From contig CAVXRD010000004.1 of NCBI GenBank assembly GCA_963764165.1, positions 672,001 to 736,000 of the forward strand: a stretch of DNA of 64,000 nucleotides, in the 5' to 3' direction. The stretch's first letter is position 1, and the number at the start of each line of letters is the position of its first letter. Source of the DNA: an uncultured Verrucomicrobiae bacterium. GTDB taxonomy: Bacteria; Verrucomicrobiota; Verrucomicrobiia; Limisphaerales; Palsa-1400. The notes below the pieces were generated by a model. That model did not search any database. It saw nothing but the letters and a program-made list of their open reading frames with translations, and had not been told where the DNA came from. Below are positions 1 through 64,000 of this stretch, piece by piece. Both the position numbers and the translations under genes were made by a program.

Positions 1-3000
1 TTTGTCACAATGCGATGGAGGAACAGCGCCGTTTCGTCGAGCAAGCGCTCGGGCGATTGCACGCCTTTGATGATGATGCTCTTGGCGATTTTGTGCAGGC
101 GGGTCTCCTCCTCGGGGGACAATTCCTTGCCGGTAAAGACAACAATCGGCAATTCGCGCAAGGCAGGCTCGCTTTCAACCTTGGCCAGCAGTTCGAACCC
201 GGAAATATCCGGCAAGCGAAGGTCAAGCACGACGCAGTCAAATGAACGGTCATGCATCAAACTCCACGCTTCCTCGCCCGTGCCGACGCTGGTGATCTCA
301 ACGTCTCCATGCGCCAGCAATTCGATGATGGACGAGCGCTCGGTCGGATCGTCGTCAACCACCAGAAGCTGTTTGGTGCGCGGCTTGGTGAATTCCTGGA
401 TGCGGTTCAACGCCGCTTCAAGCCCTTCGGTCGTGACCGGTTTGTTCAAATAGGAGAACGCGCCGCGCTCCAAACCGTGCTGCCGCTCCTCTTCCATCGT
501 GATGATTTGCACGGGAATATGGCGGGTGGTCGGATCCTGCTTCAAATGGCTCAATACCGTCCAGCCGAGCATGTCCGGCAGAAAGATGTCGAGGCTGATG
601 GCGGTGGGTTTGAATTCCCGGGCCAGCGAAAGCGCCACGCTTCCGCGCATGGCCACCAATCCCTTGAATCCCTTGTCACGCGCCAATCCCAGCAGGACAC
701 GCGCATAATGCGGATCGTCTTCCACGATGAGAAGGACAGTGTCGCCATCGTGGATATTGTCGCGGTCATCCAGGACGGTCTCTGAACTCGCGGTCGGCAG
801 CACTTTCATGGTGGGCGCCTCGGCATCCGACGGGCGGGCCACGGACGGGCCGGCGTAGGTTTGCGGCAAATAGAGCGTGAATGTGCTGCCTTCGCCCAGC
901 GTGCTGGTGAGCCGGATTTCGCCCCCCAGCAAGTTCGCCAGTTCGCGGCTGATGGCCAGGCCAAGACCCGTGCCGCCGTATTTGCGGCTCGTTCCGGCGT
1001 CCGCCTGCTGGAACGCTTCGAAGATAATTTTCTGTTTTTCCGGCGGAATGCCGATCCCAGTATCCGTCACCTCAAACGCCAGCACCGATGGCGCGCGTTT
1101 CAACACGGGGTGATCCATGGACCATCCGGTCTGCGCGAGCCGGACGTTGAAGGTCACGCGGCCCTGCCCCGTGAATTTGAAGGCGTTGGACAAAAGGTTC
1201 TTGAGAATCTGGAACAGGCGCTTGGCGTCCGTGATGAGCTGGCGCGACAGATGCGGGTCGAGGCTCAAGGAGAAGCCAAGATTGCGCGTGTCGGCGACGT
1301 GGCGGAAGTTTCGCTCCACCGTATCGCGCACCGAGGCGAAGCTGACTTCTTCCGCCTCAATGGTGACCGTGCCGGACTCGATCTTGGACAAGTCAAGAAT
1401 ATCGCTGATGAGGTTGAGCAAGTCCGTTCCCGCGCTGTGGATCGTCTTGGCGTATTCAACCTGCTTGCCGCTCAAGTTGCCTTGCGGGTTATCCAGCAAT
1501 TGCTGGCCGAGAATCAGGATGCTGTTCAGCGGTGTGCGCAATTCGTGCGACATATTCGCCAGGAATTCGGACTTGTACTTCGAGGTGAGCGCGAGTTCGG
1601 ACGCCTTTTCTTCCACCGCGCGGCGGGCTTGCTCAATTTCCTGGTTCTTGCGCTCGACTTCGGCGTTTTGCTCGGCTAACTGGCGCGCTTTTTCGGCCAA
1701 TTCCTCGTTCGTGCGCTGCAGCTCGATTTGGCGGGTTTGCAATTCGCTGGCCAGCTCCTGCGATTGCTGGAGCAAGCCCTCAGTGCGCATCGTCGCCTCA
1801 ATCGTGTTCAACATGATGCCGATGCTGCCCGTCAACTGTTCAAGGAACGCCATGTGCGTTTGTGTAAAGGCGTTGAGCGAGGCAAGTTCGATGACGGCTT
1901 TGGTCTGTCCTTCGAAGAGCACGGGCAGCACGACGACGTTGGCCGGGTCGGTTTCCATCAGGCCGGATGTGATTTCGATTTGATGATCGCGGACAGAATT
2001 CAGCAGAAGCGTTTTCTTTTCAACGGCACACTGGCCGATGAGCCCTTCGCCCAGCATGACCGTTTCGCCGGTGCCGCTGCGACGGCGATGCGCGTAACCA
2101 GCCAGCAGTTTGAGGCTCGCGTCCGTCTCGCGCGATTCCATCTGGTAGATGACGCCTTGATGGGCGTTGACGAGCGGGGCCAATTCGGAGAGCAGCATGC
2201 GCCCGACCGTAATAAGGTCGCGCTGGCCCTGCAACATGCGGGTGAATTTGGCGATGTTCGTCTTGAGCCAATCCTGTTCCGTGTTGCGCTGGGTGGTGTC
2301 GCGCAAGTTGCTGATCATCGCGTTGATGTTGTCTTTGAGTTCCGCGACTTCACCGCGCGCGATGACTTGGATGGAGCGCGTCAAGTCACCCTTCGTCACC
2401 GCCGTGCCGACTTCCGCGATGGCGCGCACTTGCGTCGTCAGGTTCGCAGCCAGCAGGTTGACGTTATCCGTCAAATCTTTCCACGTTCCCGAAGCGCCGG
2501 GGACGTTGGCCTGGCCGCCAAGACGGCCTTCGACGCCGACTTCGCGGGCAACCGTGGTCACCTGTTCGGCGAAGATGGCCAGCGTGTCGGTCATGTTGTT
2601 AATCGTGTCGGCCAAGGCCGCGATTTCACCTTTCGCCTGCACCGTGAGCTTTTGGTTCAAGTTACCGTTGGCGACCGACGTCACCACTTTCACGATGCCG
2701 CGCACCTGGTCGGTCAGGTTGGCGGCCATGACGTTGACGGAGTCGGTCAAATCTTTCCAAGTTCCAGCCACACCGGGCACTTGAGCCTGGCCACCGAGTT
2801 TGCCTTCTGTTCCGACTTCGCGGGCGACGCGGGTTGCTTCGGCGGCGAAGGCGTTCAATTGATCCACCATGACGTTAATGGTGTTTTTCAATTCAAGAAT
2901 TTCGCCCTTCACGTCCGCCGTGATCTTCTTCGACAAGTCGCCCTTCGCGATGGCCGTCGCCACTTCCGCGATGTTGCGGACTTGGGCCGTCAGGTTGCCC

Positions 3001-6000
3001 GCCATGACGTTGACGGAGTCGGTAAGGTCTTTCCACGTTCCAGCGACACCAGGCACGATGGCTTGACCGCCTAATTTTCCTTCGGTGCCGACTTCGCGTG
3101 CGACGCGCGTCACCTCGGCAGCGAAGGAGCGGAGTTGGTCGACCATCGTGTTGATGGCTTCCTTCAACTGGAGAATTTCACCGCGCACGTCCACCGTAAT
3201 TTTCTTGGACAAGTCACCGTTGGCGACCGCGATGGTGACGTCGGCGATGTTGCGCACCTGGGCAGTAAGGTTGGACGCCATGGAGTTGACGTTGTCCGTC
3301 AAATCCTTCCACGTTCCAGCGACGCCGGGCACTTGCGCCTGACCGCCGAGTTTGCCTTCCGTTCCCACTTCGCGGGCCACGCGCGTCACTTCGGATGCGA
3401 AGGCGTTCAATTGGTCCACCATCGTGTTAATGGTGTTCTTCAATTCCAAAATTTCGCCTTTCACGTCCACCGTGATCTTGCGGGACAAGTCACCGCGCGC
3501 CACAGCCGTCGTGACTTCGGCGATGTTACGCACTTGCGCCGTCAGGTTGGAGGCCATGGAGTTGACGTTATCCGTCAAACCCTTCCACGTTCCAGCGACC
3601 CCGGGCACCTGCGCCTGGCCGCCGAGTTTGCCTTCCGTTCCCACTTCGCGAGCCACGCGCGTCACTTCGGACGCAAAGGCGTTCAATTGATCCACCATCG
3701 TGTTAATGGTGTTTTTGAGATCCAAAATTTCGCCTTTGACTGGCACCGTGATTTTGCGCGACAAGTCGCCGTTGGCGATCGCCGTCGCTACTTCGGCGAT
3801 GTTACGCACCTGGCCGGTCAAGTTACCAGCCATCGAATTGACGTTGTCCGTCAGATCCTTCCAAGTTCCAGCCACGCCGGACACCTGGGCCTGGCCGCCC
3901 AGCGTTCCTTCGGTGCCGACCTCGCGGGCCACACGCGTCACTTCGGACGCGAACGCGTTCAATTGATCCACCATCGTGTTAATGGTGTTTTTGAGTTCGA
4001 GAATTTCGCCTTGGACGTCGACCGTCACCTTGCGGGACAAGTCGCCGCGCGCGACAGCAGTCGCGACTTCCGCGATGTTGCGGACTTGGGCGGTGAGGTT
4101 ACCCGCCATCGAGTTGACGTTGTCGGTCAAATCCTTCCACGTTCCGGCCACACCGGGCACTTCAGCCTGACCGCCGAGCTTGCCTTCGGTGCCGACTTCG
4201 CGGGCCACGCGAGTTACTTCGGATGCGAACGAGCGGAGCTGGTCGACCATCTTGTTAATGGCTTCCTTCAATTGGAGAATTTCGCCGCGCACGTCCACCG
4301 TGATCTTCTTGGACAAGTCGCCGTTGGCCACCGCGATGGTCACGTCGGCGATGTTACGCACCTGAGCTGTAAGGTTGGAGGCCATGGAGTTGACGTTGTC
4401 AGTCAAATCTTTCCACGTTCCCGCCACACCGGGCACGATGGCTTGGCCGCCCAATTTTCCTTCCGTGCCGACTTCGCGCGCGACGCGCGTTACTTCGGCC
4501 GCGAAGGAGCGAAGTTGGTCGACCATCGTGTTAATGGCTTCCTTCAACTGGAGAATTTCGCCGCGCACGTCCACAGTGATCTTCTTCGACAAGTCGCCGT
4601 TGGCGACCGCAATGGTTACGTCTGCGATGTTGCGGACTTGGGCAGTAAGGTTCGACGCCATGGAGTTGACGTTGTCGGTCAAATCTTTCCACGTTCCAGC
4701 GACACCGGGCACGATGGCTTGGCCACCCAATTTTCCTTCGGTGCCGACTTCGCGCGCGACACGGGTGACTTCAGACGCGAATGCGTTCAATTGATCCACC
4801 ATTGTGTTAATGGTGTTCTTCAATTCCAGAATTTCGCCCTTCACGTCCACCGTGATCTTGCGCGACAAGTCACCGCTGGCCACGGCTGTCGTGACTTCGG
4901 CGATGTTACGCACTTGCGCCGTAAGATTGGAAGCCATGGAGTTGACGTTATCCGTCAAGTCCTTCCAAGTTCCAGCGACACCGGGCACTTGCGCCTGGCC
5001 GCCGAGCTTGCCTTCCGTTCCGACTTCGCGAGCGACACGCGTCACTTCCGCAGCGAAGGAGCGGAGCTGCTCCACCATTAGGTTGATCGTTTCCTTGAGC
5101 TGCAGAATTTCTCCGCGCACGTCCACCGTGATCTTTTTCGACAAGTCACCATTGGCCACCGCAATCGTCACTTCAGCAATGTTACGGACTTGGGCGGTGA
5201 GGTTGGAGGCCATGGAATTGACGTTGTCCGTCAAGTCTTTCCACGTTCCGGCGACACCGGACACTTGGGCCTGGCCGCCGAGTTTTCCTTCCGTTCCGAC
5301 TTCGCGAGCGACGCGCGTCACTTCGGAGGCGAATGCGTTCAATTGATCCACCATCGTGTTAATGGTGTTCTTCAATTCCAATATTTCGCCCTTCACGTCC
5401 ACCGTGATTTTGCGAGACAAGTCGCCGCGCGCCACAGCCGTCGTGACTTCGGCGATGTTACGCACTTGCGCCGTGAGGTTGGAGGCCATGGAGTTGACGT
5501 TGTCTGTCAAATCCTTCCACGTTCCAGCGACACCGGGCACTTGCGCTTGTCCGCCGAGTTTGCCTTCCGTTCCGACTTCGCGGGCCACGCGTGTCACTTC
5601 GGCGGCGAACGAGCGAAGCTGCTCCACCATCAGGTTGATCGTTTCCTTGAGCTGCAAAATTTCTCCGCGCACGTCCACCGTGATTTTCTTGGACAAGTCG
5701 CCGTTGGCCACGGCGATCGTCACTTCGGCGATGTTTCGCACTTGAGCGGTGAGGTTGGAGGCCATGGAATTGACGTTGTCGGTCAAGTCCTTCCACGTTC
5801 CAGCGACACCGGGCACTTGCGCTTGTCCACCGAGTTTGCCTTCGGTGCCGACTTCACGCGCCACGCGCGTCACTTCGGCGGCGAATGAACGAAGCTGCTC
5901 CACCATCGTGTTAATGGTGTTTTTGAGTTCGAGAATTTCGCCTTTGACGTCCACCGTGATCTTCTTCGACAAGTCACCCTGCGCGATGGCTGTTGCCACC

Positions 6001-7505
6001 TCCGCGATGTTACGGACTTGCGCCGTCAGGTTGCCTGCCATGATGTTGACCGAGTCGGTAAGGTCTTTCCACGCTCCGGCCACACCGGGCACGATGGCTT
6101 GACCGCCCAGTTTTCCTTCGGTGCCGACTTCGCGCGCGACGCGCGTCACTTCAGCGGCGAACGAGCGCAATTGATCGACCATCGTATTAATGGCTTCTTT
6201 GAGCTGCAGAATTTCGCCGCGCACGTCCACGGTGATTTTCTTGGACAAGTCACCGTTGGCCACGGCGATGGTTACGTCGGCGATGTTACGCACTTGCGCC
6301 GTGAGGTTCGAAGCCATCGAGTTGACGTTATCCGTCAAGTCTTTCCACGTTCCAGTCACACCGGGCACTTGGGCCTGGCCGCCGAGCTTGCCGTCCGTTC
6401 CGACTTCGCGGGCCACGCGCGTTACTTCCGACGCGAACGCGTTCAATTGATCCACCATCGTATTAACGGTGTTCTTCAGTTCCAAAATTTCACCCTTCAC
6501 GTCGACAGTGATCTTCTTGGACAAGTCGCCCTTCGCGATAGCCGTCGCAACTTCAGCGATGTTGCGGACTTGCGCGGTCAAGTTGTTGGCCATGAAGTTG
6601 ACCGAGTCGGTCAAGTCTTTCCAAGTTCCAGCCACACCGGGCACGATGGCCTGTCCGCCGAGTTTGCCGTCCGTTCCCACTTCGCGAGCCACGCGCGTCA
6701 CTTCGGAAGCGAAGGAGCGGAGTTGATCGACCATCGTGTTGATGGCTTCTTTGAGCTGCAAAATTTCGCCGCGCACGTCGACGGTGATTTTCTTGGACAA
6801 GTCGCCGTTGGCGACCGCGATGGTCACATCCGCAATGTTGCGAACCTGGGCCGTCAGGTTGGAGGCCATGGAGTTCACGGACTCGGTCAATTCCTTCCAC
6901 ACGCCGCTGGCTTTTTTCACCTGCGCCTGGCCGCCGAGCTTGCCTTCTGAACCGACTTCGCGCGCGACGCGAGTCACTTCCGAAGTAAACAAATTCAATT
7001 GCCCGATCATCGTGTTGACGATCTTGGCGCTGCGAAGGAATTCGCCCTTGAGCGGGCGGCCCTCGACTTCAAGACCCATGTCGCGGGTCAAATCGCCCTT
7101 GGCCACGGCGTCGATCGAACGCGTGATTTCGGCCACGGGATAAGCAAGGTCGGAAACGAGCGTGTTGACCGAGGATTCCATGTCCGCCCAAGCGCCGCCG
7201 CGAGCGCCGAAGTTGGCGCGCTCGCTCAATTTTCCGTCTTTGCCGACGACCCGGCCCATGCGTTCCAATTCATTCGCCATCCGCTGGTTGGTCAGCATGA
7301 TTTCGTTGAACACGTCGGAAATCTTGCCCTCGATGCCGACCATGTTGGAAGGCAGGCGGACGGAAAAATCACCGTCGCGGGCCGAAATCAAAACGGTCAG
7401 CAACTGGCCGTAGTCTAAGGCCACGATTTCCGGCGGGCGCGCCTTTCCGTTGGAGGGCTTATCGAGGTCGAGATCTTCTGTCAGGGGGGGCTTAAAGGAA
7501 CTCAT
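1..7505 (-). CDS. Giant cytoplasmic hybrid sensor histidine kinase: ~18 tandem 92-aa HAMP units, GAF, HisKA, HATPase and at least 2 REC domains (3' end lies outside the window)
   Basis: Translated by hand from ATG 7505 (MSSFKPPL...). The frame matches at position 3 (...LFLHRIVT). Repeats of [35 protein letters not shown] every 276 bp; H-box [20 protein letters not shown] at ~1580-1515; G-boxes DTGIGI and GGTGLGL; REC motifs [11 protein letters not shown] and [11 protein letters not shown]. Absent from the ORF track because there is no stop in the window. Confidence 0.95.
2400..7300 (-). repeat. Intragenic 276-bp tandem repeat array (poly-HAMP): 17 conserved units plus 1 degenerate unit
   Basis: The W-K-D/E-L-T codon block recurs at about 6895, 6619, 6343 ... 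2755, 2479 (16 x 276 bp). A degenerate unit (AWADME) lies near 7190. Confidence 0.92.
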
Positions 7506-7517
7506 ATGGTGACTTTG

Positions 7518-8240
7518 TTAAACTGCGGAAAGGTGATTGGTGGGGGCTATCTCGCTTTGCATGCCGGGCTCGCGTTCGCTCTGAACCCATTGCACGGCGT
7601 GGTGAACCAGTTCGGTGGCGGTTTGCAGGTTGAGCTTTTCCTTGATGTGGGCGCGGTGCGATTCAATCGTCTTGACGCTCAAATGGAGCTTTTCTGCGAT
7701 GGGCCGGGTGCCATGCCCCTGGCCAATGAGCGAGAAGACTTCCAATTCGCGGTCGCTCAATTCCTCCACCGGCGAGCGGGCGACGGAACTGCGGCCATGC
7801 ACCATGCCGCTGAGCATCGTGGCGCTGAGGCGTTCGCTGACGTAAATCTCTCCGCGAATGATTTTTCGCAGCGCCGTCAGCACTTTTTCGGTCCCCTCCT
7901 GCTTCATGATGTAACCGGAAGCGCCGGCGCGAAGGGCGCGCGGGGCGTAAACCGATTCCTCATGCATGGAAAGCACCAGCATTTTGAGCTTCGGAAAACG
8001 CGCTTTGGCGTTCTTGAGCAGCTCAATGCCGCTAGCGCCGTTGAGGCTGATGTCGATCAACGCGACATCGGGCTGGAGCTTTTCCATCGCGGTCATGGCA
8101 GAGGGGGCATCTTCAGCTTCGCCAATACACGAAAGATCGACCTGTTGATCGATCAATTGGCCGACGCCTTTGCGCATGAGAGGGTGATCGTCCACGATCA
8201 GGACGCGAGTGGGGTTCTTTTTTGTGCCGTACTCGTTCAT
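7518..8240 (-). CDS. NarL/FixJ-family response regulator (REC + LuxR HTH)
   Basis: VLIVDDHPLMRKG...LIDISL...GYIMK...LSDRELEVFSLIGQG...LSVKTIESHRAHIKEKL; ends 12 bp upstream of the kinase start. Confidence 0.95.
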   Translation of the reverse strand: MNEYGTKKNPTRVLIVDDHPLMRKGVGQLIDQQVDLSCIGEAEDAPSAMTAMEKLQPDVALIDISLNGASGIELLKNAKARFPKLKMLVLSMHEESVYAPRALRAGASGYIMKQEGTEKVLTALRKIIRGEIYVSERLSATMLSGMVHGRSSVARSPVEELSDRELEVFSLIGQGHGTRPIAEKLHLSVKTIESHRAHIKEKLNLQTATELVHHAVQWVQSEREPGMQSEIAPTNHLSAV

Positions 8241-8471
8241 TTTTCTTATGTCGTCGCAGGGGGTTCCCTGAACTACGACTCATATAAAACCACAAGCGGA
8301 CAAAGGGAAAAATCGGGGGACTCACGGTTCGCTGCGCCCTGAATCCCTTAGAATTGCATCAGGGATTGGATGAGGAGTTTGGCGGGGCTGGAAAACGATT
8401 TCTCGAAACTGCCTCCCATGCTGGGAGGTATTGGCAACGCGAGGTTAGCTCAGAAGCCGCTGCCACGCTTC

Positions 8472-8519
8472 CCATTATTCCCATTCCGTCCATAAAGATG
8501 GGACTGATGGGAATAATGG
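8472..8519. repeat. Intergenic inverted repeat (13-bp perfect arms) made of ATGGGARTW-like 9-mers; possible terminator or REP-like element
   Basis: ccattattcccat (8472-8484) pairs with atgggaataatgg (8507-8519); it lies just downstream of the 8567 stop. Confidence 0.55.
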
Positions 8520-8566
8520 AACGGCTCGCCGACAGCCCCGCCCTATCTGGCGTGGATCACGGACGA

Positions 8567-9349
8567 TTACGCCGCGGCTACTGCCTCCGCGTCGGCTGGA
8601 ATTGCCTCGGGTGGCGCGGCGCCGCCTGCGATGGCGCGTTCGCTTTGAACCCATTGAATGGCCTGATGCACCAATTCGCTGGCGCTGGCGAGATGGAGCT
8701 TTTCCTTGATGTGGGCGCGGTGAGATTCAATCGTTTTGACGCTAAGGTGAAGCTTCTCAGCAATCGGGCGGGTGCCATGGCCCTGGCCGATGAGGCTGAA
8801 AACTTCCAATTCGCGATCGCTTAATTCTTCAACGGGGGAGGTCGTGACTTTCTTCCCGCCGATGGCCGTTTGCAGCATGCGGTTGCCAAGGCGTTCGCTC
8901 AAATAAACCTCGCCTTTCAAGACTTTGCGCAGGGCTGTCAACACGCTTTCGGTGCCTTCCTGCTTCATGATGTAACCGCACGCTCCAGCCCGCAGGGCGC
9001 GGTGGGCGTAAACCGATTCATCATGCATCGAGAGCACGAGCATTTTCAGTTTCGGAAAACGGGCTTTGATGTTCTTGATCAGCTCGATGCCGCTGGAGCC
9101 ATTGAGCGTGATGTCCACCAGGACGACATCAGGCAGGTTTTTCTCGATGACCGTGATGGCTTTGGGGGCGTCTTCAGCCTCGCCCACGACGGTGAGATCC
9201 TTTTCCTGCTCGATCAGCTGGCTGACGCCCTTCCGCATGAGCGGATGGTCATCCACCACAATCACGCGGGCGGCGTCCTTCTTTAAATTCACAACAGGAG
9301 TGATTTTGGCGCTGGGAGTTTCCACTGCTTTCATAGCGGTATTTTGCAT
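8567..9349 (-). CDS. NarL/FixJ-family response regulator, paralogue of 7518-8240
   Basis: Same REC and LuxR motifs; shares the identical stretch SPVEELSDRELEVFSLIGQGHGTRPIAEKLHLSVKTIESHRAHIKEKL; first ATG at 9349. Confidence 0.93.
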   Translation of the reverse strand: MQNTAMKAVETPSAKITPVVNLKKDAARVIVVDDHPLMRKGVSQLIEQEKDLTVVGEAEDAPKAITVIEKNLPDVVLVDITLNGSSGIELIKNIKARFPKLKMLVLSMHDESVYAHRALRAGACGYIMKQEGTESVLTALRKVLKGEVYLSERLGNRMLQTAIGGKKVTTSPVEELSDRELEVFSLIGQGHGTRPIAEKLHLSVKTIESHRAHIKEKLHLASASELVHQAIQWVQSERAIAGGAAPPEAIPADAEAVAAA

Positions 9350-9512
9350 AATCAAATTTCGTTTTTTTTACTCTTCGCAGCACGGGTACTATCCACGCAT
9401 CTGCATCTGCATATTTAACCTGTCACTAGCATTTCTGACAATCAGGCTGCCCCATATATGGTAGACCCCGGAATCCCCTAACATGCGGTAGGGGCATCGT
9501 CTACTATCCGCC

Positions 9513-11495
9513 TCAGGGGCTGACGATTTCAAAATAATACGCAGGCGTGCCATTGCCAATGGGGCCGTTCCATGAGGCAGTGGAATTGCTCGCCACGAGA
9601 CTGGCGAGTGATTGCCATGCAGGCGGATTAATACCGCCGCTGCCGAGCACTCGATAATTCGCGCCAGGCGTCGCGTTCCACGATAACGTGAATCCCCCGG
9701 ATTGAAGGGCAATCCCAACGGTGATCGGGCCGGAATGGACGGGGCTGATCGTGGCACTGGCGAAAATCCCCAGGCTGGCGTTGTAATAACTTCCGCTTGG
9801 ATTTGTATCCACCCGCACTCCGCGCACCATGTAATAATAGGTCCCCGGTATTGTCTCAGTGTCCGTGTACGAAGAGCCCGTCACAGGCGAACTGTTCACG
9901 CGCGTGAAGGGCCCAGCCGGATCCGTCGAGATATAGATGTTATAGCCGAGCACCGGGTCGGGGCCGGGGCTCCAATTCAAGGCCACCGCGCCCGCGCCAG
10001 CCGTGGCTGCAAGCCCCGAGGGCGGCGCGATGGGATCCTGCCGCAAGGCTGGATCGCCCATAAGAGTAATGTAAACGGCGCGCATGAACGCGTTGCTGGC
10101 GCTTTGGTAAAGCGCGCAATTGTTGGCGCTGAGCCTCGTCCCGTAACCAATCGTCTCTCCCAGTCCCATGTGATGCACGAACCAGTGCGGCTCGCCCACC
10201 ATCATGCAGGCGAGTCCCATGGTGGGGGTCGCCAGAACGGAGCGGAGCAGATCATCCTGGCCATCCCAATTGCCCATGAAGCTTCCGAATAGCATGACAA
10301 AGACACCTTTAGCATCCGATCCGACAATGTCGGTGCTTAGGACTTCGTTGTATTCGCCGTTGGTTCCCAAATAGGTGCACCCATTCAATTCGCCGCCGCC
10401 GTCGCCAAAGACCCAAAGATAATTCGTATCGCCTTCATACAGCATCGACATCCACCGCTGCGGAACCGGCGCGTCGTCCTGAATGTTCGCGGTGATAATG
10501 TTGCTGACGCCGGCGAGCGGATCGGCCGCGCCGACGAAAGGAGTAAAATTGCGATAGCCACTGGCCGCCATGCCGAGAGTGCCATCAACATCTCCGCGCC
10601 GATTTCCCATCAACGCCTGCCGTTGCACTTGTATCTGGTCGGTCCGCCACAAATGATCCTTGTTCAAGTAGTTCCGCAGCAATTCCTGCTCGCTCGGCCA
10701 AGGCTCATAGGATCCCACCCCAACCATGTTGAACATATCCACGCGCCCAACTTCCAGCGCGAGATCAGAAGGAATATAACTTGGCCCATTGGTGGGATTA
10801 TCAGGAATCTCCCAGTCGTCGTTCATCTCGCCGTAATAAGTATCGGCGGGCATCGCGCGCGTGTAATGGCCATCGTAATTCAAATATCCGGATTGCAAAA
10901 TTGGGACGTGGCCGAAAAGAAAAACCGACTGCACATTCGTTGGATCATTGTAGTAGTCGGCTTGAATGATGGAGCGGACGTATTCCGGCGCATCATTGCT
11001 GGAGACATCCTCGCGCACGACATACCAGCCGTCGCCGGTAAGGTCGGTCTGCAACTGGGCAAGCTCATCGTCAAGGCCAAAGGCGGAATTGGTCGCCACA
11101 ACAAGAATCAACGTCCCGCGATTTTCGATCAACGGGACATTGATTCCTGAGTAGATGTAACCGAAACCGGAATAACCGAGGCTGGCATCTTTCACGACCT
11201 GGTATTCATAGCCAACGCCCACTTGGACGTCAGTATCGGTGTAATTGGTTATCGAGCCATCCAACTCGATAACCGGATCCCCCCAATCTGTATCTTCCTT
11301 GGCCTTGCGATAAACTGTGTAGCTGTCGGCGCCATACATGTCCTGAATCCAGTTCAATGTGATGGCCGGCGGATTTGTTTGCAGGTCCGCCGTAAGCTGA
11401 ACCGCGTAAACCCAGGTGGAATCGGCTTTTGCCGCCAAGGCCGCCGCCAGCGATATAACACAGGCTGCCCATGCAAAACATCTTCTATTACTCAT
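9513..11495 (-). CDS. Secreted FN3 / peptidase C25 (gingipain)-fold / FN3 protein with a C-terminal sorting-like domain
   Basis: Signal peptide; FN3 motifs (LNW...YTVYRK...YTD...YEYQV; LNWSP...GYNIY...YYYMVR); C25-like motifs VFLFGHVP, ADTYYGEM, LEVGRV, LMGDPAL. Confidence 0.65.
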   Translation of the reverse strand: MSNRRCFAWAACVISLAAALAAKADSTWVYAVQLTADLQTNPPAITLNWIQDMYGADSYTVYRKAKEDTDWGDPVIELDGSITNYTDTDVQVGVGYEYQVVKDASLGYSGFGYIYSGINVPLIENRGTLILVVATNSAFGLDDELAQLQTDLTGDGWYVVREDVSSNDAPEYVRSIIQADYYNDPTNVQSVFLFGHVPILQSGYLNYDGHYTRAMPADTYYGEMNDDWEIPDNPTNGPSYIPSDLALEVGRVDMFNMVGVGSYEPWPSEQELLRNYLNKDHLWRTDQIQVQRQALMGNRRGDVDGTLGMAASGYRNFTPFVGAADPLAGVSNIITANIQDDAPVPQRWMSMLYEGDTNYLWVFGDGGGELNGCTYLGTNGEYNEVLSTDIVGSDAKGVFVMLFGSFMGNWDGQDDLLRSVLATPTMGLACMMVGEPHWFVHHMGLGETIGYGTRLSANNCALYQSASNAFMRAVYITLMGDPALRQDPIAPPSGLAATAGAGAVALNWSPGPDPVLGYNIYISTDPAGPFTRVNSSPVTGSSYTDTETIPGTYYYMVRGVRVDTNPSGSYYNASLGIFASATISPVHSGPITVGIALQSGGFTLSWNATPGANYRVLGSGGINPPAWQSLASLVASNSTASWNGPIGNGTPAYYFEIVSP

Positions 11496-11566
11496 AAGTC
11501 AGCAAGACGAACGAATACACCCTGGCGATCAGGACTGCAACCAAGCCACCCAACACTTAGATTTAA

Positions 11567-12181
11567 CTAAGGAATAACAATCGGAGCCCCGAGAGAAAAT
11601 GTGCCAACACACACAATCGGCCCTGTGTTTGTTTCGCTATAAGGCCCGGCCTCCCACGACATGGACCCATTAATGACGGCGTTGGTTGCACCATTTTGCG
11701 TTACAAAACTCTTATATGTAAATGCTGCCCCGGAGGAGTGGGAATTCGGACTTGTGTAAGTGGAATTATCAAACGTGTAAATGTAATCAACCCGGCGCTG
11801 CTGGGTTTGCGTCGCATTTGTTACAGCAGTGCGGCCGAGGGAGCCTTCCGAGCCATAATACAAACCCAATTCGGTGGTAAGGACCTGGCCGGTTGCATTC
11901 GAGATGACCTCAATAGTATCTCCCAGAGAATTCCCGTTGATATGGTAAACCAGTGAAATTGTGCTCAGATCGGTGATGTTCCCAAGGCGCGCGCGGTCAG
12001 CCAGCAACGTCTGATCTGTGATGTGTGTTCCTACAATTGTCCCGACGGCATTCGTCTGATAAGCCGTTCCGGAGAATTGAAACTTATAGAGGTATGGGCT
12101 GGTCGTTTGAGCGCTGCTTGAAGAACCCGCAAGGCCCAGACAGAATAAAATGATTGCAAGAAGTTTTTTCATGATTCCCAT
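11567..12181 (-). CDS. Secreted hypothetical protein, tandem paralogue 3
   Basis: Signal peptide MKKLLAIILFCLGLAG; aligns end to end with both neighbours. Confidence 0.85.
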   Translation of the reverse strand: MGIMKKLLAIILFCLGLAGSSSSAQTTSPYLYKFQFSGTAYQTNAVGTIVGTHITDQTLLADRARLGNITDLSTISLVYHINGNSLGDTIEVISNATGQVLTTELGLYYGSEGSLGRTAVTNATQTQQRRVDYIYTFDNSTYTSPNSHSSGAAFTYKSFVTQNGATNAVINGSMSWEAGPYSETNTGPIVCVGTFSLGAPIVIP

Positions 12182-12188
12182 TCGTTAA

Positions 12189-12809
12189 CTAATATACAGG
12201 CTGACCGAGTGTGAAATGACCGCTGCAAAGCATCGGCCCCACATTGGCTCGAGTTGGTATGACGTCCCAAAACAAAGTTCCGTCGATAAAGAGGTTTGTA
12301 TTGCCTTTGCTATCCGCCACAAATCGCTTCACCGTAAAGGCGCCGCCGAGCGATTCTCCGTTTTCGTAGGTGTAGGGAGTATTGCTGAAGGTGTAAACCT
12401 GATCCACGCGCCTTTGCTCGGTCTGCGTTGCATTGGTCACCGCGTAACGCCCGAGCGTTCCGCTCTCGCCTTGGTAAGCCGAGCCGAAATACAGACCAAA
12501 CTCCGTCACCAGGGTCTGCCCCGTGGCGTTGGAGATAACGTCGACCGTGTCGCCGTAAGGCGGTCCGCCGTTCAGGTGGTAAACGATGGAAATCGTGCTG
12601 AGATTGGTGATGCCGAGACTGGTGGCCTGGCTTTGCAGCAAGGTTTGATCGGTGATGGGCGTGCCGACAATGGTCCCTGCCCCGTTGGTCTGGTAGGACA
12701 TCCCGTTAAAGATGAACTTATAGGCCACATAGGACGACTGCGCATAGGCGCCAACTTCACTGATGGCCAATAATGCCAATGCCAGAAATAATGTCTTCGT
12801 AAGTTTCAT
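12189..12809 (-). CDS. Secreted hypothetical protein, tandem paralogue 2
   Basis: Signal peptide ending ...GAYA-Q; shared YKF.F.G..YQTN..G.IV.TPITDQ motif. Confidence 0.85.
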   Translation of the reverse strand: MKLTKTLFLALALLAISEVGAYAQSSYVAYKFIFNGMSYQTNGAGTIVGTPITDQTLLQSQATSLGITNLSTISIVYHLNGGPPYGDTVDVISNATGQTLVTEFGLYFGSAYQGESGTLGRYAVTNATQTEQRRVDQVYTFSNTPYTYENGESLGGAFTVKRFVADSKGNTNLFIDGTLFWDVIPTRANVGPMLCSGHFTLGQPVY

Positions 12810-12831
12810 GGAATTTCGCGCGGTTTAAGAA

Positions 12832-13440
12832 TTAGTACATCGGCTCACCGAGGCTGAACGTCCCGGAAACAACAATCGGCCCGTTGGTGCCTTGCGGAGC
12901 CACGCCATAGGACATATTTCCGGTGATGATTGAGTTGGCGAAGCCGTTGGTGGAGGTGACATTAACCTTATGAGTCAGGCACAGGCCCACGGAATCACCG
13001 TTGGAGAACGTGTATTGGGAATTGTCCTGCGTGTAGATGTAGTCCGCCCTCCAAACTTCGTTTTGCACCGCGTTGGAAACCGCTGTCCGCCCGCAGCAGG
13101 TCGAACCGAACCAGAAATTGAATTCCGTGGTGAGGGCCGCCGGATTGTTCGTGTAAATGATATCCACCGTGTCGCCGGGTTCTGAATCGCCGGGATTGCC
13201 CCCGATGTGATAAACAATGGCGACGGTGCTAAGGTCCGTGATTCCCCCGGGATAAGCCCGGCTGGCCAGAAGGTCCTGATCCGTTATCGGCGTGGCAACA
13301 ATGCTGCCGCCCGCGTTGGTTTGATAGGCAAAGCCCTTGAAGATGAACTTGTATTCTGTGTAAGTCTGCCCCGAAACGCTGGCCACGCCGCACAAAAGAA
13401 GCGCTCCCGCCGCCAGGAAATTCATAATTTTCCGTTTCAT
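12832..13440 (-). CDS. Secreted hypothetical protein, tandem paralogue 1
   Basis: Signal peptide; same motifs, ending GTFSLGEPMY. Confidence 0.85.
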   Translation of the reverse strand: MKRKIMNFLAAGALLLCGVASVSGQTYTEYKFIFKGFAYQTNAGGSIVATPITDQDLLASRAYPGGITDLSTVAIVYHIGGNPGDSEPGDTVDIIYTNNPAALTTEFNFWFGSTCCGRTAVSNAVQNEVWRADYIYTQDNSQYTFSNGDSVGLCLTHKVNVTSTNGFANSIITGNMSYGVAPQGTNGPIVVSGTFSLGEPMY

Positions 13441-13567
13441 GGCGACGAAATTAATAAGCGCCGCCGCTTTCTGCCATAGGGTCTGTTACGTAGTCTGTCA
13501 GGTGAACGCCCCCGGGGGATTTACCCCGTTGGCGCTTTTTGCCAATGTGTTTTACTGAGCGTCAACT

Positions 13568-14671
13568 ATGAAACGAACGTCACTTAACATTGCAGTCACT
13601 CTGTCGGCGATATCCTTTCTCTCCCCGGCGTTGCACGGCGCGGGCGGAACGGTTACGGCATGGGGCGGGGGCCAGGCGGGCTTCCCTTCCGGGCTTGCCA
13701 GCGTCACCGCCATTTCATCTTCGGTGGATCACAGCTTGGCCTTGAACGCCGACGGAACCGTCACGGCCTGGGGAACGGATTTGGACGGCGACTGCCAGGT
13801 TCCTCCCGGTTTGAGCGGCGTCACGGCGGTGGCGGCAGGCGATTTTTTCAGCCTCGCGCTATTATCCAACGGCACTGTTGTCGGATGGGGCGCGGATGAC
13901 CAAGGCCAATGCGACATTCCCGCCGGGCTGAACAACGTGACCATGATTTCCGCCGGCCACTCTCACGCCCTCGCCGTGCAGGCGAACGGGACTGTTGTCG
14001 CTTGGGGCTGGGGGCCATTCGGCCAAACGAATGTGCCATCGAACGTCCAAAATCCGAAAGCCATCGTCGCCGCCGGCAATCACAGCATGGCGCTTTTGCA
14101 AAATGGCACAGTCGTCGTATGGGGCGTGGATGACACGGGCGAGACGAGCGTTCCAGGAAATCTGACCGGCGTGACGGCAATATCGGGCGCGAAAGGCTAC
14201 TGCCTCGCCGTGCAAAATGGCTCCGTTACAGGCTGGGGCGCTGTGCCAGCGACTCCCCCGAGCTTAAACAATGTCGTGGCCGTCGCGGCGGGTCTTTATC
14301 ACGGTCTGGCTTTGACATCATCCGGCACAGTGGTTGGATGGGGCACCAACCAGGATGGGGAAATTTCCATTCCGTCCGGCTTAAGCGGAGTGAACGAAAT
14401 CGCCGACGGCTATGCCTACAGCCTTGCGCTCTCAGGCGAGACCGGTATTGTCTCGCCAGTGACTCTGACGAACCCAACGTGGCATGGAAACAACTTTACC
14501 GTGTCGTTTCAATCGCAAAACGGTGTTTCCTATACGCTGCAATATACAAAAGGATTCGGCCCCTCCTCATGGACCATTGTCCAGACTGCCAGCGGCAACG
14601 GCGGCAGCTTGACCGTGACTGATTCCGCCGCGAGCGATCCGCAACGCTTTTACCGCGTCAAGGCCCAATAG
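13568..14671 (+). CDS. Secreted RCC1/BLIP-II-like beta-propeller repeat protein with a C-terminal sorting-like domain
   Basis: About 7 repeats of V.AIAAG..HSLAL..NGTVV.WG....GQ..VP; ends ...QRFYRVKAQ. Confidence 0.88.
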   Translation: MKRTSLNIAVTLSAISFLSPALHGAGGTVTAWGGGQAGFPSGLASVTAISSSVDHSLALNADGTVTAWGTDLDGDCQVPPGLSGVTAVAAGDFFSLALLSNGTVVGWGADDQGQCDIPAGLNNVTMISAGHSHALAVQANGTVVAWGWGPFGQTNVPSNVQNPKAIVAAGNHSMALLQNGTVVVWGVDDTGETSVPGNLTGVTAISGAKGYCLAVQNGSVTGWGAVPATPPSLNNVVAVAAGLYHGLALTSSGTVVGWGTNQDGEISIPSGLSGVNEIADGYAYSLALSGETGIVSPVTLTNPTWHGNNFTVSFQSQNGVSYTLQYTKGFGPSSWTIVQTASGNGGSLTVTDSAASDPQRFYRVKAQ

Positions 14672-14674
14672 ACG

Positions 14675-15301
14675 GTGAAGGCCACACTCGTTGCATTGGT
14701 GGGTGGCAGCGGTTCCGGCAAGAGCTGGCTATCGGAAAATTTGGAAAAGACGCTCCACCGACAGGTGACGCGAATTTCGCTGGACGATTTTTACCGCGAT
14801 CAATCACATCTCTCGCCGGAGAAGCGGGCGCGCCTTAATTTTGACCACCCCCGCCTCATTGATTGGGACTTGGTGGAGACAGTGCTCACGGCGTGCCGCG
14901 AAGGCCGCCCGGTTTCGATGCCGAGCTATTGCTTCGTCACCCACACCCGCAAGCCCAATGTTAAAAAGGTCAGGCCCCAGGGCGTCATTTTGGTCGATGG
15001 CTTGTGGCTTTTGCGCCGGCCGGGCGTGCGGCGATTGTTCGATTTGCGCGTTTTCATCCACTGTTCGGAGAAACTTCGCTTGAGCCGCCGATTGGCCCGG
15101 GATATCGCCAATCGCGGCAGGGACCTGGCTTCTGTGCGTCGGCAGTTCCGGACGACAGTCGCGCCCATGCATAAAAAATTCGTCGACCCGCAGGCGCGTT
15201 GGGCGGATGTCATTTTTCGCCAGCCGGTGGGCTCGAAGCACGTCGCGCAAGTAGCGCGCTTGATCGAAAAGTTTACCACACCCGCAGTTAACCCACCGTA
15301 G
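14675..15301 (+). CDS. udk: Uridine kinase family protein
   Basis: GGSGSGKS P-loop, LDDFYRD, NFDHP, RLSRRLARDI..RGR, WADVI. Confidence 0.85.
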   Translation: MKATLVALVGGSGSGKSWLSENLEKTLHRQVTRISLDDFYRDQSHLSPEKRARLNFDHPRLIDWDLVETVLTACREGRPVSMPSYCFVTHTRKPNVKKVRPQGVILVDGLWLLRRPGVRRLFDLRVFIHCSEKLRLSRRLARDIANRGRDLASVRRQFRTTVAPMHKKFVDPQARWADVIFRQPVGSKHVAQVARLIEKFTTPAVNPP

Positions 15302-15371
15302 GGGAACGGATGCGGCGTTCGGGGAATCCCGCCCTTCCCTAACCGTTCCCGCTGCGTAAATTAATGCCAAG

Positions 15372-15791
15372 GTGACAGCGGCAATCTTAATAGTTGACGA
15401 TCAGCCAGATGAGGCGGCGCTCATCAAGCGGGCGGTTCTCCGCCTGAGGCCGTCCGGACCGGTCATCGTTCTTCCAAGCGCCAAGGAGTTGAAGGATTAC
15501 GTCAATGCCGAGGGACGGTATATTGACCGCGAGGCTTTTCCTTATCCCTCATTGATTCTGCTTGATCTGAAAATGCCGGACATGAACGGATTCGAATTGC
15601 TGGAATGGCTGAAGCGCGAGCCGCTGCACGCCGCGGTGCCTGTGATCGTGGTCAGCTCGTTTGACCGGCAGAAAGACATTCGGAAGTCGTATCAACTGGG
15701 CGCGAGCACGTTCTTAAGCAAGCCGGTGAACCCAGAAAGAATCCGCGGGGCCGTCCGCGCGCTGGGGCTGGCGGTTGATTTTGCGGATTAG
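15372..15791 (+). CDS. Single-domain response regulator (REC)
   Basis: ILIVDD...LILLDLKMPDMNGFELL...SYQLGASTFLSKP. Confidence 0.9.
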   Translation: MTAAILIVDDQPDEAALIKRAVLRLRPSGPVIVLPSAKELKDYVNAEGRYIDREAFPYPSLILLDLKMPDMNGFELLEWLKREPLHAAVPVIVVSSFDRQKDIRKSYQLGASTFLSKPVNPERIRGAVRALGLAVDFAD

Positions 15792-15879
15792 CGCCACGGA
15801 AGGGCCAGACTCGGCTTGGGTCGCGACTGAATTGCGAAGGGGTTTGACGGTATGAGCGGTTCCATGCACCTTGCGGCGC

Positions 15880-16482
15880 ATGGAACTGGATTTGGAAGGC
15901 CAATACGCTGATCGCGCTTACGCGGTGCTCGCCAGCATCGTCGTCCCCCGCCCCATCGCTCTCGTCACAACCTTGAGCCCGGACGGGAAAATTAATGCCG
16001 CACCTTTTAGTTTCTTCAATCTCATGGGCTCGTCGCCGCCTATTCTGGCGGTTGCCCCGGGCGATCGCGAGGATGGAACTCCGAAAGATACGGCCAGAAA
16101 CATCCGTCTCACGCACGAGTTCGTAGTCAATCTCGTCGACGAATCAATCGCTGAGGCGATGAATAAATGCGCGGCCACCCTGCCTTATGGCGAAAACGAG
16201 CTGGTGTCGGCCGGTCTGACATCAACGGCATCTTCTGTTGTTAAACCGCCACGCATCATCGAGGCTCCAGCCAGCCTGGAGTGCAAGGAATGGGGAACGC
16301 TTCAAATCGGCAATAACCGGGTTGTTATCGGATTAATCCGGCGCATTCATTTGCGGGACGACTTGTATGACCCGGAAAAACAGCGTGTGCATTCTGAAAA
16401 GTTGGCGATGATTGGGCGGATGGCTTCACCTCATTGGTATTGCCACACAACGGACCGCTTCGAAATGATTCGCCCCAGGTAA
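15880..16482 (+). CDS. Flavin reductase-like (DIM6/NTAB family) protein
   Basis: VVPRPIALVTT...NAAPFSFFN...KDTARNI...EFVVN...SLECK; ATG at 15880. Confidence 0.9.
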   Translation: MELDLEGQYADRAYAVLASIVVPRPIALVTTLSPDGKINAAPFSFFNLMGSSPPILAVAPGDREDGTPKDTARNIRLTHEFVVNLVDESIAEAMNKCAATLPYGENELVSAGLTSTASSVVKPPRIIEAPASLECKEWGTLQIGNNRVVIGLIRRIHLRDDLYDPEKQRVHSEKLAMIGRMASPHWYCHTTDRFEMIRPR

Positions 16483-16719
16483 AAAAAACGGTCAAAGGCT
16501 CGCGTTGCCAAGTCGGGTGGCCAGCGGTTGGCGGCAACCTTTCTCGAATGTTTGGCCCGACGTGCTGTGTCGCTGATCCCCGACTGCTCGCCTCCTATTC
16601 GAGTGAGTCTTCGACCTGTAGCAATATAGCCCGAAGAGCTATCATGGCCAATCGGGGACTTCCCGCAAAACCACTTCCGGGATTTCGAAAATGCCCTTTT
16701 TAGGTAGGGACGCCTCGCC

Positions 16720-16859
16720 GAGATTGTCTCAAAACTACAAAATCCTCAAAGTGTGTCAATACTACTAATCTCTCATTTGCGATATGGCGCATTTTTATTT
16801 TCGGCGAGGGTGTTTTGGTGGTGCTTTTTAAAGCCGTTTTTGAGTTTTGAGACAGTCTC
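16720..16859. mobile_element. 140-bp MITE / non-autonomous IS remnant with 17-bp terminal inverted repeats and a 4-bp target duplication (IS1182-like ends)
   Basis: Left end gagattgtctcaaaact (16720-16736); right end agttttgagacagtctc (16843-16859), 16/17 match as inverted repeats; cgcc duplicated at 16716-19 and 16860-63; AT-rich interior with no ORF. Confidence 0.8.
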
Positions 16860-16965
16860 CGCCGAGGCGTCCGGTTGCGTGTGAATGATGCCATGACTTG
16901 CTCGCGAATAACGCCTCAACCCGGATGCCGCGGCGAGGCGTTGCTACCTTCATTATTGCATCCAA

Positions 16966-18210
16966 TCACTCGGCACAGAGGCGGCTGATGCTGTCTTTCT
17001 GCGCCAATAACCGGGCGCGGCGGCGTGACCAGTTTGTCGCAAAAGCGGGCGAATAGCCATGATGCCGATCCGCCTCGACGATGGCTTGCTCAATATCCTT
17101 CTCCGTCAACGTCGAGCGGTTCATGGCGGCCGCGTGCCATCGGGCCAGCCATAAAATGACCGGATATAACAACGCCAGCGAATTGAATCCCTCCACCAGC
17201 GGAAAATCGTAAAAGGCGCGCCCGCAGAAATGCAGGCTCTGAATTTTGACGCGGAAAAATCGGGTGAGAGTCGCTTCCGCTTCTGGAGGCAATGGGCCGA
17301 ACGATTTCTCAATCGCCCCGAATTCAACCGGGCTTAAATCGGGCGACATCGCGGGTGTTCTCCCGGAAGCGCGAGCAAAACGGATCATTGCGCCCAACCA
17401 CTTCAACCGTTGGCCGATGCCTGCGGCGTTGTCGCCAACGGAATCGCGTCGCGCATACGTGAACACCAGCGTGCGGAATAGCAGCCGATTTATTCCCGTA
17501 ACCCGCGCCACCGCACTGCCGGTCCGGGGAACGTCGGTCAGCGCATTTTGGTAAAGCGCGCCAAGAATCTCGTCGGCCTCGCGCCCGCTCAGATGGTCGA
17601 AATCCGCTTTCTCGATTGCATTCACGACGTGCAAAGCTCGGCGCATTTTCACCGAAACAGTGAGATTCGGGGGCTCCATGATTTTTTCGAGCCATCCGAC
17701 GTAGCGCATGAAATCAGGCCACGACAATCCGCCATCGCGCAGCACGGCAGGCGCAGGAATTTCTGAGAAATCGTCCGACACGACCAATTCCGCCAGGTCG
17801 CGCAAAGCTGGAAGCTGCGCCGGCAATGGTTTGCCGGAATTTGCCGCCGCCGAGGGACAGCTAAACCGGAGGCCCAACGCCACCTTGCCACCCAGCGGAT
17901 GAAATACCAGCGGGTACAACCGGCAGGCGCGCGGCTTCGCTGGTTCGCCAAACCGCGCGTGAATCCGGCATCGCCCCGTCTCATCGAGAAAAACGCACGC
18001 GCCGTCGTCCTTGTGGTTCAGGCGATACTGCCCGTTTTCGAGAACCATTAATGGACCAACGCCGACACCATCTGATTCCTTCCAACCCTGCTCCTCGATT
18101 CGTTGCTTCTCCGCCTCGGAAAGCTCGATCAGGAATCCTCCGCGGCAGCACTGACTGCAGCCGTGGCAGCTCCAATTCTGAATGGAAGGGGTCTCGATGC
18201 GCAATGGCAT
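16966..18210 (-). CDS. YkgJ-family CxxCxxCC Fe-S cluster protein (FliB lysine-N-methylase-like)
   Basis: SCHGCSQCC...CVFLD...CRIH...KPRACRLYP...FSCP. Confidence 0.8.
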   Translation of the reverse strand: MPLRIETPSIQNWSCHGCSQCCRGGFLIELSEAEKQRIEEQGWKESDGVGVGPLMVLENGQYRLNHKDDGACVFLDETGRCRIHARFGEPAKPRACRLYPLVFHPLGGKVALGLRFSCPSAAANSGKPLPAQLPALRDLAELVVSDDFSEIPAPAVLRDGGLSWPDFMRYVGWLEKIMEPPNLTVSVKMRRALHVVNAIEKADFDHLSGREADEILGALYQNALTDVPRTGSAVARVTGINRLLFRTLVFTYARRDSVGDNAAGIGQRLKWLGAMIRFARASGRTPAMSPDLSPVEFGAIEKSFGPLPPEAEATLTRFFRVKIQSLHFCGRAFYDFPLVEGFNSLALLYPVILWLARWHAAAMNRSTLTEKDIEQAIVEADRHHGYSPAFATNWSRRRARLLAQKDSISRLCAE

Positions 18211-18435
18211 CTCGCAGATTACTGATTATTTCGTGCGATTTCCAATAATTCGGATGGGAATTATGGGAGTAATGGGAGTAATCCGAAATTCTTTTCGTCT
18301 TGTAAATCCAGTTCATCCTGTCAAATTTTTCATTCTTGTTGACACAGGTTTCCCGCCATTGTCGATTGTAAAATGAATCGCAACCCAAATTTACCGCTTG
18401 CTGTCGGACGCTTAATCAAGTTTTAAGGTTCTACT

Positions 18436-19464
18436 ATGAAAGCGCTCGTTAAACGCAATCGGGAACCGGGGATCTGGCTGGAAGATGTTCCAGAACCCCA
18501 AATGGGTGTCAACGATGTCCTCATCCGCGTCCAAAAGACCGGCATTTGCGGCACGGATCTCCACATCTACAATTGGGACGCCTGGGCTCAACGCACCATT
18601 CCTGTTCCCATGGTGGTCGGCCATGAATTTGTCGGCGAAATCGTTGCCATCGGGGCCAACGTGGCCGATTTCAAACCTGGTGATATCGTCAGCGCCGAGG
18701 GGCACGTCGTCTGCGGCCGGTGCCGCAATTGCCTCGCGGGCCGCCGCCACCTGTGCAAAGACACCAAGGGAATTGGCGTCAACCGCCCAGGAGCGTTCGC
18801 GGAACTTATTTCGGTGCCAATGACGAACGTGTGGTATCACCGCCCTGGCATTGACAAAGACACCGCCTCGATTTTCGACCCGTTCGGCAATGCCGTACAC
18901 ACCGCCCTTACCTTCCCGGTGCTCGGCGAAGACGTCTTGATTACAGGTGCGGGCCCCATCGGCGTCATGGCCGTCGCCATCGCCAAACATTCCGGCGCGC
19001 GTTTCGTCGTGGTGACGGATGTGAATGATTACCGCCTCGATCTCGCCAAAAAAATGGGCGCGACCGTCGCCTTAAACGTGACCAAAGGCAATTTGCAGGA
19101 CACTCAGGCGCAACTCGGAATGAAGGAAGGCTTCGACGTCGGCCTGGAAATGTCCGGCAATCCTTCGGCCTTCCGTGACATGATCGCGAACATGGCCCAC
19201 GGCGGAAAAATCGCCATGCTCGGCATCCCATCGGAGCAAATCGCCATCGATTGGAATACTGTGGTGTTCAACATGCTGACGATCAAAGGCATTTACGGCC
19301 GCGAAATGTATGAGACTTGGTACAAAATGACCGTCATGCTGGAAAGCGGCTTGGACATCTCCCCCGTCATTACCCACCGATACCATTTCACGGAATTCGA
19401 AAAAGGCTTTGCTGCGATGAAGTCAGGGCAATCGGGAAAGGTCGTTTTGGATTGGAGCAAATAA
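18436..19464 (+). CDS. tdh: L-threonine 3-dehydrogenase
   Basis: [62 protein letters not shown]. Confidence 0.96.
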
Positions 19465-19736
19465 CGTCCCGGCAGGGCGAGACCTCGTCGGGCCTCCTTA
19501 TGGACTTTGCAGTTTTGGAACTATCAAGCGGCAGTTTAGCCAGGACTCGACACAGGCTCGCCCTGTTATTGCGAACCTGCAATAGGATGTCTTAACAGGG
19601 CAAACGCATCAATATTCCGAGGAACTTTATGCCGAGTTGAATCGAATCGCCCTCAATCGCCACGAGAGTTCGATTCACTTCACTTGCTTCAATCCGGGTT
19701 TTAATGGGAGTTTCAAGCAGTTGCGAAGAATCGGTT

Positions 19737-20567
19737 TCACAGGATCCTCGGCACCGGGCCTGGCACCCAAGTCAGATTCCAGTAATAGCTCCAAAGGTCT
19801 TGCAACCGCATTGGCTCAACGTGGCCATCGTAGAAACCGGAGACGATCAGGCCGGGCAAGGTCGATGTGCCAAAAGGCAGCGTCTTGGGCGCGGCCCCCG
19901 CGGATTTGCTTCCGTGGCGGGCGATGCAAACGCGAGTCAGGCCGGATGAGCCAGTGCCGGGATTATCGATTGGGTCATAGAGGCTCGTGGCGGGCGTATC
20001 GGTCACGTCAGGATATAGGTTGATCCATGCGCAATCCATGAAGACGGGAGTTTGGGCCGGCCGGCTGATCCCCGACTCTTGGTTAAAATTGCGCGGGTCT
20101 TCGCCGTACAATTGGCTGCTTTCCAGCCATTTGTTATAGCCATAGCTGGAAGCATAGATGGGCGTGGAAAGCGTCCAATGCCACGCGCGGTCAGCCATCC
20201 CGGGAGGATTCACCGTGCCGGGAGGATTGATTCCCTTGTCGGGCGCGCTCGGGCAAATGATCAGGTTGGTTGATTTCCCGTAATAAGAGAGCATCGTGCC
20301 CATCCAATCGCCGTCACTGAAATCCGGATTGTTGGTAATCGGCCCGATGAAGGTGCCCATGTCATCATAATACATCCTGCTAGCCAGTTGCAGTTGCTTC
20401 AGATTGTTGATGCATTGCGTCTGCATGGCGTGGAGCTTCGCGCTTGCCAAGGCAGGCAGCAGAAGGGCTGCAAGGATGGCGATGACGGCAATGACCACAA
20501 GCAATTCTATCAGGGTGAATGCGGCCCCCAGGGCCGCATTCCTTGAGCCAAACGGGCTTAGTTTCAT
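19737..20567 (-). CDS. Prepilin-type N-terminal cleavage/methylation protein with an H-X9-DG-like C-terminus
   Basis: [27 protein letters not shown]...CINNLKQL; C-terminal RH....GFYDGHVE. Confidence 0.92.
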
Positions 20568-20576
20568 TAAACTGCC

Positions 20577-23519
20577 TTACTCCTTGAGCAAATAGAATTG
20601 CTGGCTGACGCCCGGGGTCAGAGCGTTGGTCCAGCTAAAGTTTCCATTTGCATCGTAACTATTGGTGGCGACGGGCAGCCAGGTCTTCGAGGCCAGGTTC
20701 GTCGTTGTTAATACATAATACGTTCCATTGGCAATTCCGCCAGTTCCGCTGAGAATAATGTCCTGGCCGGAAACGTGGGCGCTGGAAATGGTCGGCCCGG
20801 TGGGAGGCGCAGTCACCACGCTGATCTCGCCGCTGCTGAGTTGTGAAATGTCCCAAGCCAGCCCTGGCCCCGGAACGGATGGCGTGATCGAAGCGAAGGA
20901 TCCAGAATAGCTCGCCGCGCTGAATATCTGGAAGCTCTCACCGGCGGCCAAATCGGTTCCGCTGATGTTTTGCAAGCTCAGCGTGCCGCCATAAGTGATG
21001 GCCTCGCCCGCATCAACCACATCGTTGGAAGCGCCGTTTAGCTTGATCAGCGTTGTTCCACTCAAAGTGATGTTGGCGGAGGCGGCGAGTTCGCCGGTCG
21101 GGTTGGAGCCTGTTGTAATGCCGATGGTCGTGTTGGTGCCGGCGGGCGAAATCGTTGCGCCGGACGAAACAACCAGGCTGCCATTGACGCTGCCGATGCC
21201 GGCCAAGGTCTGGCCGCTGGCCAAGGTGAGCGTTTTATCGGAGCGCCCGCTTGCATCGACATGCATGACGGAACCATTCGTGCCACCGAAGAATATCAGG
21301 GAGCTTTGCGACATGGAGCCATTGCCAATCAGGCCGACGGCAGGACTATTCCCGGTGCTGCCAATAATAGTCGGACCGGTGTAGGTGTTCGAGGCCCCCA
21401 TGACGAGCTCGTTGTTATAATAATCCAGGACAAAACCACCGGGGCCGCTGATCAAATTCGTGTAGACCATGTAATGATCGCCGATGACAAAGTGAGCAAC
21501 GCCATTGAGCGTCACGGCGCTGTCAATGGGCGTGGTGGCGCCCGCATTGTAGTAGCTGATCCAAGCCGCGCCATTTTCCAGAATGAGATTGCTGCCGGTA
21601 AAGGCAGCCGGGGCCGTGTAAATGTAAACGGTGGATCCGCTTAAGCCGTGAATGCTCCCGTTAAAACCGCCGTTATAAAACGTCAACGTGCAGCCCGGGG
21701 CGATAGTGAAGAGCGTCGCCGGATTCTGGCAGATGGCGGAATCATAACTCATCCCCAGCGTGCTGCTGCTGGAGGGATTAATTCCGTTAGTCACAAAGAC
21801 TCCGATAACATCAGGCCCCACGCTGACCGTATTCCACTGGCTGTAACCTGCGCCGCCGGACCAATCGAGGGTCAGGTTATGCGGGCCGCTGATCTGCGAG
21901 CCGCTCGAGAAGTCCCATCGGGCCGACCCGCCGAACAGCGCGTCTCCCGCGAGCATGACATTTAACGATTCGCCGGGATAATCGGCATAGCTGTTAACAA
22001 TGGCCCCTTCGCCGCCGAAGCCAGTTCCGGCCACTGTCACGGGGGTATTATTTGGAATGCTGCCGCCCGCCAGATCCAATGTCGCTCCATTGCTGATGGA
22101 AATAGTTGAAGCCGAGTCAAAGCAATTGTTGCCGGCATAAATGACGCCGCCGTCAATATTCACCGCGCCGGTAAAATTCCCCGCGCTGTAAATCGTCAGT
22201 TCGCTTGAGCCTTCCTTGATCAGGCTGCCGCTTCCCGTGATGGTTCCCGAGCCGTTAAAGGTAAAGGCGTTTGTGCTCGCATCAACAGTAATGACGCTTG
22301 GCGCGACCGAGCCATTGATTGTCACTGTCGTCGATTCATTTGGGTCGTCATTGAACAGGACAGCGTCGCTGGAGTTAAACACTGTCGCGGAGCCATTGGA
22401 AAGGTTGATCCAGTTCGCGGTGGTCGCGGTGTCCCACGTGCCGCTGTTGTTATTGGTGGTCCACAAGAGAGAATTGCCAGGAACGAGCAAGGTCAAAGTT
22501 GCGGCCGCGCTGGTTGTTGTCCCGTTCTTGTTGCCAACCACAACAGTATAGTTGGTGGCTTCCGCGGCATTGGCATTGACTACCTTCAAGCTCGAATTCG
22601 TCTGGCCAGCCAGAGCGACCCCGGCGCGGTACCATTGATTAGTGACGGGAAACTCGCTCACCGATTGCACGCTGAATGTCACCGACCCGCCAACATACGC
22701 TGATTGCGACTGGGGTGGCGAGACGATGATCGGCGCAGAATTGCTTGGGTAGGAATTCACCATTCCAATATAGTAATGCGTCAACACCTGTGATGCGGTC
22801 AGGCCGTGATTGTAAAGAGCGACCTCGCTGATATTGCCATTGAACAAACGACTGCTGCCGGCGCTGCTGCCGTCTCCGATCACCCAATCGTCGGAAAATT
22901 CAACCGAGCCTGTCGTATCCGCGCTCTGGGCGACCAGAGTGCCGTTTTGGTAGAGACTGCAATTCGTGCCGTCGCTCGACAAAACGATATAAGACCAGTT
23001 GGTGGACTGAACTCCGCCAGTTTCGCCGGCGCTGCCCGAGCTGCCGTAGTAATTTGCCCCATAAGGGCCGTTTACGCGGAGAACAATTTCGGCATATGTC
23101 GAAGAGTCATAGCCCTTGGCGACGATATCGCCAAACAAGGATGAACTGGACGGCTGCGCCCATGCTTCCAAAGTGATCGGCCCGCTGAAATTCAGCAAGC
23201 CGGGATTGCTGCCGTCGCTCAAGTCGATGGCGGCGGCGCCGTCAAAGTAAGCGGCGTTGGTGATGTATTGGGAAGGCCCCACGCCCGCGGAAATGCCGGC
23301 GGCCTCGCCGTCGTTGCCGTTTCCAGTCAAGTCGGGAGCGGTGCTGGTTCCGTCCACTCCCGGGTTGAGAGCGTAATAGGCCAGAGGCGCGTCTCCAAGC
23401 ACAACGCTCTGATACGAAGTCTGGGCCTGGGCGGCGACGCAAAGCGTCAAGCCAAACGCGCCGAGAATCAAACGGCCCGCGAGGGGCGTCAAACTTGGAG
23501 TTGTGAGTGGTAAATTCAT
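20577..23519 (-). CDS. Secreted LamG + Ig-like + passenger-associated beta-strand repeat protein with a C-terminal sorting-like domain
   Basis: Signal peptide; LamG (ITLEAWA...FNGNISEVALYN); Ig (PQSQSAYVGGSVTF...NYTVVV); GSGSLIKEG and NTYTGPTII repeats; ends QQFYLLKE. Confidence 0.85.
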   Translation of the reverse strand: MNLPLTTPSLTPLAGRLILGAFGLTLCVAAQAQTSYQSVVLGDAPLAYYALNPGVDGTSTAPDLTGNGNDGEAAGISAGVGPSQYITNAAYFDGAAAIDLSDGSNPGLLNFSGPITLEAWAQPSSSSLFGDIVAKGYDSSTYAEIVLRVNGPYGANYYGSSGSAGETGGVQSTNWSYIVLSSDGTNCSLYQNGTLVAQSADTTGSVEFSDDWVIGDGSSAGSSRLFNGNISEVALYNHGLTASQVLTHYYIGMVNSYPSNSAPIIVSPPQSQSAYVGGSVTFSVQSVSEFPVTNQWYRAGVALAGQTNSSLKVVNANAAEATNYTVVVGNKNGTTTSAAATLTLLVPGNSLLWTTNNNSGTWDTATTANWINLSNGSATVFNSSDAVLFNDDPNESTTVTINGSVAPSVITVDASTNAFTFNGSGTITGSGSLIKEGSSELTIYSAGNFTGAVNIDGGVIYAGNNCFDSASTISISNGATLDLAGGSIPNNTPVTVAGTGFGGEGAIVNSYADYPGESLNVMLAGDALFGGSARWDFSSGSQISGPHNLTLDWSGGAGYSQWNTVSVGPDVIGVFVTNGINPSSSSTLGMSYDSAICQNPATLFTIAPGCTLTFYNGGFNGSIHGLSGSTVYIYTAPAAFTGSNLILENGAAWISYYNAGATTPIDSAVTLNGVAHFVIGDHYMVYTNLISGPGGFVLDYYNNELVMGASNTYTGPTIIGSTGNSPAVGLIGNGSMSQSSLIFFGGTNGSVMHVDASGRSDKTLTLASGQTLAGIGSVNGSLVVSSGATISPAGTNTTIGITTGSNPTGELAASANITLSGTTLIKLNGASNDVVDAGEAITYGGTLSLQNISGTDLAAGESFQIFSAASYSGSFASITPSVPGPGLAWDISQLSSGEISVVTAPPTGPTISSAHVSGQDIILSGTGGIANGTYYVLTTTNLASKTWLPVATNSYDANGNFSWTNALTPGVSQQFYLLKE

Positions 23520-23617
23520 AATGGTAAGAGATTGCTTATCTGAAGCGCGGCGTCGGCGACGCCTTTTCGATTTGAGTGATGGTCATGCTCCATTTGTTCC
23601 ATAAAGGGATTCCTCAA

Positions 23618-23661
23618 GGAATAGACAATCCGACGAACCACATGGACAATTGACCGCAGAG
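23618..23661 (-). promoter_or_regulatory. Putative AraC-type operator (two TGTCYAT half-sites 21 bp apart) upstream of the LamG/prepilin operon
   Basis: Reverse complement ctctgcggtcaattgtccatg...gattgtctattcc matches 26168-26212. Confidence 0.65.
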
Positions 23662-23785
23662 ATCACCCCGAAAAGAGGAGGCGGCGGCGCGCAATTCATC
23701 GTTTCATCATGGATCATGCCCCACATTGTACCATTGAAAACGTGCCCCGCCATGAGCTTTTAGGGAAAATAATTGACGTTTTTCG

Positions 23786-25093
23786 TCACTTATTTTTCGG
23801 GCGGGATGGCCGGGGCGGCGCGCTGAACTCGATTCGCTTTAAGAAATCCTCGGAAGGCAGAACAATATCGGGACGGCTCCTCGCCGCATGGTCGGAATTG
23901 CCGGCGGACACGCATTGGGCCTTGAATTCCGAAGGCGTCATCTTGAGTCGGCTCTTAAAAATGCGGCTGAGATGTTCGGCATGTTCCAAACCCACTTTTT
24001 CCGCAATCAGCGCGAGCGAAAAATCTGTCTCGGCCAGAAGTTGCTTAACCCGGTCCAGTCGGATGCGGAGAATTTCGTCCTTGGGCGAGCGGCCGAGAAT
24101 TTTCATGAAGCGGCGGTCCAGGGTGCTGCGTGACATCGGCACGGCGCGCAGAACGTCGCTCACATCGATGCCGAGGCAGGCGTGCTCGCGAATAAAACGG
24201 GCGGCGGCCGCAATCTGGCGATCCTCCATCGCAAGAACATCAGTGGACCGGCGAGTCACAATGCCACTCGGCTTGACAAATGTCTCCACGGGCTCGGGCC
24301 TGAAACCGGCCATCATGCGTGACAAGAGGGCCGCCGTTTCGTAGCCCACGCGCTCCGCGTCGGGAACAACGCTGGACAGGGGCGGTTCGGAAAGGTTGCA
24401 CAAAACGTCATCATTATCGACGCCGATGACTGCAACCTCTTCGGGCGAAGCAAACCCCGTCGCCCGGCATGCATCGAGCACTTGTTGGCCACGCATGTCG
24501 TTGCAAGCCATCAAGCCAATCGGTTTGGGCAGCTTCTTGATCCAATTCGCGACACAACCGCCGTCCTTCAAGCCGAGACCCTCGTATTGCGCCGTGTCCC
24601 CGTTGGCGAGCGGAGTCCCTTCGGAATAGACGTGGCACTCCAAGCCAGCCTCGGAAACGCTTTTGGCGAACGCGTCCCGGCGCTCATCGGAATAATCCGC
24701 ACCGTTAAATCCGCAAAATGCAAAATGGCGGAATCCCCGCTCCTTAAGATGATCGAAGCAGAGGCGCGATATGGCCGCGTTGTCCGCCAGGATGCTCGGC
24801 ATCCCTGAGCCGGGGCTGACGTGCCGGAGATAAACCGCGGGAAGTTTCAACCGCCGAATCACGCTGACCACGTCACGATTCTCCAAGCGCGAAATGATGC
24901 CCTCGCCCCTCCAGGTCTTCAGCCACGCCGGTGTGTCATCGCATAAATTGAGATCCTGGAAAAAGATCGACCACGGATCGTGCTCGCGGACAAACTTGGC
25001 AATTCCCCACAGTATGCCGCGCCCGTAACCCCGCGAGGACTCGACCAGCAAAGCAACTCGCGGACGTTTGAAGGATTTCACAACTGTGAGCAT
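23786..25093 (-). CDS. XylR-type regulator (periplasmic-binding-protein-like sensor + AraC HTH)
   Basis: RVALLVESSRGYGRGIL.GI...EEVAVIGVDND...PPLSSV...RRSTD...C-terminal AraC HTH; start is uncertain (25093 chosen). Confidence 0.9.
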   Translation of the reverse strand: MLTVVKSFKRPRVALLVESSRGYGRGILWGIAKFVREHDPWSIFFQDLNLCDDTPAWLKTWRGEGIISRLENRDVVSVIRRLKLPAVYLRHVSPGSGMPSILADNAAISRLCFDHLKERGFRHFAFCGFNGADYSDERRDAFAKSVSEAGLECHVYSEGTPLANGDTAQYEGLGLKDGGCVANWIKKLPKPIGLMACNDMRGQQVLDACRATGFASPEEVAVIGVDNDDVLCNLSEPPLSSVVPDAERVGYETAALLSRMMAGFRPEPVETFVKPSGIVTRRSTDVLAMEDRQIAAAARFIREHACLGIDVSDVLRAVPMSRSTLDRRFMKILGRSPKDEILRIRLDRVKQLLAETDFSLALIAEKVGLEHAEHLSRIFKSRLKMTPSEFKAQCVSAGNSDHAARSRPDIVLPSEDFLKRIEFSAPPRPSRPKNK

Positions 25094-25268
25094 TTCACGA
25101 AAGTCGGAGCATTCTGCGATGGTTTGGGTTTTGCGCAAGCCTGTTTGGACGGGCACGGTCGGCCGGCGGGGCGGCGCTGGCATTGGACGACGTAACAAAT
25201 TTCGTCATTGTAACTGACGGAAAGTTTCCATAGAGTGGGCCTCAAGAAAGCACTTGAAACAATCCCGG

Positions 25269-26156
25269 ATGACTCTGCACCAAAAGTTGGACGGCTTCGC
25301 TGGCCAGCGCCTGGTGGTTGTGCCGAGGCCCGTCTTGGCCAGCGTCTCCCTTCACCCGCTGCTGCGAAATCTGCTGCCGACGGATGCAGGTTACTACCCC
25401 AGGGCCGCCGGGCATAAATGCGTGCGCGAACGGGGCTGCCCCGAGACAATCTTCATCTACTGCGCTGAAGGAGAAGGCTGGTGCGAAATAGCCGGCCGCC
25501 GCCACCAAGTGGGCAAAAACCAAATGCTGGTGATCAAGGCGGGGGCAACGCACACCTACGGAGCAGACGACGATTCACCGTGGACCATTCATTGGTTTCA
25601 TGCCGTCGGCGCCAACGTGCCGCATTACCTGGAGCGCCTTGGCGTCACGAACGAGCAACCGATCGTTGCCTTCGGCGGAGATGTCCAGCTTTACGCCTTG
25701 TTCGAGGATTTGCTGGAGGGCTTGCAGCATGGTTTTACGCTGACACATATGATTTATGCCGCGCACTCGCTGGCGCATCTGATGGGGCTGATTCTGCGCC
25801 ACAAAGAAGAGGCGTGGCACGGCGGAGCCAGCGCGAAGGAACGCATCAGCGAAAGCCTTGAATTCATGAAGAGCCATTTGCGGGAACCGCTGAGCGTGTC
25901 CTCGCTGGCCGCGCTGGTGAATTTGTCGCGCTCGCATTACACCACGCTATTTCGCCGGGTCACCGGCTACGCGCCTCTGAGTTACTTGAACCACTTGCGA
26001 ATGCAGCGCGCGGTGGAGCTGCTGAATTCAACGGACTGGCCCATCAAGCAAATCAGCGACCACCTCGGATTTTCGGATCAATTTTACTTCTCCCGCGCTT
26101 TCACAAAAATGCACAGCCACTCTCCTTCCGAGCACCGCCGGCGTTATGGAATTTGA
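25269..26156 (+). CDS. AraC-family transcriptional regulator (cupin + HTH)
   Basis: DGFAGQRLVVVP...TDAGYYP.A.GH...IYC.EGEGW...PWTIHWFH...GFSDQFYFSRAF. Confidence 0.93.
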   Translation: MTLHQKLDGFAGQRLVVVPRPVLASVSLHPLLRNLLPTDAGYYPRAAGHKCVRERGCPETIFIYCAEGEGWCEIAGRRHQVGKNQMLVIKAGATHTYGADDDSPWTIHWFHAVGANVPHYLERLGVTNEQPIVAFGGDVQLYALFEDLLEGLQHGFTLTHMIYAAHSLAHLMGLILRHKEEAWHGGASAKERISESLEFMKSHLREPLSVSSLAALVNLSRSHYTTLFRRVTGYAPLSYLNHLRMQRAVELLNSTDWPIKQISDHLGFSDQFYFSRAFTKMHSHSPSEHRRRYGI

Positions 26157-26167
26157 ATGCCACTTCA

Positions 26168-26212
26168 CTCTGCCGGTCAATTGTCCATGCCCATCATTGC
26201 AATGTCCATTCC
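26168..26212 (+). promoter_or_regulatory. Putative AraC-type operator upstream of the sugar porter/glycosidase operon
   Basis: ttgtccat at 26181 and atgtccat at 26202 (21-bp spacing); 16-bp exact match to the 23641-23656 copy. Confidence 0.65.
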
Positions 26213-26296
26213 GCTTTACCTCGGGCCGTGGCATTTTCTGTTTTCTCACAGGCAGCGCAAGGGCAATAACATGATAGCTGAACGATTTACGAAACA

Positions 26297-27718
26297 ATGA
26301 TCACCGCGGCCCCAAAAGGATCATCCAACCTTCGAGCGGATTACAACATGGGTTATATCTGGATGATGTCGGCTGTCGCGGCCATGGGCGGTCTGCTTTT
26401 TGGCTGGGATTGGGTTGTCATCGGCGGCGCGAAACCTTTCTTTCAACGTTACTTCGCGCTCACAAGTGAAGCGCAAATAGGCTGGGCCAACAGTTGCGCG
26501 CTCATCGGCTGCCTGACGGGCGCGCTGATCGCCGGAGGCCTAAGCGACAAGTTTGGGCGCAAGCGGCTGCTCATGGTGGCGGCCCTGCTGTTTGCGGTGA
26601 CCTCACTGGGCAACGCGCTGGCAGGAAACTTCGACATTTTTATCGCTTGGCGCATTTGCGGCGGGGTCGCCATCGGACTGGCTTCCAATCTTTCCCCAAT
26701 GTACATCGCCGAAGTCGCGCCAGCGAGGATGCGCGGCAAGCTGGTGGCCATCAATCAACTCACCGTTGTCGTCGGGATATTGATGGCGCAATTCATCAAT
26801 TGGTTTCTGGTGCGAAAACTTCCCGCTGGAGCGACGGATGAGTTCATTCGAAACTCCTGGTTCGGGCAGCAAGGATGGCGCTGGATGTTCGGCCTCACAG
26901 CAGCACCCGCGTTGCTGTTTTTTGCGGGCATGATGGTGATTCCGGAAAGCCCCCGCTGGCTGCTGAAGAAGGGGAGGACAGAATTGGCGCGGAACACTTT
27001 GAGGCGGATTGGCGGCGAAAGCTATGCCCAGGCCGCAACGGCGGAAATTCAGTCAACATTAGCTGGCGAAGCAAACGAACGCACGCAATTGAGCGAGCTC
27101 TTCGAACCGAAAATGTTCAAGGTCCTCACACTTGGCGTCGCGCTCGCTGTATTCCAGCAATGGTGCGGCATAAACGTCATTTTCAATTACGCGGAGGAAA
27201 TTTTTCGCGCCGCCGGCTATGACATTTCGACAGTGCTGAAGAACATCGCATGGACAGGCTCGGTGAACCTCGGCTTTACGTTGTTGACGTTCGGCTTTGT
27301 TGATCGGGCCGGCAGGCGGCCTCTGATGCTTTTCGGCGCGGCGGCGCTGGCTGTGATCTACGCGGTCATGGGCGCCTGCTATTGGAACGGGGTCAAGGGG
27401 CTTCCCATGCTGCTGCTCGTGCTGGCGGCGATCGGCTGCTACGCGATTTCGCTGGCACCCGTCACCTGGGTGGTCATCTCCGAGATTTTCCCCAATCGCA
27501 ATCGGGGAGCGGCGATGTCCATAGCAGTGGCCTCGCTGTGGATAGCGTGCTTTCTGCTGACTTTCACGTTTCCGGCGCTGAACGCGACCCTCGGACCGGC
27601 GGGAACCTTCTGGCTGTATGGCGCGATATGCGTCGCGGGATTTTTCTTTGTGAAATTTCGCCTCCCCGAAACCAAGGGCAAGACCCTCGAGGAAATTGAG
27701 CGGGAGTTAGTCGATTAA
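26297..27718 (+). CDS. MFS sugar porter (XylE/AraE-like)
   Basis: GGLLFGWDW.VIGGA, DKFGRK, PMYIAE.AP...RG, PESPRWL, QQWCGINVIFNY, PETKGKTLEEIE. Confidence 0.95.
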   Translation: MITAAPKGSSNLRADYNMGYIWMMSAVAAMGGLLFGWDWVVIGGAKPFFQRYFALTSEAQIGWANSCALIGCLTGALIAGGLSDKFGRKRLLMVAALLFAVTSLGNALAGNFDIFIAWRICGGVAIGLASNLSPMYIAEVAPARMRGKLVAINQLTVVVGILMAQFINWFLVRKLPAGATDEFIRNSWFGQQGWRWMFGLTAAPALLFFAGMMVIPESPRWLLKKGRTELARNTLRRIGGESYAQAATAEIQSTLAGEANERTQLSELFEPKMFKVLTLGVALAVFQQWCGINVIFNYAEEIFRAAGYDISTVLKNIAWTGSVNLGFTLLTFGFVDRAGRRPLMLFGAAALAVIYAVMGACYWNGVKGLPMLLLVLAAIGCYAISLAPVTWVVISEIFPNRNRGAAMSIAVASLWIACFLLTFTFPALNATLGPAGTFWLYGAICVAGFFFVKFRLPETKGKTLEEIERELVD

Positions 27719-27729
27719 GCGAGCTGCCC

Positions 27730-30700
27730 ATGGACCCAGCGCCACATTCTCGTGAAAATCTCAACGCCGTGCAAACGCGCATGGAAGATCTCGCAATTCC
27801 CACCTACTTGCCTGCGGCGCCAGACAAGAATCCGATGTTTTTGGAGACGCGCGTGTATCAGGGAAGCAGCGGCAAGGTTTATCCCTTGCCGTTCACGGAT
27901 CGCGTCGCGGAAAAGCCTGTTGAACGAATGTGGAAGGCCGTCTGGATCGAAAACGAATTCTTGAAGGTCATGGTGCTGCCTGAACTTGGTGGGCGCATCC
28001 ACATAATGGAGGACAAGACCAACAACTACGACGTCATCTACAGACAGAACGTCATCAAGCCGGCGCTGGTGGGACTGGCCGGGCCGTGGATTTCCGGGGG
28101 CATCGAATTCAACTGGCCTCAGCACCATCGGCCAGCCACGTTTCTGCCGGTCGATTTCGAAATTGAGGAACATGCCGACGGTTCAAAAACAATCTGGTGC
28201 AGCGATCACGATCCTCTTTCCCGGATGAAAGGCATGCACGGCGTTTGCCTGCATCCCGGAAAGAGTTATCTGGAACTCAAGGTGCGGGCTTATAACCGAA
28301 CGCCCTTCGTGCAGACATTCTTGTGGTGGGCGAACGTGGCCACGCGCGTGCATGAGAAATATCAGAGCTTTTTTGCGCCGGACGTTTCTTTCGTCGCTGA
28401 TCATGCGCGGCGCTCAATGAGCGAATATCCGCTGGCGCGCGATTTTTACTACGGTGTCAATTACGGCGAGCGCGGACGCAGCGGCGTTCCCGCTGCTGAA
28501 GTGCCCTCTCAATTTGTTCCGCCTCACTGCTTGAGCAAGCTCGAAAAAGAACACGCGCTGGCTTCCGTTCCCGACTACGCGCCCAACGATCTTTCGTTCT
28601 ACGCGAATATCCCCGTGCCCACTTCCTACATGTGTCTCGGAAGCAAGGAAGACTTTTTTGGCGGCTACGACTATGAGGCGCAGGCTGGCATCATCCACAT
28701 CGCCAACCACCATATCTCCCCAGGAAAGAAACAGTGGACCTGGGGGAATCACGAGTTTGGCTATGCGTGGGATCGCAATTTAACAGACGCGACGCCAAGC
28801 GGTAAATTCCCGCCCTACATCGAAATCATGGCCGGCGTGTACACCGACAATCAGCCGGACTTCAGTTTTCTTCAACCTGGCGAAACCAAGGACTGGAGCC
28901 AGTTCTGGTATCCAATTCAAAAAATTGGCCCCGCCCAACACGCCAATCTCGCCGCCGCTGTCCATTGGACTCATGCCAAAGGCGAGTGGCGGCTTGGCGT
29001 TGCCGTCACAAGCCCCCAATCGCGCGCGACCATCACGATTTCGTCAAACACAAAACAACTCGCGCAATTTGTCCGCGACCTTTCGCCTTCGGCGCCGTTC
29101 GTCGAATTCGTCAAACTGCCAAAACAGAATCCGGGGGAGGAATTGCTTATTCGAGTGGCAGATAAAAACGGAGATGAACTGATTTCTTACCGGCCCAAAC
29201 CTCACGTCAAGAGTTCCGCTCCATTGCCCGCGACGGAGCCACCGCCGCCCGCGGAGATCGCGAGCAATGACGAATTGTTCGTCACCGGCCTGCATCTTGA
29301 CCAATACCGCCACGCGACCCGATCGCCGGCGATTTACTGGCGTGAGGCGCTGCGGCGCGACCCGCTAGATGCCCGATGCAACAACGCGCTCGGAGTCTGG
29401 CACCTTAAGCGCGGCGAATTCACCGAAGCGGAGGGGTTCCTGCGCAAAGCCATCGAGCGACTCACGCTCCGCAATGCAAACCCGTGCGACAGCGAAGCCT
29501 TCTACCACCTTGGCCTGTGCCTGCGCTATTTGAGCCGGGACACGGAGGCTTACGATGCATTCTACAAAGCGACCTGGTCGCAGGCATTCGCTTCCGCCAG
29601 TTTTCATGCGCTGGCGGAAATCGATTGCTCGCGAACGGACTGGGCGCGGGCCTTGGAGCATCTTGACCGCTCGCTGCGATTGAACACCGACAACTTGCGG
29701 GCGCGCGACTTAAAGGCCGTTGTCTTGCGCAAGCTGAATCGGCCAGGCGACGCGGACCATTTGCTGGATGAAACGCTGCGGCTTGATCCTTTGGATGGCT
29801 GGGCGAGGCATTTGAAAAGCGGCCAGGCCGCCGGGAATTTGCAAACACAATTGGACTTGGCCCATGACTGCGCCCGCGCCGGGCTCTTTGACGAGGCGAT
29901 CTGCGTCTTGAAAAAAGCGGCGTTTCGCCCGAAAGATTTGCCAGACCAAAGCTGGGGCGCGTGGCCGCTGGTTCTCTACACGCTCGGATGGCTGCATGGC
30001 AAGACGGGCGAGAAAAAATTCGCGGCCGATTATTTCAAGCAAGCCGCGGTTCAGGCGCCGGATTATTGTTTTCCATCGAGGCTTGAGGAGATCTGCATTT
30101 TGCAAACGGCCATCGCGGCGAATCCAAAAGACGCTCGCGCGCCGCACTACTTGGGAAATCTTCTTTACGACCGCCGCCGGCACCACGAAGCCATCCAATT
30201 GTGGGAGCAATCGGCCAAGCTCGATCCAGGCTTCTCCATTGTCTGGCGCAATCTCGGCATGGGCTTTTTCAATATTCTGGGAAAACCGGCCAACGCCCGG
30301 CGCGCTTACGATCGCGCGTTCAAATGCAACGCTGAGGATGCGCGCTTGTTGTACGAGCGCGACCAGCTTTGGAAGAGGCTTGGTGAAAAGCCGCAAACCC
30401 GCCTGCGCGAGTTGGAGAGACATCCGCAGCTTGCATTGCAGCGCGACGACTTGAGCATCGAGCTTTGCGCGCTATACAATCAAACAGGCCAGCACGAGAA
30501 GGCGGTCGAGTTGCTCGCGAGCCGGCAATTTCAACCGTGGGAGGGCGGCGAAGGCGGCCCACTGGCCCAGCACACGCGCGCGCAGCTCGCGCTTGGCCGC
30601 GCGGCGCTTTCCGAAAAGGATTTTCCCAAGGCCAAAAACCATTTTGAATTTGCCCTTGGCGCTCCACGAAACCTGAGCGAAGCCCGCCACCTCCTCGCCA

Positions 30701-31149
30701 ACAAAAGCGACATCCATTTCTGGCTTGGGTGTGCTCTGTCTGGATTGGGCAGGCCGGAGGCCGCGCGAGAACAATGGCTTGCCGCCGCCAAATTCAAAGG
30801 CGATTTTCAGGACATGAGCGTGCGCGCCTTCAGCGAGATGACTTACTACTCCGCGTTGTCCTGGGAAAAATTGGGCCAGCGGGCGAAGGCGAAAAAACTG
30901 CTGCGGGACTTGCTCGCCTACGCGCGAAAATTGCAAAAACAGCCCGCGAAAATTGATTACTTCGCAACGTCGCTGCCCACCATGCTGCTATTTGCGGATG
31001 ATTTGCAGTTTCGCCAGGAAACAATTGCGCTGTTCCTGCAAGCGCAAGCTCACCTTGGCCTCGGAAACAAAACCAAAGCCCGCTCGCTATTGCGAGACGT
31101 TTTGCGCCGGGACCCCAATCACGCCCTCGCGGCGGACCTGCTGGCATGA
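27730..31149 (+). CDS. DUF5107 domain + TPR repeat protein
   Basis: RVYQGSSGKVYP, ENEFLKVMVLPELGGRI, WISGGIEFNWPQHHRP; C-terminal half made of TPR-like helices. Confidence 0.88.
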   Translation: MDPAPHSRENLNAVQTRMEDLAIPTYLPAAPDKNPMFLETRVYQGSSGKVYPLPFTDRVAEKPVERMWKAVWIENEFLKVMVLPELGGRIHIMEDKTNNYDVIYRQNVIKPALVGLAGPWISGGIEFNWPQHHRPATFLPVDFEIEEHADGSKTIWCSDHDPLSRMKGMHGVCLHPGKSYLELKVRAYNRTPFVQTFLWWANVATRVHEKYQSFFAPDVSFVADHARRSMSEYPLARDFYYGVNYGERGRSGVPAAEVPSQFVPPHCLSKLEKEHALASVPDYAPNDLSFYANIPVPTSYMCLGSKEDFFGGYDYEAQAGIIHIANHHISPGKKQWTWGNHEFGYAWDRNLTDATPSGKFPPYIEIMAGVYTDNQPDFSFLQPGETKDWSQFWYPIQKIGPAQHANLAAAVHWTHAKGEWRLGVAVTSPQSRATITISSNTKQLAQFVRDLSPSAPFVEFVKLPKQNPGEELLIRVADKNGDELISYRPKPHVKSSAPLPATEPPPPAEIASNDELFVTGLHLDQYRHATRSPAIYWREALRRDPLDARCNNALGVWHLKRGEFTEAEGFLRKAIERLTLRNANPCDSEAFYHLGLCLRYLSRDTEAYDAFYKATWSQAFASASFHALAEIDCSRTDWARALEHLDRSLRLNTDNLRARDLKAVVLRKLNRPGDADHLLDETLRLDPLDGWARHLKSGQAAGNLQTQLDLAHDCARAGLFDEAICVLKKAAFRPKDLPDQSWGAWPLVLYTLGWLHGKTGEKKFAADYFKQAAVQAPDYCFPSRLEEICILQTAIAANPKDARAPHYLGNLLYDRRRHHEAIQLWEQSAKLDPGFSIVWRNLGMGFFNILGKPANARRAYDRAFKCNAEDARLLYERDQLWKRLGEKPQTRLRELERHPQLALQRDDLSIELCALYNQTGQHEKAVELLASRQFQPWEGGEGGPLAQHTRAQLALGRAALSEKDFPKAKNHFEFALGAPRNLSEARHLLANKSDIHFWLGCALSGLGRPEAAREQWLAAAKFKGDFQDMSVRAFSEMTYYSALSWEKLGQRAKAKKLLRDLLAYARKLQKQPAKIDYFATSLPTMLLFADDLQFRQETIALFLQAQAHLGLGNKTKARSLLRDVLRRDPNHALAADLLA

Positions 31150-32024
31150 CGAATTCACCCGAGCAGTGCAGCATTCGCCAAGTTGCGGGCTTTGCGGTTT
31201 ACGTCCTCAGAAGCGACGCTCTCGAAGTTGCGGTTGTGCCGGAGCTTGGCGCAAAAATCATTTCGCTGAAAAGTCTTCGCGCGCAGCGGGAATGGCTTTG
31301 GCATCCGAAAGATAAATTGGAATTGTTCAAAAACTCGGCGCGCGATGAATTTTCCGCCAGCACGCTCGTCGGAATTGATGAATGCTTGCCGACCATCATG
31401 CCTTGCTCGTGGCGCGGGCGCCAATTGCCCGACCATGGAGAAGTATGGCATGCGCCTTGGGCAGTCGACGCGCAGGCATGGCAACTGGGCGTTTTGAAAA
31501 CGCACATCAAGCTGGAACATTCCCCTTTCGTGTTCGAGCGCGTTCTGCGACTGGAAGAAGATCAATTGCAATTTCATTATAAATTGTCCAACGCCGCCGA
31601 AGTGGAGGAATATTTTATCTGGGCCATGCATCCGCTGCTGCGGCTGAGGAAAGGCGACGCATTGGAACTGCCGAAATCAACCCGCGCGCTGTTCAACGGC
31701 GAAGCCTGGATCGACGACGTCACTTCGGCGATTCCCCAAGACGCATGTTGCAAGGCGTTCGCCCGCCCCGTCCTCGAAGGATGGGCCGCCGTCAAGAACA
31801 ACGTGGATGGCGGCCGCTTGCAATTCAATTGGGATCCGTCCGCGAACAACACGCTGGGCTTGTGGCTCACGCGCGGTGGCTGGCATGGCCACCACCACTT
31901 CGCCATCGAGCCTGCCAACGCCGATCATGATTCGCTGGCCGTCGCCGCCGGCTTGCAGCGCTGCGGGATTGTTGGTGGAGGCTGTTCAGTGGCGTGGGAT
32001 CTTTCCATACACGCTGGGCCATGA
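31146..32024 (+). CDS. Galactose mutarotase / aldose 1-epimerase-like protein
   Basis: VVPELGAKIISL, GIDECLPT, LPDHGEVW, WAMHPL, AIEP; ATGA overlap with the upstream gene. Confidence 0.75.
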   Translation: MTNSPEQCSIRQVAGFAVYVLRSDALEVAVVPELGAKIISLKSLRAQREWLWHPKDKLELFKNSARDEFSASTLVGIDECLPTIMPCSWRGRQLPDHGEVWHAPWAVDAQAWQLGVLKTHIKLEHSPFVFERVLRLEEDQLQFHYKLSNAAEVEEYFIWAMHPLLRLRKGDALELPKSTRALFNGEAWIDDVTSAIPQDACCKAFARPVLEGWAAVKNNVDGGRLQFNWDPSANNTLGLWLTRGGWHGHHHFAIEPANADHDSLAVAAGLQRCGIVGGGCSVAWDLSIHAGP

Positions 32025-34159
32025 TTTTCCGACTTATGAACCATCGATCTTCCTTCGGGCTGGCGCTGGCCGGCCTGCTTTGTCTCGCTCATTCAGCGCT
32101 TGCGGAAAGCATTTCAATTGCCACAAAGCAGTTCACGCTGAGCTTCCAAACTGGCGGAGACCATCGTCTCTATCAGCAGCCCATCGGGATCAATCCGCCC
32201 ACCTGGAAACCGGAGCGGGACGACGAGTCTTATCCGCAGTCAGGCGACGGTTATATTTGGGAACCCGCTTTGCAGGCCGTCCACGCGGACGGCAATACCT
32301 CCACAGCCCTTATTTTTGACGCGGTCACACGAACCAATGCGACGGCTGACATTGAAGAAGTCCGCCTCCATCTCCACGACGCGGCTTACCCCTTTGAGGT
32401 GACGCTCTGCTTTCGCGCACACCAAAGCGAAGACGTGATCGAAGAATGGACGGAAATCGTTCATCACGAAAGCGGCCCCGTCACGCTCGCGCGCATGGCT
32501 TCCTCCTCCTTGTTGCTGGAGAACAACGTGTATTTGACACATTTTTTTGGCGATTGGGCCAAGGAAATGATGGCTCCGATCACGGAGCAAATCACGCCTG
32601 GCGTCAAAGTGCTGGACTCGAAAATCGGGGTGCGCGCCTCGCAATTTCAAAATCCATCTTTTTTCCTTTCGCTCGGCGGCAAGGCCGCGGAAAACGAAGG
32701 CCGCGTGCTGGCGGGTTCGCTGGCGTGGTCCGGCAGTTTTCAACTTGCCTTCGACAACAATGGGAAGGCCGTCCGAGCCTTGTGCGGCATCAATCCTTTT
32801 GAGTCGTCGTATCGCCTTGGGCCCGGCAAATCCTTTGCCACACCGACGATGATCTGGGTTTGGAGCAGCCACGGCTTGGGCGAAATGAGCCGCAAGTTCC
32901 ACAATTGGGCGCGTGATTTCGGAATGCGCGACGGCCACAAAACGCGCAGCGTCCTGCTGAACAATTGGGAAGCAACAGGTTTCGATTTTGATTTCCATCG
33001 AATTGCGGCGCTGTTCGGACCGGCAAAGGAAATTGGCTCGGAGCTTTTCCTGCTGGACGACGGCTGGTTTGGCAATGATTACCCACGCACCAATGACACC
33101 GCCGGTTTGGGCGATTGGCAGCCCAATCGCCAGCGTTTGCCCCAGGGCTTGGCTCCGCTGGCGGCGGCGGCCGTTCAACATGGGCTCCGCTTCGGAATAT
33201 GGATGGAGCCGGAAATGGTAAATCCCAACAGCGATTTGTTTCACGAGCATCCGGATTGGGTCATTCGCCAGCCAAAACGGCCGCTTGAATTGCAGCGCAA
33301 TCAACTCGTGCTGGATTTGACACGCCCTGCCGTGCAGGAATTCGAATGGAAAACGATTCAAGACATATTGCGCGTGCCGGGGATAACTTATGCCAAGTGG
33401 GACTGCAATCGTTATCTCACGCAACCGGGCTCGCCTTACCTCACCGGTGACCATCAATCGGAATTGTGGATTGATTACGTGGAGGCCCTTTATGCTTTGA
33501 TGGACAAAACCGCCAAGACCTTCCCCGACACCGAATTAATGCTTTGCTCCGGCGGCGGGGGGCGCGCGGATTATGGCGCCTTGAAATATTTCCAGGAATT
33601 CTGGCCGAGCGACAATACCGATCCGACCGTGCGCGTGCTGATGCAGTGGGATTATTCCTATTTCTTTCCGACGATGGCCTTAGCGAGCCACGTCACGCAT
33701 TGGGGCAACCGTCCGATGCACTTCGCGTGCAGTGTGGCAATGAGCGCGCGGTTCGGGATGGATTTGGATTTAACGAAAATGTCCAAGGAGGACAAAGCGA
33801 TCTGCGCTGGCGCCATTGGCGCCTATAAAAAAATCCGCGACATCACGGCGTTGGGAGACTTATACCGGCTGGAAGATCCGCACGGCAGTGAACGAGCCGC
33901 CATAAACTTTGTCGCGCCGGATCAATCGCGCGCGGTGGTGTTCGCATTTCAACTGCGTGACGGAACCAATGCCGCAATCCGACCGCAGGGACTTGCGGCG
34001 GCGAGACATTACACCATTCACGAATTGAATGCCGCACCGGGCCGCCAACCTATGGCGCATGAAGGCAAAACATTTTCAGGCGAAGATCTGATGCGCGACG
34101 GCATCGTGCCATCCTGCTCAAAAGCCCTCGAAGCCTCGGTAATTGAATTGAGCGAATGA
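32021..34159 (+). CDS. Secreted alpha-galactosidase, GH36
   Basis: LLNNWEA, FLLDDGWFG, LGDW, FGIWMEPEMVN, YAKWDCNR, CSGGGGR, WPSDNTDP. Confidence 0.93.
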   Translation: MIFRLMNHRSSFGLALAGLLCLAHSALAESISIATKQFTLSFQTGGDHRLYQQPIGINPPTWKPERDDESYPQSGDGYIWEPALQAVHADGNTSTALIFDAVTRTNATADIEEVRLHLHDAAYPFEVTLCFRAHQSEDVIEEWTEIVHHESGPVTLARMASSSLLLENNVYLTHFFGDWAKEMMAPITEQITPGVKVLDSKIGVRASQFQNPSFFLSLGGKAAENEGRVLAGSLAWSGSFQLAFDNNGKAVRALCGINPFESSYRLGPGKSFATPTMIWVWSSHGLGEMSRKFHNWARDFGMRDGHKTRSVLLNNWEATGFDFDFHRIAALFGPAKEIGSELFLLDDGWFGNDYPRTNDTAGLGDWQPNRQRLPQGLAPLAAAAVQHGLRFGIWMEPEMVNPNSDLFHEHPDWVIRQPKRPLELQRNQLVLDLTRPAVQEFEWKTIQDILRVPGITYAKWDCNRYLTQPGSPYLTGDHQSELWIDYVEALYALMDKTAKTFPDTELMLCSGGGGRADYGALKYFQEFWPSDNTDPTVRVLMQWDYSYFFPTMALASHVTHWGNRPMHFACSVAMSARFGMDLDLTKMSKEDKAICAGAIGAYKKIRDITALGDLYRLEDPHGSERAAINFVAPDQSRAVVFAFQLRDGTNAAIRPQGLAAARHYTIHELNAAPGRQPMAHEGKTFSGEDLMRDGIVPSCSKALEASVIELSE

Positions 34160-34175
34160 CCCGAAAGCAATTGCA

Positions 34176-36089
34176 TTGAAAATAAGCCACCTCACCGGTC
34201 TGATATTTTTGTCCCTCAACCTTTCGGCATTTGCCGCGCCTAAGAATCACGAGTGGACGGTTGCGTCGCCAGACGGAAAATGCGCCATAACTGTTTCGCT
34301 CAGCAAAGAGGGACGCCTAAATTATCAGGCTTCTCGCGCTGGAAAAATCGTCATCGCCAACTCGCCACTTGGCCTGCGCCGTGAGGATCAGGACTTCGAA
34401 ACTTCCCTCGCATTGGATGCCGCGGGCGAAATCGAACAGCGCCGCGAAACGTATGATTTATTGGCGGGCGCCAATCCGCGCGTAAGTCATGTGCTCAACC
34501 GGCGCAGCCTGGCATTCCACAACACCAACGGCGCTTCCATTGTCATCGATCTGGCAGCAAGTGGTGAGGGTGTCGCTTTTCGTTACCGTTTTACCAATGT
34601 CTCGAGCACCGTGCATGTCGTGGAGTCCGAATCAACGGGCTTTGCCATTGGGGCGAAAGCGCGCGGCTGGCTGCAACCTTACCACGCGGCGGGACCGTAT
34701 ACGCCCGCCTATGAGGATTTTTATTTTCATGTTTCAGCCGGCGAGGCTCCGCCCGATTCGCGGCAGAAGGCGGTCGGCTGGGCTTTCCCCGCGCTTTTCA
34801 ACGTGTCTCGGTCTCATGCTTGGGTATTGCTGACGGAATCCGGAACGGATGAATCTTATTGCGCCTGCCATCTCGCGGCGGATTCGCCAGGAGGAATGTA
34901 TCGGATCGCCTTTCCGCTCTCGGACGAAACGACTCGGGGCTACACCAACAAATTCGGTCCAGAGCCGCGCTTCCGTTTGCCTTGGGTCATGCCTTGGCGT
35001 GTGATCGTCATGGCCGAGACGCCCAAAGAAATTGCCACTGAATCGCTGGTGACCGATCTGGCTGAGCCCTCAAGAATCGCGGATGCATCATGGATCAAAC
35101 CTGGTCGCGCCTCGTGGGCCTGGTGGTCGTATCCAGACGGTCCCGCCTCGAAAGCGCTCTTCGACGAATTCACGGATTTCGCGGCGAAAATGGGATGGGA
35201 ATACACACTCTTCGACGCCGGTTGGTGGGAGCCTGGATTGAGGCCCATTTCTAATCACGCCCTGAGCAAAGGTGTCCTTCCACTGGCTTGGAATTACGCG
35301 GGCGACTTTTACGACGACAAGAAGCGAAGCGACAAACTGGATGAGATGACCGCCGCTGGCGTCCGTGGAGTGAAGGTTGATTTTTGGTGTTCGGACCGGC
35401 AGGAGGCCATCGCCGCCCAGCAGGCTCTTATGAGGGATGCGGCGGCGCGCAAAATTGTGGTGAATTTGCACGGCTGCACCATTCCTCGCGGGTGGCAGAG
35501 AACATGGCCCAATTTTCTGAGCTGCGAAGCTGTCCTTGGGAGCGAATCGTATTTTTACGAGTCAAATTACACCGCGAAGGCAGCCGAATTGGACACCGTT
35601 CTTCCCTTTACCCGCAATGCCATCGGTCCGATGGATCTGACACCCGTGGCTTGTTCGCCTAAAAAATATGCGCGCACCACCACTGCGGCCCACCAATTGG
35701 CGGCGGCGCTGATTTTTACTTGCGGAATTGTTCACTACGCCGACCAGCCGGAATTTTTTGAGTCGCTGCCGCCCGAAGCACTTCAGATTTTTCGAGATGC
35801 GCCCGCACGCTGGGATGAGACCCGATGTCTCGCCGCCGACCCGGGCACCGATGTTGTTTTTGCGCGGAAGGCCGGGGCAAGTTGGTTCATCGCCGGCATC
35901 AATGGGACTTCCCAACCGCTGTTGGTCCGACTGGATTTGTCGGCATTCAAAGATTTCCCGCGCCGCACCCTGATCGCTGAGGGCGTCAATTCGCAAATGC
36001 TAGTAAGCGCCTCTCCGGTAAAGGCGTCATCATCCTGGCAGCGCAACCTTCCTGCGCGCGGCGGTTTCATCCTGCGGCTGGATCGGTGA
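34176..36089 (+). CDS. Glycoside hydrolase family 97 (probably the retaining type, KVDF motif)
   Basis: SPDG, WIKPGRASWAWW, DAGW, GVKVDF, HG...RTWPN, PFTRN..GPMDLTP. Confidence 0.9.
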   Translation: MKISHLTGLIFLSLNLSAFAAPKNHEWTVASPDGKCAITVSLSKEGRLNYQASRAGKIVIANSPLGLRREDQDFETSLALDAAGEIEQRRETYDLLAGANPRVSHVLNRRSLAFHNTNGASIVIDLAASGEGVAFRYRFTNVSSTVHVVESESTGFAIGAKARGWLQPYHAAGPYTPAYEDFYFHVSAGEAPPDSRQKAVGWAFPALFNVSRSHAWVLLTESGTDESYCACHLAADSPGGMYRIAFPLSDETTRGYTNKFGPEPRFRLPWVMPWRVIVMAETPKEIATESLVTDLAEPSRIADASWIKPGRASWAWWSYPDGPASKALFDEFTDFAAKMGWEYTLFDAGWWEPGLRPISNHALSKGVLPLAWNYAGDFYDDKKRSDKLDEMTAAGVRGVKVDFWCSDRQEAIAAQQALMRDAAARKIVVNLHGCTIPRGWQRTWPNFLSCEAVLGSESYFYESNYTAKAAELDTVLPFTRNAIGPMDLTPVACSPKKYARTTTAAHQLAAALIFTCGIVHYADQPEFFESLPPEALQIFRDAPARWDETRCLAADPGTDVVFARKAGASWFIAGINGTSQPLLVRLDLSAFKDFPRRTLIAEGVNSQMLVSASPVKASSSWQRNLPARGGFILRLDR

Positions 36090-38506
36090 ATATGATGCTA
36101 ACGAACATTTTCAAACGACTCGCTTCGCTTGCCTGGATTGGAATTGCGATGTCGTTGGTTGCCTCTGAGGATCCAGCGGGGTCATTAGAAAACCTCATCT
36201 GGTTTGATAAGCCCGCCGCAAATTTCACGGAATCCACTCCGCTGGGCAATGGCCGGCTGGGTGCGATGATGTTCGGCGGCGTCAAGGATGAGCGCATTGT
36301 GCTAAACGAAAGTTCGGTGTGGTCCGGCTCGCATCAGGACGCGGACCGCCCGGACGCCTACAAAAGCCTGCCTGAAATACAGGAGTTGCTGATCGAAGGA
36401 AAAAATGCCGAAGCCGAGGCACTCATGAACGCGAAGTTCACCTGCAAGGGCCCCGGGTCCGCCAACGGCACAGGGGATAGCCAGTTTGGATGCTATCAGG
36501 TGTTGGGAAATCTTCATTTGTCATTTTCAGGCGAGCCCGATGTGCCGTTTGAAAATTATCGCCGCGAATTAAATCTCGACGACGCGGTGGCGCGCATGGA
36601 ATTTACCCGCGGCGGCGTCACGTTTAAGCGCGAGATGTTCGCGAGCGCGCCGGATCAGGTAATGGTTTTGCGTTTGACAGCCAGCAAATCGAAACAGATT
36701 TCTTTCGACTTGCGCCTTGACCGTCCGGCGCGATTTGCAACCACCGCGGACGGCAATAATAGCCTGTTAATGACCGGCCGATTGGACAATGGCAAAGGTG
36801 GGGAGGGCATTCGCTATGCCGGCCGTGTGCGGGTTCTCATTCGAGAGGGGCAAATTTCCACTCATGGGAATCTTTTGGGCGTCAGCCATGCGGATGAAGT
36901 TCTTTTGTTGATTGCCGCCGCGACGGATTACCAGGGTTTTGCGGGCCGCCAGACAAAAGATCCGTCCGCCGCAACGCTGGACGATTTGAACAGAGCGGCA
37001 AAGAAATCTTACTCAACACTCCGCGAAGCGCACACTGCGGATTATCAAAAATACCACCGCAGAGTTTCGCTTCACCTCAACCCAACGGATTTGACGGCAG
37101 AGGCGAAGCCAACACCGGAACGTATTCGGTTGGCGAACAAAAACGGTGATCCAAGCCTGGCGGCGCTGTATTTTAATTTTGGCCGCTACTTGTTGATCTC
37201 CTCGTCCCGCCCCGGCGGACTGCCCGCAAACTTGCAAGGAATCTGGGCGGAGGAAATCCGCACGCCGTGGACGGGAGACTGGCATCTGGACATGAACGTG
37301 GAGATGAACTATTGGCCGGCGGAGGTCTGCAATCTATCGGATTTAGCGCAGCCCCTGTTCGCGCTCATAGCTTCGCTGCAAAAGCCGGGGGCGCAAACGG
37401 CCCGTGATTATTACCATGCAAACGGATGGGTGGCGCATGTGATCACAAATCCATGGGGATTTACCTCTCCGGGTGAGGTTGCTTCGTGGGGATCGACTTG
37501 CAGCGGTTCTGGCTGGCTTTGCCAACACTTGTGGGATCACTATTTATTCACGCGAGACAAAGAGTTCCTCAAATGGGCTTATCCCATCATGAGAGGCGCC
37601 GCTGAATTTTATTCCGACCTGCTGATTGAGGATCCCAGACATCATTGGCTCGTCGTCGCCCCGGCTAATTCACCGGAAAACCATTTTGAGATGCCTGACC
37701 ATCAGCAGCCGGCCATCGCTTTGGGGTCCGCCTACCAATCAGAAATCACGAGTTATTTATTCAATGCTTGCATCGAATCATCTGCGATTCTCGGTGTTGA
37801 TCAGGAGTTCCGAAGCAAGCTCGTGAGCCAGCGGAAAAAGCTTCTGCCGATCCAAATTGGACGGGACGGGCGTGTTATGGAATGGCCCGAGCCTTACAAG
37901 GAAGCTGATCCGCACCATCGGCATGTGTCGCACTTGTGGGGTTTATATCCCGGCGATGAAATCTCACCAGAAGCCGAGCCAGACCTCGCAGCCGCGGCGC
38001 GCAAAACGCTGGAAGCGCGGGGTGACAGCGGAGTGGGCTGGGCGCTTGCTTATAAGGCGCTTTTGTGGAGCCGATTGGAAAACGGCGACCACGCTTGGAA
38101 GCTGGTGCGCGCCGCGCTGGCGCCGGCCTCCGGCATGGATGTCCGGTACGATAATGGCGGCGGGGTTTATCCAAATCTATTTGACGCCTGCCCGCCCTTT
38201 CAAATTGACGGCAACTTCGGCATCACCGCCGCCATCGCGGAGATGCTTTTGCAAAGCGAAGCTGGCCGCATCCATTTGCTACCCGCGCTGCCCGCGGCTT
38301 GGAAAGACGGAATGGTTGCGGGCCTTTGCGCGCGGGGTGGTTTTGAAGCGGATATGTCGTGGAAGGACGGAGGCTTGGTTGCCGCGACGATTAAATCCGC
38401 CGCAGGCGGAACCTGCCAGGTTTCCTATCGAGGAAAAACGGTCATTGTTGGAATAAAGAAAGGAGAAAGCATCCACCTTGATGGAAGGCTTTCCCGTCAA
38501 GAATAG
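36086..38506 (+). CDS. Glycoside hydrolase family 95 (alpha-L-fucosidase-like)
   Basis: PLGNGRLGAM, FNFGRYLLISSSR, NLQGIW, MNYWP, HRHVSHLWGLYPG, PPFQIDGNFG. Confidence 0.93.
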   Translation: MNMMLTNIFKRLASLAWIGIAMSLVASEDPAGSLENLIWFDKPAANFTESTPLGNGRLGAMMFGGVKDERIVLNESSVWSGSHQDADRPDAYKSLPEIQELLIEGKNAEAEALMNAKFTCKGPGSANGTGDSQFGCYQVLGNLHLSFSGEPDVPFENYRRELNLDDAVARMEFTRGGVTFKREMFASAPDQVMVLRLTASKSKQISFDLRLDRPARFATTADGNNSLLMTGRLDNGKGGEGIRYAGRVRVLIREGQISTHGNLLGVSHADEVLLLIAAATDYQGFAGRQTKDPSAATLDDLNRAAKKSYSTLREAHTADYQKYHRRVSLHLNPTDLTAEAKPTPERIRLANKNGDPSLAALYFNFGRYLLISSSRPGGLPANLQGIWAEEIRTPWTGDWHLDMNVEMNYWPAEVCNLSDLAQPLFALIASLQKPGAQTARDYYHANGWVAHVITNPWGFTSPGEVASWGSTCSGSGWLCQHLWDHYLFTRDKEFLKWAYPIMRGAAEFYSDLLIEDPRHHWLVVAPANSPENHFEMPDHQQPAIALGSAYQSEITSYLFNACIESSAILGVDQEFRSKLVSQRKKLLPIQIGRDGRVMEWPEPYKEADPHHRHVSHLWGLYPGDEISPEAEPDLAAAARKTLEARGDSGVGWALAYKALLWSRLENGDHAWKLVRAALAPASGMDVRYDNGGGVYPNLFDACPPFQIDGNFGITAAIAEMLLQSEAGRIHLLPALPAAWKDGMVAGLCARGGFEADMSWKDGGLVAATIKSAAGGTCQVSYRGKTVIVGIKKGESIHLDGRLSRQE

Positions 38507-38594
38507 TCGAAAATGCCAAATCAACAAGGGCCTGGACCACGGAGCGAGAGGCAGCCCCAGCCTTGAGATCCCATGATTGAGTGAATAAGCAAAA

Positions 38595-38664
38595 ATGGCG
38601 GAAGCGGTTGTTTCCGCGCCCATTTTGTCACCTTAGAAATCGAGGCAATATGGTATGATTCGCC
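38595..38664 (+). repeat. Direct repeat copy 1 (att-like junction / 5' remnant of an XRE gene)
   Basis: atggcggaagcggttgtttccgcgcccattttgtca...gattcgcc; carries a 1-bp insertion relative to copies 2 and 3. Confidence 0.85.
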
Positions 38665-38711
38665 AGGTTTTAGAAATCAGCGAACAACGGAGCGCCGGTT
38701 GATAGAGTAAG

Positions 38712-38882
38712 TCAGGGCGAGCGGACTTGGTAGAAGCGGCGGAAATCGTTGGTTGCCGGTTGCGTAGTGAATTGGAAAACGCCCGAACCCATATTGGTGG
38801 CGTCGCCGACGACTGTCCAGTTGCTCGACGGCGAGGAAAGGCCCCTCGCGGACAATACACCAAAAGTCGAATTCGAATTGCC
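38712..38882 (-). pseudogene. Orphan 3' fragment encoding a C-terminal sorting-like domain of a lost secreted protein
   Basis: Translates GNSNSTFGVLSARGLSSPSSNWTVVGDATNMGSGVFQFTTQPATNDFRRFYQVRSP*; no start codon between it and the 38937 stop. Confidence 0.65.
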
Positions 38883-38936
38883 TTTGCTGCGTAGTGCTGA
38901 GCAGACTCGAACCGATCTCGTAAATAGGAATGAGTT

Positions 38937-39590
38937 CTACAACACCGAACGATGCTCGATGGCAAAATGAAGCAAGCGGTGGGATCCTTGCATTTCCAAT
39001 TTCGCACGAATGTTCGCCAGATGAGTCTCGACCGTGCGATGGCTGATGAAGAGCTGTTCGCCGATCTGTTTGCTTGTCATGTTTTCGGACAGCAGCTTCA
39101 GCACGCGGCATTCCATCGGAGACAAGCTTTCCAAACCGGGGCTGGCCTTGCGCACAGCCGTGGCGCGCTGGCTGCGCTTGAGCAGATATCCGGAAATGCC
39201 GGGACTTAAAAATATTTCCCCCGCCGCCACGCTTTTGATGCCGCTGGTGACATCGGTGACTGCGTTGTCCTTGAGGATGTAGCCTTTGACACCGCAGTCG
39301 AGCGCCGCATTGACGATGGCCTCCCCTTTGCACATCGTGAGCACAATGACGTTGACAGGAGGCCGGAATTGCTGGAGCGCGCGCGCCAATTCCAGCCCGT
39401 CGCATTGGGGCAATTCAATGTCAAGCAAAGCGACGTCGGGCTTCAGCGCCTTGATTTGCGCCAGGGCCGTGGGACCGTCGCCCGCCTCGCCGACCACGGC
39501 CAACCTGGGATCGGCTTCGAGAACCTGGCGCAAGCCTTGGCGGAAGATCGGATGATCGTCCACAAAAAACACCTTTATTTTTTGATTCAT
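38937..39590 (-). CDS. NarL-family response regulator
   Basis: VFFVDDHPIFRQG...LLDIELP...GYILKD...ISHRTVETHLANIRAKL; ATGA overlap with the kinase stop. Confidence 0.93.
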   Translation of the reverse strand: MNQKIKVFFVDDHPIFRQGLRQVLEADPRLAVVGEAGDGPTALAQIKALKPDVALLDIELPQCDGLELARALQQFRPPVNVIVLTMCKGEAIVNAALDCGVKGYILKDNAVTDVTSGIKSVAAGEIFLSPGISGYLLKRSQRATAVRKASPGLESLSPMECRVLKLLSENMTSKQIGEQLFISHRTVETHLANIRAKLEMQGSHRLLHFAIEHRSVL

Positions 39591-42500
39591 GCCTTTGGCT
39601 TCGGCAAAGGAACGGTGATTGTAAGGCGCGTGCCTTTGCCGCTGGCCGAGAGAATTTGAAAACTTCCGCCGATGAGACTGCACCGCTGCGCGATTCCTTT
39701 CAAGCCGAATCCGCTGCTTCCTTCCTCCTTCATCGCGGCGGCATCGAATCCCCTTCCGTCGTCCAGCAAGTCAAGGCGCAGGATGGGCGGCTCCCGCTTC
39801 AGTTCCACAATGACGGATGCCGCTTTGGAATGCTTGACAATGTTATTAATCGCCTCCTGTAAAATTCGATACAAGCTGATCTCCACTTCGGGCGGCAAAA
39901 GGCCTTGGACTTCATCAAGGTCCATGGAGAAACGAATGCCGCAGGCGACGGCCACTTTTCGGATCATGGATTCCGCCGCCCTCGTCAATCCGAGCCGGTC
40001 AAGCTCATACGGCCGCAAGGCGAAGGCTGTGGCGCGAATTTCCTCGATGGCGTTCCCGGCGCTCTCGGAAATGCGCCGGAGTTGTTCGGCCATCGCCGGC
40101 GAAGGATCGGAGCAAGCCAATCCCAGCACGGCCCGATTCTTAATCAGCAGCAATTCCTGGCCGAGACTGTCGTGCAATTCGCCGGCCATGCGCTTGCGCT
40201 CGGCCTCCTCGGCATTGATGAGCTGGCGCGAGAACTCCGCCTGGGCCGCATGCGCGCGCTTCAATTGCGCAATTCGATAATAAAATCCGGAAAAGACCGC
40301 CCCCCCCACCGCCAGCGCGAGCGCTGCGCGAAACCACCACGTCTGCCAGTATTCGGGCAGAACCAGAAGCTCCAGGCTTCCGCCGGCTTCATTCCAGACT
40401 CCGGCGCTATTGCAGGCGCTAACGTGAAAGCGGTAGTTTCCAGGGGGCGGACGGGTGTACCAGGCGATCTGGGACGTCCCGGCTTGCACCCAATCGGAAT
40501 CAAAGCTTTCCAACCGGTAACGAAAACGGTTCTTCTCAGGAGCTGTGAAGCTCAGCGCGGCAAAACGGAACTCCAGACGCAAAGTTCCGGCCGGTATCCG
40601 AACTTTGGCGCTTTCGGCGCCGGCCACAGCTTGCCCCGCCGGCAACTCCATCGAGTTTCCATCCGCCACCACCGCCTCGATCACCACTGGAGGCGGCACC
40701 TTGTTCTCCGGCAGGCGCAGCGGATCAATGACCGCCACTCCGTCCATAGTCGGAAACCAGAGCCGCCCGTCGGCGCCCTTCGCGGCCGCAGGCTCGTATC
40801 CGCTGCATTCGTTCGATGGCAGCCCGTCGGAGCGCGTGAACACCAAGAATTCAACTTGGCCTTTGCCGCTGTCGCAAAACTCATTTAATTGGCGCAGGCT
40901 CGCGCGCAGGATTCCTTGCGGCGTCGAAAGCCACAAGTTGCCCAAATCATCTTCGATCATGGCCTTGATGAAAGGAATCGGGAGGCCGTTGGTGGCGCGA
41001 ATGGCGGCAAACTTGCCATCTTTGCAGCGCGTTAGTTCACGACCACCGATCCATAGGACGCCTGCTGAGTCGCGGAAGAGCGATTGCACTGGTTTCCCGG
41101 CCAAGCCTTCGGCTGCCGCCAGAGATGTGATGTTTTCACCCTTTATCTGGCTCAATCCGCCGTCCGTGCCGATCCAGATGACACCGGAGCGGTCTTCCTC
41201 AATCGCATTGACACGGTTGTAACGCAGGCCGTTGGTTGTCGTCCAGGAACGGAATTTTCCGCTGGAATACCGGGACACCCCTCCCCTCAGGCCGCCAATC
41301 CACAAATCCCCAGTGCTGGCTTCAAAGAGGGCATCAACTGGCTCGCCCATGAAACCCGGATGTGAATCTGAGTCGATGCGCTCCCAAGGTGCCCCCGCCT
41401 GCTTATCCCACCAGAACAATCCCGCGCCGTAAGTGCCCACCCAAAGCCCTCCGTTGCGGGCATTTCGAACGCACCATGCCATTCTTTGCGGATCGTGGTT
41501 TGTGGTGAACCGAGCCCCATCAAAATGAACCAAACCACCTCCAAGTGAAGCCACCCAGACTGAGTTTGATCCATCGACCGCCAACGACAAGGCGACTTTT
41601 TTGCTCATTCCGTCCGCCACCCCCAAGGATTTCACAGCGCGGCGTTTTATGCGCACCAGCCCGCCACCGTCAGTTCCAAACCAATGGTTCCCTTCCCGGT
41701 CCACGAGTTCACTGGCAAGCGAGTCATTCGGAAAACCATCCTTCTGAGTCATGACAGACCAGCCCCCTGTGGATGCGCGGCATAATACGCCCGTTTCATT
41801 GGCAAGCCACCAATCACCCGCCGGATCCTCGGACAGGAGGAAATTGAAAATCCCGCCGGGAACGAGGTCCAAATCCGACAGCTTGCCGTTAGCAAAGAGC
41901 ACGAGGCGACCTGGTTGCATCAGGGTCAGCATCGCGCCGCCTCCATTCCGCAACGCGCGCAGGGCCAAGATCCCCCCCCGCACCCCTGGAACGATCGCCC
42001 ATTCTCCATCAATCAGCCGGGCGCATTGCTCGCGGCTCCACGTCCACGCGATTCCATTGACATCTACCTGAAGATTGCTCAACCGCCCCCAATCCGGCGA
42101 AGGAGGCTTGTCTTTTACCACCACGAAATGCCCCTGGTCATATTTCAGCAACCGGCCGTCTTCATCGCCGATCCATATTTTGCCATTCGCCGCCGCCAAG
42201 GCTGACGCTCCTCTCGCGGGCAGTCCGTCCGCCTCACCCAACTTGCGAAAACGCCCGTTCTGGCCCATGACGATTCCATTGTGCTCGTTCCGCATCCAGA
42301 GATTGCCCTGCGCGTCGGGGCGAAGGGTGGTGAAGATTTCCCCGGAAAGCTCCGGAAATCGATCGCTCGCAAACACTTCAAACCGCCGGCCATCAAACCG
42401 CGCCAGTCCGCCAAATGTTTCGAACCACAAGTACCCGTCAGAGGTTTGGGTCATGGATCTCACCGAGTTCTGGGGCAGCCCATCATCGCTATGCCAAACA

Positions 42501-42619
42501 TCGATGAGGTATTCCGAAGCGGCGCTGGGCAAGGTCGAATCCGCGGCGCTCACCGGCGGCAGAAGCAGCCGCGTTGCGGTGACTGCGGTGATTGAAAACC
42601 AGCGTAACGACCCACGCAT
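39587..42619 (-). CDS. Membrane sensor histidine kinase (beta-propeller Reg_prop repeats, Y_Y_Y, TM, HisKA_3, HATPase)
   Basis: DGLPQNSV...GYLWF, repeated G.LWIGT motifs, YTRPPPGNYRFHV, ERKRMAGELHDSLGQ, QEAINNIVKHS, DDGRGF, GFGLKGI. Confidence 0.93.
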   Translation of the reverse strand: MRGSLRWFSITAVTATRLLLPPVSAADSTLPSAASEYLIDVWHSDDGLPQNSVRSMTQTSDGYLWFETFGGLARFDGRRFEVFASDRFPELSGEIFTTLRPDAQGNLWMRNEHNGIVMGQNGRFRKLGEADGLPARGASALAAANGKIWIGDEDGRLLKYDQGHFVVVKDKPPSPDWGRLSNLQVDVNGIAWTWSREQCARLIDGEWAIVPGVRGGILALRALRNGGGAMLTLMQPGRLVLFANGKLSDLDLVPGGIFNFLLSEDPAGDWWLANETGVLCRASTGGWSVMTQKDGFPNDSLASELVDREGNHWFGTDGGGLVRIKRRAVKSLGVADGMSKKVALSLAVDGSNSVWVASLGGGLVHFDGARFTTNHDPQRMAWCVRNARNGGLWVGTYGAGLFWWDKQAGAPWERIDSDSHPGFMGEPVDALFEASTGDLWIGGLRGGVSRYSSGKFRSWTTTNGLRYNRVNAIEEDRSGVIWIGTDGGLSQIKGENITSLAAAEGLAGKPVQSLFRDSAGVLWIGGRELTRCKDGKFAAIRATNGLPIPFIKAMIEDDLGNLWLSTPQGILRASLRQLNEFCDSGKGQVEFLVFTRSDGLPSNECSGYEPAAAKGADGRLWFPTMDGVAVIDPLRLPENKVPPPVVIEAVVADGNSMELPAGQAVAGAESAKVRIPAGTLRLEFRFAALSFTAPEKNRFRYRLESFDSDWVQAGTSQIAWYTRPPPGNYRFHVSACNSAGVWNEAGGSLELLVLPEYWQTWWFRAALALAVGGAVFSGFYYRIAQLKRAHAAQAEFSRQLINAEEAERKRMAGELHDSLGQELLLIKNRAVLGLACSDPSPAMAEQLRRISESAGNAIEEIRATAFALRPYELDRLGLTRAAESMIRKVAVACGIRFSMDLDEVQGLLPPEVEISLYRILQEAINNIVKHSKAASVIVELKREPPILRLDLLDDGRGFDAAAMKEEGSSGFGLKGIAQRCSLIGGSFQILSASGKGTRLTITVPLPKPKA

Positions 42620-42844
42620 GGCTGGATCGTACAGGATAGCCAGACACTCATCAAGATTGAGAGCGATAGCGGAAGTGCGTTTCAAAGTCGTCACAAACAA
42701 ACCGCCTGTTTCAGTTCGCGATTGCGCAGCGGTTCGCGTTGCAGACTGCGTAGTACTTAGCCAAAATCCGCAATCCTACGTAGGCTAAAATAAGTAGGTT
42801 CGCGTATTCCCGGCTTCACCGCACTCGGCCAGAGTTGCCGCGTT

Positions 42845-43244
42845 GTGGCAAAAATTCTTATTGTCGAAGATCACGAGCCCATGCGCGCCATGATCCGGCT
42901 TATGGTGGCGCGTCCCGGGGATGAAGTCCGCGAATGCGCCGAAGGAGCGGCCGCGGCCGATGCCTATGCGGAGTTTCAACCGGAATGGGTCACGATGGAC
43001 ATTGGCCTCGGGGACGTGGATGGCCTGACAGCCACCAGTCAAATCAAGGCCCGGTTTCCAATGGTCAAGATAGTGATCGTGACCCAGTACCGATGACCAG
43101 ACCCTACGGGCCGCAGCTCTCGGCATCGGCGCCCGGGCCTACTTCCTCAAGGAAGATCTGGCGGGAGTTCGCGAACACTTAATGGGTGACGACCCTCCCG
43201 GCGGGCCTGTCGCCGCGGAGCGCAAAAAAATAAATCGCTTATGA
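42845..43244 (+). pseudogene. Frameshifted single-domain response regulator
   Basis: The REC frame ...IVIVTQY continues as DDQTLRAAALGIGARAYFLKEDL after skipping one base at ~43091 (tac-c-gat); the restored stop at 43242-44 overlaps the next ATG. Could be a sequencing error. Confidence 0.8.
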
Positions 43245-44581
43245 TGAAAAATCTCCACTTCCCAAAATTGTCGTTCCTGGCCGCCTCCGGCGAGATGACA
43301 GCCCGCCAGCCGGGCGTTCAAACAGGAGTACGAATCACAAATCGCTTTGCCGAGAAATTCAAATCCCTCATGAGCGCGATGGGTCTGCGCTGGATCGGAG
43401 CAATCTATGGCGGAGCCTTCGTCGTGGCGGCCGCTAGCGCGCCAGCCCAGAATCTGTTTGAGTCAGATTTGGGCAGCCAGCATGTCTATGAATTATCGAC
43501 AAACGCAACGAAGAGCACCTTCGCCTCCGGTCTGGATAACCCTCAAGGACTGGCTTTTAACTCCGCCGGCGCAATGTTCGAGGCGGATGCCTTGAGTGGC
43601 AACATCTATGAATTCACTCCGGGCGGAGTTCAAAGCACGTTTGCCACAGGATTGGGCAAGACCAGAGCCCTGGCCTTTAATCGCGCCGGCGGGACGGAGT
43701 CCAACAACTACACTCTGAGCGAGGCTGGCGGCTCCGTGATCGTGACCCCGTTGCCGGTCGTCTTGACGGGCACTAGGCTCTATGATGGCACCGCAACGGC
43801 CCAAGCGTCAATTTTGACCATCAGCAACGATTTGGACGGCGCAGATCTCACCTTGAGCGGCAGCGCCACCTTGGCCGACACCAATGCGGGGTCGCAAAGT
43901 GTCACTGACTTTACGGGCCTGGCCCTGAACGGCTCGGCCGCGACCAACTACACGCTGACCGGGGCCAGCGGCTCGGTGACGATCATTTCAACGCCTCTGG
44001 CCGTAACGCTGCCTGCGACAGCCATTGTTCCAAGCTCCGCCATTTTGAACGCCTCGGTGAGTCCCCAAGCCGCAGCCACAGCGGTCTATTTTGTGTATGG
44101 AGCCACAACCAATTACGGGAATTCGACCGGGGCCAAAAACATTGGCAGCGGAACCAGCGCGGTTAGCATCAGCAGCAGCATTACGAAACTTTTGCCCGAT
44201 ACCGTCTATCACTTTCAGGCTGTTGCCAGCAATGTTGTCGGGATAACCTTAGGCGGGGATTTAACCTTTGCAACCGCGCCCGCCGCGCCGACGGTTACTA
44301 ACCTGCCGGCTCTGGCAATCACCTCCAGCGGCGCGACCTTGGCAGCCTTGGTCAATCCTGAAGGCGACGAAACCACAGTTTCTTTTGTTTATGGCGCCAC
44401 CGCCGGATATGGCTTCACCAACGTCCTTCCCAATATCGGTGACACCAATGTTTTTCTTGCCATCAGCAACAGCATCACCGGTCTATTGCCAGGGACCTTG
44501 TATCACTACCAGGTGCTGGCCTCCAACGGCGTGGCCACAACTGTCGATCAAGCGAGCGATGCTGATCACCGATTGCGCTAA
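43241..44581 (+). pseudogene. Mosaic, truncated surface protein (partial NHL-like repeats, YDG domain, two FN3-like domains)
   Basis: STFASGLDNPQGLAFNSAG repeats break off abruptly into TESNNYTL...TRLYDGT; YFVYGATTNYG and YHFQAVASN domains follow; the tail switches to unrelated sequence at ~44543. Confidence 0.6.
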
Positions 44582-44659
44582 GCGCGGAGTTTGGCGCATG
44601 GGTCAGAAACCGTCTTGGTCGTAGAAGATGAGCAGATCATTCGCGATTTTACCGAGAGG
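44543..44659 (+). pseudogene. Fragment of a hybrid-kinase linker and REC start, cut off at repeat copy 2
   Basis: In-frame VDQASDADHRLR*ARSLAHGSETVLVVEDEQIIRDFTER. Confidence 0.55.
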
Positions 44660-44728
44660 ATGGCGGAAAAGGTTGTTTCCGCGCCCATTTTGTCATTTAG
44701 CGATCACGGCCATAGGGCACGATTCGCC
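44660..44728 (+). repeat. Direct repeat copy 2
   Basis: atggcggaaaaggttgtttccgcgcccattttgtcatttagcgatcacggccatagggcacgattcgcc. Confidence 0.88.
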
Positions 44729-44883
44729 ACCTCTCTGGCAGCAGGTTTCCAAGCTGCTGATGGATAAAAGTTTGCGTGCGATTTGATGCATAAAGAGCGC
44801 GCATTCGGGCTTGGTGTCAGCACTTCAAAATGGTTAAATAAAACCATTCTTCTGAAATTGCGTCCCTTGTGCGCTGGCCGCGC

Positions 44884-46449
44884 TTAGTCAAACTGGATGC
44901 GCGGCTCATGCCACGCGTGGCCGGTTTCGGCGAGCATCTCATCGGACGCCTCGGGTCCCCATGTTCCCGCGGAATAAAATTCCCGGTTGGTCAAGGGTTT
45001 GCCGCTCCAGGCGGCGCGAATGGTATCGACGATATTCCATGCGACTTCCACCTCATCGCGGCGGATGAAGAGCGTGGCGTCCCCAACCAAGGCGTCAAGC
45101 AAAAGACGCTCGTAGGCTTCCGGCGTGTAGGCGCCGAACTCGGCGTCGTAGCTGAAATTCATCCGAACCGGACGCACACTCACGTTCATACCGGGCACTT
45201 TGCCGTTAAAGCGGAGGTATATGCCTTCGTTAGGCTGAAAGCGAAGGGCCAGCGAGTTGGAATCCAAGGTTTGCCCGCATTGTGCCGCAAAAAGAACCGT
45301 CGGTGTGGGACGAAACTGAATGCGCGCTTCGCTGGCGCTGATGGGCAGATACTTGCCGGTGCGCACAAAAAACGGAACTCCCGACCAACGCCAGTTGTCG
45401 ATAAACAGCTTCAGTGCGACATACGTTTCCACGTCCGAATTCGCTTTGACTTTGGGTTCCTGTCGGTAGCCCGGCACCTGCTGGCCCTGGATCGCGCCGG
45501 CAAAATATTGGCCGCGCACGGCCTGGCGGCAAACATCCCGGGTCGCCAGCGGGCGGATGGATTTGAGCAGTTTGACCTTTTCGTCCCGGATTGCTTCCGC
45601 TTCGAGGGAAACGGGGGGTTCCATGGCCGTCAATGCCAGGACTTGGAGAATGTGATTCTGCACCATGTCGCGCAGGGCTCCCGCTTCCTCATAATAGCCG
45701 CCGCGGGCACCCACGCCGAGCTTTTCGCTGACGGTGATTTGCACGTGGTCGATGGAGTTGCGGTTCCACAATTGCTCGAAAATGGAATTGGAAAAGCGGA
45801 ACATCAATATGTTCTGCACGGTTTCCTTGCCTAGGTAATGATCAATGCGGCAAACCTGCTGTTCGTCGGCGTGCCGGGTCAATTCCGAATTCAGCGCCTG
45901 CGCCGAAGCCAGATCGTGGCCAAAGGGCTTTTCCACGACAATTCGCTGCCAGCCGCCGTTGACCTTCCCACGCTGCAATAATTGAGCGCCGTGCAACCGC
46001 TCGACAACGTCGCCAAACTGGCTTGGTTGCGTGGCCAAATAAAACAGGAGATTCTGGCGCAGCGGCGGCGATCCGAAGGAGACGAGCAGTTTCTCCAGCT
46101 TCTCGTAGGCGGCGGCGTCTGTCATGTCGCCCGTGCAATAATGCAAATTGGCTCCGAATGCGCGCCACACATCCTCGTCCACCGGTTTGGTGCGGGAAAA
46201 ACGATCCAGCGCCTCCCGGACTTCGGCGCGCCATGCTTCGTTCGTTTTTTCCCGCCGCGCAAAACCGATGATTCGGAAATCCGCGGGCATTTGCTTGTCT
46301 CTGAAAAGATTGTAGAAAGCGGGGAGAAGTTTGCGGGCCGTCAAATCACCGCTGGCGCCAAAAATGACGATGCCGCACGGCTCCACTGGGCGCTTTTGGG
46401 CTCCAATCTGACACACCATATTTTCGCGCACATTCTCGGATACGCTCAT
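44884..46449 (-). CDS. zwf: Glucose-6-phosphate 1-dehydrogenase
   Basis: IFGASGDL, VEKPFG, RIDHYLGKETVQN, RDMVQNH, NWRWSGVPFFVRTGK, AYERLL. Confidence 0.96.
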   Translation of the reverse strand: MSVSENVRENMVCQIGAQKRPVEPCGIVIFGASGDLTARKLLPAFYNLFRDKQMPADFRIIGFARREKTNEAWRAEVREALDRFSRTKPVDEDVWRAFGANLHYCTGDMTDAAAYEKLEKLLVSFGSPPLRQNLLFYLATQPSQFGDVVERLHGAQLLQRGKVNGGWQRIVVEKPFGHDLASAQALNSELTRHADEQQVCRIDHYLGKETVQNILMFRFSNSIFEQLWNRNSIDHVQITVSEKLGVGARGGYYEEAGALRDMVQNHILQVLALTAMEPPVSLEAEAIRDEKVKLLKSIRPLATRDVCRQAVRGQYFAGAIQGQQVPGYRQEPKVKANSDVETYVALKLFIDNWRWSGVPFFVRTGKYLPISASEARIQFRPTPTVLFAAQCGQTLDSNSLALRFQPNEGIYLRFNGKVPGMNVSVRPVRMNFSYDAEFGAYTPEAYERLLLDALVGDATLFIRRDEVEVAWNIVDTIRAAWSGKPLTNREFYSAGTWGPEASDEMLAETGHAWHEPRIQFD

Positions 46450-46765
46450 AAGAGGAATCAAGTTAGCCACACATTGAACCTCAGAACAATAAAGGATAAC
46501 GAGACTTGCCGTCAACAGCGGGCCTCATTCAGATTGCCGGCGATTTCCCAATGCGCTTTAAATTTGAACCGCAATCAGCGCATCAGCGTTGAAGGGGCGC
46601 AGAAAGTTTGATTCAGGCTCGAAAATATTAAAATTTCCCTTTTTATTCCTGCTTTAAAACGATAGAAAGTTGACGTTGTAACCAGATGTCCCAGCGTGTC
46701 TAAGAATGAACCACGAACGAACTCGGTTTCCGGCAGATGCTCTGCCGATGTTATGATCATTGCCT

Positions 46766-48715
46766 ATGAATCCTAACCGTGACCTCTTCAAGCTAATTTC
46801 CACCGTTTCGCTGTGCGGCATATTATTGACTCTGGACTTTTCCGCCATGGCAGGCCCCGATGCGGGTGATCAAGCCGAAGTCATCCAGCAGGCCGCCAAG
46901 TATATCCTGGCGGCGAACAAATCCGAGGAAGCCCCGGCTGCGGGAGGAAAGGCCATTGATGCAGATGCTGAGCACGCAAAACTGTTTGTGGAGAACAAGT
47001 ACCCCTCCGCCGCCACTTGCCGGACTTGCCACCCAAATCATTACAGAGAGTGGTCGGTTTCCGCCCACGCCTACGCGCAATTGAGCCCAGTCTTCAACGC
47101 CATGCAGGCCACCATCACTCGGAACACTGCCGGCGCCAATGGAGATTTTTGCATTCGCTGCCACGATCAGGTGGGGATGAATTTGGGAGAATCCACCTTT
47201 AAGAGCAACATGGACCGGCACCCGACTTCGCGGGAGGGCATCACCTGCATTGTCTGCCATCGGTTGCGCAACGACTATGGCAAGGTCAGCGGACGGTTCG
47301 CCTTGGTCACAGGCGACATTCTTCAGCCGGTTTACGGACCGACAGGCGATGCGGAACTCAAGCGCGTTCTTTCCGAGCCCAATACTTATCGCGTCGTGAC
47401 GAAAGAAGGCGAAGCGGGCAGGAAAATTCATACCGACATCGAAAAATTCCCCGCTCTTCGGACCCCTGCGTTTTGCGGCACCTGCCACGATGTCAATTTG
47501 TTCAATGGATTCCGCTTGGAAGAAGCATTCAGCTCGTTCAAGAATTCGGCCGCCGCCCACCGGGGCGAGACCTGCCAGGATTGCCACATGGGAAAAGTGC
47601 CCGGCATCAAATCCGGCTACGCGGAAGAGCCCGCCGCCATCGTTGGCGGCGTGCCGACGAAACCCCGCCGCCGGACCAATCACATGTTTGCGGGACCGGA
47701 TTATTCCATCGTGAACCGCGGTTTCTTTCCGCATAACGACAAGGCTGCCGCCCTGGCCAGCATGCGGGAATGGCTCACGTTCGATGACAAGGCAGGTTGG
47801 GGAACTGATAAGTTTGAGAATAGCGTGCCCAAGGATTATAAATTCCCACCCCGCTGGACCTCCGTGGATGATCGATACGATGCGCGAGCCATTCTCAATG
47901 AGCAGTACGGGCTCCTCGGGGAAATCAAGAAACAACGAGTGGCCATTCTGCGCCAAGGCTATCAATTGGGCGATTTGAAAGTCCTCCAAGCGAATTCCAA
48001 GGGCCTCAAGTTCAAGATACAAGTCCACAATGGCACCGATGGCCACAACGTTCCCACTGGATTCGATGCGGAGCGCATTAGCTACATGCAGGTTTTTGTG
48101 ACCAACGCCGCTGGCAAATTAGTTTTCCAATCGGGCGACCTCGATCCCAACGGCGACGTGCGCGACATCCATTCCTCCTACGTGGAAGAAGGCAAGCTTC
48201 CTTGGGATAAGTATCTTTTCAAATTGCAATCCCCGTTCATCACCACCGAATTGCACGGCGGGGAGCGCGAACAGGTTCTGGCGGTAAATTACTCCATAGA
48301 TCCGCTGCCTTTCATTCGCCCTCCAGGTTCTGCCATGAATCTAACCGGCCGTTCGCCTGGAGCGCGGATCCAGAGGCGCGGGATGGAAGCATTCAACAGC
48401 CGCTGGCCTGAATATAAGGTGAAGGCCTCGGAATTGACCGATCCCGGTCCATATACAGTCAGAATTCGCTTCCTGGCGGGCATGGTCCCTGTGAACCTCA
48501 TCACCGAAATCGAAAAGGCCGGGTTTGATTACAGCATGTCCCCTCGCGAAGTGGCCGACGCGATCAAAAACGGGCAGACTCTGTTGTATGACAAGCAAGT
48601 GATGCTGCAACTCGACGGAACCCAGCCGACGATCGACTTGTCCAAAATTATGGATAAAGACGTGCTCGTTGATTCAACCAACACTGTCTCATCTTCCTCC
48701 TATGCGCAGAAGTAA
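46766..48715 (+). CDS. Periplasmic pentaheme c-type cytochrome (c554/c552-like heme domain plus a large C-terminal beta-rich domain)
   Basis: Signal peptide; CRTCH, CIRCH, CIVCH, CGTCH, CQDCH; GHNVPTG. Confidence 0.88.
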   Translation: MNPNRDLFKLISTVSLCGILLTLDFSAMAGPDAGDQAEVIQQAAKYILAANKSEEAPAAGGKAIDADAEHAKLFVENKYPSAATCRTCHPNHYREWSVSAHAYAQLSPVFNAMQATITRNTAGANGDFCIRCHDQVGMNLGESTFKSNMDRHPTSREGITCIVCHRLRNDYGKVSGRFALVTGDILQPVYGPTGDAELKRVLSEPNTYRVVTKEGEAGRKIHTDIEKFPALRTPAFCGTCHDVNLFNGFRLEEAFSSFKNSAAAHRGETCQDCHMGKVPGIKSGYAEEPAAIVGGVPTKPRRRTNHMFAGPDYSIVNRGFFPHNDKAAALASMREWLTFDDKAGWGTDKFENSVPKDYKFPPRWTSVDDRYDARAILNEQYGLLGEIKKQRVAILRQGYQLGDLKVLQANSKGLKFKIQVHNGTDGHNVPTGFDAERISYMQVFVTNAAGKLVFQSGDLDPNGDVRDIHSSYVEEGKLPWDKYLFKLQSPFITTELHGGEREQVLAVNYSIDPLPFIRPPGSAMNLTGRSPGARIQRRGMEAFNSRWPEYKVKASELTDPGPYTVRIRFLAGMVPVNLITEIEKAGFDYSMSPREVADAIKNGQTLLYDKQVMLQLDGTQPTIDLSKIMDKDVLVDSTNTVSSSSYAQK

Positions 48716-50204
48716 GAGGCTCTCAATATGTTTGACTGACGCGCTCCGTGAACTCGCGTGTTTGTGCTTCATCGCCGCTTTGACCGCTGCCAAAGCGGAT
48801 GACACCAATGACACCGCCCGTTTCTCCGATAAACCGGTTCCGCTGGCGACAAATACATTTCTGCAGCGCCCGCCGCCGCTCATAGAGTTGGGGGATCATT
48901 TCCTGGGCAACGGCAACCTGCAAAAAGGAATCAAGCTCCCAACAGGAGAAGTGATTTCACCCAACTTCTGGGTGTTTGGCACGATGCGCTCCGCTGTCCA
49001 GACATTCGACCCTGGGAAAGGCGAACCTCGCATCTCCGAATGGGCCAATCGCCTGGACATTTATGGCAATCTTCAGTTCACACCAACTGAACGCCTTGTG
49101 GTTGGGTTCCGCCCGCTCGACCGCCAATATACCCAAAACGGAGAAGTCAGCGATGTTTTTACCGGCTATCGGATTGAGCCGGTGCATTCGCCGGGTTCTC
49201 TTGTGAATGGCCAGGGAACTGTGGAAGCGTTCGGCGCCACGCCTCGCACGCTCTTCTTTGAGGGCGAATTCGGTGAAATGTTTCCCACGCTTGATAAGCA
49301 CGACAAACTGAGCCTCGACTATGGTTTTTCGATTGGCCGCCAGCCGCTGGTCATGCAGGATGGCCTCCTTGCCAATTCCTATGACGTGGACATGCTCAGC
49401 ATCACGAGAACGTCCATGCAGATTCCGGGGGGGTCGACTTTGCGCGTATCGGCCATCGCGGCTTGGAGTGATATCCAGGGACAGAATTACAATGTGCCGG
49501 CAAATATCCCAACATACAATTATCAGGACGCCCATTTTTTCGGCTTTGACGGAGCAGCGGATTTCCCGCGGAGCACGATTGAGGCAAACGTTCTATATGG
49601 AACGTCTGGGAATCACGGGGACGGACTTTACGCTGGCCTGGCATCCATTCAACGGTTTGGGAAGCTCAACACCACTTTCCGGGGAGTCACTTCGGTGGCG
49701 GTGGATGGCGACAGCAGCGCTACAGGGGTGAGCAGAGTGGCGACGGGCACGCTGTTGCTGAGCGAGCTGTCGTATCCGATGCTGGGATCGAAGGATTTTG
49801 TTTACATGGATGCCTACTGGGGCATCGACCGCTTCACCTCCATCGTACGCGACTCCGACGCTGGGGGGCCTCTGGGGAATGTTGGCATTCTGACGGCGGC
49901 CACGGGGCTCGGATCGTATGCGGCGCCTCTTGGAGATCAGCCGGAGCACTCCGCAGGGGGGGCGCTTGGTTACCAGATGTTCATCGGCGCTCGGCGAAGA
50001 CAGCAGTTGGTTTTCGAAATTGGCGGGCGGGCGCAAACGCAAACCCCCAAGTTTGAGCGCCAGGAACCAGCCGAGGGATTTGGCGTGCAGTACCAGCAAG
50101 CCGTTGGCCAGCGGTTCATCATGGTTCTAGAGGGCTTTGCCGTAAACCGCAGCGACTATGGAGGATCCTATGGCACGCGCATGGAATGGGTGACCAAATT
50201 CTGA
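48702..50204 (+). CDS. Putative outer-membrane beta-barrel (porin-like) protein
   Basis: Signal peptide; alternating amphipathic strands (RLDIYGNLQF, GGALGYQMF, GFGVQYQQ); terminal strand ending in Phe (TRMEWVTKF). Confidence 0.65.
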   Translation: MRRSKRLSICLTDALRELACLCFIAALTAAKADDTNDTARFSDKPVPLATNTFLQRPPPLIELGDHFLGNGNLQKGIKLPTGEVISPNFWVFGTMRSAVQTFDPGKGEPRISEWANRLDIYGNLQFTPTERLVVGFRPLDRQYTQNGEVSDVFTGYRIEPVHSPGSLVNGQGTVEAFGATPRTLFFEGEFGEMFPTLDKHDKLSLDYGFSIGRQPLVMQDGLLANSYDVDMLSITRTSMQIPGGSTLRVSAIAAWSDIQGQNYNVPANIPTYNYQDAHFFGFDGAADFPRSTIEANVLYGTSGNHGDGLYAGLASIQRFGKLNTTFRGVTSVAVDGDSSATGVSRVATGTLLLSELSYPMLGSKDFVYMDAYWGIDRFTSIVRDSDAGGPLGNVGILTAATGLGSYAAPLGDQPEHSAGGALGYQMFIGARRRQQLVFEIGGRAQTQTPKFERQEPAEGFGVQYQQAVGQRFIMVLEGFAVNRSDYGGSYGTRMEWVTKF

Positions 50205-50212
50205 GTGATCTT

Positions 50213-51463
50213 ATGGACCTTTCCAAACTGCTAGTTGGAGCCGGAGGAATTTTGTTTGTTTTGGTGGCGATTGATTTGGCAATGCTTTGTTACACAAGTT
50301 TCAGCCGCGCTGCCGCGATGGGGGCCGCGCGGGAAAATGAAGGTGAATTGCTTTCCGCGCGGCTGGCCATGGCCCGCCTGCAACTCAAGCGGCAGGAGAA
50401 CATTGGATCGTGGAATGGGACGCGGAAGTTTACGGTCGATAAAGTAGTGACGGAATGCGCGGATGTCGCATCCTACTATTTGGTGCCTCACGACAACAAG
50501 CCGTTGCCGCACTTTTTTCCTGGGCAGTTCCTCACGTTTGAATTGAGCATCCCGGGGCAGCGCAATCGCGTCGTTCGCTGCTACTCGCTCTCAGACCGCC
50601 CAAGGCCCGACTACTATCGCGTCACCATCAAACGCGTTCCCGCGCCGCCCGACGGCAAGCCGGGATTGGTCTCCAATTTCTTCCATTCCTCCGTCAAGGC
50701 GGGCGACATTTTGGACGTCAAGGCGCCGAGTGGCGGCTTCTATCTGGATACAAGCCGGCTAACACCAGTGGTGCTGCTGGCAGGCGGCGTGGGCGTGACT
50801 CCGATGGTGAGCATGGCCAACGAAATCATGACCAATACTCCGCAGCGCGAAACATGGTTTTTCTTCTGCGTGCGCAATGCGCTGGATCACATCATGAAAG
50901 AGCAGTTGGAAGAATTGGCAAAAGCCAATGACAAGCTCCGCCTTCACGTCTGCTACTCCAAGCCAGGCAAGACCGACAGCGCTGGCAGGGACTATCGTCA
51001 CGAAGGCAGGCTGGATTTGGCTTTGCTGAAGAAGGAACTGCCGTCCAACAATTTTGATTTCTTCATGTGCGGCCCGGGTGCGATGATGAGCGACCTGCAC
51101 GAGGGGTTGCTGGAATGGGGCGTTGACGAGGAACGAATTCATTTGGAAGCATTCGGGCCTGCCAGTGTCAAGAAAACCGCTCCACCCGCCCCGGCATTGG
51201 CCGAACCGCAACTTAAGGTCACATTCTCGCGTTCCAATTGCGAAGCCGCGTGGTCCGGCAAAGAGGAAAACTTGCTCGACATGGCGTTGGCTCAAGGGGT
51301 ATCGATCAGTTCCGGTTGCCGTGCTGGAAATTGCGGCAGTTGCAAAACTGCCGTCAAATCTGGCAAAGTGAAGTATCGCAAACGCCCCGGTTGTGACGTT
51401 GAATCGGGAAGTTGCCTCACATGCATTGCGGTGCCGGAGAGCGATTTGTGCCTTGATGCGTAA
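50213..51463 (+). CDS. Membrane-anchored FAD/NAD(P)H oxidoreductase with a C-terminal [2Fe-2S] ferredoxin
   Basis: N-terminal TM helix; RCYSLS, GLVSN, AGGVGVTPM, CGPGAMM, EAF; CRAGNCGSC...C. Confidence 0.9.
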   Translation: MDLSKLLVGAGGILFVLVAIDLAMLCYTSFSRAAAMGAARENEGELLSARLAMARLQLKRQENIGSWNGTRKFTVDKVVTECADVASYYLVPHDNKPLPHFFPGQFLTFELSIPGQRNRVVRCYSLSDRPRPDYYRVTIKRVPAPPDGKPGLVSNFFHSSVKAGDILDVKAPSGGFYLDTSRLTPVVLLAGGVGVTPMVSMANEIMTNTPQRETWFFFCVRNALDHIMKEQLEELAKANDKLRLHVCYSKPGKTDSAGRDYRHEGRLDLALLKKELPSNNFDFFMCGPGAMMSDLHEGLLEWGVDEERIHLEAFGPASVKKTAPPAPALAEPQLKVTFSRSNCEAAWSGKEENLLDMALAQGVSISSGCRAGNCGSCKTAVKSGKVKYRKRPGCDVESGSCLTCIAVPESDLCLDA

Positions 51464-51511
51464 AGGATTAGTTGGAATCGTGGATCGAACAATTTTTAAA
51501 TTATTACTGAA

Positions 51512-52504
51512 ATGAATACGCGAAAATTGGCATTGGCCGTCAGTCTGGTGATCTCCCTCGTTGCGCTCGACTTGCGCCATCCCGCCCAGGCAGCCGAGGA
51601 TCTTTACCATGCCGATCCGGCCAAGGTTATGGGGCCGGAAAGCTGCAATGAATGCCACGCCCCGATGGTGGAAGCCTGGAAGCTGACTCACCATTACGAC
51701 ACGTTCAACTCGATGCATCGGAAGCCGGAGGCGAAGGATATCGCCACGAAAATGGGCATGCGCCGCATCAAGGACGAAAGCCTTTGCCTCAAGTGCCATT
51801 ACACCGACAAAACCGATGACACTGGCAAAGTTGTGCCTATCTCCGGCATCTCCTGCGAATCCTGCCATAGCGCCGGCAAGGATTGGATCAAGATCCATAG
51901 CGCCACCAACGAACCCGGCCATCTTGAAAAAGCCGAAAAGCTCGGGATGCTTTTGCCCAGCAATTTCTATGCGGTTGCCGCCAACTGCTTCTCTTGTCAC
52001 ACGGTGCCAGAAGAGAAACTTGTCAATGTTGGCGGACACAAGGCCGGCAGTGATTTCGAGTTGGTTTCGTGGCTGTCGGGCGAAGTCCGCCACAATCTTC
52101 AAAAATCCGGCGGCAAAGTGAATGCGGAAATTCCGGTCGAGCGCCGCAGGATGTTTTATATCATTGGCCGCGCCCTTGATTTGGAATTCAGCCTGCGCGG
52201 CCTGGCCAAAGCGACCGAGGATGGCGCGTATGCAAAGGCGATGCTCGCGCGGGTTGCCGACTCTCAGGCGAAGATGGCAGAAATCGCAAAAGCGTCCGAT
52301 TTGCCGGAGGTCAAGAAGATGCTGGATACCGTCAAAGCGGACGATTTGAAACCCGGAAACGCGGACAAGGTAACGAAAATGGCTGATGAAATAAGCGGGA
52401 TCAGCAGCGGATTGGCAAAGAGCCAGGACGGATCCAAGCTCGCCTCGGTTGACGGGCTGATTCCGGGACCGGATAAATACAAAGGGACCCCTTACAAACC
52501 GTAG
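51512..52504 (+). CDS. Periplasmic tetraheme c-type cytochrome (c554-like)
   Basis: Signal peptide; CNECH, CLKCH, CESCH, CFSCH. Confidence 0.88.
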   Translation: MNTRKLALAVSLVISLVALDLRHPAQAAEDLYHADPAKVMGPESCNECHAPMVEAWKLTHHYDTFNSMHRKPEAKDIATKMGMRRIKDESLCLKCHYTDKTDDTGKVVPISGISCESCHSAGKDWIKIHSATNEPGHLEKAEKLGMLLPSNFYAVAANCFSCHTVPEEKLVNVGGHKAGSDFELVSWLSGEVRHNLQKSGGKVNAEIPVERRRMFYIIGRALDLEFSLRGLAKATEDGAYAKAMLARVADSQAKMAEIAKASDLPEVKKMLDTVKADDLKPGNADKVTKMADEISGISSGLAKSQDGSKLASVDGLIPGPDKYKGTPYKP

Positions 52505-52670
52505 CTGGGTTCAATGGGGCCGGCCAGGTATGAACTTTTGCCGCCGCGGTGGCGTCATTCACAGGCTGGTCAGACGGGTTGCGGATGCTTTGCAGACCCC
52601 CAACTGCATGGCGTCCCTTCGCGCAAATTTAACTCGGATCAATCGAATTTAATGACGAAGCTGTCTGGTT

Positions 52671-54413
52671 ATGGCCGAAGATTCTCAAGGCATTAAGCGC
52701 CCAAGACGCTGGGATGTTCCATTCCAAAGCGAGTTGGCGGAGACGGCGGCCAATCCGATGTCCGAACAGGACGTGGAGCGGTTGATGCAAATCCCTCTTT
52801 TTAAGAAGATGGATCCGAATCGTTTCCCGCCGACCACGCCGTTGCGCGACATTCTTATCAACGACGGCCGGTTGCGCCGTTTCAAATCCGGGGACATTAT
52901 AGTCCGCCAAGGGGACTATGGAAATTCGGCCTTCATTGTGCTTTCTGGTTCGGCGACTGTCGTTCTCGACAAACTCGGAGACGAAGTCACTGGGCGCAAG
53001 CAGCCGACCCGCAAAAGCTTTTTCGACGCCCTGGCGCAGTTGTGGACCAACCCTAAACTGCCTGAAGTTCGCAACCTGACGGAACGCCGCGCTCCGCGGC
53101 CGGTTGGCCAGACGGACATCATCCCCAAGTCCGAAGCGGTGTTCGTCCAAGACATCAACGTCATCATCAAGGACAAGAAAAAAGTGAACTTGCCGGCGGG
53201 CGAATTGTTCGGTGAAATCGCCGCCCTAAGCCGCACGCCGCGCACGACGACCGTGATCGCCGGCGCCGATTCGGAGATGCTGGAGATTCGATGGCAAGGA
53301 TTGCGGGAAATCCGAATGCATGCCCCGCAATTCAAAGCGTACGTGGACAAACTCTACCGCGATAACAGCCTTATAAATCATCTGCGCGAAACCGCGATGT
53401 TCAGCCGTCTGGACGACGCGGCCTTGGAGCGCGTCGCCGCCTCGACCGAGTTCCTGACGTTTGGAAATTTTGAATGGTATGCCGCCTACTCAAAAATTCG
53501 CGAGGCCACCGCTTCGGAACGAATCCACGAAGAGCCCATTGTCGCGCAGGAAGGCCATTATCCCAACGGCGTTTACCTGATACGCAGCGGATTCGCCCGC
53601 TTGAGCGAAGCGTATAATAATGTCGAACGCACTGTCAGCTATTTGGGTCGCGGACAGACGTTTGGTTTTGAGGAAGCCGCGACAAATTGGAAGAAAAAGT
53701 CGGATGTGCCATTTCAGCGCACGCTCCGGGCGGTCGGCTATGTGGACGTTTTGTTTGTGCCAACGTCCGTCCTGGAACAGCATGTTTTCCCAACGATTCC
53801 CGCCGCTGAGATTCCGCAGGTGGAAGAGCGCGCTGGCAGCCGCGGATGGAGCCCGGAAAGCCCCGACACGAAAATCAGCAGCGAGATGATGGAATTCGTC
53901 GTTGAGCAGAGGTTCATCAACGGAACCGCTGCCATGATCATCGACATGGAGCGCTGCACGCGCTGCGACGATTGCGTCAGAGCCTGCGCCGCCACGCATG
54001 ACAATAATCCGCGCTTCCTGCGGCATGGGCCTATTCAAGACGGGTTCATGATCGCCAACGCCTGCATGCACTGCCAGGATCCTGTCTGCATGATTGGATG
54101 CCCCACTGGAGCGATCCACCGCGAATCCGCGCATGGCCGCGTCGTTATCAACGATCAGACTTGCATCGGATGCGCCACCTGCGCGAATAGTTGCCCTTAC
54201 AATAATATTCAAATGGTGACCGCGCGAAATAAAGATGGCCGCCCTTTTTTCGACCAAGCCACGAATCAACCAATTCAGAAGGCTGCCAAATGCGACCTTT
54301 GTTCAACGCAGATCACCGGCCCGGCGTGCGCCAACGCCTGCCCGCATGACGCTCTTGTCCGGATGGATATGAGGAGCGTCGACAAATTGGCGGAATGGAC
54401 GGGCCGCCGATGA
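52671..54413 (+). CDS. Protein with two cNMP-binding domains fused to a DmsB/NrfC-type 4x[4Fe-4S] ferredoxin
   Basis: IVRQGDYG...FGEIAAL..TPRTTTV; second domain QEGHYP...GQTFG; CTRCDDCVRAC, CMHCQDPVCMIGCP, CIGCATCANSCP, KCDLC...CANACP. Confidence 0.9.
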   Translation: MAEDSQGIKRPRRWDVPFQSELAETAANPMSEQDVERLMQIPLFKKMDPNRFPPTTPLRDILINDGRLRRFKSGDIIVRQGDYGNSAFIVLSGSATVVLDKLGDEVTGRKQPTRKSFFDALAQLWTNPKLPEVRNLTERRAPRPVGQTDIIPKSEAVFVQDINVIIKDKKKVNLPAGELFGEIAALSRTPRTTTVIAGADSEMLEIRWQGLREIRMHAPQFKAYVDKLYRDNSLINHLRETAMFSRLDDAALERVAASTEFLTFGNFEWYAAYSKIREATASERIHEEPIVAQEGHYPNGVYLIRSGFARLSEAYNNVERTVSYLGRGQTFGFEEAATNWKKKSDVPFQRTLRAVGYVDVLFVPTSVLEQHVFPTIPAAEIPQVEERAGSRGWSPESPDTKISSEMMEFVVEQRFINGTAAMIIDMERCTRCDDCVRACAATHDNNPRFLRHGPIQDGFMIANACMHCQDPVCMIGCPTGAIHRESAHGRVVINDQTCIGCATCANSCPYNNIQMVTARNKDGRPFFDQATNQPIQKAAKCDLCSTQITGPACANACPHDALVRMDMRSVDKLAEWTGRR

Positions 54414-55219
54414 CGCTCGTCGCGCGCCGATATCTTGGCTGGGGGGTTTTGCTGGCGGCTGCTGGCGCTGCATGGCTTGGAGATTTTGCTTTGCGGGTTC
54501 ATTTGCGGCGGAGCGAGCTGCGGACCGGCGTCGCCCTTTTCGCGACAGTCATTTTATTGACGCTTTTCAACGCGCGGAAAAAGCTGCCCTTCCTCCCGCT
54601 GCTTCGCGCTTCCACATGGATGCAAATTCATATTTACGCGGGGTTGTTTAGCTGCGTTTTGTTCGCGCTCCACGTCGGGTGGAGATTTCCGCGCGGCACC
54701 CTTGAGACGGTCCTCGCGGTGCTGTTTTGTTTGGTGTCGGCTAGCGGCGTGGTTGGGCTGGTGCTTTCCCGGCGGTTGCCTTCCCAGCTTAATACCTCTG
54801 GGGAAAACGTCATATTTGAGCGAATCCCGGCCTTGCGCGCGGCGCTGAGGAGCGAAGTGGAAGCGTTAGTTCTCGAATCCGTCGCTAAAACTCAATCCTC
54901 CACCATCGCGGATTTCTACCAGCTTAAGCTGCAAGGCTATTTTGCCCGCCAGCGCCATGTCTGGCAGCACGTCGCCGGATACGATAAACCAATCTTCAAA
55001 CTGGTTTCCGAAGTGCAGGCGCTCGATCGCTATCTAAACCTGGAGGAGCGTGGCATCATGACATCTGTGCTGGAGAAAGTTTTGGCCAAAAACCACCTGG
55101 ATGTCCAACTCGCCCGGCAAGGCCTGCTCAAAGGCTGGCTCTTTGTGCACATCCCACTCACCTACTCAATGATTCTCGTGGCAACAGTGCACGGGTTCGT
55201 GGCGTGGAAACTTTCATGA
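54410..55219 (+). CDS. Integral membrane protein with 4 intramembrane His (possible di-heme b cytochrome)
   Basis: About 5 hydrophobic helices; WMQIH, ALH, WLFVH, TVH; ATGA overlap. Confidence 0.7.
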   Translation: MTLVARRYLGWGVLLAAAGAAWLGDFALRVHLRRSELRTGVALFATVILLTLFNARKKLPFLPLLRASTWMQIHIYAGLFSCVLFALHVGWRFPRGTLETVLAVLFCLVSASGVVGLVLSRRLPSQLNTSGENVIFERIPALRAALRSEVEALVLESVAKTQSSTIADFYQLKLQGYFARQRHVWQHVAGYDKPIFKLVSEVQALDRYLNLEERGIMTSVLEKVLAKNHLDVQLARQGLLKGWLFVHIPLTYSMILVATVHGFVAWKLS

Positions 55220-55229
55220 GGCTTCCCTG

Positions 55230-57367
55230 ATGCGCCGCCTCCAGGAATTCGGTTTCGAACAGAGCTCTTACGAGCGGCCCAATCAAAAGTGGATCTGCGG
55301 GCGCGCATGCGAGGGCAAATGCTGCCTGGCCGGGCCGGATGCCAAGGGCAACTGCAACGCTTCCGCCGAATGCCGCCCCTTGCGAAAGGGCGACCGCTGG
55401 CAATGCGCGCGCCCGGCATTTCTTGGCGGCCCGTGCGCCGACGGCCCGCTGCCGGATGGCAAATGCTGCCGGGCCATTCCCAAATGCACACCGATTCGCA
55501 GCTTGCGTTCCTGGCGGGGAATTGCGGTCTCTCTCGTTGTGGCCATCACACTGGGATTTCTCTTGCTTGCCTTCGGCTCGCGGCGTGGAAGCCAAGTGCT
55601 CTCCCCTGGTGAGCTCACATTTTCGCACAGCTTCATGGGCGACGATTGCACAAGCTGCCATGGCGCGGCGGGCGGGCGTCCGGCCGCTTGGGGGGCGGTG
55701 ACAGCAGGCTCGATAGGAGCCCACGACAACAGCGCGCTTTGCCTCAACTGCCACAGCGTTGGCGCCGCGCCTCTCCAGCCGCACTCCTTATCGTCTGCGC
55801 AGCTGCAAAGCTTGAATCGTTCGCTTGTCAATCGGGACGGGTCGGGCAAGCCCCCCCTCACCTTGGCGCTGGCATCATTTGTGTCGCACCCGAATCCGCA
55901 CGGCGAAGAGGGCGCCGCAGGCCTCGCATGCGCATCCTGCCACAAGGAGCATCGCGGAAAGGATGCGGATCTCCGGAAACTTTCCAACGATCAATGCCAG
56001 AACTGCCACGCCACTCAATTCAAGAACTTTGCCAGCGGACATCCGCCATTTTCCCACTATCCCACGACCCGCCGCACGCGCATCATCTTCGACCATCTGT
56101 CTCATTTGAACACGCATTTTAAGGATGCGTCTGTGGCGAAATTCGCTCCCGGCTCCTGCCTGGATTGCCACCAAACCGACCTGCGGGGCCAAACAATGGT
56201 CGTCAAATCGTTTGAAGCAGCGTGCGCGTCCTGCCATGACGACCAGATCAAGGGCAAATCCGCTGTCAAGACTGGTATCCCGTTCATTAACATTCCTCGC
56301 ATGGACGACCGCGCGCTCTCTGGCGAATTTTCCATTGGCGAATGGCCCGAAGATGCGGATCAGCCAATTACGCCGTTTTTGCGATTTCTTCTTTCGTCCG
56401 ATCCAGCGATGCGCGATTCCCTGGCGAAACTCAAGGGAACTGATCTTTCAAATTTGCCAAAGACCAATGCGGTAATATTGAAAGCCGCCCAGACGGTCGC
56501 TTGGGGCGTGAAATCACTCATCCTCGATCTCGAAACGCAGGGGCAGCCTGAGATGGTGAAGCGCGCCGCCTCGTCCTTGAATCGCACACTTTCCGATCAC
56601 GAAATTGAGGGGCTCGTGGCATTTCTCGGCACAGAATCGCTGCGGGCCGCGTTCCAATCAGCCTTTCCGAATCTGCAAAAGGAACTTCTCGATTACCGCA
56701 AGAACTCAAAGCCCGCCGCGACGAAATTGGTATCGTCACCAGAATTGGCGGCTCCCGGTCCGATTAAGCCTCCGCCCGCAGATGTGCAGGTGGGACAAGG
56801 CGGTTGGTATAGCGCGGATGGTTCGTTCACGCTATCCTACCACCCGCGCGGACACGCAGACCGTTTTCTCAGCTCGTGGATGAGCTTGACGGTGGACGCC
56901 AGCAAGACGACTGATCCGGCGAGCGCGAGTGCGCTCTTTAACGACCTTTCCGCGCCGAAGGCGGTTGGCCTCTGCGCCAAGTGCCATAGCATTGACGATG
57001 CGCCAGTGAAATTGGTCAATTGGATGCCGCTGGAACCCGATCAAACAGAGCACGGTTTCACCCGCTTCGCGCATTCGCCACACCTCAGTTTGCTCGACAA
57101 CAGGGGATGTTTGACTTGCCATTCGTGGGCGACATCAGATGGAACGGGCAAAGATTCCTACGCCGCCGCATTCGATCCAGGCCAGCGCGATCCTTCCATA
57201 TTTCACAGCAATTTTCAAACGATCGACAAATCCCGGTGCGCGAGCTGCCACCAGCCCCACCAAGTGCGTGAGGATTGCCTGCTCTGCCACAATTATCACA
57301 TCGGAAACTTCAAGCCCGTCGTGGCTCACGCAAAGTTCATTCCCGCCACGCCCGCCAGAATTGCTAA

Positions 57368-57371
<4 letters not shown>
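55230..57371 (+). CDS. Membrane-anchored decaheme c-type cytochrome with a Cys-rich N-terminal domain
   Basis: 10 CxxCH (CTSCH, CLNCH, CASCH, CQNCH, CLDCH, CASCH, CAKCH, CLTCH, CASCH, CLLCH) after a TM helix; 11 Cys before the TM helix. Confidence 0.9.
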
Positions 57372-60067
<2,696 letters not shown>

Positions 60068-60243
60068 TGGGGGGGTGCAAACGATTGAGTTACAAAGAGG
60101 TTAAATCCCAGCGAATCTCAGACCGATCCTCCATTCGATTTGCTCTTTGGCCAAATCTGGCAAGGTTCGCGTGTTTTAATGAGCGCCTGGAGATATTTCG
60201 GAACGGCAATTTTAAACTTCACACATGCAACAACTTACATCGC

Positions 60244-60312
60244 ATGGCGGAAGGGGTTGTTTCCGCGCCCCTTTTGTCATTTAATGATCCGGGCCATAAG
60301 GCACGATTCGCC
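60244..60312 (+). repeat. Direct repeat copy 3, continuing into an intact XRE HTH
   Basis: atggcggaaggggttgtttccgcgccccttttgtcatttaatgatccgggccataaggcacgattcgcc. Confidence 0.88.
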
Positions 60313-60496
60313 TCCGCCCTCCGAGTTCATTTCCAAGTTACTGTTAGATAAACGGTTGCACGCGAATCTTACGCAGAAACAACTCGCTTCCAAACTTGGA
60401 GTCAGTGTTAAAACGGTAAAGAATTGGGAATCCGGTCGCACGAAGCCCGGCTTGGAAATCCGGCGCGAGCTCATGCATTTCTTCTGCGATGCATGA
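60257..60496 (+). CDS. XRE-family helix-turn-helix protein (start uncertain: TTG 60257 or ATG 60284)
   Basis: KRLHANLTQKQLASKLGVSVKTVKNWESGRTKP. Confidence 0.75.
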   Translation: MFPRPFCHLMIRAIRHDSPPPSEFISKLLLDKRLHANLTQKQLASKLGVSVKTVKNWESGRTKPGLEIRRELMHFFCDA

Positions 60497-60979
60497 TCAT
60501 CCTCCGTCGAGAATCCATGCATTCGGCATAGAAATTCGCCCGGCTTGGCCAAAGTTCAATGCGTTGCAAAAATTGAAACAGAAGCTTTTGCGCGCAGTCC
60601 ACCATCCGTCGTGCGCGATGTTGCCTTTTTGCGACCGCACCGTAAGGGCTTTGACGAGTCGGCTCGGGTCTTGCACCTCAGCTCCGCCGGCCTGCCGACC
60701 TGCTTCCCGCACCACTTTGCCCAGCACCGTACGCGCGTCATAGAGTCGCAGACAGCGGCAGGTGTGCGATCCCGATTCGCAAAAGAGGCGTACAACCGGC
60801 GGGCTTTTAATCGCTCGCTGCACTGTTGGTCAAAAAATCGGCCGAACTTCTAAAAAGAAGTTCAGCCAGACAACAATCGGTCTGAGATTGCCGCCGCGTT
60901 TGATCTGCAAAAAATGCAGAAATGCAGGCATTCGGCCCGCTCAGTTACTTAATCGGCGGATTTAAAATAAACTTTAGGG

Positions 60980-63499
60980 CTAAATTTCTGGTGCACGCTC
61001 AATGGCCGCACGCTTGCCGATATTCTTAATTGCGCTCGCAAGTGCCTTTTGTTTGTCTTCCTCAAATGCCGCCGAAACAGCGGGCATAATGTCGTCGGCG
61101 TCATTCAGTAAGAATTCACCCTTTTCGCGGGCTTCATCTGTCTGAAGATACCGGACAAAAGCGGTCGCACGATCCAGTCGCGACGTCATCCGGTTTCGAC
61201 GTTCAACATTCGTTCCCGCAATCCGTTCACTAACAGCAGCTTTGCAGAAGGAATGATAAAGGCTTTCGTCTGCCAAGCCGCAATCCAACGAAACCATTTC
61301 CAAATACGTAAACGTCCGGGAAAGATGTTCCAGCATATAAATACCGAACGCGGTTATTCGAATCTCATCAGCGTAAATTAATTCTTTACCGTCGGTCCCA
61401 GCTTTTTCAACCGAATACGAATCCAAGCGGTTATTGGCTTCAACAAGCCCATGACGCAAAAGCACATCAAGCGCAGATTCGCAGTCCTGGCGCATTCCGA
61501 ATTTACTTTCGAATTCGTCGATCAGACCATCCACGCGCCAATACCCACCCGAATCTGGCGACATTCCGGTGCCATGTCTTAACATCCGCAAAAGCCGAAC
61601 CGTTGTGAAATGTGAACCGTGCTGGGGCGTTCTACATTGATAAATGTTCGGTATTAAGCTCTTATTCTCGTCGTAATTAAACCTTTGTGGCACCATCATC
61701 GGCTTAATTACTTGATGGCTGATCACCGTCCAGTGAATGTTGTTAATCATCTCTTCCACATGGGTATATCCTGAGGATACAAACTGACCGAAAAACTCCA
61801 GGGCAAGACGCGTGTTATCGCGGGAGCATTCTTCGAGAAACCGCCTGAATGCGTTGTTCCTGTCGCGAAACTGGAGCAGGCACGCAATAAAAAACTTCTT
61901 TAGTTCTTCAAAGGGAGCGTCTTCAGGAAGAGTCTCTAATATGCTGGTGCGCCCCTGCGCCGCAAGGTCCGTGATTACCATCCGAATTCTTTTCGTGAAG
62001 ACGCCTGCCAAATCTGGCGCGGCGAGATGATACCCTGCATTCTGATACGCGTCCAACACCCCCACCGTTCGCGCCCGACAATATCGCTCTTCCCGCATAG
62101 AGATAATCCCGACACACTCTAATTCTCGAGAAATGTTCTGCGCCAAGAGAAAACAATGATCCTGCAAAACGGGCGGAAGTTGATCCGTGTTGTCAAAAGC
62201 AATGATCAGCTTCTTGCCATTCCGAAGCCAGTAATTTTTGAGTCGCTGAGCCACATAAACTTTGTCTTCCTTCCATTTGACAGCCAATGCATTCCGCGCG
62301 CGAATGAAGCCTCCACTTCCCATTCCGTACCCAGCAAGCTCCTGTTTCTTAGCAATCTCAAATTTATCTTCAAAAAGCTGCAAAAGACTCTCCATTGAAC
62401 CATCCAATAGCCCGTCCTGATCTAAGGCAATAGTAATTTTGTTCCAAATGTATGTTGTTAGATCATTTTTTTCCTGTGGGGCCCGAAGGCAATCGACAAT
62501 GATTGGAAAGCCACGAAGCACCAGCTGTGTTGGCGCATCGTGATATAGCAATCGCCTTAAAAACGTCGATTTCCCGGCTCCTTTGCCTCCATATAATATT
62601 AAAACCTCGCCGCCGGAATTCCTTTGAAGTGACCGTGCGATTCGGTCACTCAATTTTCCACCCGTTCTCACATTCGCAATATTCTCGGCCCCATCGGCTT
62701 TGAAAAAAGTTGTTAGATCGTCCGTTAGCCGTGTTTTCATTCCTTGCTCAACTTGCCGCGTTCCACGGGCAAAGACGTAACAATGATCCATCATTCTTTT
62801 GTCAGTGGAGGCTATTTCTCCAAAATATTTTCGGGAAATCGGCTCAAGGAATTTTGCAAATGGGTTCTTCTGTACGGTGGCATCATAGTGTGTGATACCA
62901 TTTTTTGCATAATATAACTCACGACCGACGTCCCGCCCGAAACCAAAGGCCAACTGAAGTGAACGGTCACTCGTTATTGCCTGGCACCCAAGGAGGTTAT
63001 AAGCCTCTGTAAATTTATCAGAAAAAAAGGCTAAATCGTATATTACCAAGGCGTCGGCATCCATGAAATGCTTTCCAGGAATGAAACTCCGAAAAATTAT
63101 AAACTCGTGGCCATTCGTCACACATGCGTATTGGCATCCGATGTCTGGACAATATTGCGCTGCCTGCTGTACTGCACTGGCAGTGCTTGCGTCGGTCGCA
63201 AGTGTCCGCAGGCGAACCGTCCGAACATCGTGCCGTTGTTTACCCGCCCTGGTTGGCAATTTGAAATAGTCGCCCTCTCTTTTCGCCTCGATTAGCAAAA
63301 CGGAACGATCAGCTTTGTCGCGTAAGACATAATCGATGTAACCGGGATGCACATGCTGCTCGCACTTTACGCTTTCGCGAGGCCAAGCCAGAACTTCATG
63401 CAAAAGAGGATCAACGATCTGGTGTCTCGTGTCGGCTTCATTAAGGTCACGAGTGCCAAATTTTTTTACAAGCTCCGCAGCGATTTCCCGTCCCGTCAT
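60980..63499 (-). CDS. HsdR_N-like PD-(D/E)XK nuclease fused to a P-loop NTPase; candidate defence protein
   Basis: NEADTR..IVDPLL..VL.W...YIDYVL...LLIEAKR...YACVTNG.EF; Walker A GGKGAGKST; Walker B LIIAFDNTDQ; visibly more AT-rich than the flanks. Confidence 0.8.
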   Translation of the reverse strand: MTGREIAAELVKKFGTRDLNEADTRHQIVDPLLHEVLAWPRESVKCEQHVHPGYIDYVLRDKADRSVLLIEAKREGDYFKLPTRAGKQRHDVRTVRLRTLATDASTASAVQQAAQYCPDIGCQYACVTNGHEFIIFRSFIPGKHFMDADALVIYDLAFFSDKFTEAYNLLGCQAITSDRSLQLAFGFGRDVGRELYYAKNGITHYDATVQKNPFAKFLEPISRKYFGEIASTDKRMMDHCYVFARGTRQVEQGMKTRLTDDLTTFFKADGAENIANVRTGGKLSDRIARSLQRNSGGEVLILYGGKGAGKSTFLRRLLYHDAPTQLVLRGFPIIVDCLRAPQEKNDLTTYIWNKITIALDQDGLLDGSMESLLQLFEDKFEIAKKQELAGYGMGSGGFIRARNALAVKWKEDKVYVAQRLKNYWLRNGKKLIIAFDNTDQLPPVLQDHCFLLAQNISRELECVGIISMREERYCRARTVGVLDAYQNAGYHLAAPDLAGVFTKRIRMVITDLAAQGRTSILETLPEDAPFEELKKFFIACLLQFRDRNNAFRRFLEECSRDNTRLALEFFGQFVSSGYTHVEEMINNIHWTVISHQVIKPMMVPQRFNYDENKSLIPNIYQCRTPQHGSHFTTVRLLRMLRHGTGMSPDSGGYWRVDGLIDEFESKFGMRQDCESALDVLLRHGLVEANNRLDSYSVEKAGTDGKELIYADEIRITAFGIYMLEHLSRTFTYLEMVSLDCGLADESLYHSFCKAAVSERIAGTNVERRNRMTSRLDRATAFVRYLQTDEAREKGEFLLNDADDIMPAVSAAFEEDKQKALASAIKNIGKRAAIERAPEI

Positions 63500-64000
63500 A
63501 TAGGATTATAGTCAGAATGGAAAACAATTCACAACGCCGGAAACGAAGTTTTTTGCAAGTTTCGTTCATAATTGAACCGAACTCCGGCCCTGGCCCCTCG
63601 ACCGCCGCCTCGCCGGGTTGGATGCGAATTCGGGTTTGTTCGCCGCGCCCTCGTCCCATTTTACCATCCGGTCAAGGTCGTTCCGGATCAGCCCGGTCGA
63701 AGGCGTTCCACCGCGCTCGCCCAGCCTTGACTTCGGACAATGCATCCAGAGGGCGGGCGGTGACCGTGCCTCCTTTCCAGAATCCTCCCGCGCCTGGCGT
63801 GTGGTGGGTATACGTATGCGACGTTAAGAAACTTGATGCAGGGCGGGCGTCTCACAAGGAATTGGCGGAAATCGCCGTGGCCAAAACCGCCGCAGTCGAA
63901 CAAAATATCCGGACGGCGCAGCAACTGGCGAATTCGAGAGGAAACGTCGAAACGGTCGACTACGCCTCAGGAACAGCAAAACCGAGGTCAAGCGCTGGGG

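Follow-up and report, generated by a model that had tools for sequence, protein, structure and literature searches.

Elbon et al. described ptdABCDEFG as an operon of unknown function (bioRxiv 10.1101/2023.11.21.568154), and in the passages of that preprint devoted to it the products are, in order, a pentaheme cytochrome with a beta-sandwich, a porin, an FAD/NAD(P) oxidoreductase, a tetraheme cytochrome, a protein combining cNMP and Fe-S domains, a ferric-reductase-like membrane protein and a decaheme cytochrome. Its hosts are given there as marine or saline Alphaproteobacteria, Gammaproteobacteria, Nitrospirales and Planctomycetes, and ptdAB is reported to be highly transcribed in marine genomes of an oxygen-deficient zone. 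Parts of this arrangement recur in other described systems. In MtrAB too, as outlined in PMC7198977, a multiheme cytochrome made in the periplasm is bound to a barrel of the outer membrane, MtrB, whose 26 strands sheathe a 10-heme chain across the membrane. NOX and Fre-MsrQ-MsrP (PMC5676040) combine a flavin reductase with a diheme membrane protein and carry electrons from a cytoplasmic reductant to a periplasmic acceptor, as Ptd would. The Geobacter extHIJKLMNOPQS cluster, which acts on small oxyanions (PMC5877670), encodes a porin alongside cytochromes that include a pentaheme enzyme of the PHC family. The PHC family itself, comprising Thermochromatium tepidum cytochrome c552 (5ZE8), Geobacter MccSep/ExtKL (9WT8) and the PHCs of cable bacteria, shares with PtdA the five hemes, the Ig-like domain and four distal His positions that are conserved. 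A Verrucomicrobia porin-multiheme cluster (PMC5615132) was considered as a match and rejected as a different system, described there with at least 20 strands and an octaheme cytochrome.

The ptd operon of a verrucomicrobial genome

The window, a stretch of 64,000 nucleotides from an uncultured Verrucomicrobiae bacterium, contains a complete copy of ptdABCDEFG, matching it gene for gene; this identity rests on the seven described products and their A-to-G order (Table 1). The gaps between consecutive genes from A to G are −14, −19, 48, 166, −19 and 10 bp, and the three c-type cytochromes together contain 19 CXXCH motifs (5 + 4 + 10). E, F and G are adjacent in 40/41 related loci and the full seven-gene set is present in 23 of the 41, indicating that the clustering is not due to chance. 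Homologous full clusters occur in Alphaproteobacteria, Gammaproteobacteria and Planctomycetes, groups that the preprint also names, and the closest relatives of this copy are in Verrucomicrobia; the preprint's supplementary tables may list further genomes, Verrucomicrobia among them. Our homologue survey found the hosts to be diverse and patchily distributed, and they include a cultured carrier, Botrimarina hoheduenensis Pla111 (L041).

Table 1. Positions of the ptd genes and of features within them, numbered from the first letter of the window
Feature	Position	Strand	Description
ptdABCDEFG cluster	46766..57371	+	seven co-oriented ORFs
ptdA	46766..48715	+	exported pentaheme cytochrome c with C-terminal Ig-like domain, 649 aa; c552/MccSep/PHC fold; 5 CXXCH
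PtdA Glu252	47519..47521	+	loop after heme 4; 125/125 in homologue alignment; aligns with 5ZE8 Cys241
PtdA residues 489-546	48230..48403	+	heme-free insertion in Ig domain; predicted to enter PtdB lumen from periplasm; 37 of 90 PtdA interface residues
ptdB	48702..50204	+	outer-membrane beta-barrel, ~18 strands, Occ/AlgE/MOMP-like
ptdC	50186..51463	+	membrane-anchored FAD/NAD(P)H-[2Fe-2S] reductase; FAD_binding_6, NAD_binding_1, Fer2 (Pfam)
ptdD	51512..52504	+	exported tetraheme c554-like cytochrome; 4 CXXCH; 1BVB match E 3.5e-6
ptdE	52671..54413	+	two cNMP-binding domains and DmsB/HycB-type ferredoxin, 16 Cys, four [4Fe-4S]
PtdE phosphate-binding cassette, first cNMP domain	53208..53252	+	Gly181, Glu182, Arg191, Thr192
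ptdF	54395..55219	+	four-His inner-membrane protein (hydropathy and conservation)
ptdG	55230..57371	+	membrane-anchored decaheme cytochrome c; 10 CXXCH; TM helix 97-115
PtdG N-terminal Cys-rich domain	55287..55499	+	~10 Cys, ahead of membrane helix; optional in family

The initial annotation had reported seven co-oriented cytochrome, porin, FeS and reductase genes here, with a molybdopterin subunit and NrfD both missing, and each point holds: all seven genes lie on the forward strand where it had placed them, they are syntenic elsewhere, and Pfam and NCBIfam scans of the seven products and the scanned flanks found neither partner known from DMSO-reductase-type or Nrf complexes. It had also recognised no named complex, and in this it was mistaken, as the operon already had its ptd name, though it is uncharacterised in the preprint. 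That preprint was the only description of the operon returned by a literature search on the ptd names and on the cNMP, 4Fe-4S and multiheme combination, in a coverage that left out most subscription journals. Scans for promoters (3 sites versus 5.0 in shuffled sequence) and terminators (10 versus 14.2) gave no excess over shuffles. Two neighbouring genes, a divergent glucose-6-phosphate dehydrogenase gene considered as an NADPH source and a downstream GH63 gene, were rejected as parts of ptd because both are absent from all 52 related loci.

The inner-membrane chain and its nucleotide-binding relay

All four Fer2 Cys of PtdC are conserved in 39/39 homologues, and each of the 39 listed has a hydrophobic helix at its N terminus; together with its Pfam domains, this bears out the membrane-anchored reductase originally proposed. 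PtdE, for which neither a signal peptide nor a membrane helix is predicted, matches the Pfam cNMP_binding family (E 7.5e-24), and its 16 ferredoxin Cys are each invariant in 50/50 homologues, indicating four [4Fe-4S] clusters where the preprint's passages count two. The cassette of the first cNMP domain is conserved (Gly 50/50, Glu 50/50, Arg 49/50, Ser/Thr 48/50), and the second domain is degenerate, with Glu at the matching site in 2 of 50. We take the Gly-Glu and Arg to be the phosphate-binding cassette motif, as in PKA, PKG and CRP. Only the first domain looks able to bind a nucleotide, and its intact site, like the four clusters, bears out the initial annotation.

The four-His membrane protein also withstood comparison: the His of PtdF form pairs 14 residues apart (His79/93 and His252/266) and all four are invariant in 32/32 homologues, so PtdF is likely a diheme cytochrome b. 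The nearest Atlas cluster is named ferric-reductase-like, without a common Pfam family; PF01794, the NOX/ferric-reductase membrane domain, gave no match in PtdF at E 0.05, and the sole Pfam/NCBIfam match, to DUF4405, was below cut-off. For the two c-type cytochromes PtdD and PtdG, the number of invariant His is enough to close every heme. His61, 129, 176 and 194 of PtdD are each conserved in 40/40 homologues and PtdG has ten further His conserved in 44–47 of 47, so the hemes of both proteins are likely all bis-His, and PtdD is likely a carrier. The Cys-rich N terminus of PtdG has at least 9 Cys in 33/49 homologues and 0–4 in the other 16. Unlike NOX and Fre-MsrQ-MsrP, Ptd also has c-type cytochromes and a ferredoxin in which four clusters are combined with cNMP domains, and its membrane protein lacks a PF01794 match. 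Neither a cNMP-ferredoxin nor an NAD(P)H reductase is known to us from the ext cluster.

PtdA and PtdB, a predicted complex at the outer membrane

The structure model of PtdB (mean pLDDT 91, 468-residue chain) is a barrel of ~18 strands whose best structural matches are 5LDT (Z 25.8, rmsd 3.4, 348 aligned) and 3T24 (Z 25.7). PtdB ends in Phe, as do 125 of 133 homologues, and the barrel ending in Phe that had been annotated is thus upheld. Its family, which has no Pfam or NCBIfam match, spans several phyla in 969 clusters at 50% identity. The homologue alignment contains no conserved His, Met or Cys; PF11854 (MtrB_PioB) matches neither PtdB nor any other protein in this genome, and MtrB is not among the 50 structural matches listed, an absence that is not proof. 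PtdB is predicted to be a small-solute-type barrel without conserved heme ligands, unlike the 26-stranded MtrB.

PtdA is homologous to the T. tepidum pentaheme c552 with its C-terminal beta-sandwich, in agreement with the operon description. Its model (pLDDT 86) matches 5ZE8 in Foldseek (E 5.4e-12) and in a VIA fold comparison (Z 20.1, rmsd 3.5, 351 aligned), so that the pentaheme and Ig-like fold of the MccSep family is present, although MccSep is absent from the matches listed in the fold searches and the sequence match to 9WT8 is weak (E 0.007). PtdA departs from the PHC family in ~190 extra residues, a predicted pore plug included, in three extra conserved His, and at the active site. In MccSep, as far as it is described, heme 2 is catalytic, its ligand is Cys239, and this Cys and a Sec are both essential. 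The site of Cys239 is occupied in PtdA by Glu252, which is replaced by Ala in two distant porin-linked homologues, and in 5ZE8 by the free Cys241, whose role we infer from MccSep. The Sec position is Phe433 (Phe in 117/125, Leu in 8/125), and the only Cys of mature PtdA are those of its CXXCH motifs. PtdA is a candidate terminal enzyme. The extra His, namely His70 (125/125), His323 (119/125) and His469 (109/125), could instead occupy the remaining ligand position of heme 2, which would then only carry electrons.

The predicted PtdA-PtdB complex scored ipSAE 0.87 in three runs against 0.00 for the best of three controls, the ipSAE mark being one that 116/157 solved complexes and 2/215 mismatched pairs reach, counts that hold only approximately for the alignments used here. 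At least 90% of contacts are common to the runs, with partner pLDDT of at least 87. PtdA contacts 30 of 47 periplasmic-turn residues of PtdB versus 5 of 145 outer-loop residues, and segments flanking heme 2 and the Glu252 loop touch the PtdB rim. The part entering the lumen carries no heme motif in this complex, which was modelled without hemes. PtdA is thus predicted to dock on the periplasmic face of PtdB through its heme-free insertion, which may obstruct the pore instead of lining a channel. Conservation is not higher at the interface of PtdA (0.70) than over its remaining residues (0.73). Independently of the model, the pairing is supported by natural single-chain PtdA-PtdB fusions in four 90%-identity clusters (P0362, P0390–P0392), by co-occurrence of the two genes in the same 7 of 301 genomes, and by their adjacency in 23/23 loci having both. 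A close PtdE is present in 11 sampled genomes, 7 of which gave no ptdAB match, indicating that PtdAB is not the sole outlet. Conversely, in genome G249, where PtdE was not found, ptdAB is followed by a single Ferric_reduct+FAD+NAD+Fer2 protein in place of PtdC-G.

A proposed electron path and its alternatives

We give an even chance to the proposal that ptd encodes a chain which draws on NAD(P)H and whose last member is a periplasmic reductase coupled to a porin. Electrons would enter from NAD(P)H in the cytoplasm at the FAD and [2Fe-2S] of PtdC, pass through the four [4Fe-4S] clusters of PtdE to the two putative hemes b of PtdF, cross the inner membrane to the ten hemes of PtdG, and be shuttled by PtdD to heme 2 of PtdA. 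A small molecule from outside would enter through the PtdB pore and be reduced at PtdA docked beneath it. The redox drop and the membrane potential would both favour such outward flow, which would therefore cost energy and require a switch, possibly a cyclic nucleotide bound by the first cNMP domain of PtdE. Because Glu replaces the sulfur-handling Cys/Sec pair, our best, and weak, guess at the substrate is a peroxide or a nitrogen oxide. Of the trans-envelope wire in the initial annotation, sequence and conservation favour the reductase, FeS, diheme b and decaheme steps, while the MtrAB-type outer half fits poorly. The electron source would differ as well: a quinol dehydrogenase feeds MtrAB, while in Ptd NAD(P)H would do so by way of Fe-S clusters and heme b. 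More tentatively, and with considerable doubt, Ptd may form a separate porin-cytochrome class, in which, rather than conducting electrons outward, an 18-strand pore feeds an outside substrate directly to the Glu-flanked catalytic heme of a docked, sometimes fused, pentaheme enzyme, the NAD(P)H chain is quinone-free, and cAMP or cGMP switches the FeS relay directly.

Extracellular conduction, an idea also raised in the preprint (bioRxiv 10.1101/2023.11.21.568154), would pass electrons out of the cell by way of PtdAB, with Fe(III), humic quinones or electrodes as acceptors. The porin with its multiheme cytochromes, the modelled PtdA-PtdB binding and a structural link between the PHC family and an archaeal nanowire cytochrome (PMC11976967) speak for it, but we consider it unlikely: the barrel is smaller than the one that embeds the heme chain in MtrB and lacks conserved His/Met/Cys, the lumen-filling part of PtdA is heme-free in the model, the operon encodes no outer-surface cytochrome, and only 4/120 PtdA homologues have a lipobox. 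Were a soluble shuttle or a chelate to enter the pore, conduction and a pore-fed reductase would be hard to tell apart.

Nucleotide cyclase genes adjoin 10 of the 52 related loci, which favours a cyclic-nucleotide switch, and in 6 planctomycete loci a cyclase is head-to-head with ptdC; none lies beside the window's operon or the remaining 42 loci, which speaks against such a switch. At one locus (L056), FHA domains are fused to PtdE and PtdC. With the diverse, patchy hosts, these associations could point to redox sensing, in which the presence of an oxidant or reductant outside is relayed by the chain to the cytoplasm at small electron flux and turned into a signal by PtdE together with cyclase and FHA proteins encoded nearby. 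However, cNMP domains are normally inputs, Pfam finds no output domain in PtdE, a cNMP-free NOX-like protein can stand in for PtdC-G in G249, and the preprint reports high ptdAB transcription, all of which makes sensing improbable.

Both c554-like cytochromes and heme packing of the HAO/NrfA type occur in oxidative chains, and every carrier here is reversible in principle. PtdA might oxidise an outside donor (a sulfur compound, hydroxylamine or Fe(II)) while the chain reduces NAD(P)+, a direction that ptd in Nitrospirales (bioRxiv 10.1101/2023.11.21.568154) would also suit. This seems quite improbable, as it would run against redox and membrane potential, a quinone- or ion-coupled subunit is not evident, and NOX/MsrQ-type modules run outward (PMC5676040). 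That PtdA is an MccSep-like polysulfide or selenite reductase, served by its porin as the ext cluster is by ExtI, has the common fold family and the porin neighbour in its favour but is very improbable, given the loss of both the Cys and the Sec on which MccSep depends.

Compared with the preprint's passages on the operon, the PtdB barrel size, the PtdA-PtdB complex, the fusions, the cyclase link and the active-site analysis are new here. The fusions, the one-protein NOX-like variant and the cultured carrier make Ptd testable now. Control of electron flow by a second messenger that acts on the Fe-S relay itself would, if true, be unusual. Genome surveys widely score porin-plus-multiheme clusters as extracellular electron transfer, and should PtdAB prove to be a pore-fed enzyme, such scoring would be wrong for this family across several phyla.

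Parts, name, and surroundings of the operon

The initial annotation described seven co-oriented, tightly packed genes, and these were present at the locus as described. Its multiheme set carries 5, 4, and 10 CXXCH motifs (PtdA, PtdD, and PtdG), and both Pfam and NCBIfam bore out the reductase (PtdC) and the cNMP-ferredoxin (PtdE); neither gave a family above cut-off for the barrel (PtdB) or the membrane protein (PtdF). The cluster had not been recognized as a named complex, yet it has a name: querying the literature with the best structural match led to a preprint (bioRxiv 10.1101/2023.11.21.568154) whose ptdABCDEFG operon agrees with it in all seven parts and in gene order, the identity resting on part description and order. 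That preprint describes the function as completely unknown. Further literature searches found no other paper on the ptd operon in the collection covered. The system is of a named, uncharacterized kind.

Each ptd gene is single-copy in the genome, which also encodes cytochrome c assembly proteins. The two flanking genes were found in 0 of 52 related loci and are not conserved neighbors.

Features in the window and in comparison loci (L, loci; G, genomes, G000 being the window's own)
Feature	Location	Strand	Remark
ptdABCDEFG	window 46766-57371	+	
Glucose-6-phosphate dehydrogenase	window 44884-46515	-	flanks operon; one of four copies in genome
GH63/MGH1-like hydrolase	window 57368-60067	+	flanks operon
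446-aa protein, YDG and fibronectin-III-like repeats	window 43241-44581	+	apparently a piece of a surface protein
839-aa protein, weak HsdR-N and NTPase matches	window 60980-63499	-	lower-GC stretch (0.50); possible defense gene
PtdA residues 457-464, GDLDPNGD motif	window ~48134-48157		in 114/120 homologues; resembles a calcium-binding loop
PtdG N-terminal domain, ~10 Cys	window 55287-55499		in 33/49 homologues
Another multiheme cluster (9, 4, 9, 11, and 6 heme motifs)	G000:C1:11400-33300		same genome; adjoins cytochrome c assembly gene
PtdG variant, 1216 aa, 16 heme motifs	L024:12582-16232		locus without ptdD
PtdE and PtdC, each with FHA domain	L056:8642-10654 and 10834-12507		G247
Ferric_reduct + FAD + NAD + Fer2 (2Fe-2S) protein, 573 aa	L053:6558-8279		G249
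LVIVD-repeat decaheme proteins, 1157-1305 aa	L043:16528-20000, L046:396-4313, L051:15802-19701		

The PtdB barrel and its predicted PtdA partner

PtdB was modeled as a barrel (pLDDT 91, pTM 0.87; alignment of 133 sequences) with 18 strands, a count read from the model's secondary structure with two short segments joined as strand 3. Its best structural match was Campylobacter MOMP (Z 25.8, rmsd 3.4, 348 aligned), followed by OpdQ, OccAB3, AlgE, and chitoporin, all of which we take to be 18-strand solute channels. Conservation falls on Arg, Asp, and Glu, whereas no His, Met, or Cys in the alignment reaches 80%. SPOR domains at the N terminus of two other PtdB relatives are consistent with a periplasmic PtdB N terminus. 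MtrB has 26 strands enclosing a 10-heme chain (PMC7198977), against 18 in the predicted PtdB. An extracellular electron conduit, the initial reading of a porin with 19 hemes, is rather unlikely.

The predicted PtdA–PtdB complex reached an ipSAE of 0.87 in three runs (best control 0.00). Among solved complexes 116 of 157 attained the mark, as did 2 of 215 mismatches, a calibration only roughly valid here. At least 90% of contacts were common to the runs, and partner pLDDT was at least 87. As a prediction, this supports binding of PtdA to PtdB. By our own strand assignment, contacts on PtdB involve 30 of the 47 residues in periplasmic turns and 5 of the 145 in outer loops, these five being in loops 3 and 7; on PtdA, 37 of 90 contact residues lie within a heme-free insertion (489-546), and others flank heme 2 and the Glu252 loop. 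Conservation was 0.70 at the PtdB interface versus 0.56 elsewhere, and 0.70 versus 0.73 for PtdA, values not independent of the complex model since the same alignments lie behind both.

Support independent of that model comes from natural single-chain fusions of 1062-1114 aa, in which a five-heme PtdA part precedes PtdB (proteins P0362, P0390, P0391, and P0392). P0362 was 1 of 149 new representatives, and the others were all three matches of a long-protein search. Three of these, from clusters with 6, 18, and 15 members, are 75-84% alike, and the fourth is at ~52%, which makes a lone sequencing error improbable. A fusion-cluster member of 1871 aa (P0393) continues beyond PtdB with domains resembling PtdD, possibly as a frameshift artifact.

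Cyclic nucleotide domains and the inner chain

The first cNMP domain of PtdE retains Gly181 and Glu182 (50/50 homologues each), Arg191 (49/50), and Ser/Thr192 (48/50); the second has no such cassette. Class III nucleotide cyclases were the commonest non-ptd neighbor family (10 of 52 loci by BLAST, representing three lineages and not ten events), with PF00211 in 8 of 9 neighboring cyclase proteins scanned: six lie head-to-head with ptdC (planctomycetes), three 4.8 kb downstream (Roseibium), and one inside a verrucomicrobial cluster. No cyclase adjoins the window's operon; four are encoded elsewhere in its genome. cNMP is a possible switch of electron flow through PtdE. A role of the chain as a redox sensor is quite unlikely. 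The FHA domains on both PtdE and PtdC of one genome hint at phosphothreonine control.

Flavin, nucleotide, and [2Fe-2S] residues and the membrane anchor of PtdC were kept in 39 of 39 homologues. PtdE matches HycB/DmsB-type ferredoxins, and all 50 homologues keep its 16 Cys, a number that would be enough for four clusters. PtdF carries two pairs of invariant His, each with a spacing of 14 residues, as in diheme cytochromes b. Beyond their heme motifs, PtdG has ten additional conserved His and PtdD four, sufficient to close all their hemes, which marks both as putative carriers. The Cys-rich N-terminal domain of PtdG, a possible metal site, is cleanly absent in Anderseniella and several Pirellulaceae. 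Electrons would flow outward, because this is downhill from NAD(P)H and aided by the membrane potential, as described for NOX and Fre-MsrQ (PMC5676040); inward flow is very unlikely.

Heme 2 of PtdA, proposed modularity, and meaning

The sole clear fold match of the PtdA model (pLDDT 86) was the pentaheme cytochrome c552 of Thermochromatium tepidum (Foldseek E 5.4e-12; Z 20.1, rmsd 3.5, 351 aligned). This protein, c552, is placed in one pentaheme family with Geobacter MccSep/ExtKL (PMC11976967), and MccSep heme 2 is described as catalytic, with ligand Cys239 and nearby Sec325 both essential (bioRxiv 10.1101/2025.11.18.688581). PtdA has Glu252 (125/125) at the c552 Cys241 position, with a one-residue uncertainty relative to MccSep, and Phe433 where MccSep has Sec. 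The equivalent PtdD loop has an invariant His. Taken together, the alignments suggest an open heme 2. Against this, Glu252 is missing from two distant homologues, and three extra conserved His could close the heme. With both residues replaced, a MccSep-like sulfur enzyme is highly unlikely despite the family kinship.

With PtdE as the query, a scan of GTDB genomes recovered 41 loci, which belong to Verrucomicrobia, Planctomycetes, and Alpha- and Gammaproteobacteria. E-F-G was contiguous in 40 and D-E-F-G in 35; all seven genes occurred in 23, in six different arrangements, many of the remaining loci being short contigs. Where both were present, ptdA always adjoined ptdB (23/23). Of 301 genomes from the phylum, 13 held a PtdE-like match (close in 11), and the matches to PtdA coincided with those to PtdB in the same 7; four had both halves, seven a close PtdE and no PtdA/PtdB match, and three PtdA/PtdB without PtdE. 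Three of the seven with a close PtdE and no PtdA/PtdB match encode, near ptdG, a large LVIVD-repeat decaheme protein, a possible alternative terminal module. In G249, one of the three with PtdA/PtdB but no PtdE match, ptdAB is directly followed by a single protein (locus L053) that is a candidate one-gene NOX-like stand-in for PtdC-G. From the single-half genomes, the LVIVD decahemes, and this replacement, we infer that C-(D)-E-F-G is an electron-export core and A-B an exchangeable terminal module. Loci L049 and L050 (G300, G048) hold a distant trio of cNMP-ferredoxin, larger membrane protein, and decaheme with no ptdA-D nearby. In G290, ptd genes are fragmented at three places (L044, L045, L057), possibly by sequencing errors or decay.

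Our preferred reading, in which we place about even confidence, is that the operon spends cytoplasmic NAD(P)H through the ptd chain to feed a periplasmic reductase docked at the pore, with cNMP possibly switching the chain. Its value would lie in a specific, testable architecture and not in the discovery of the cluster.
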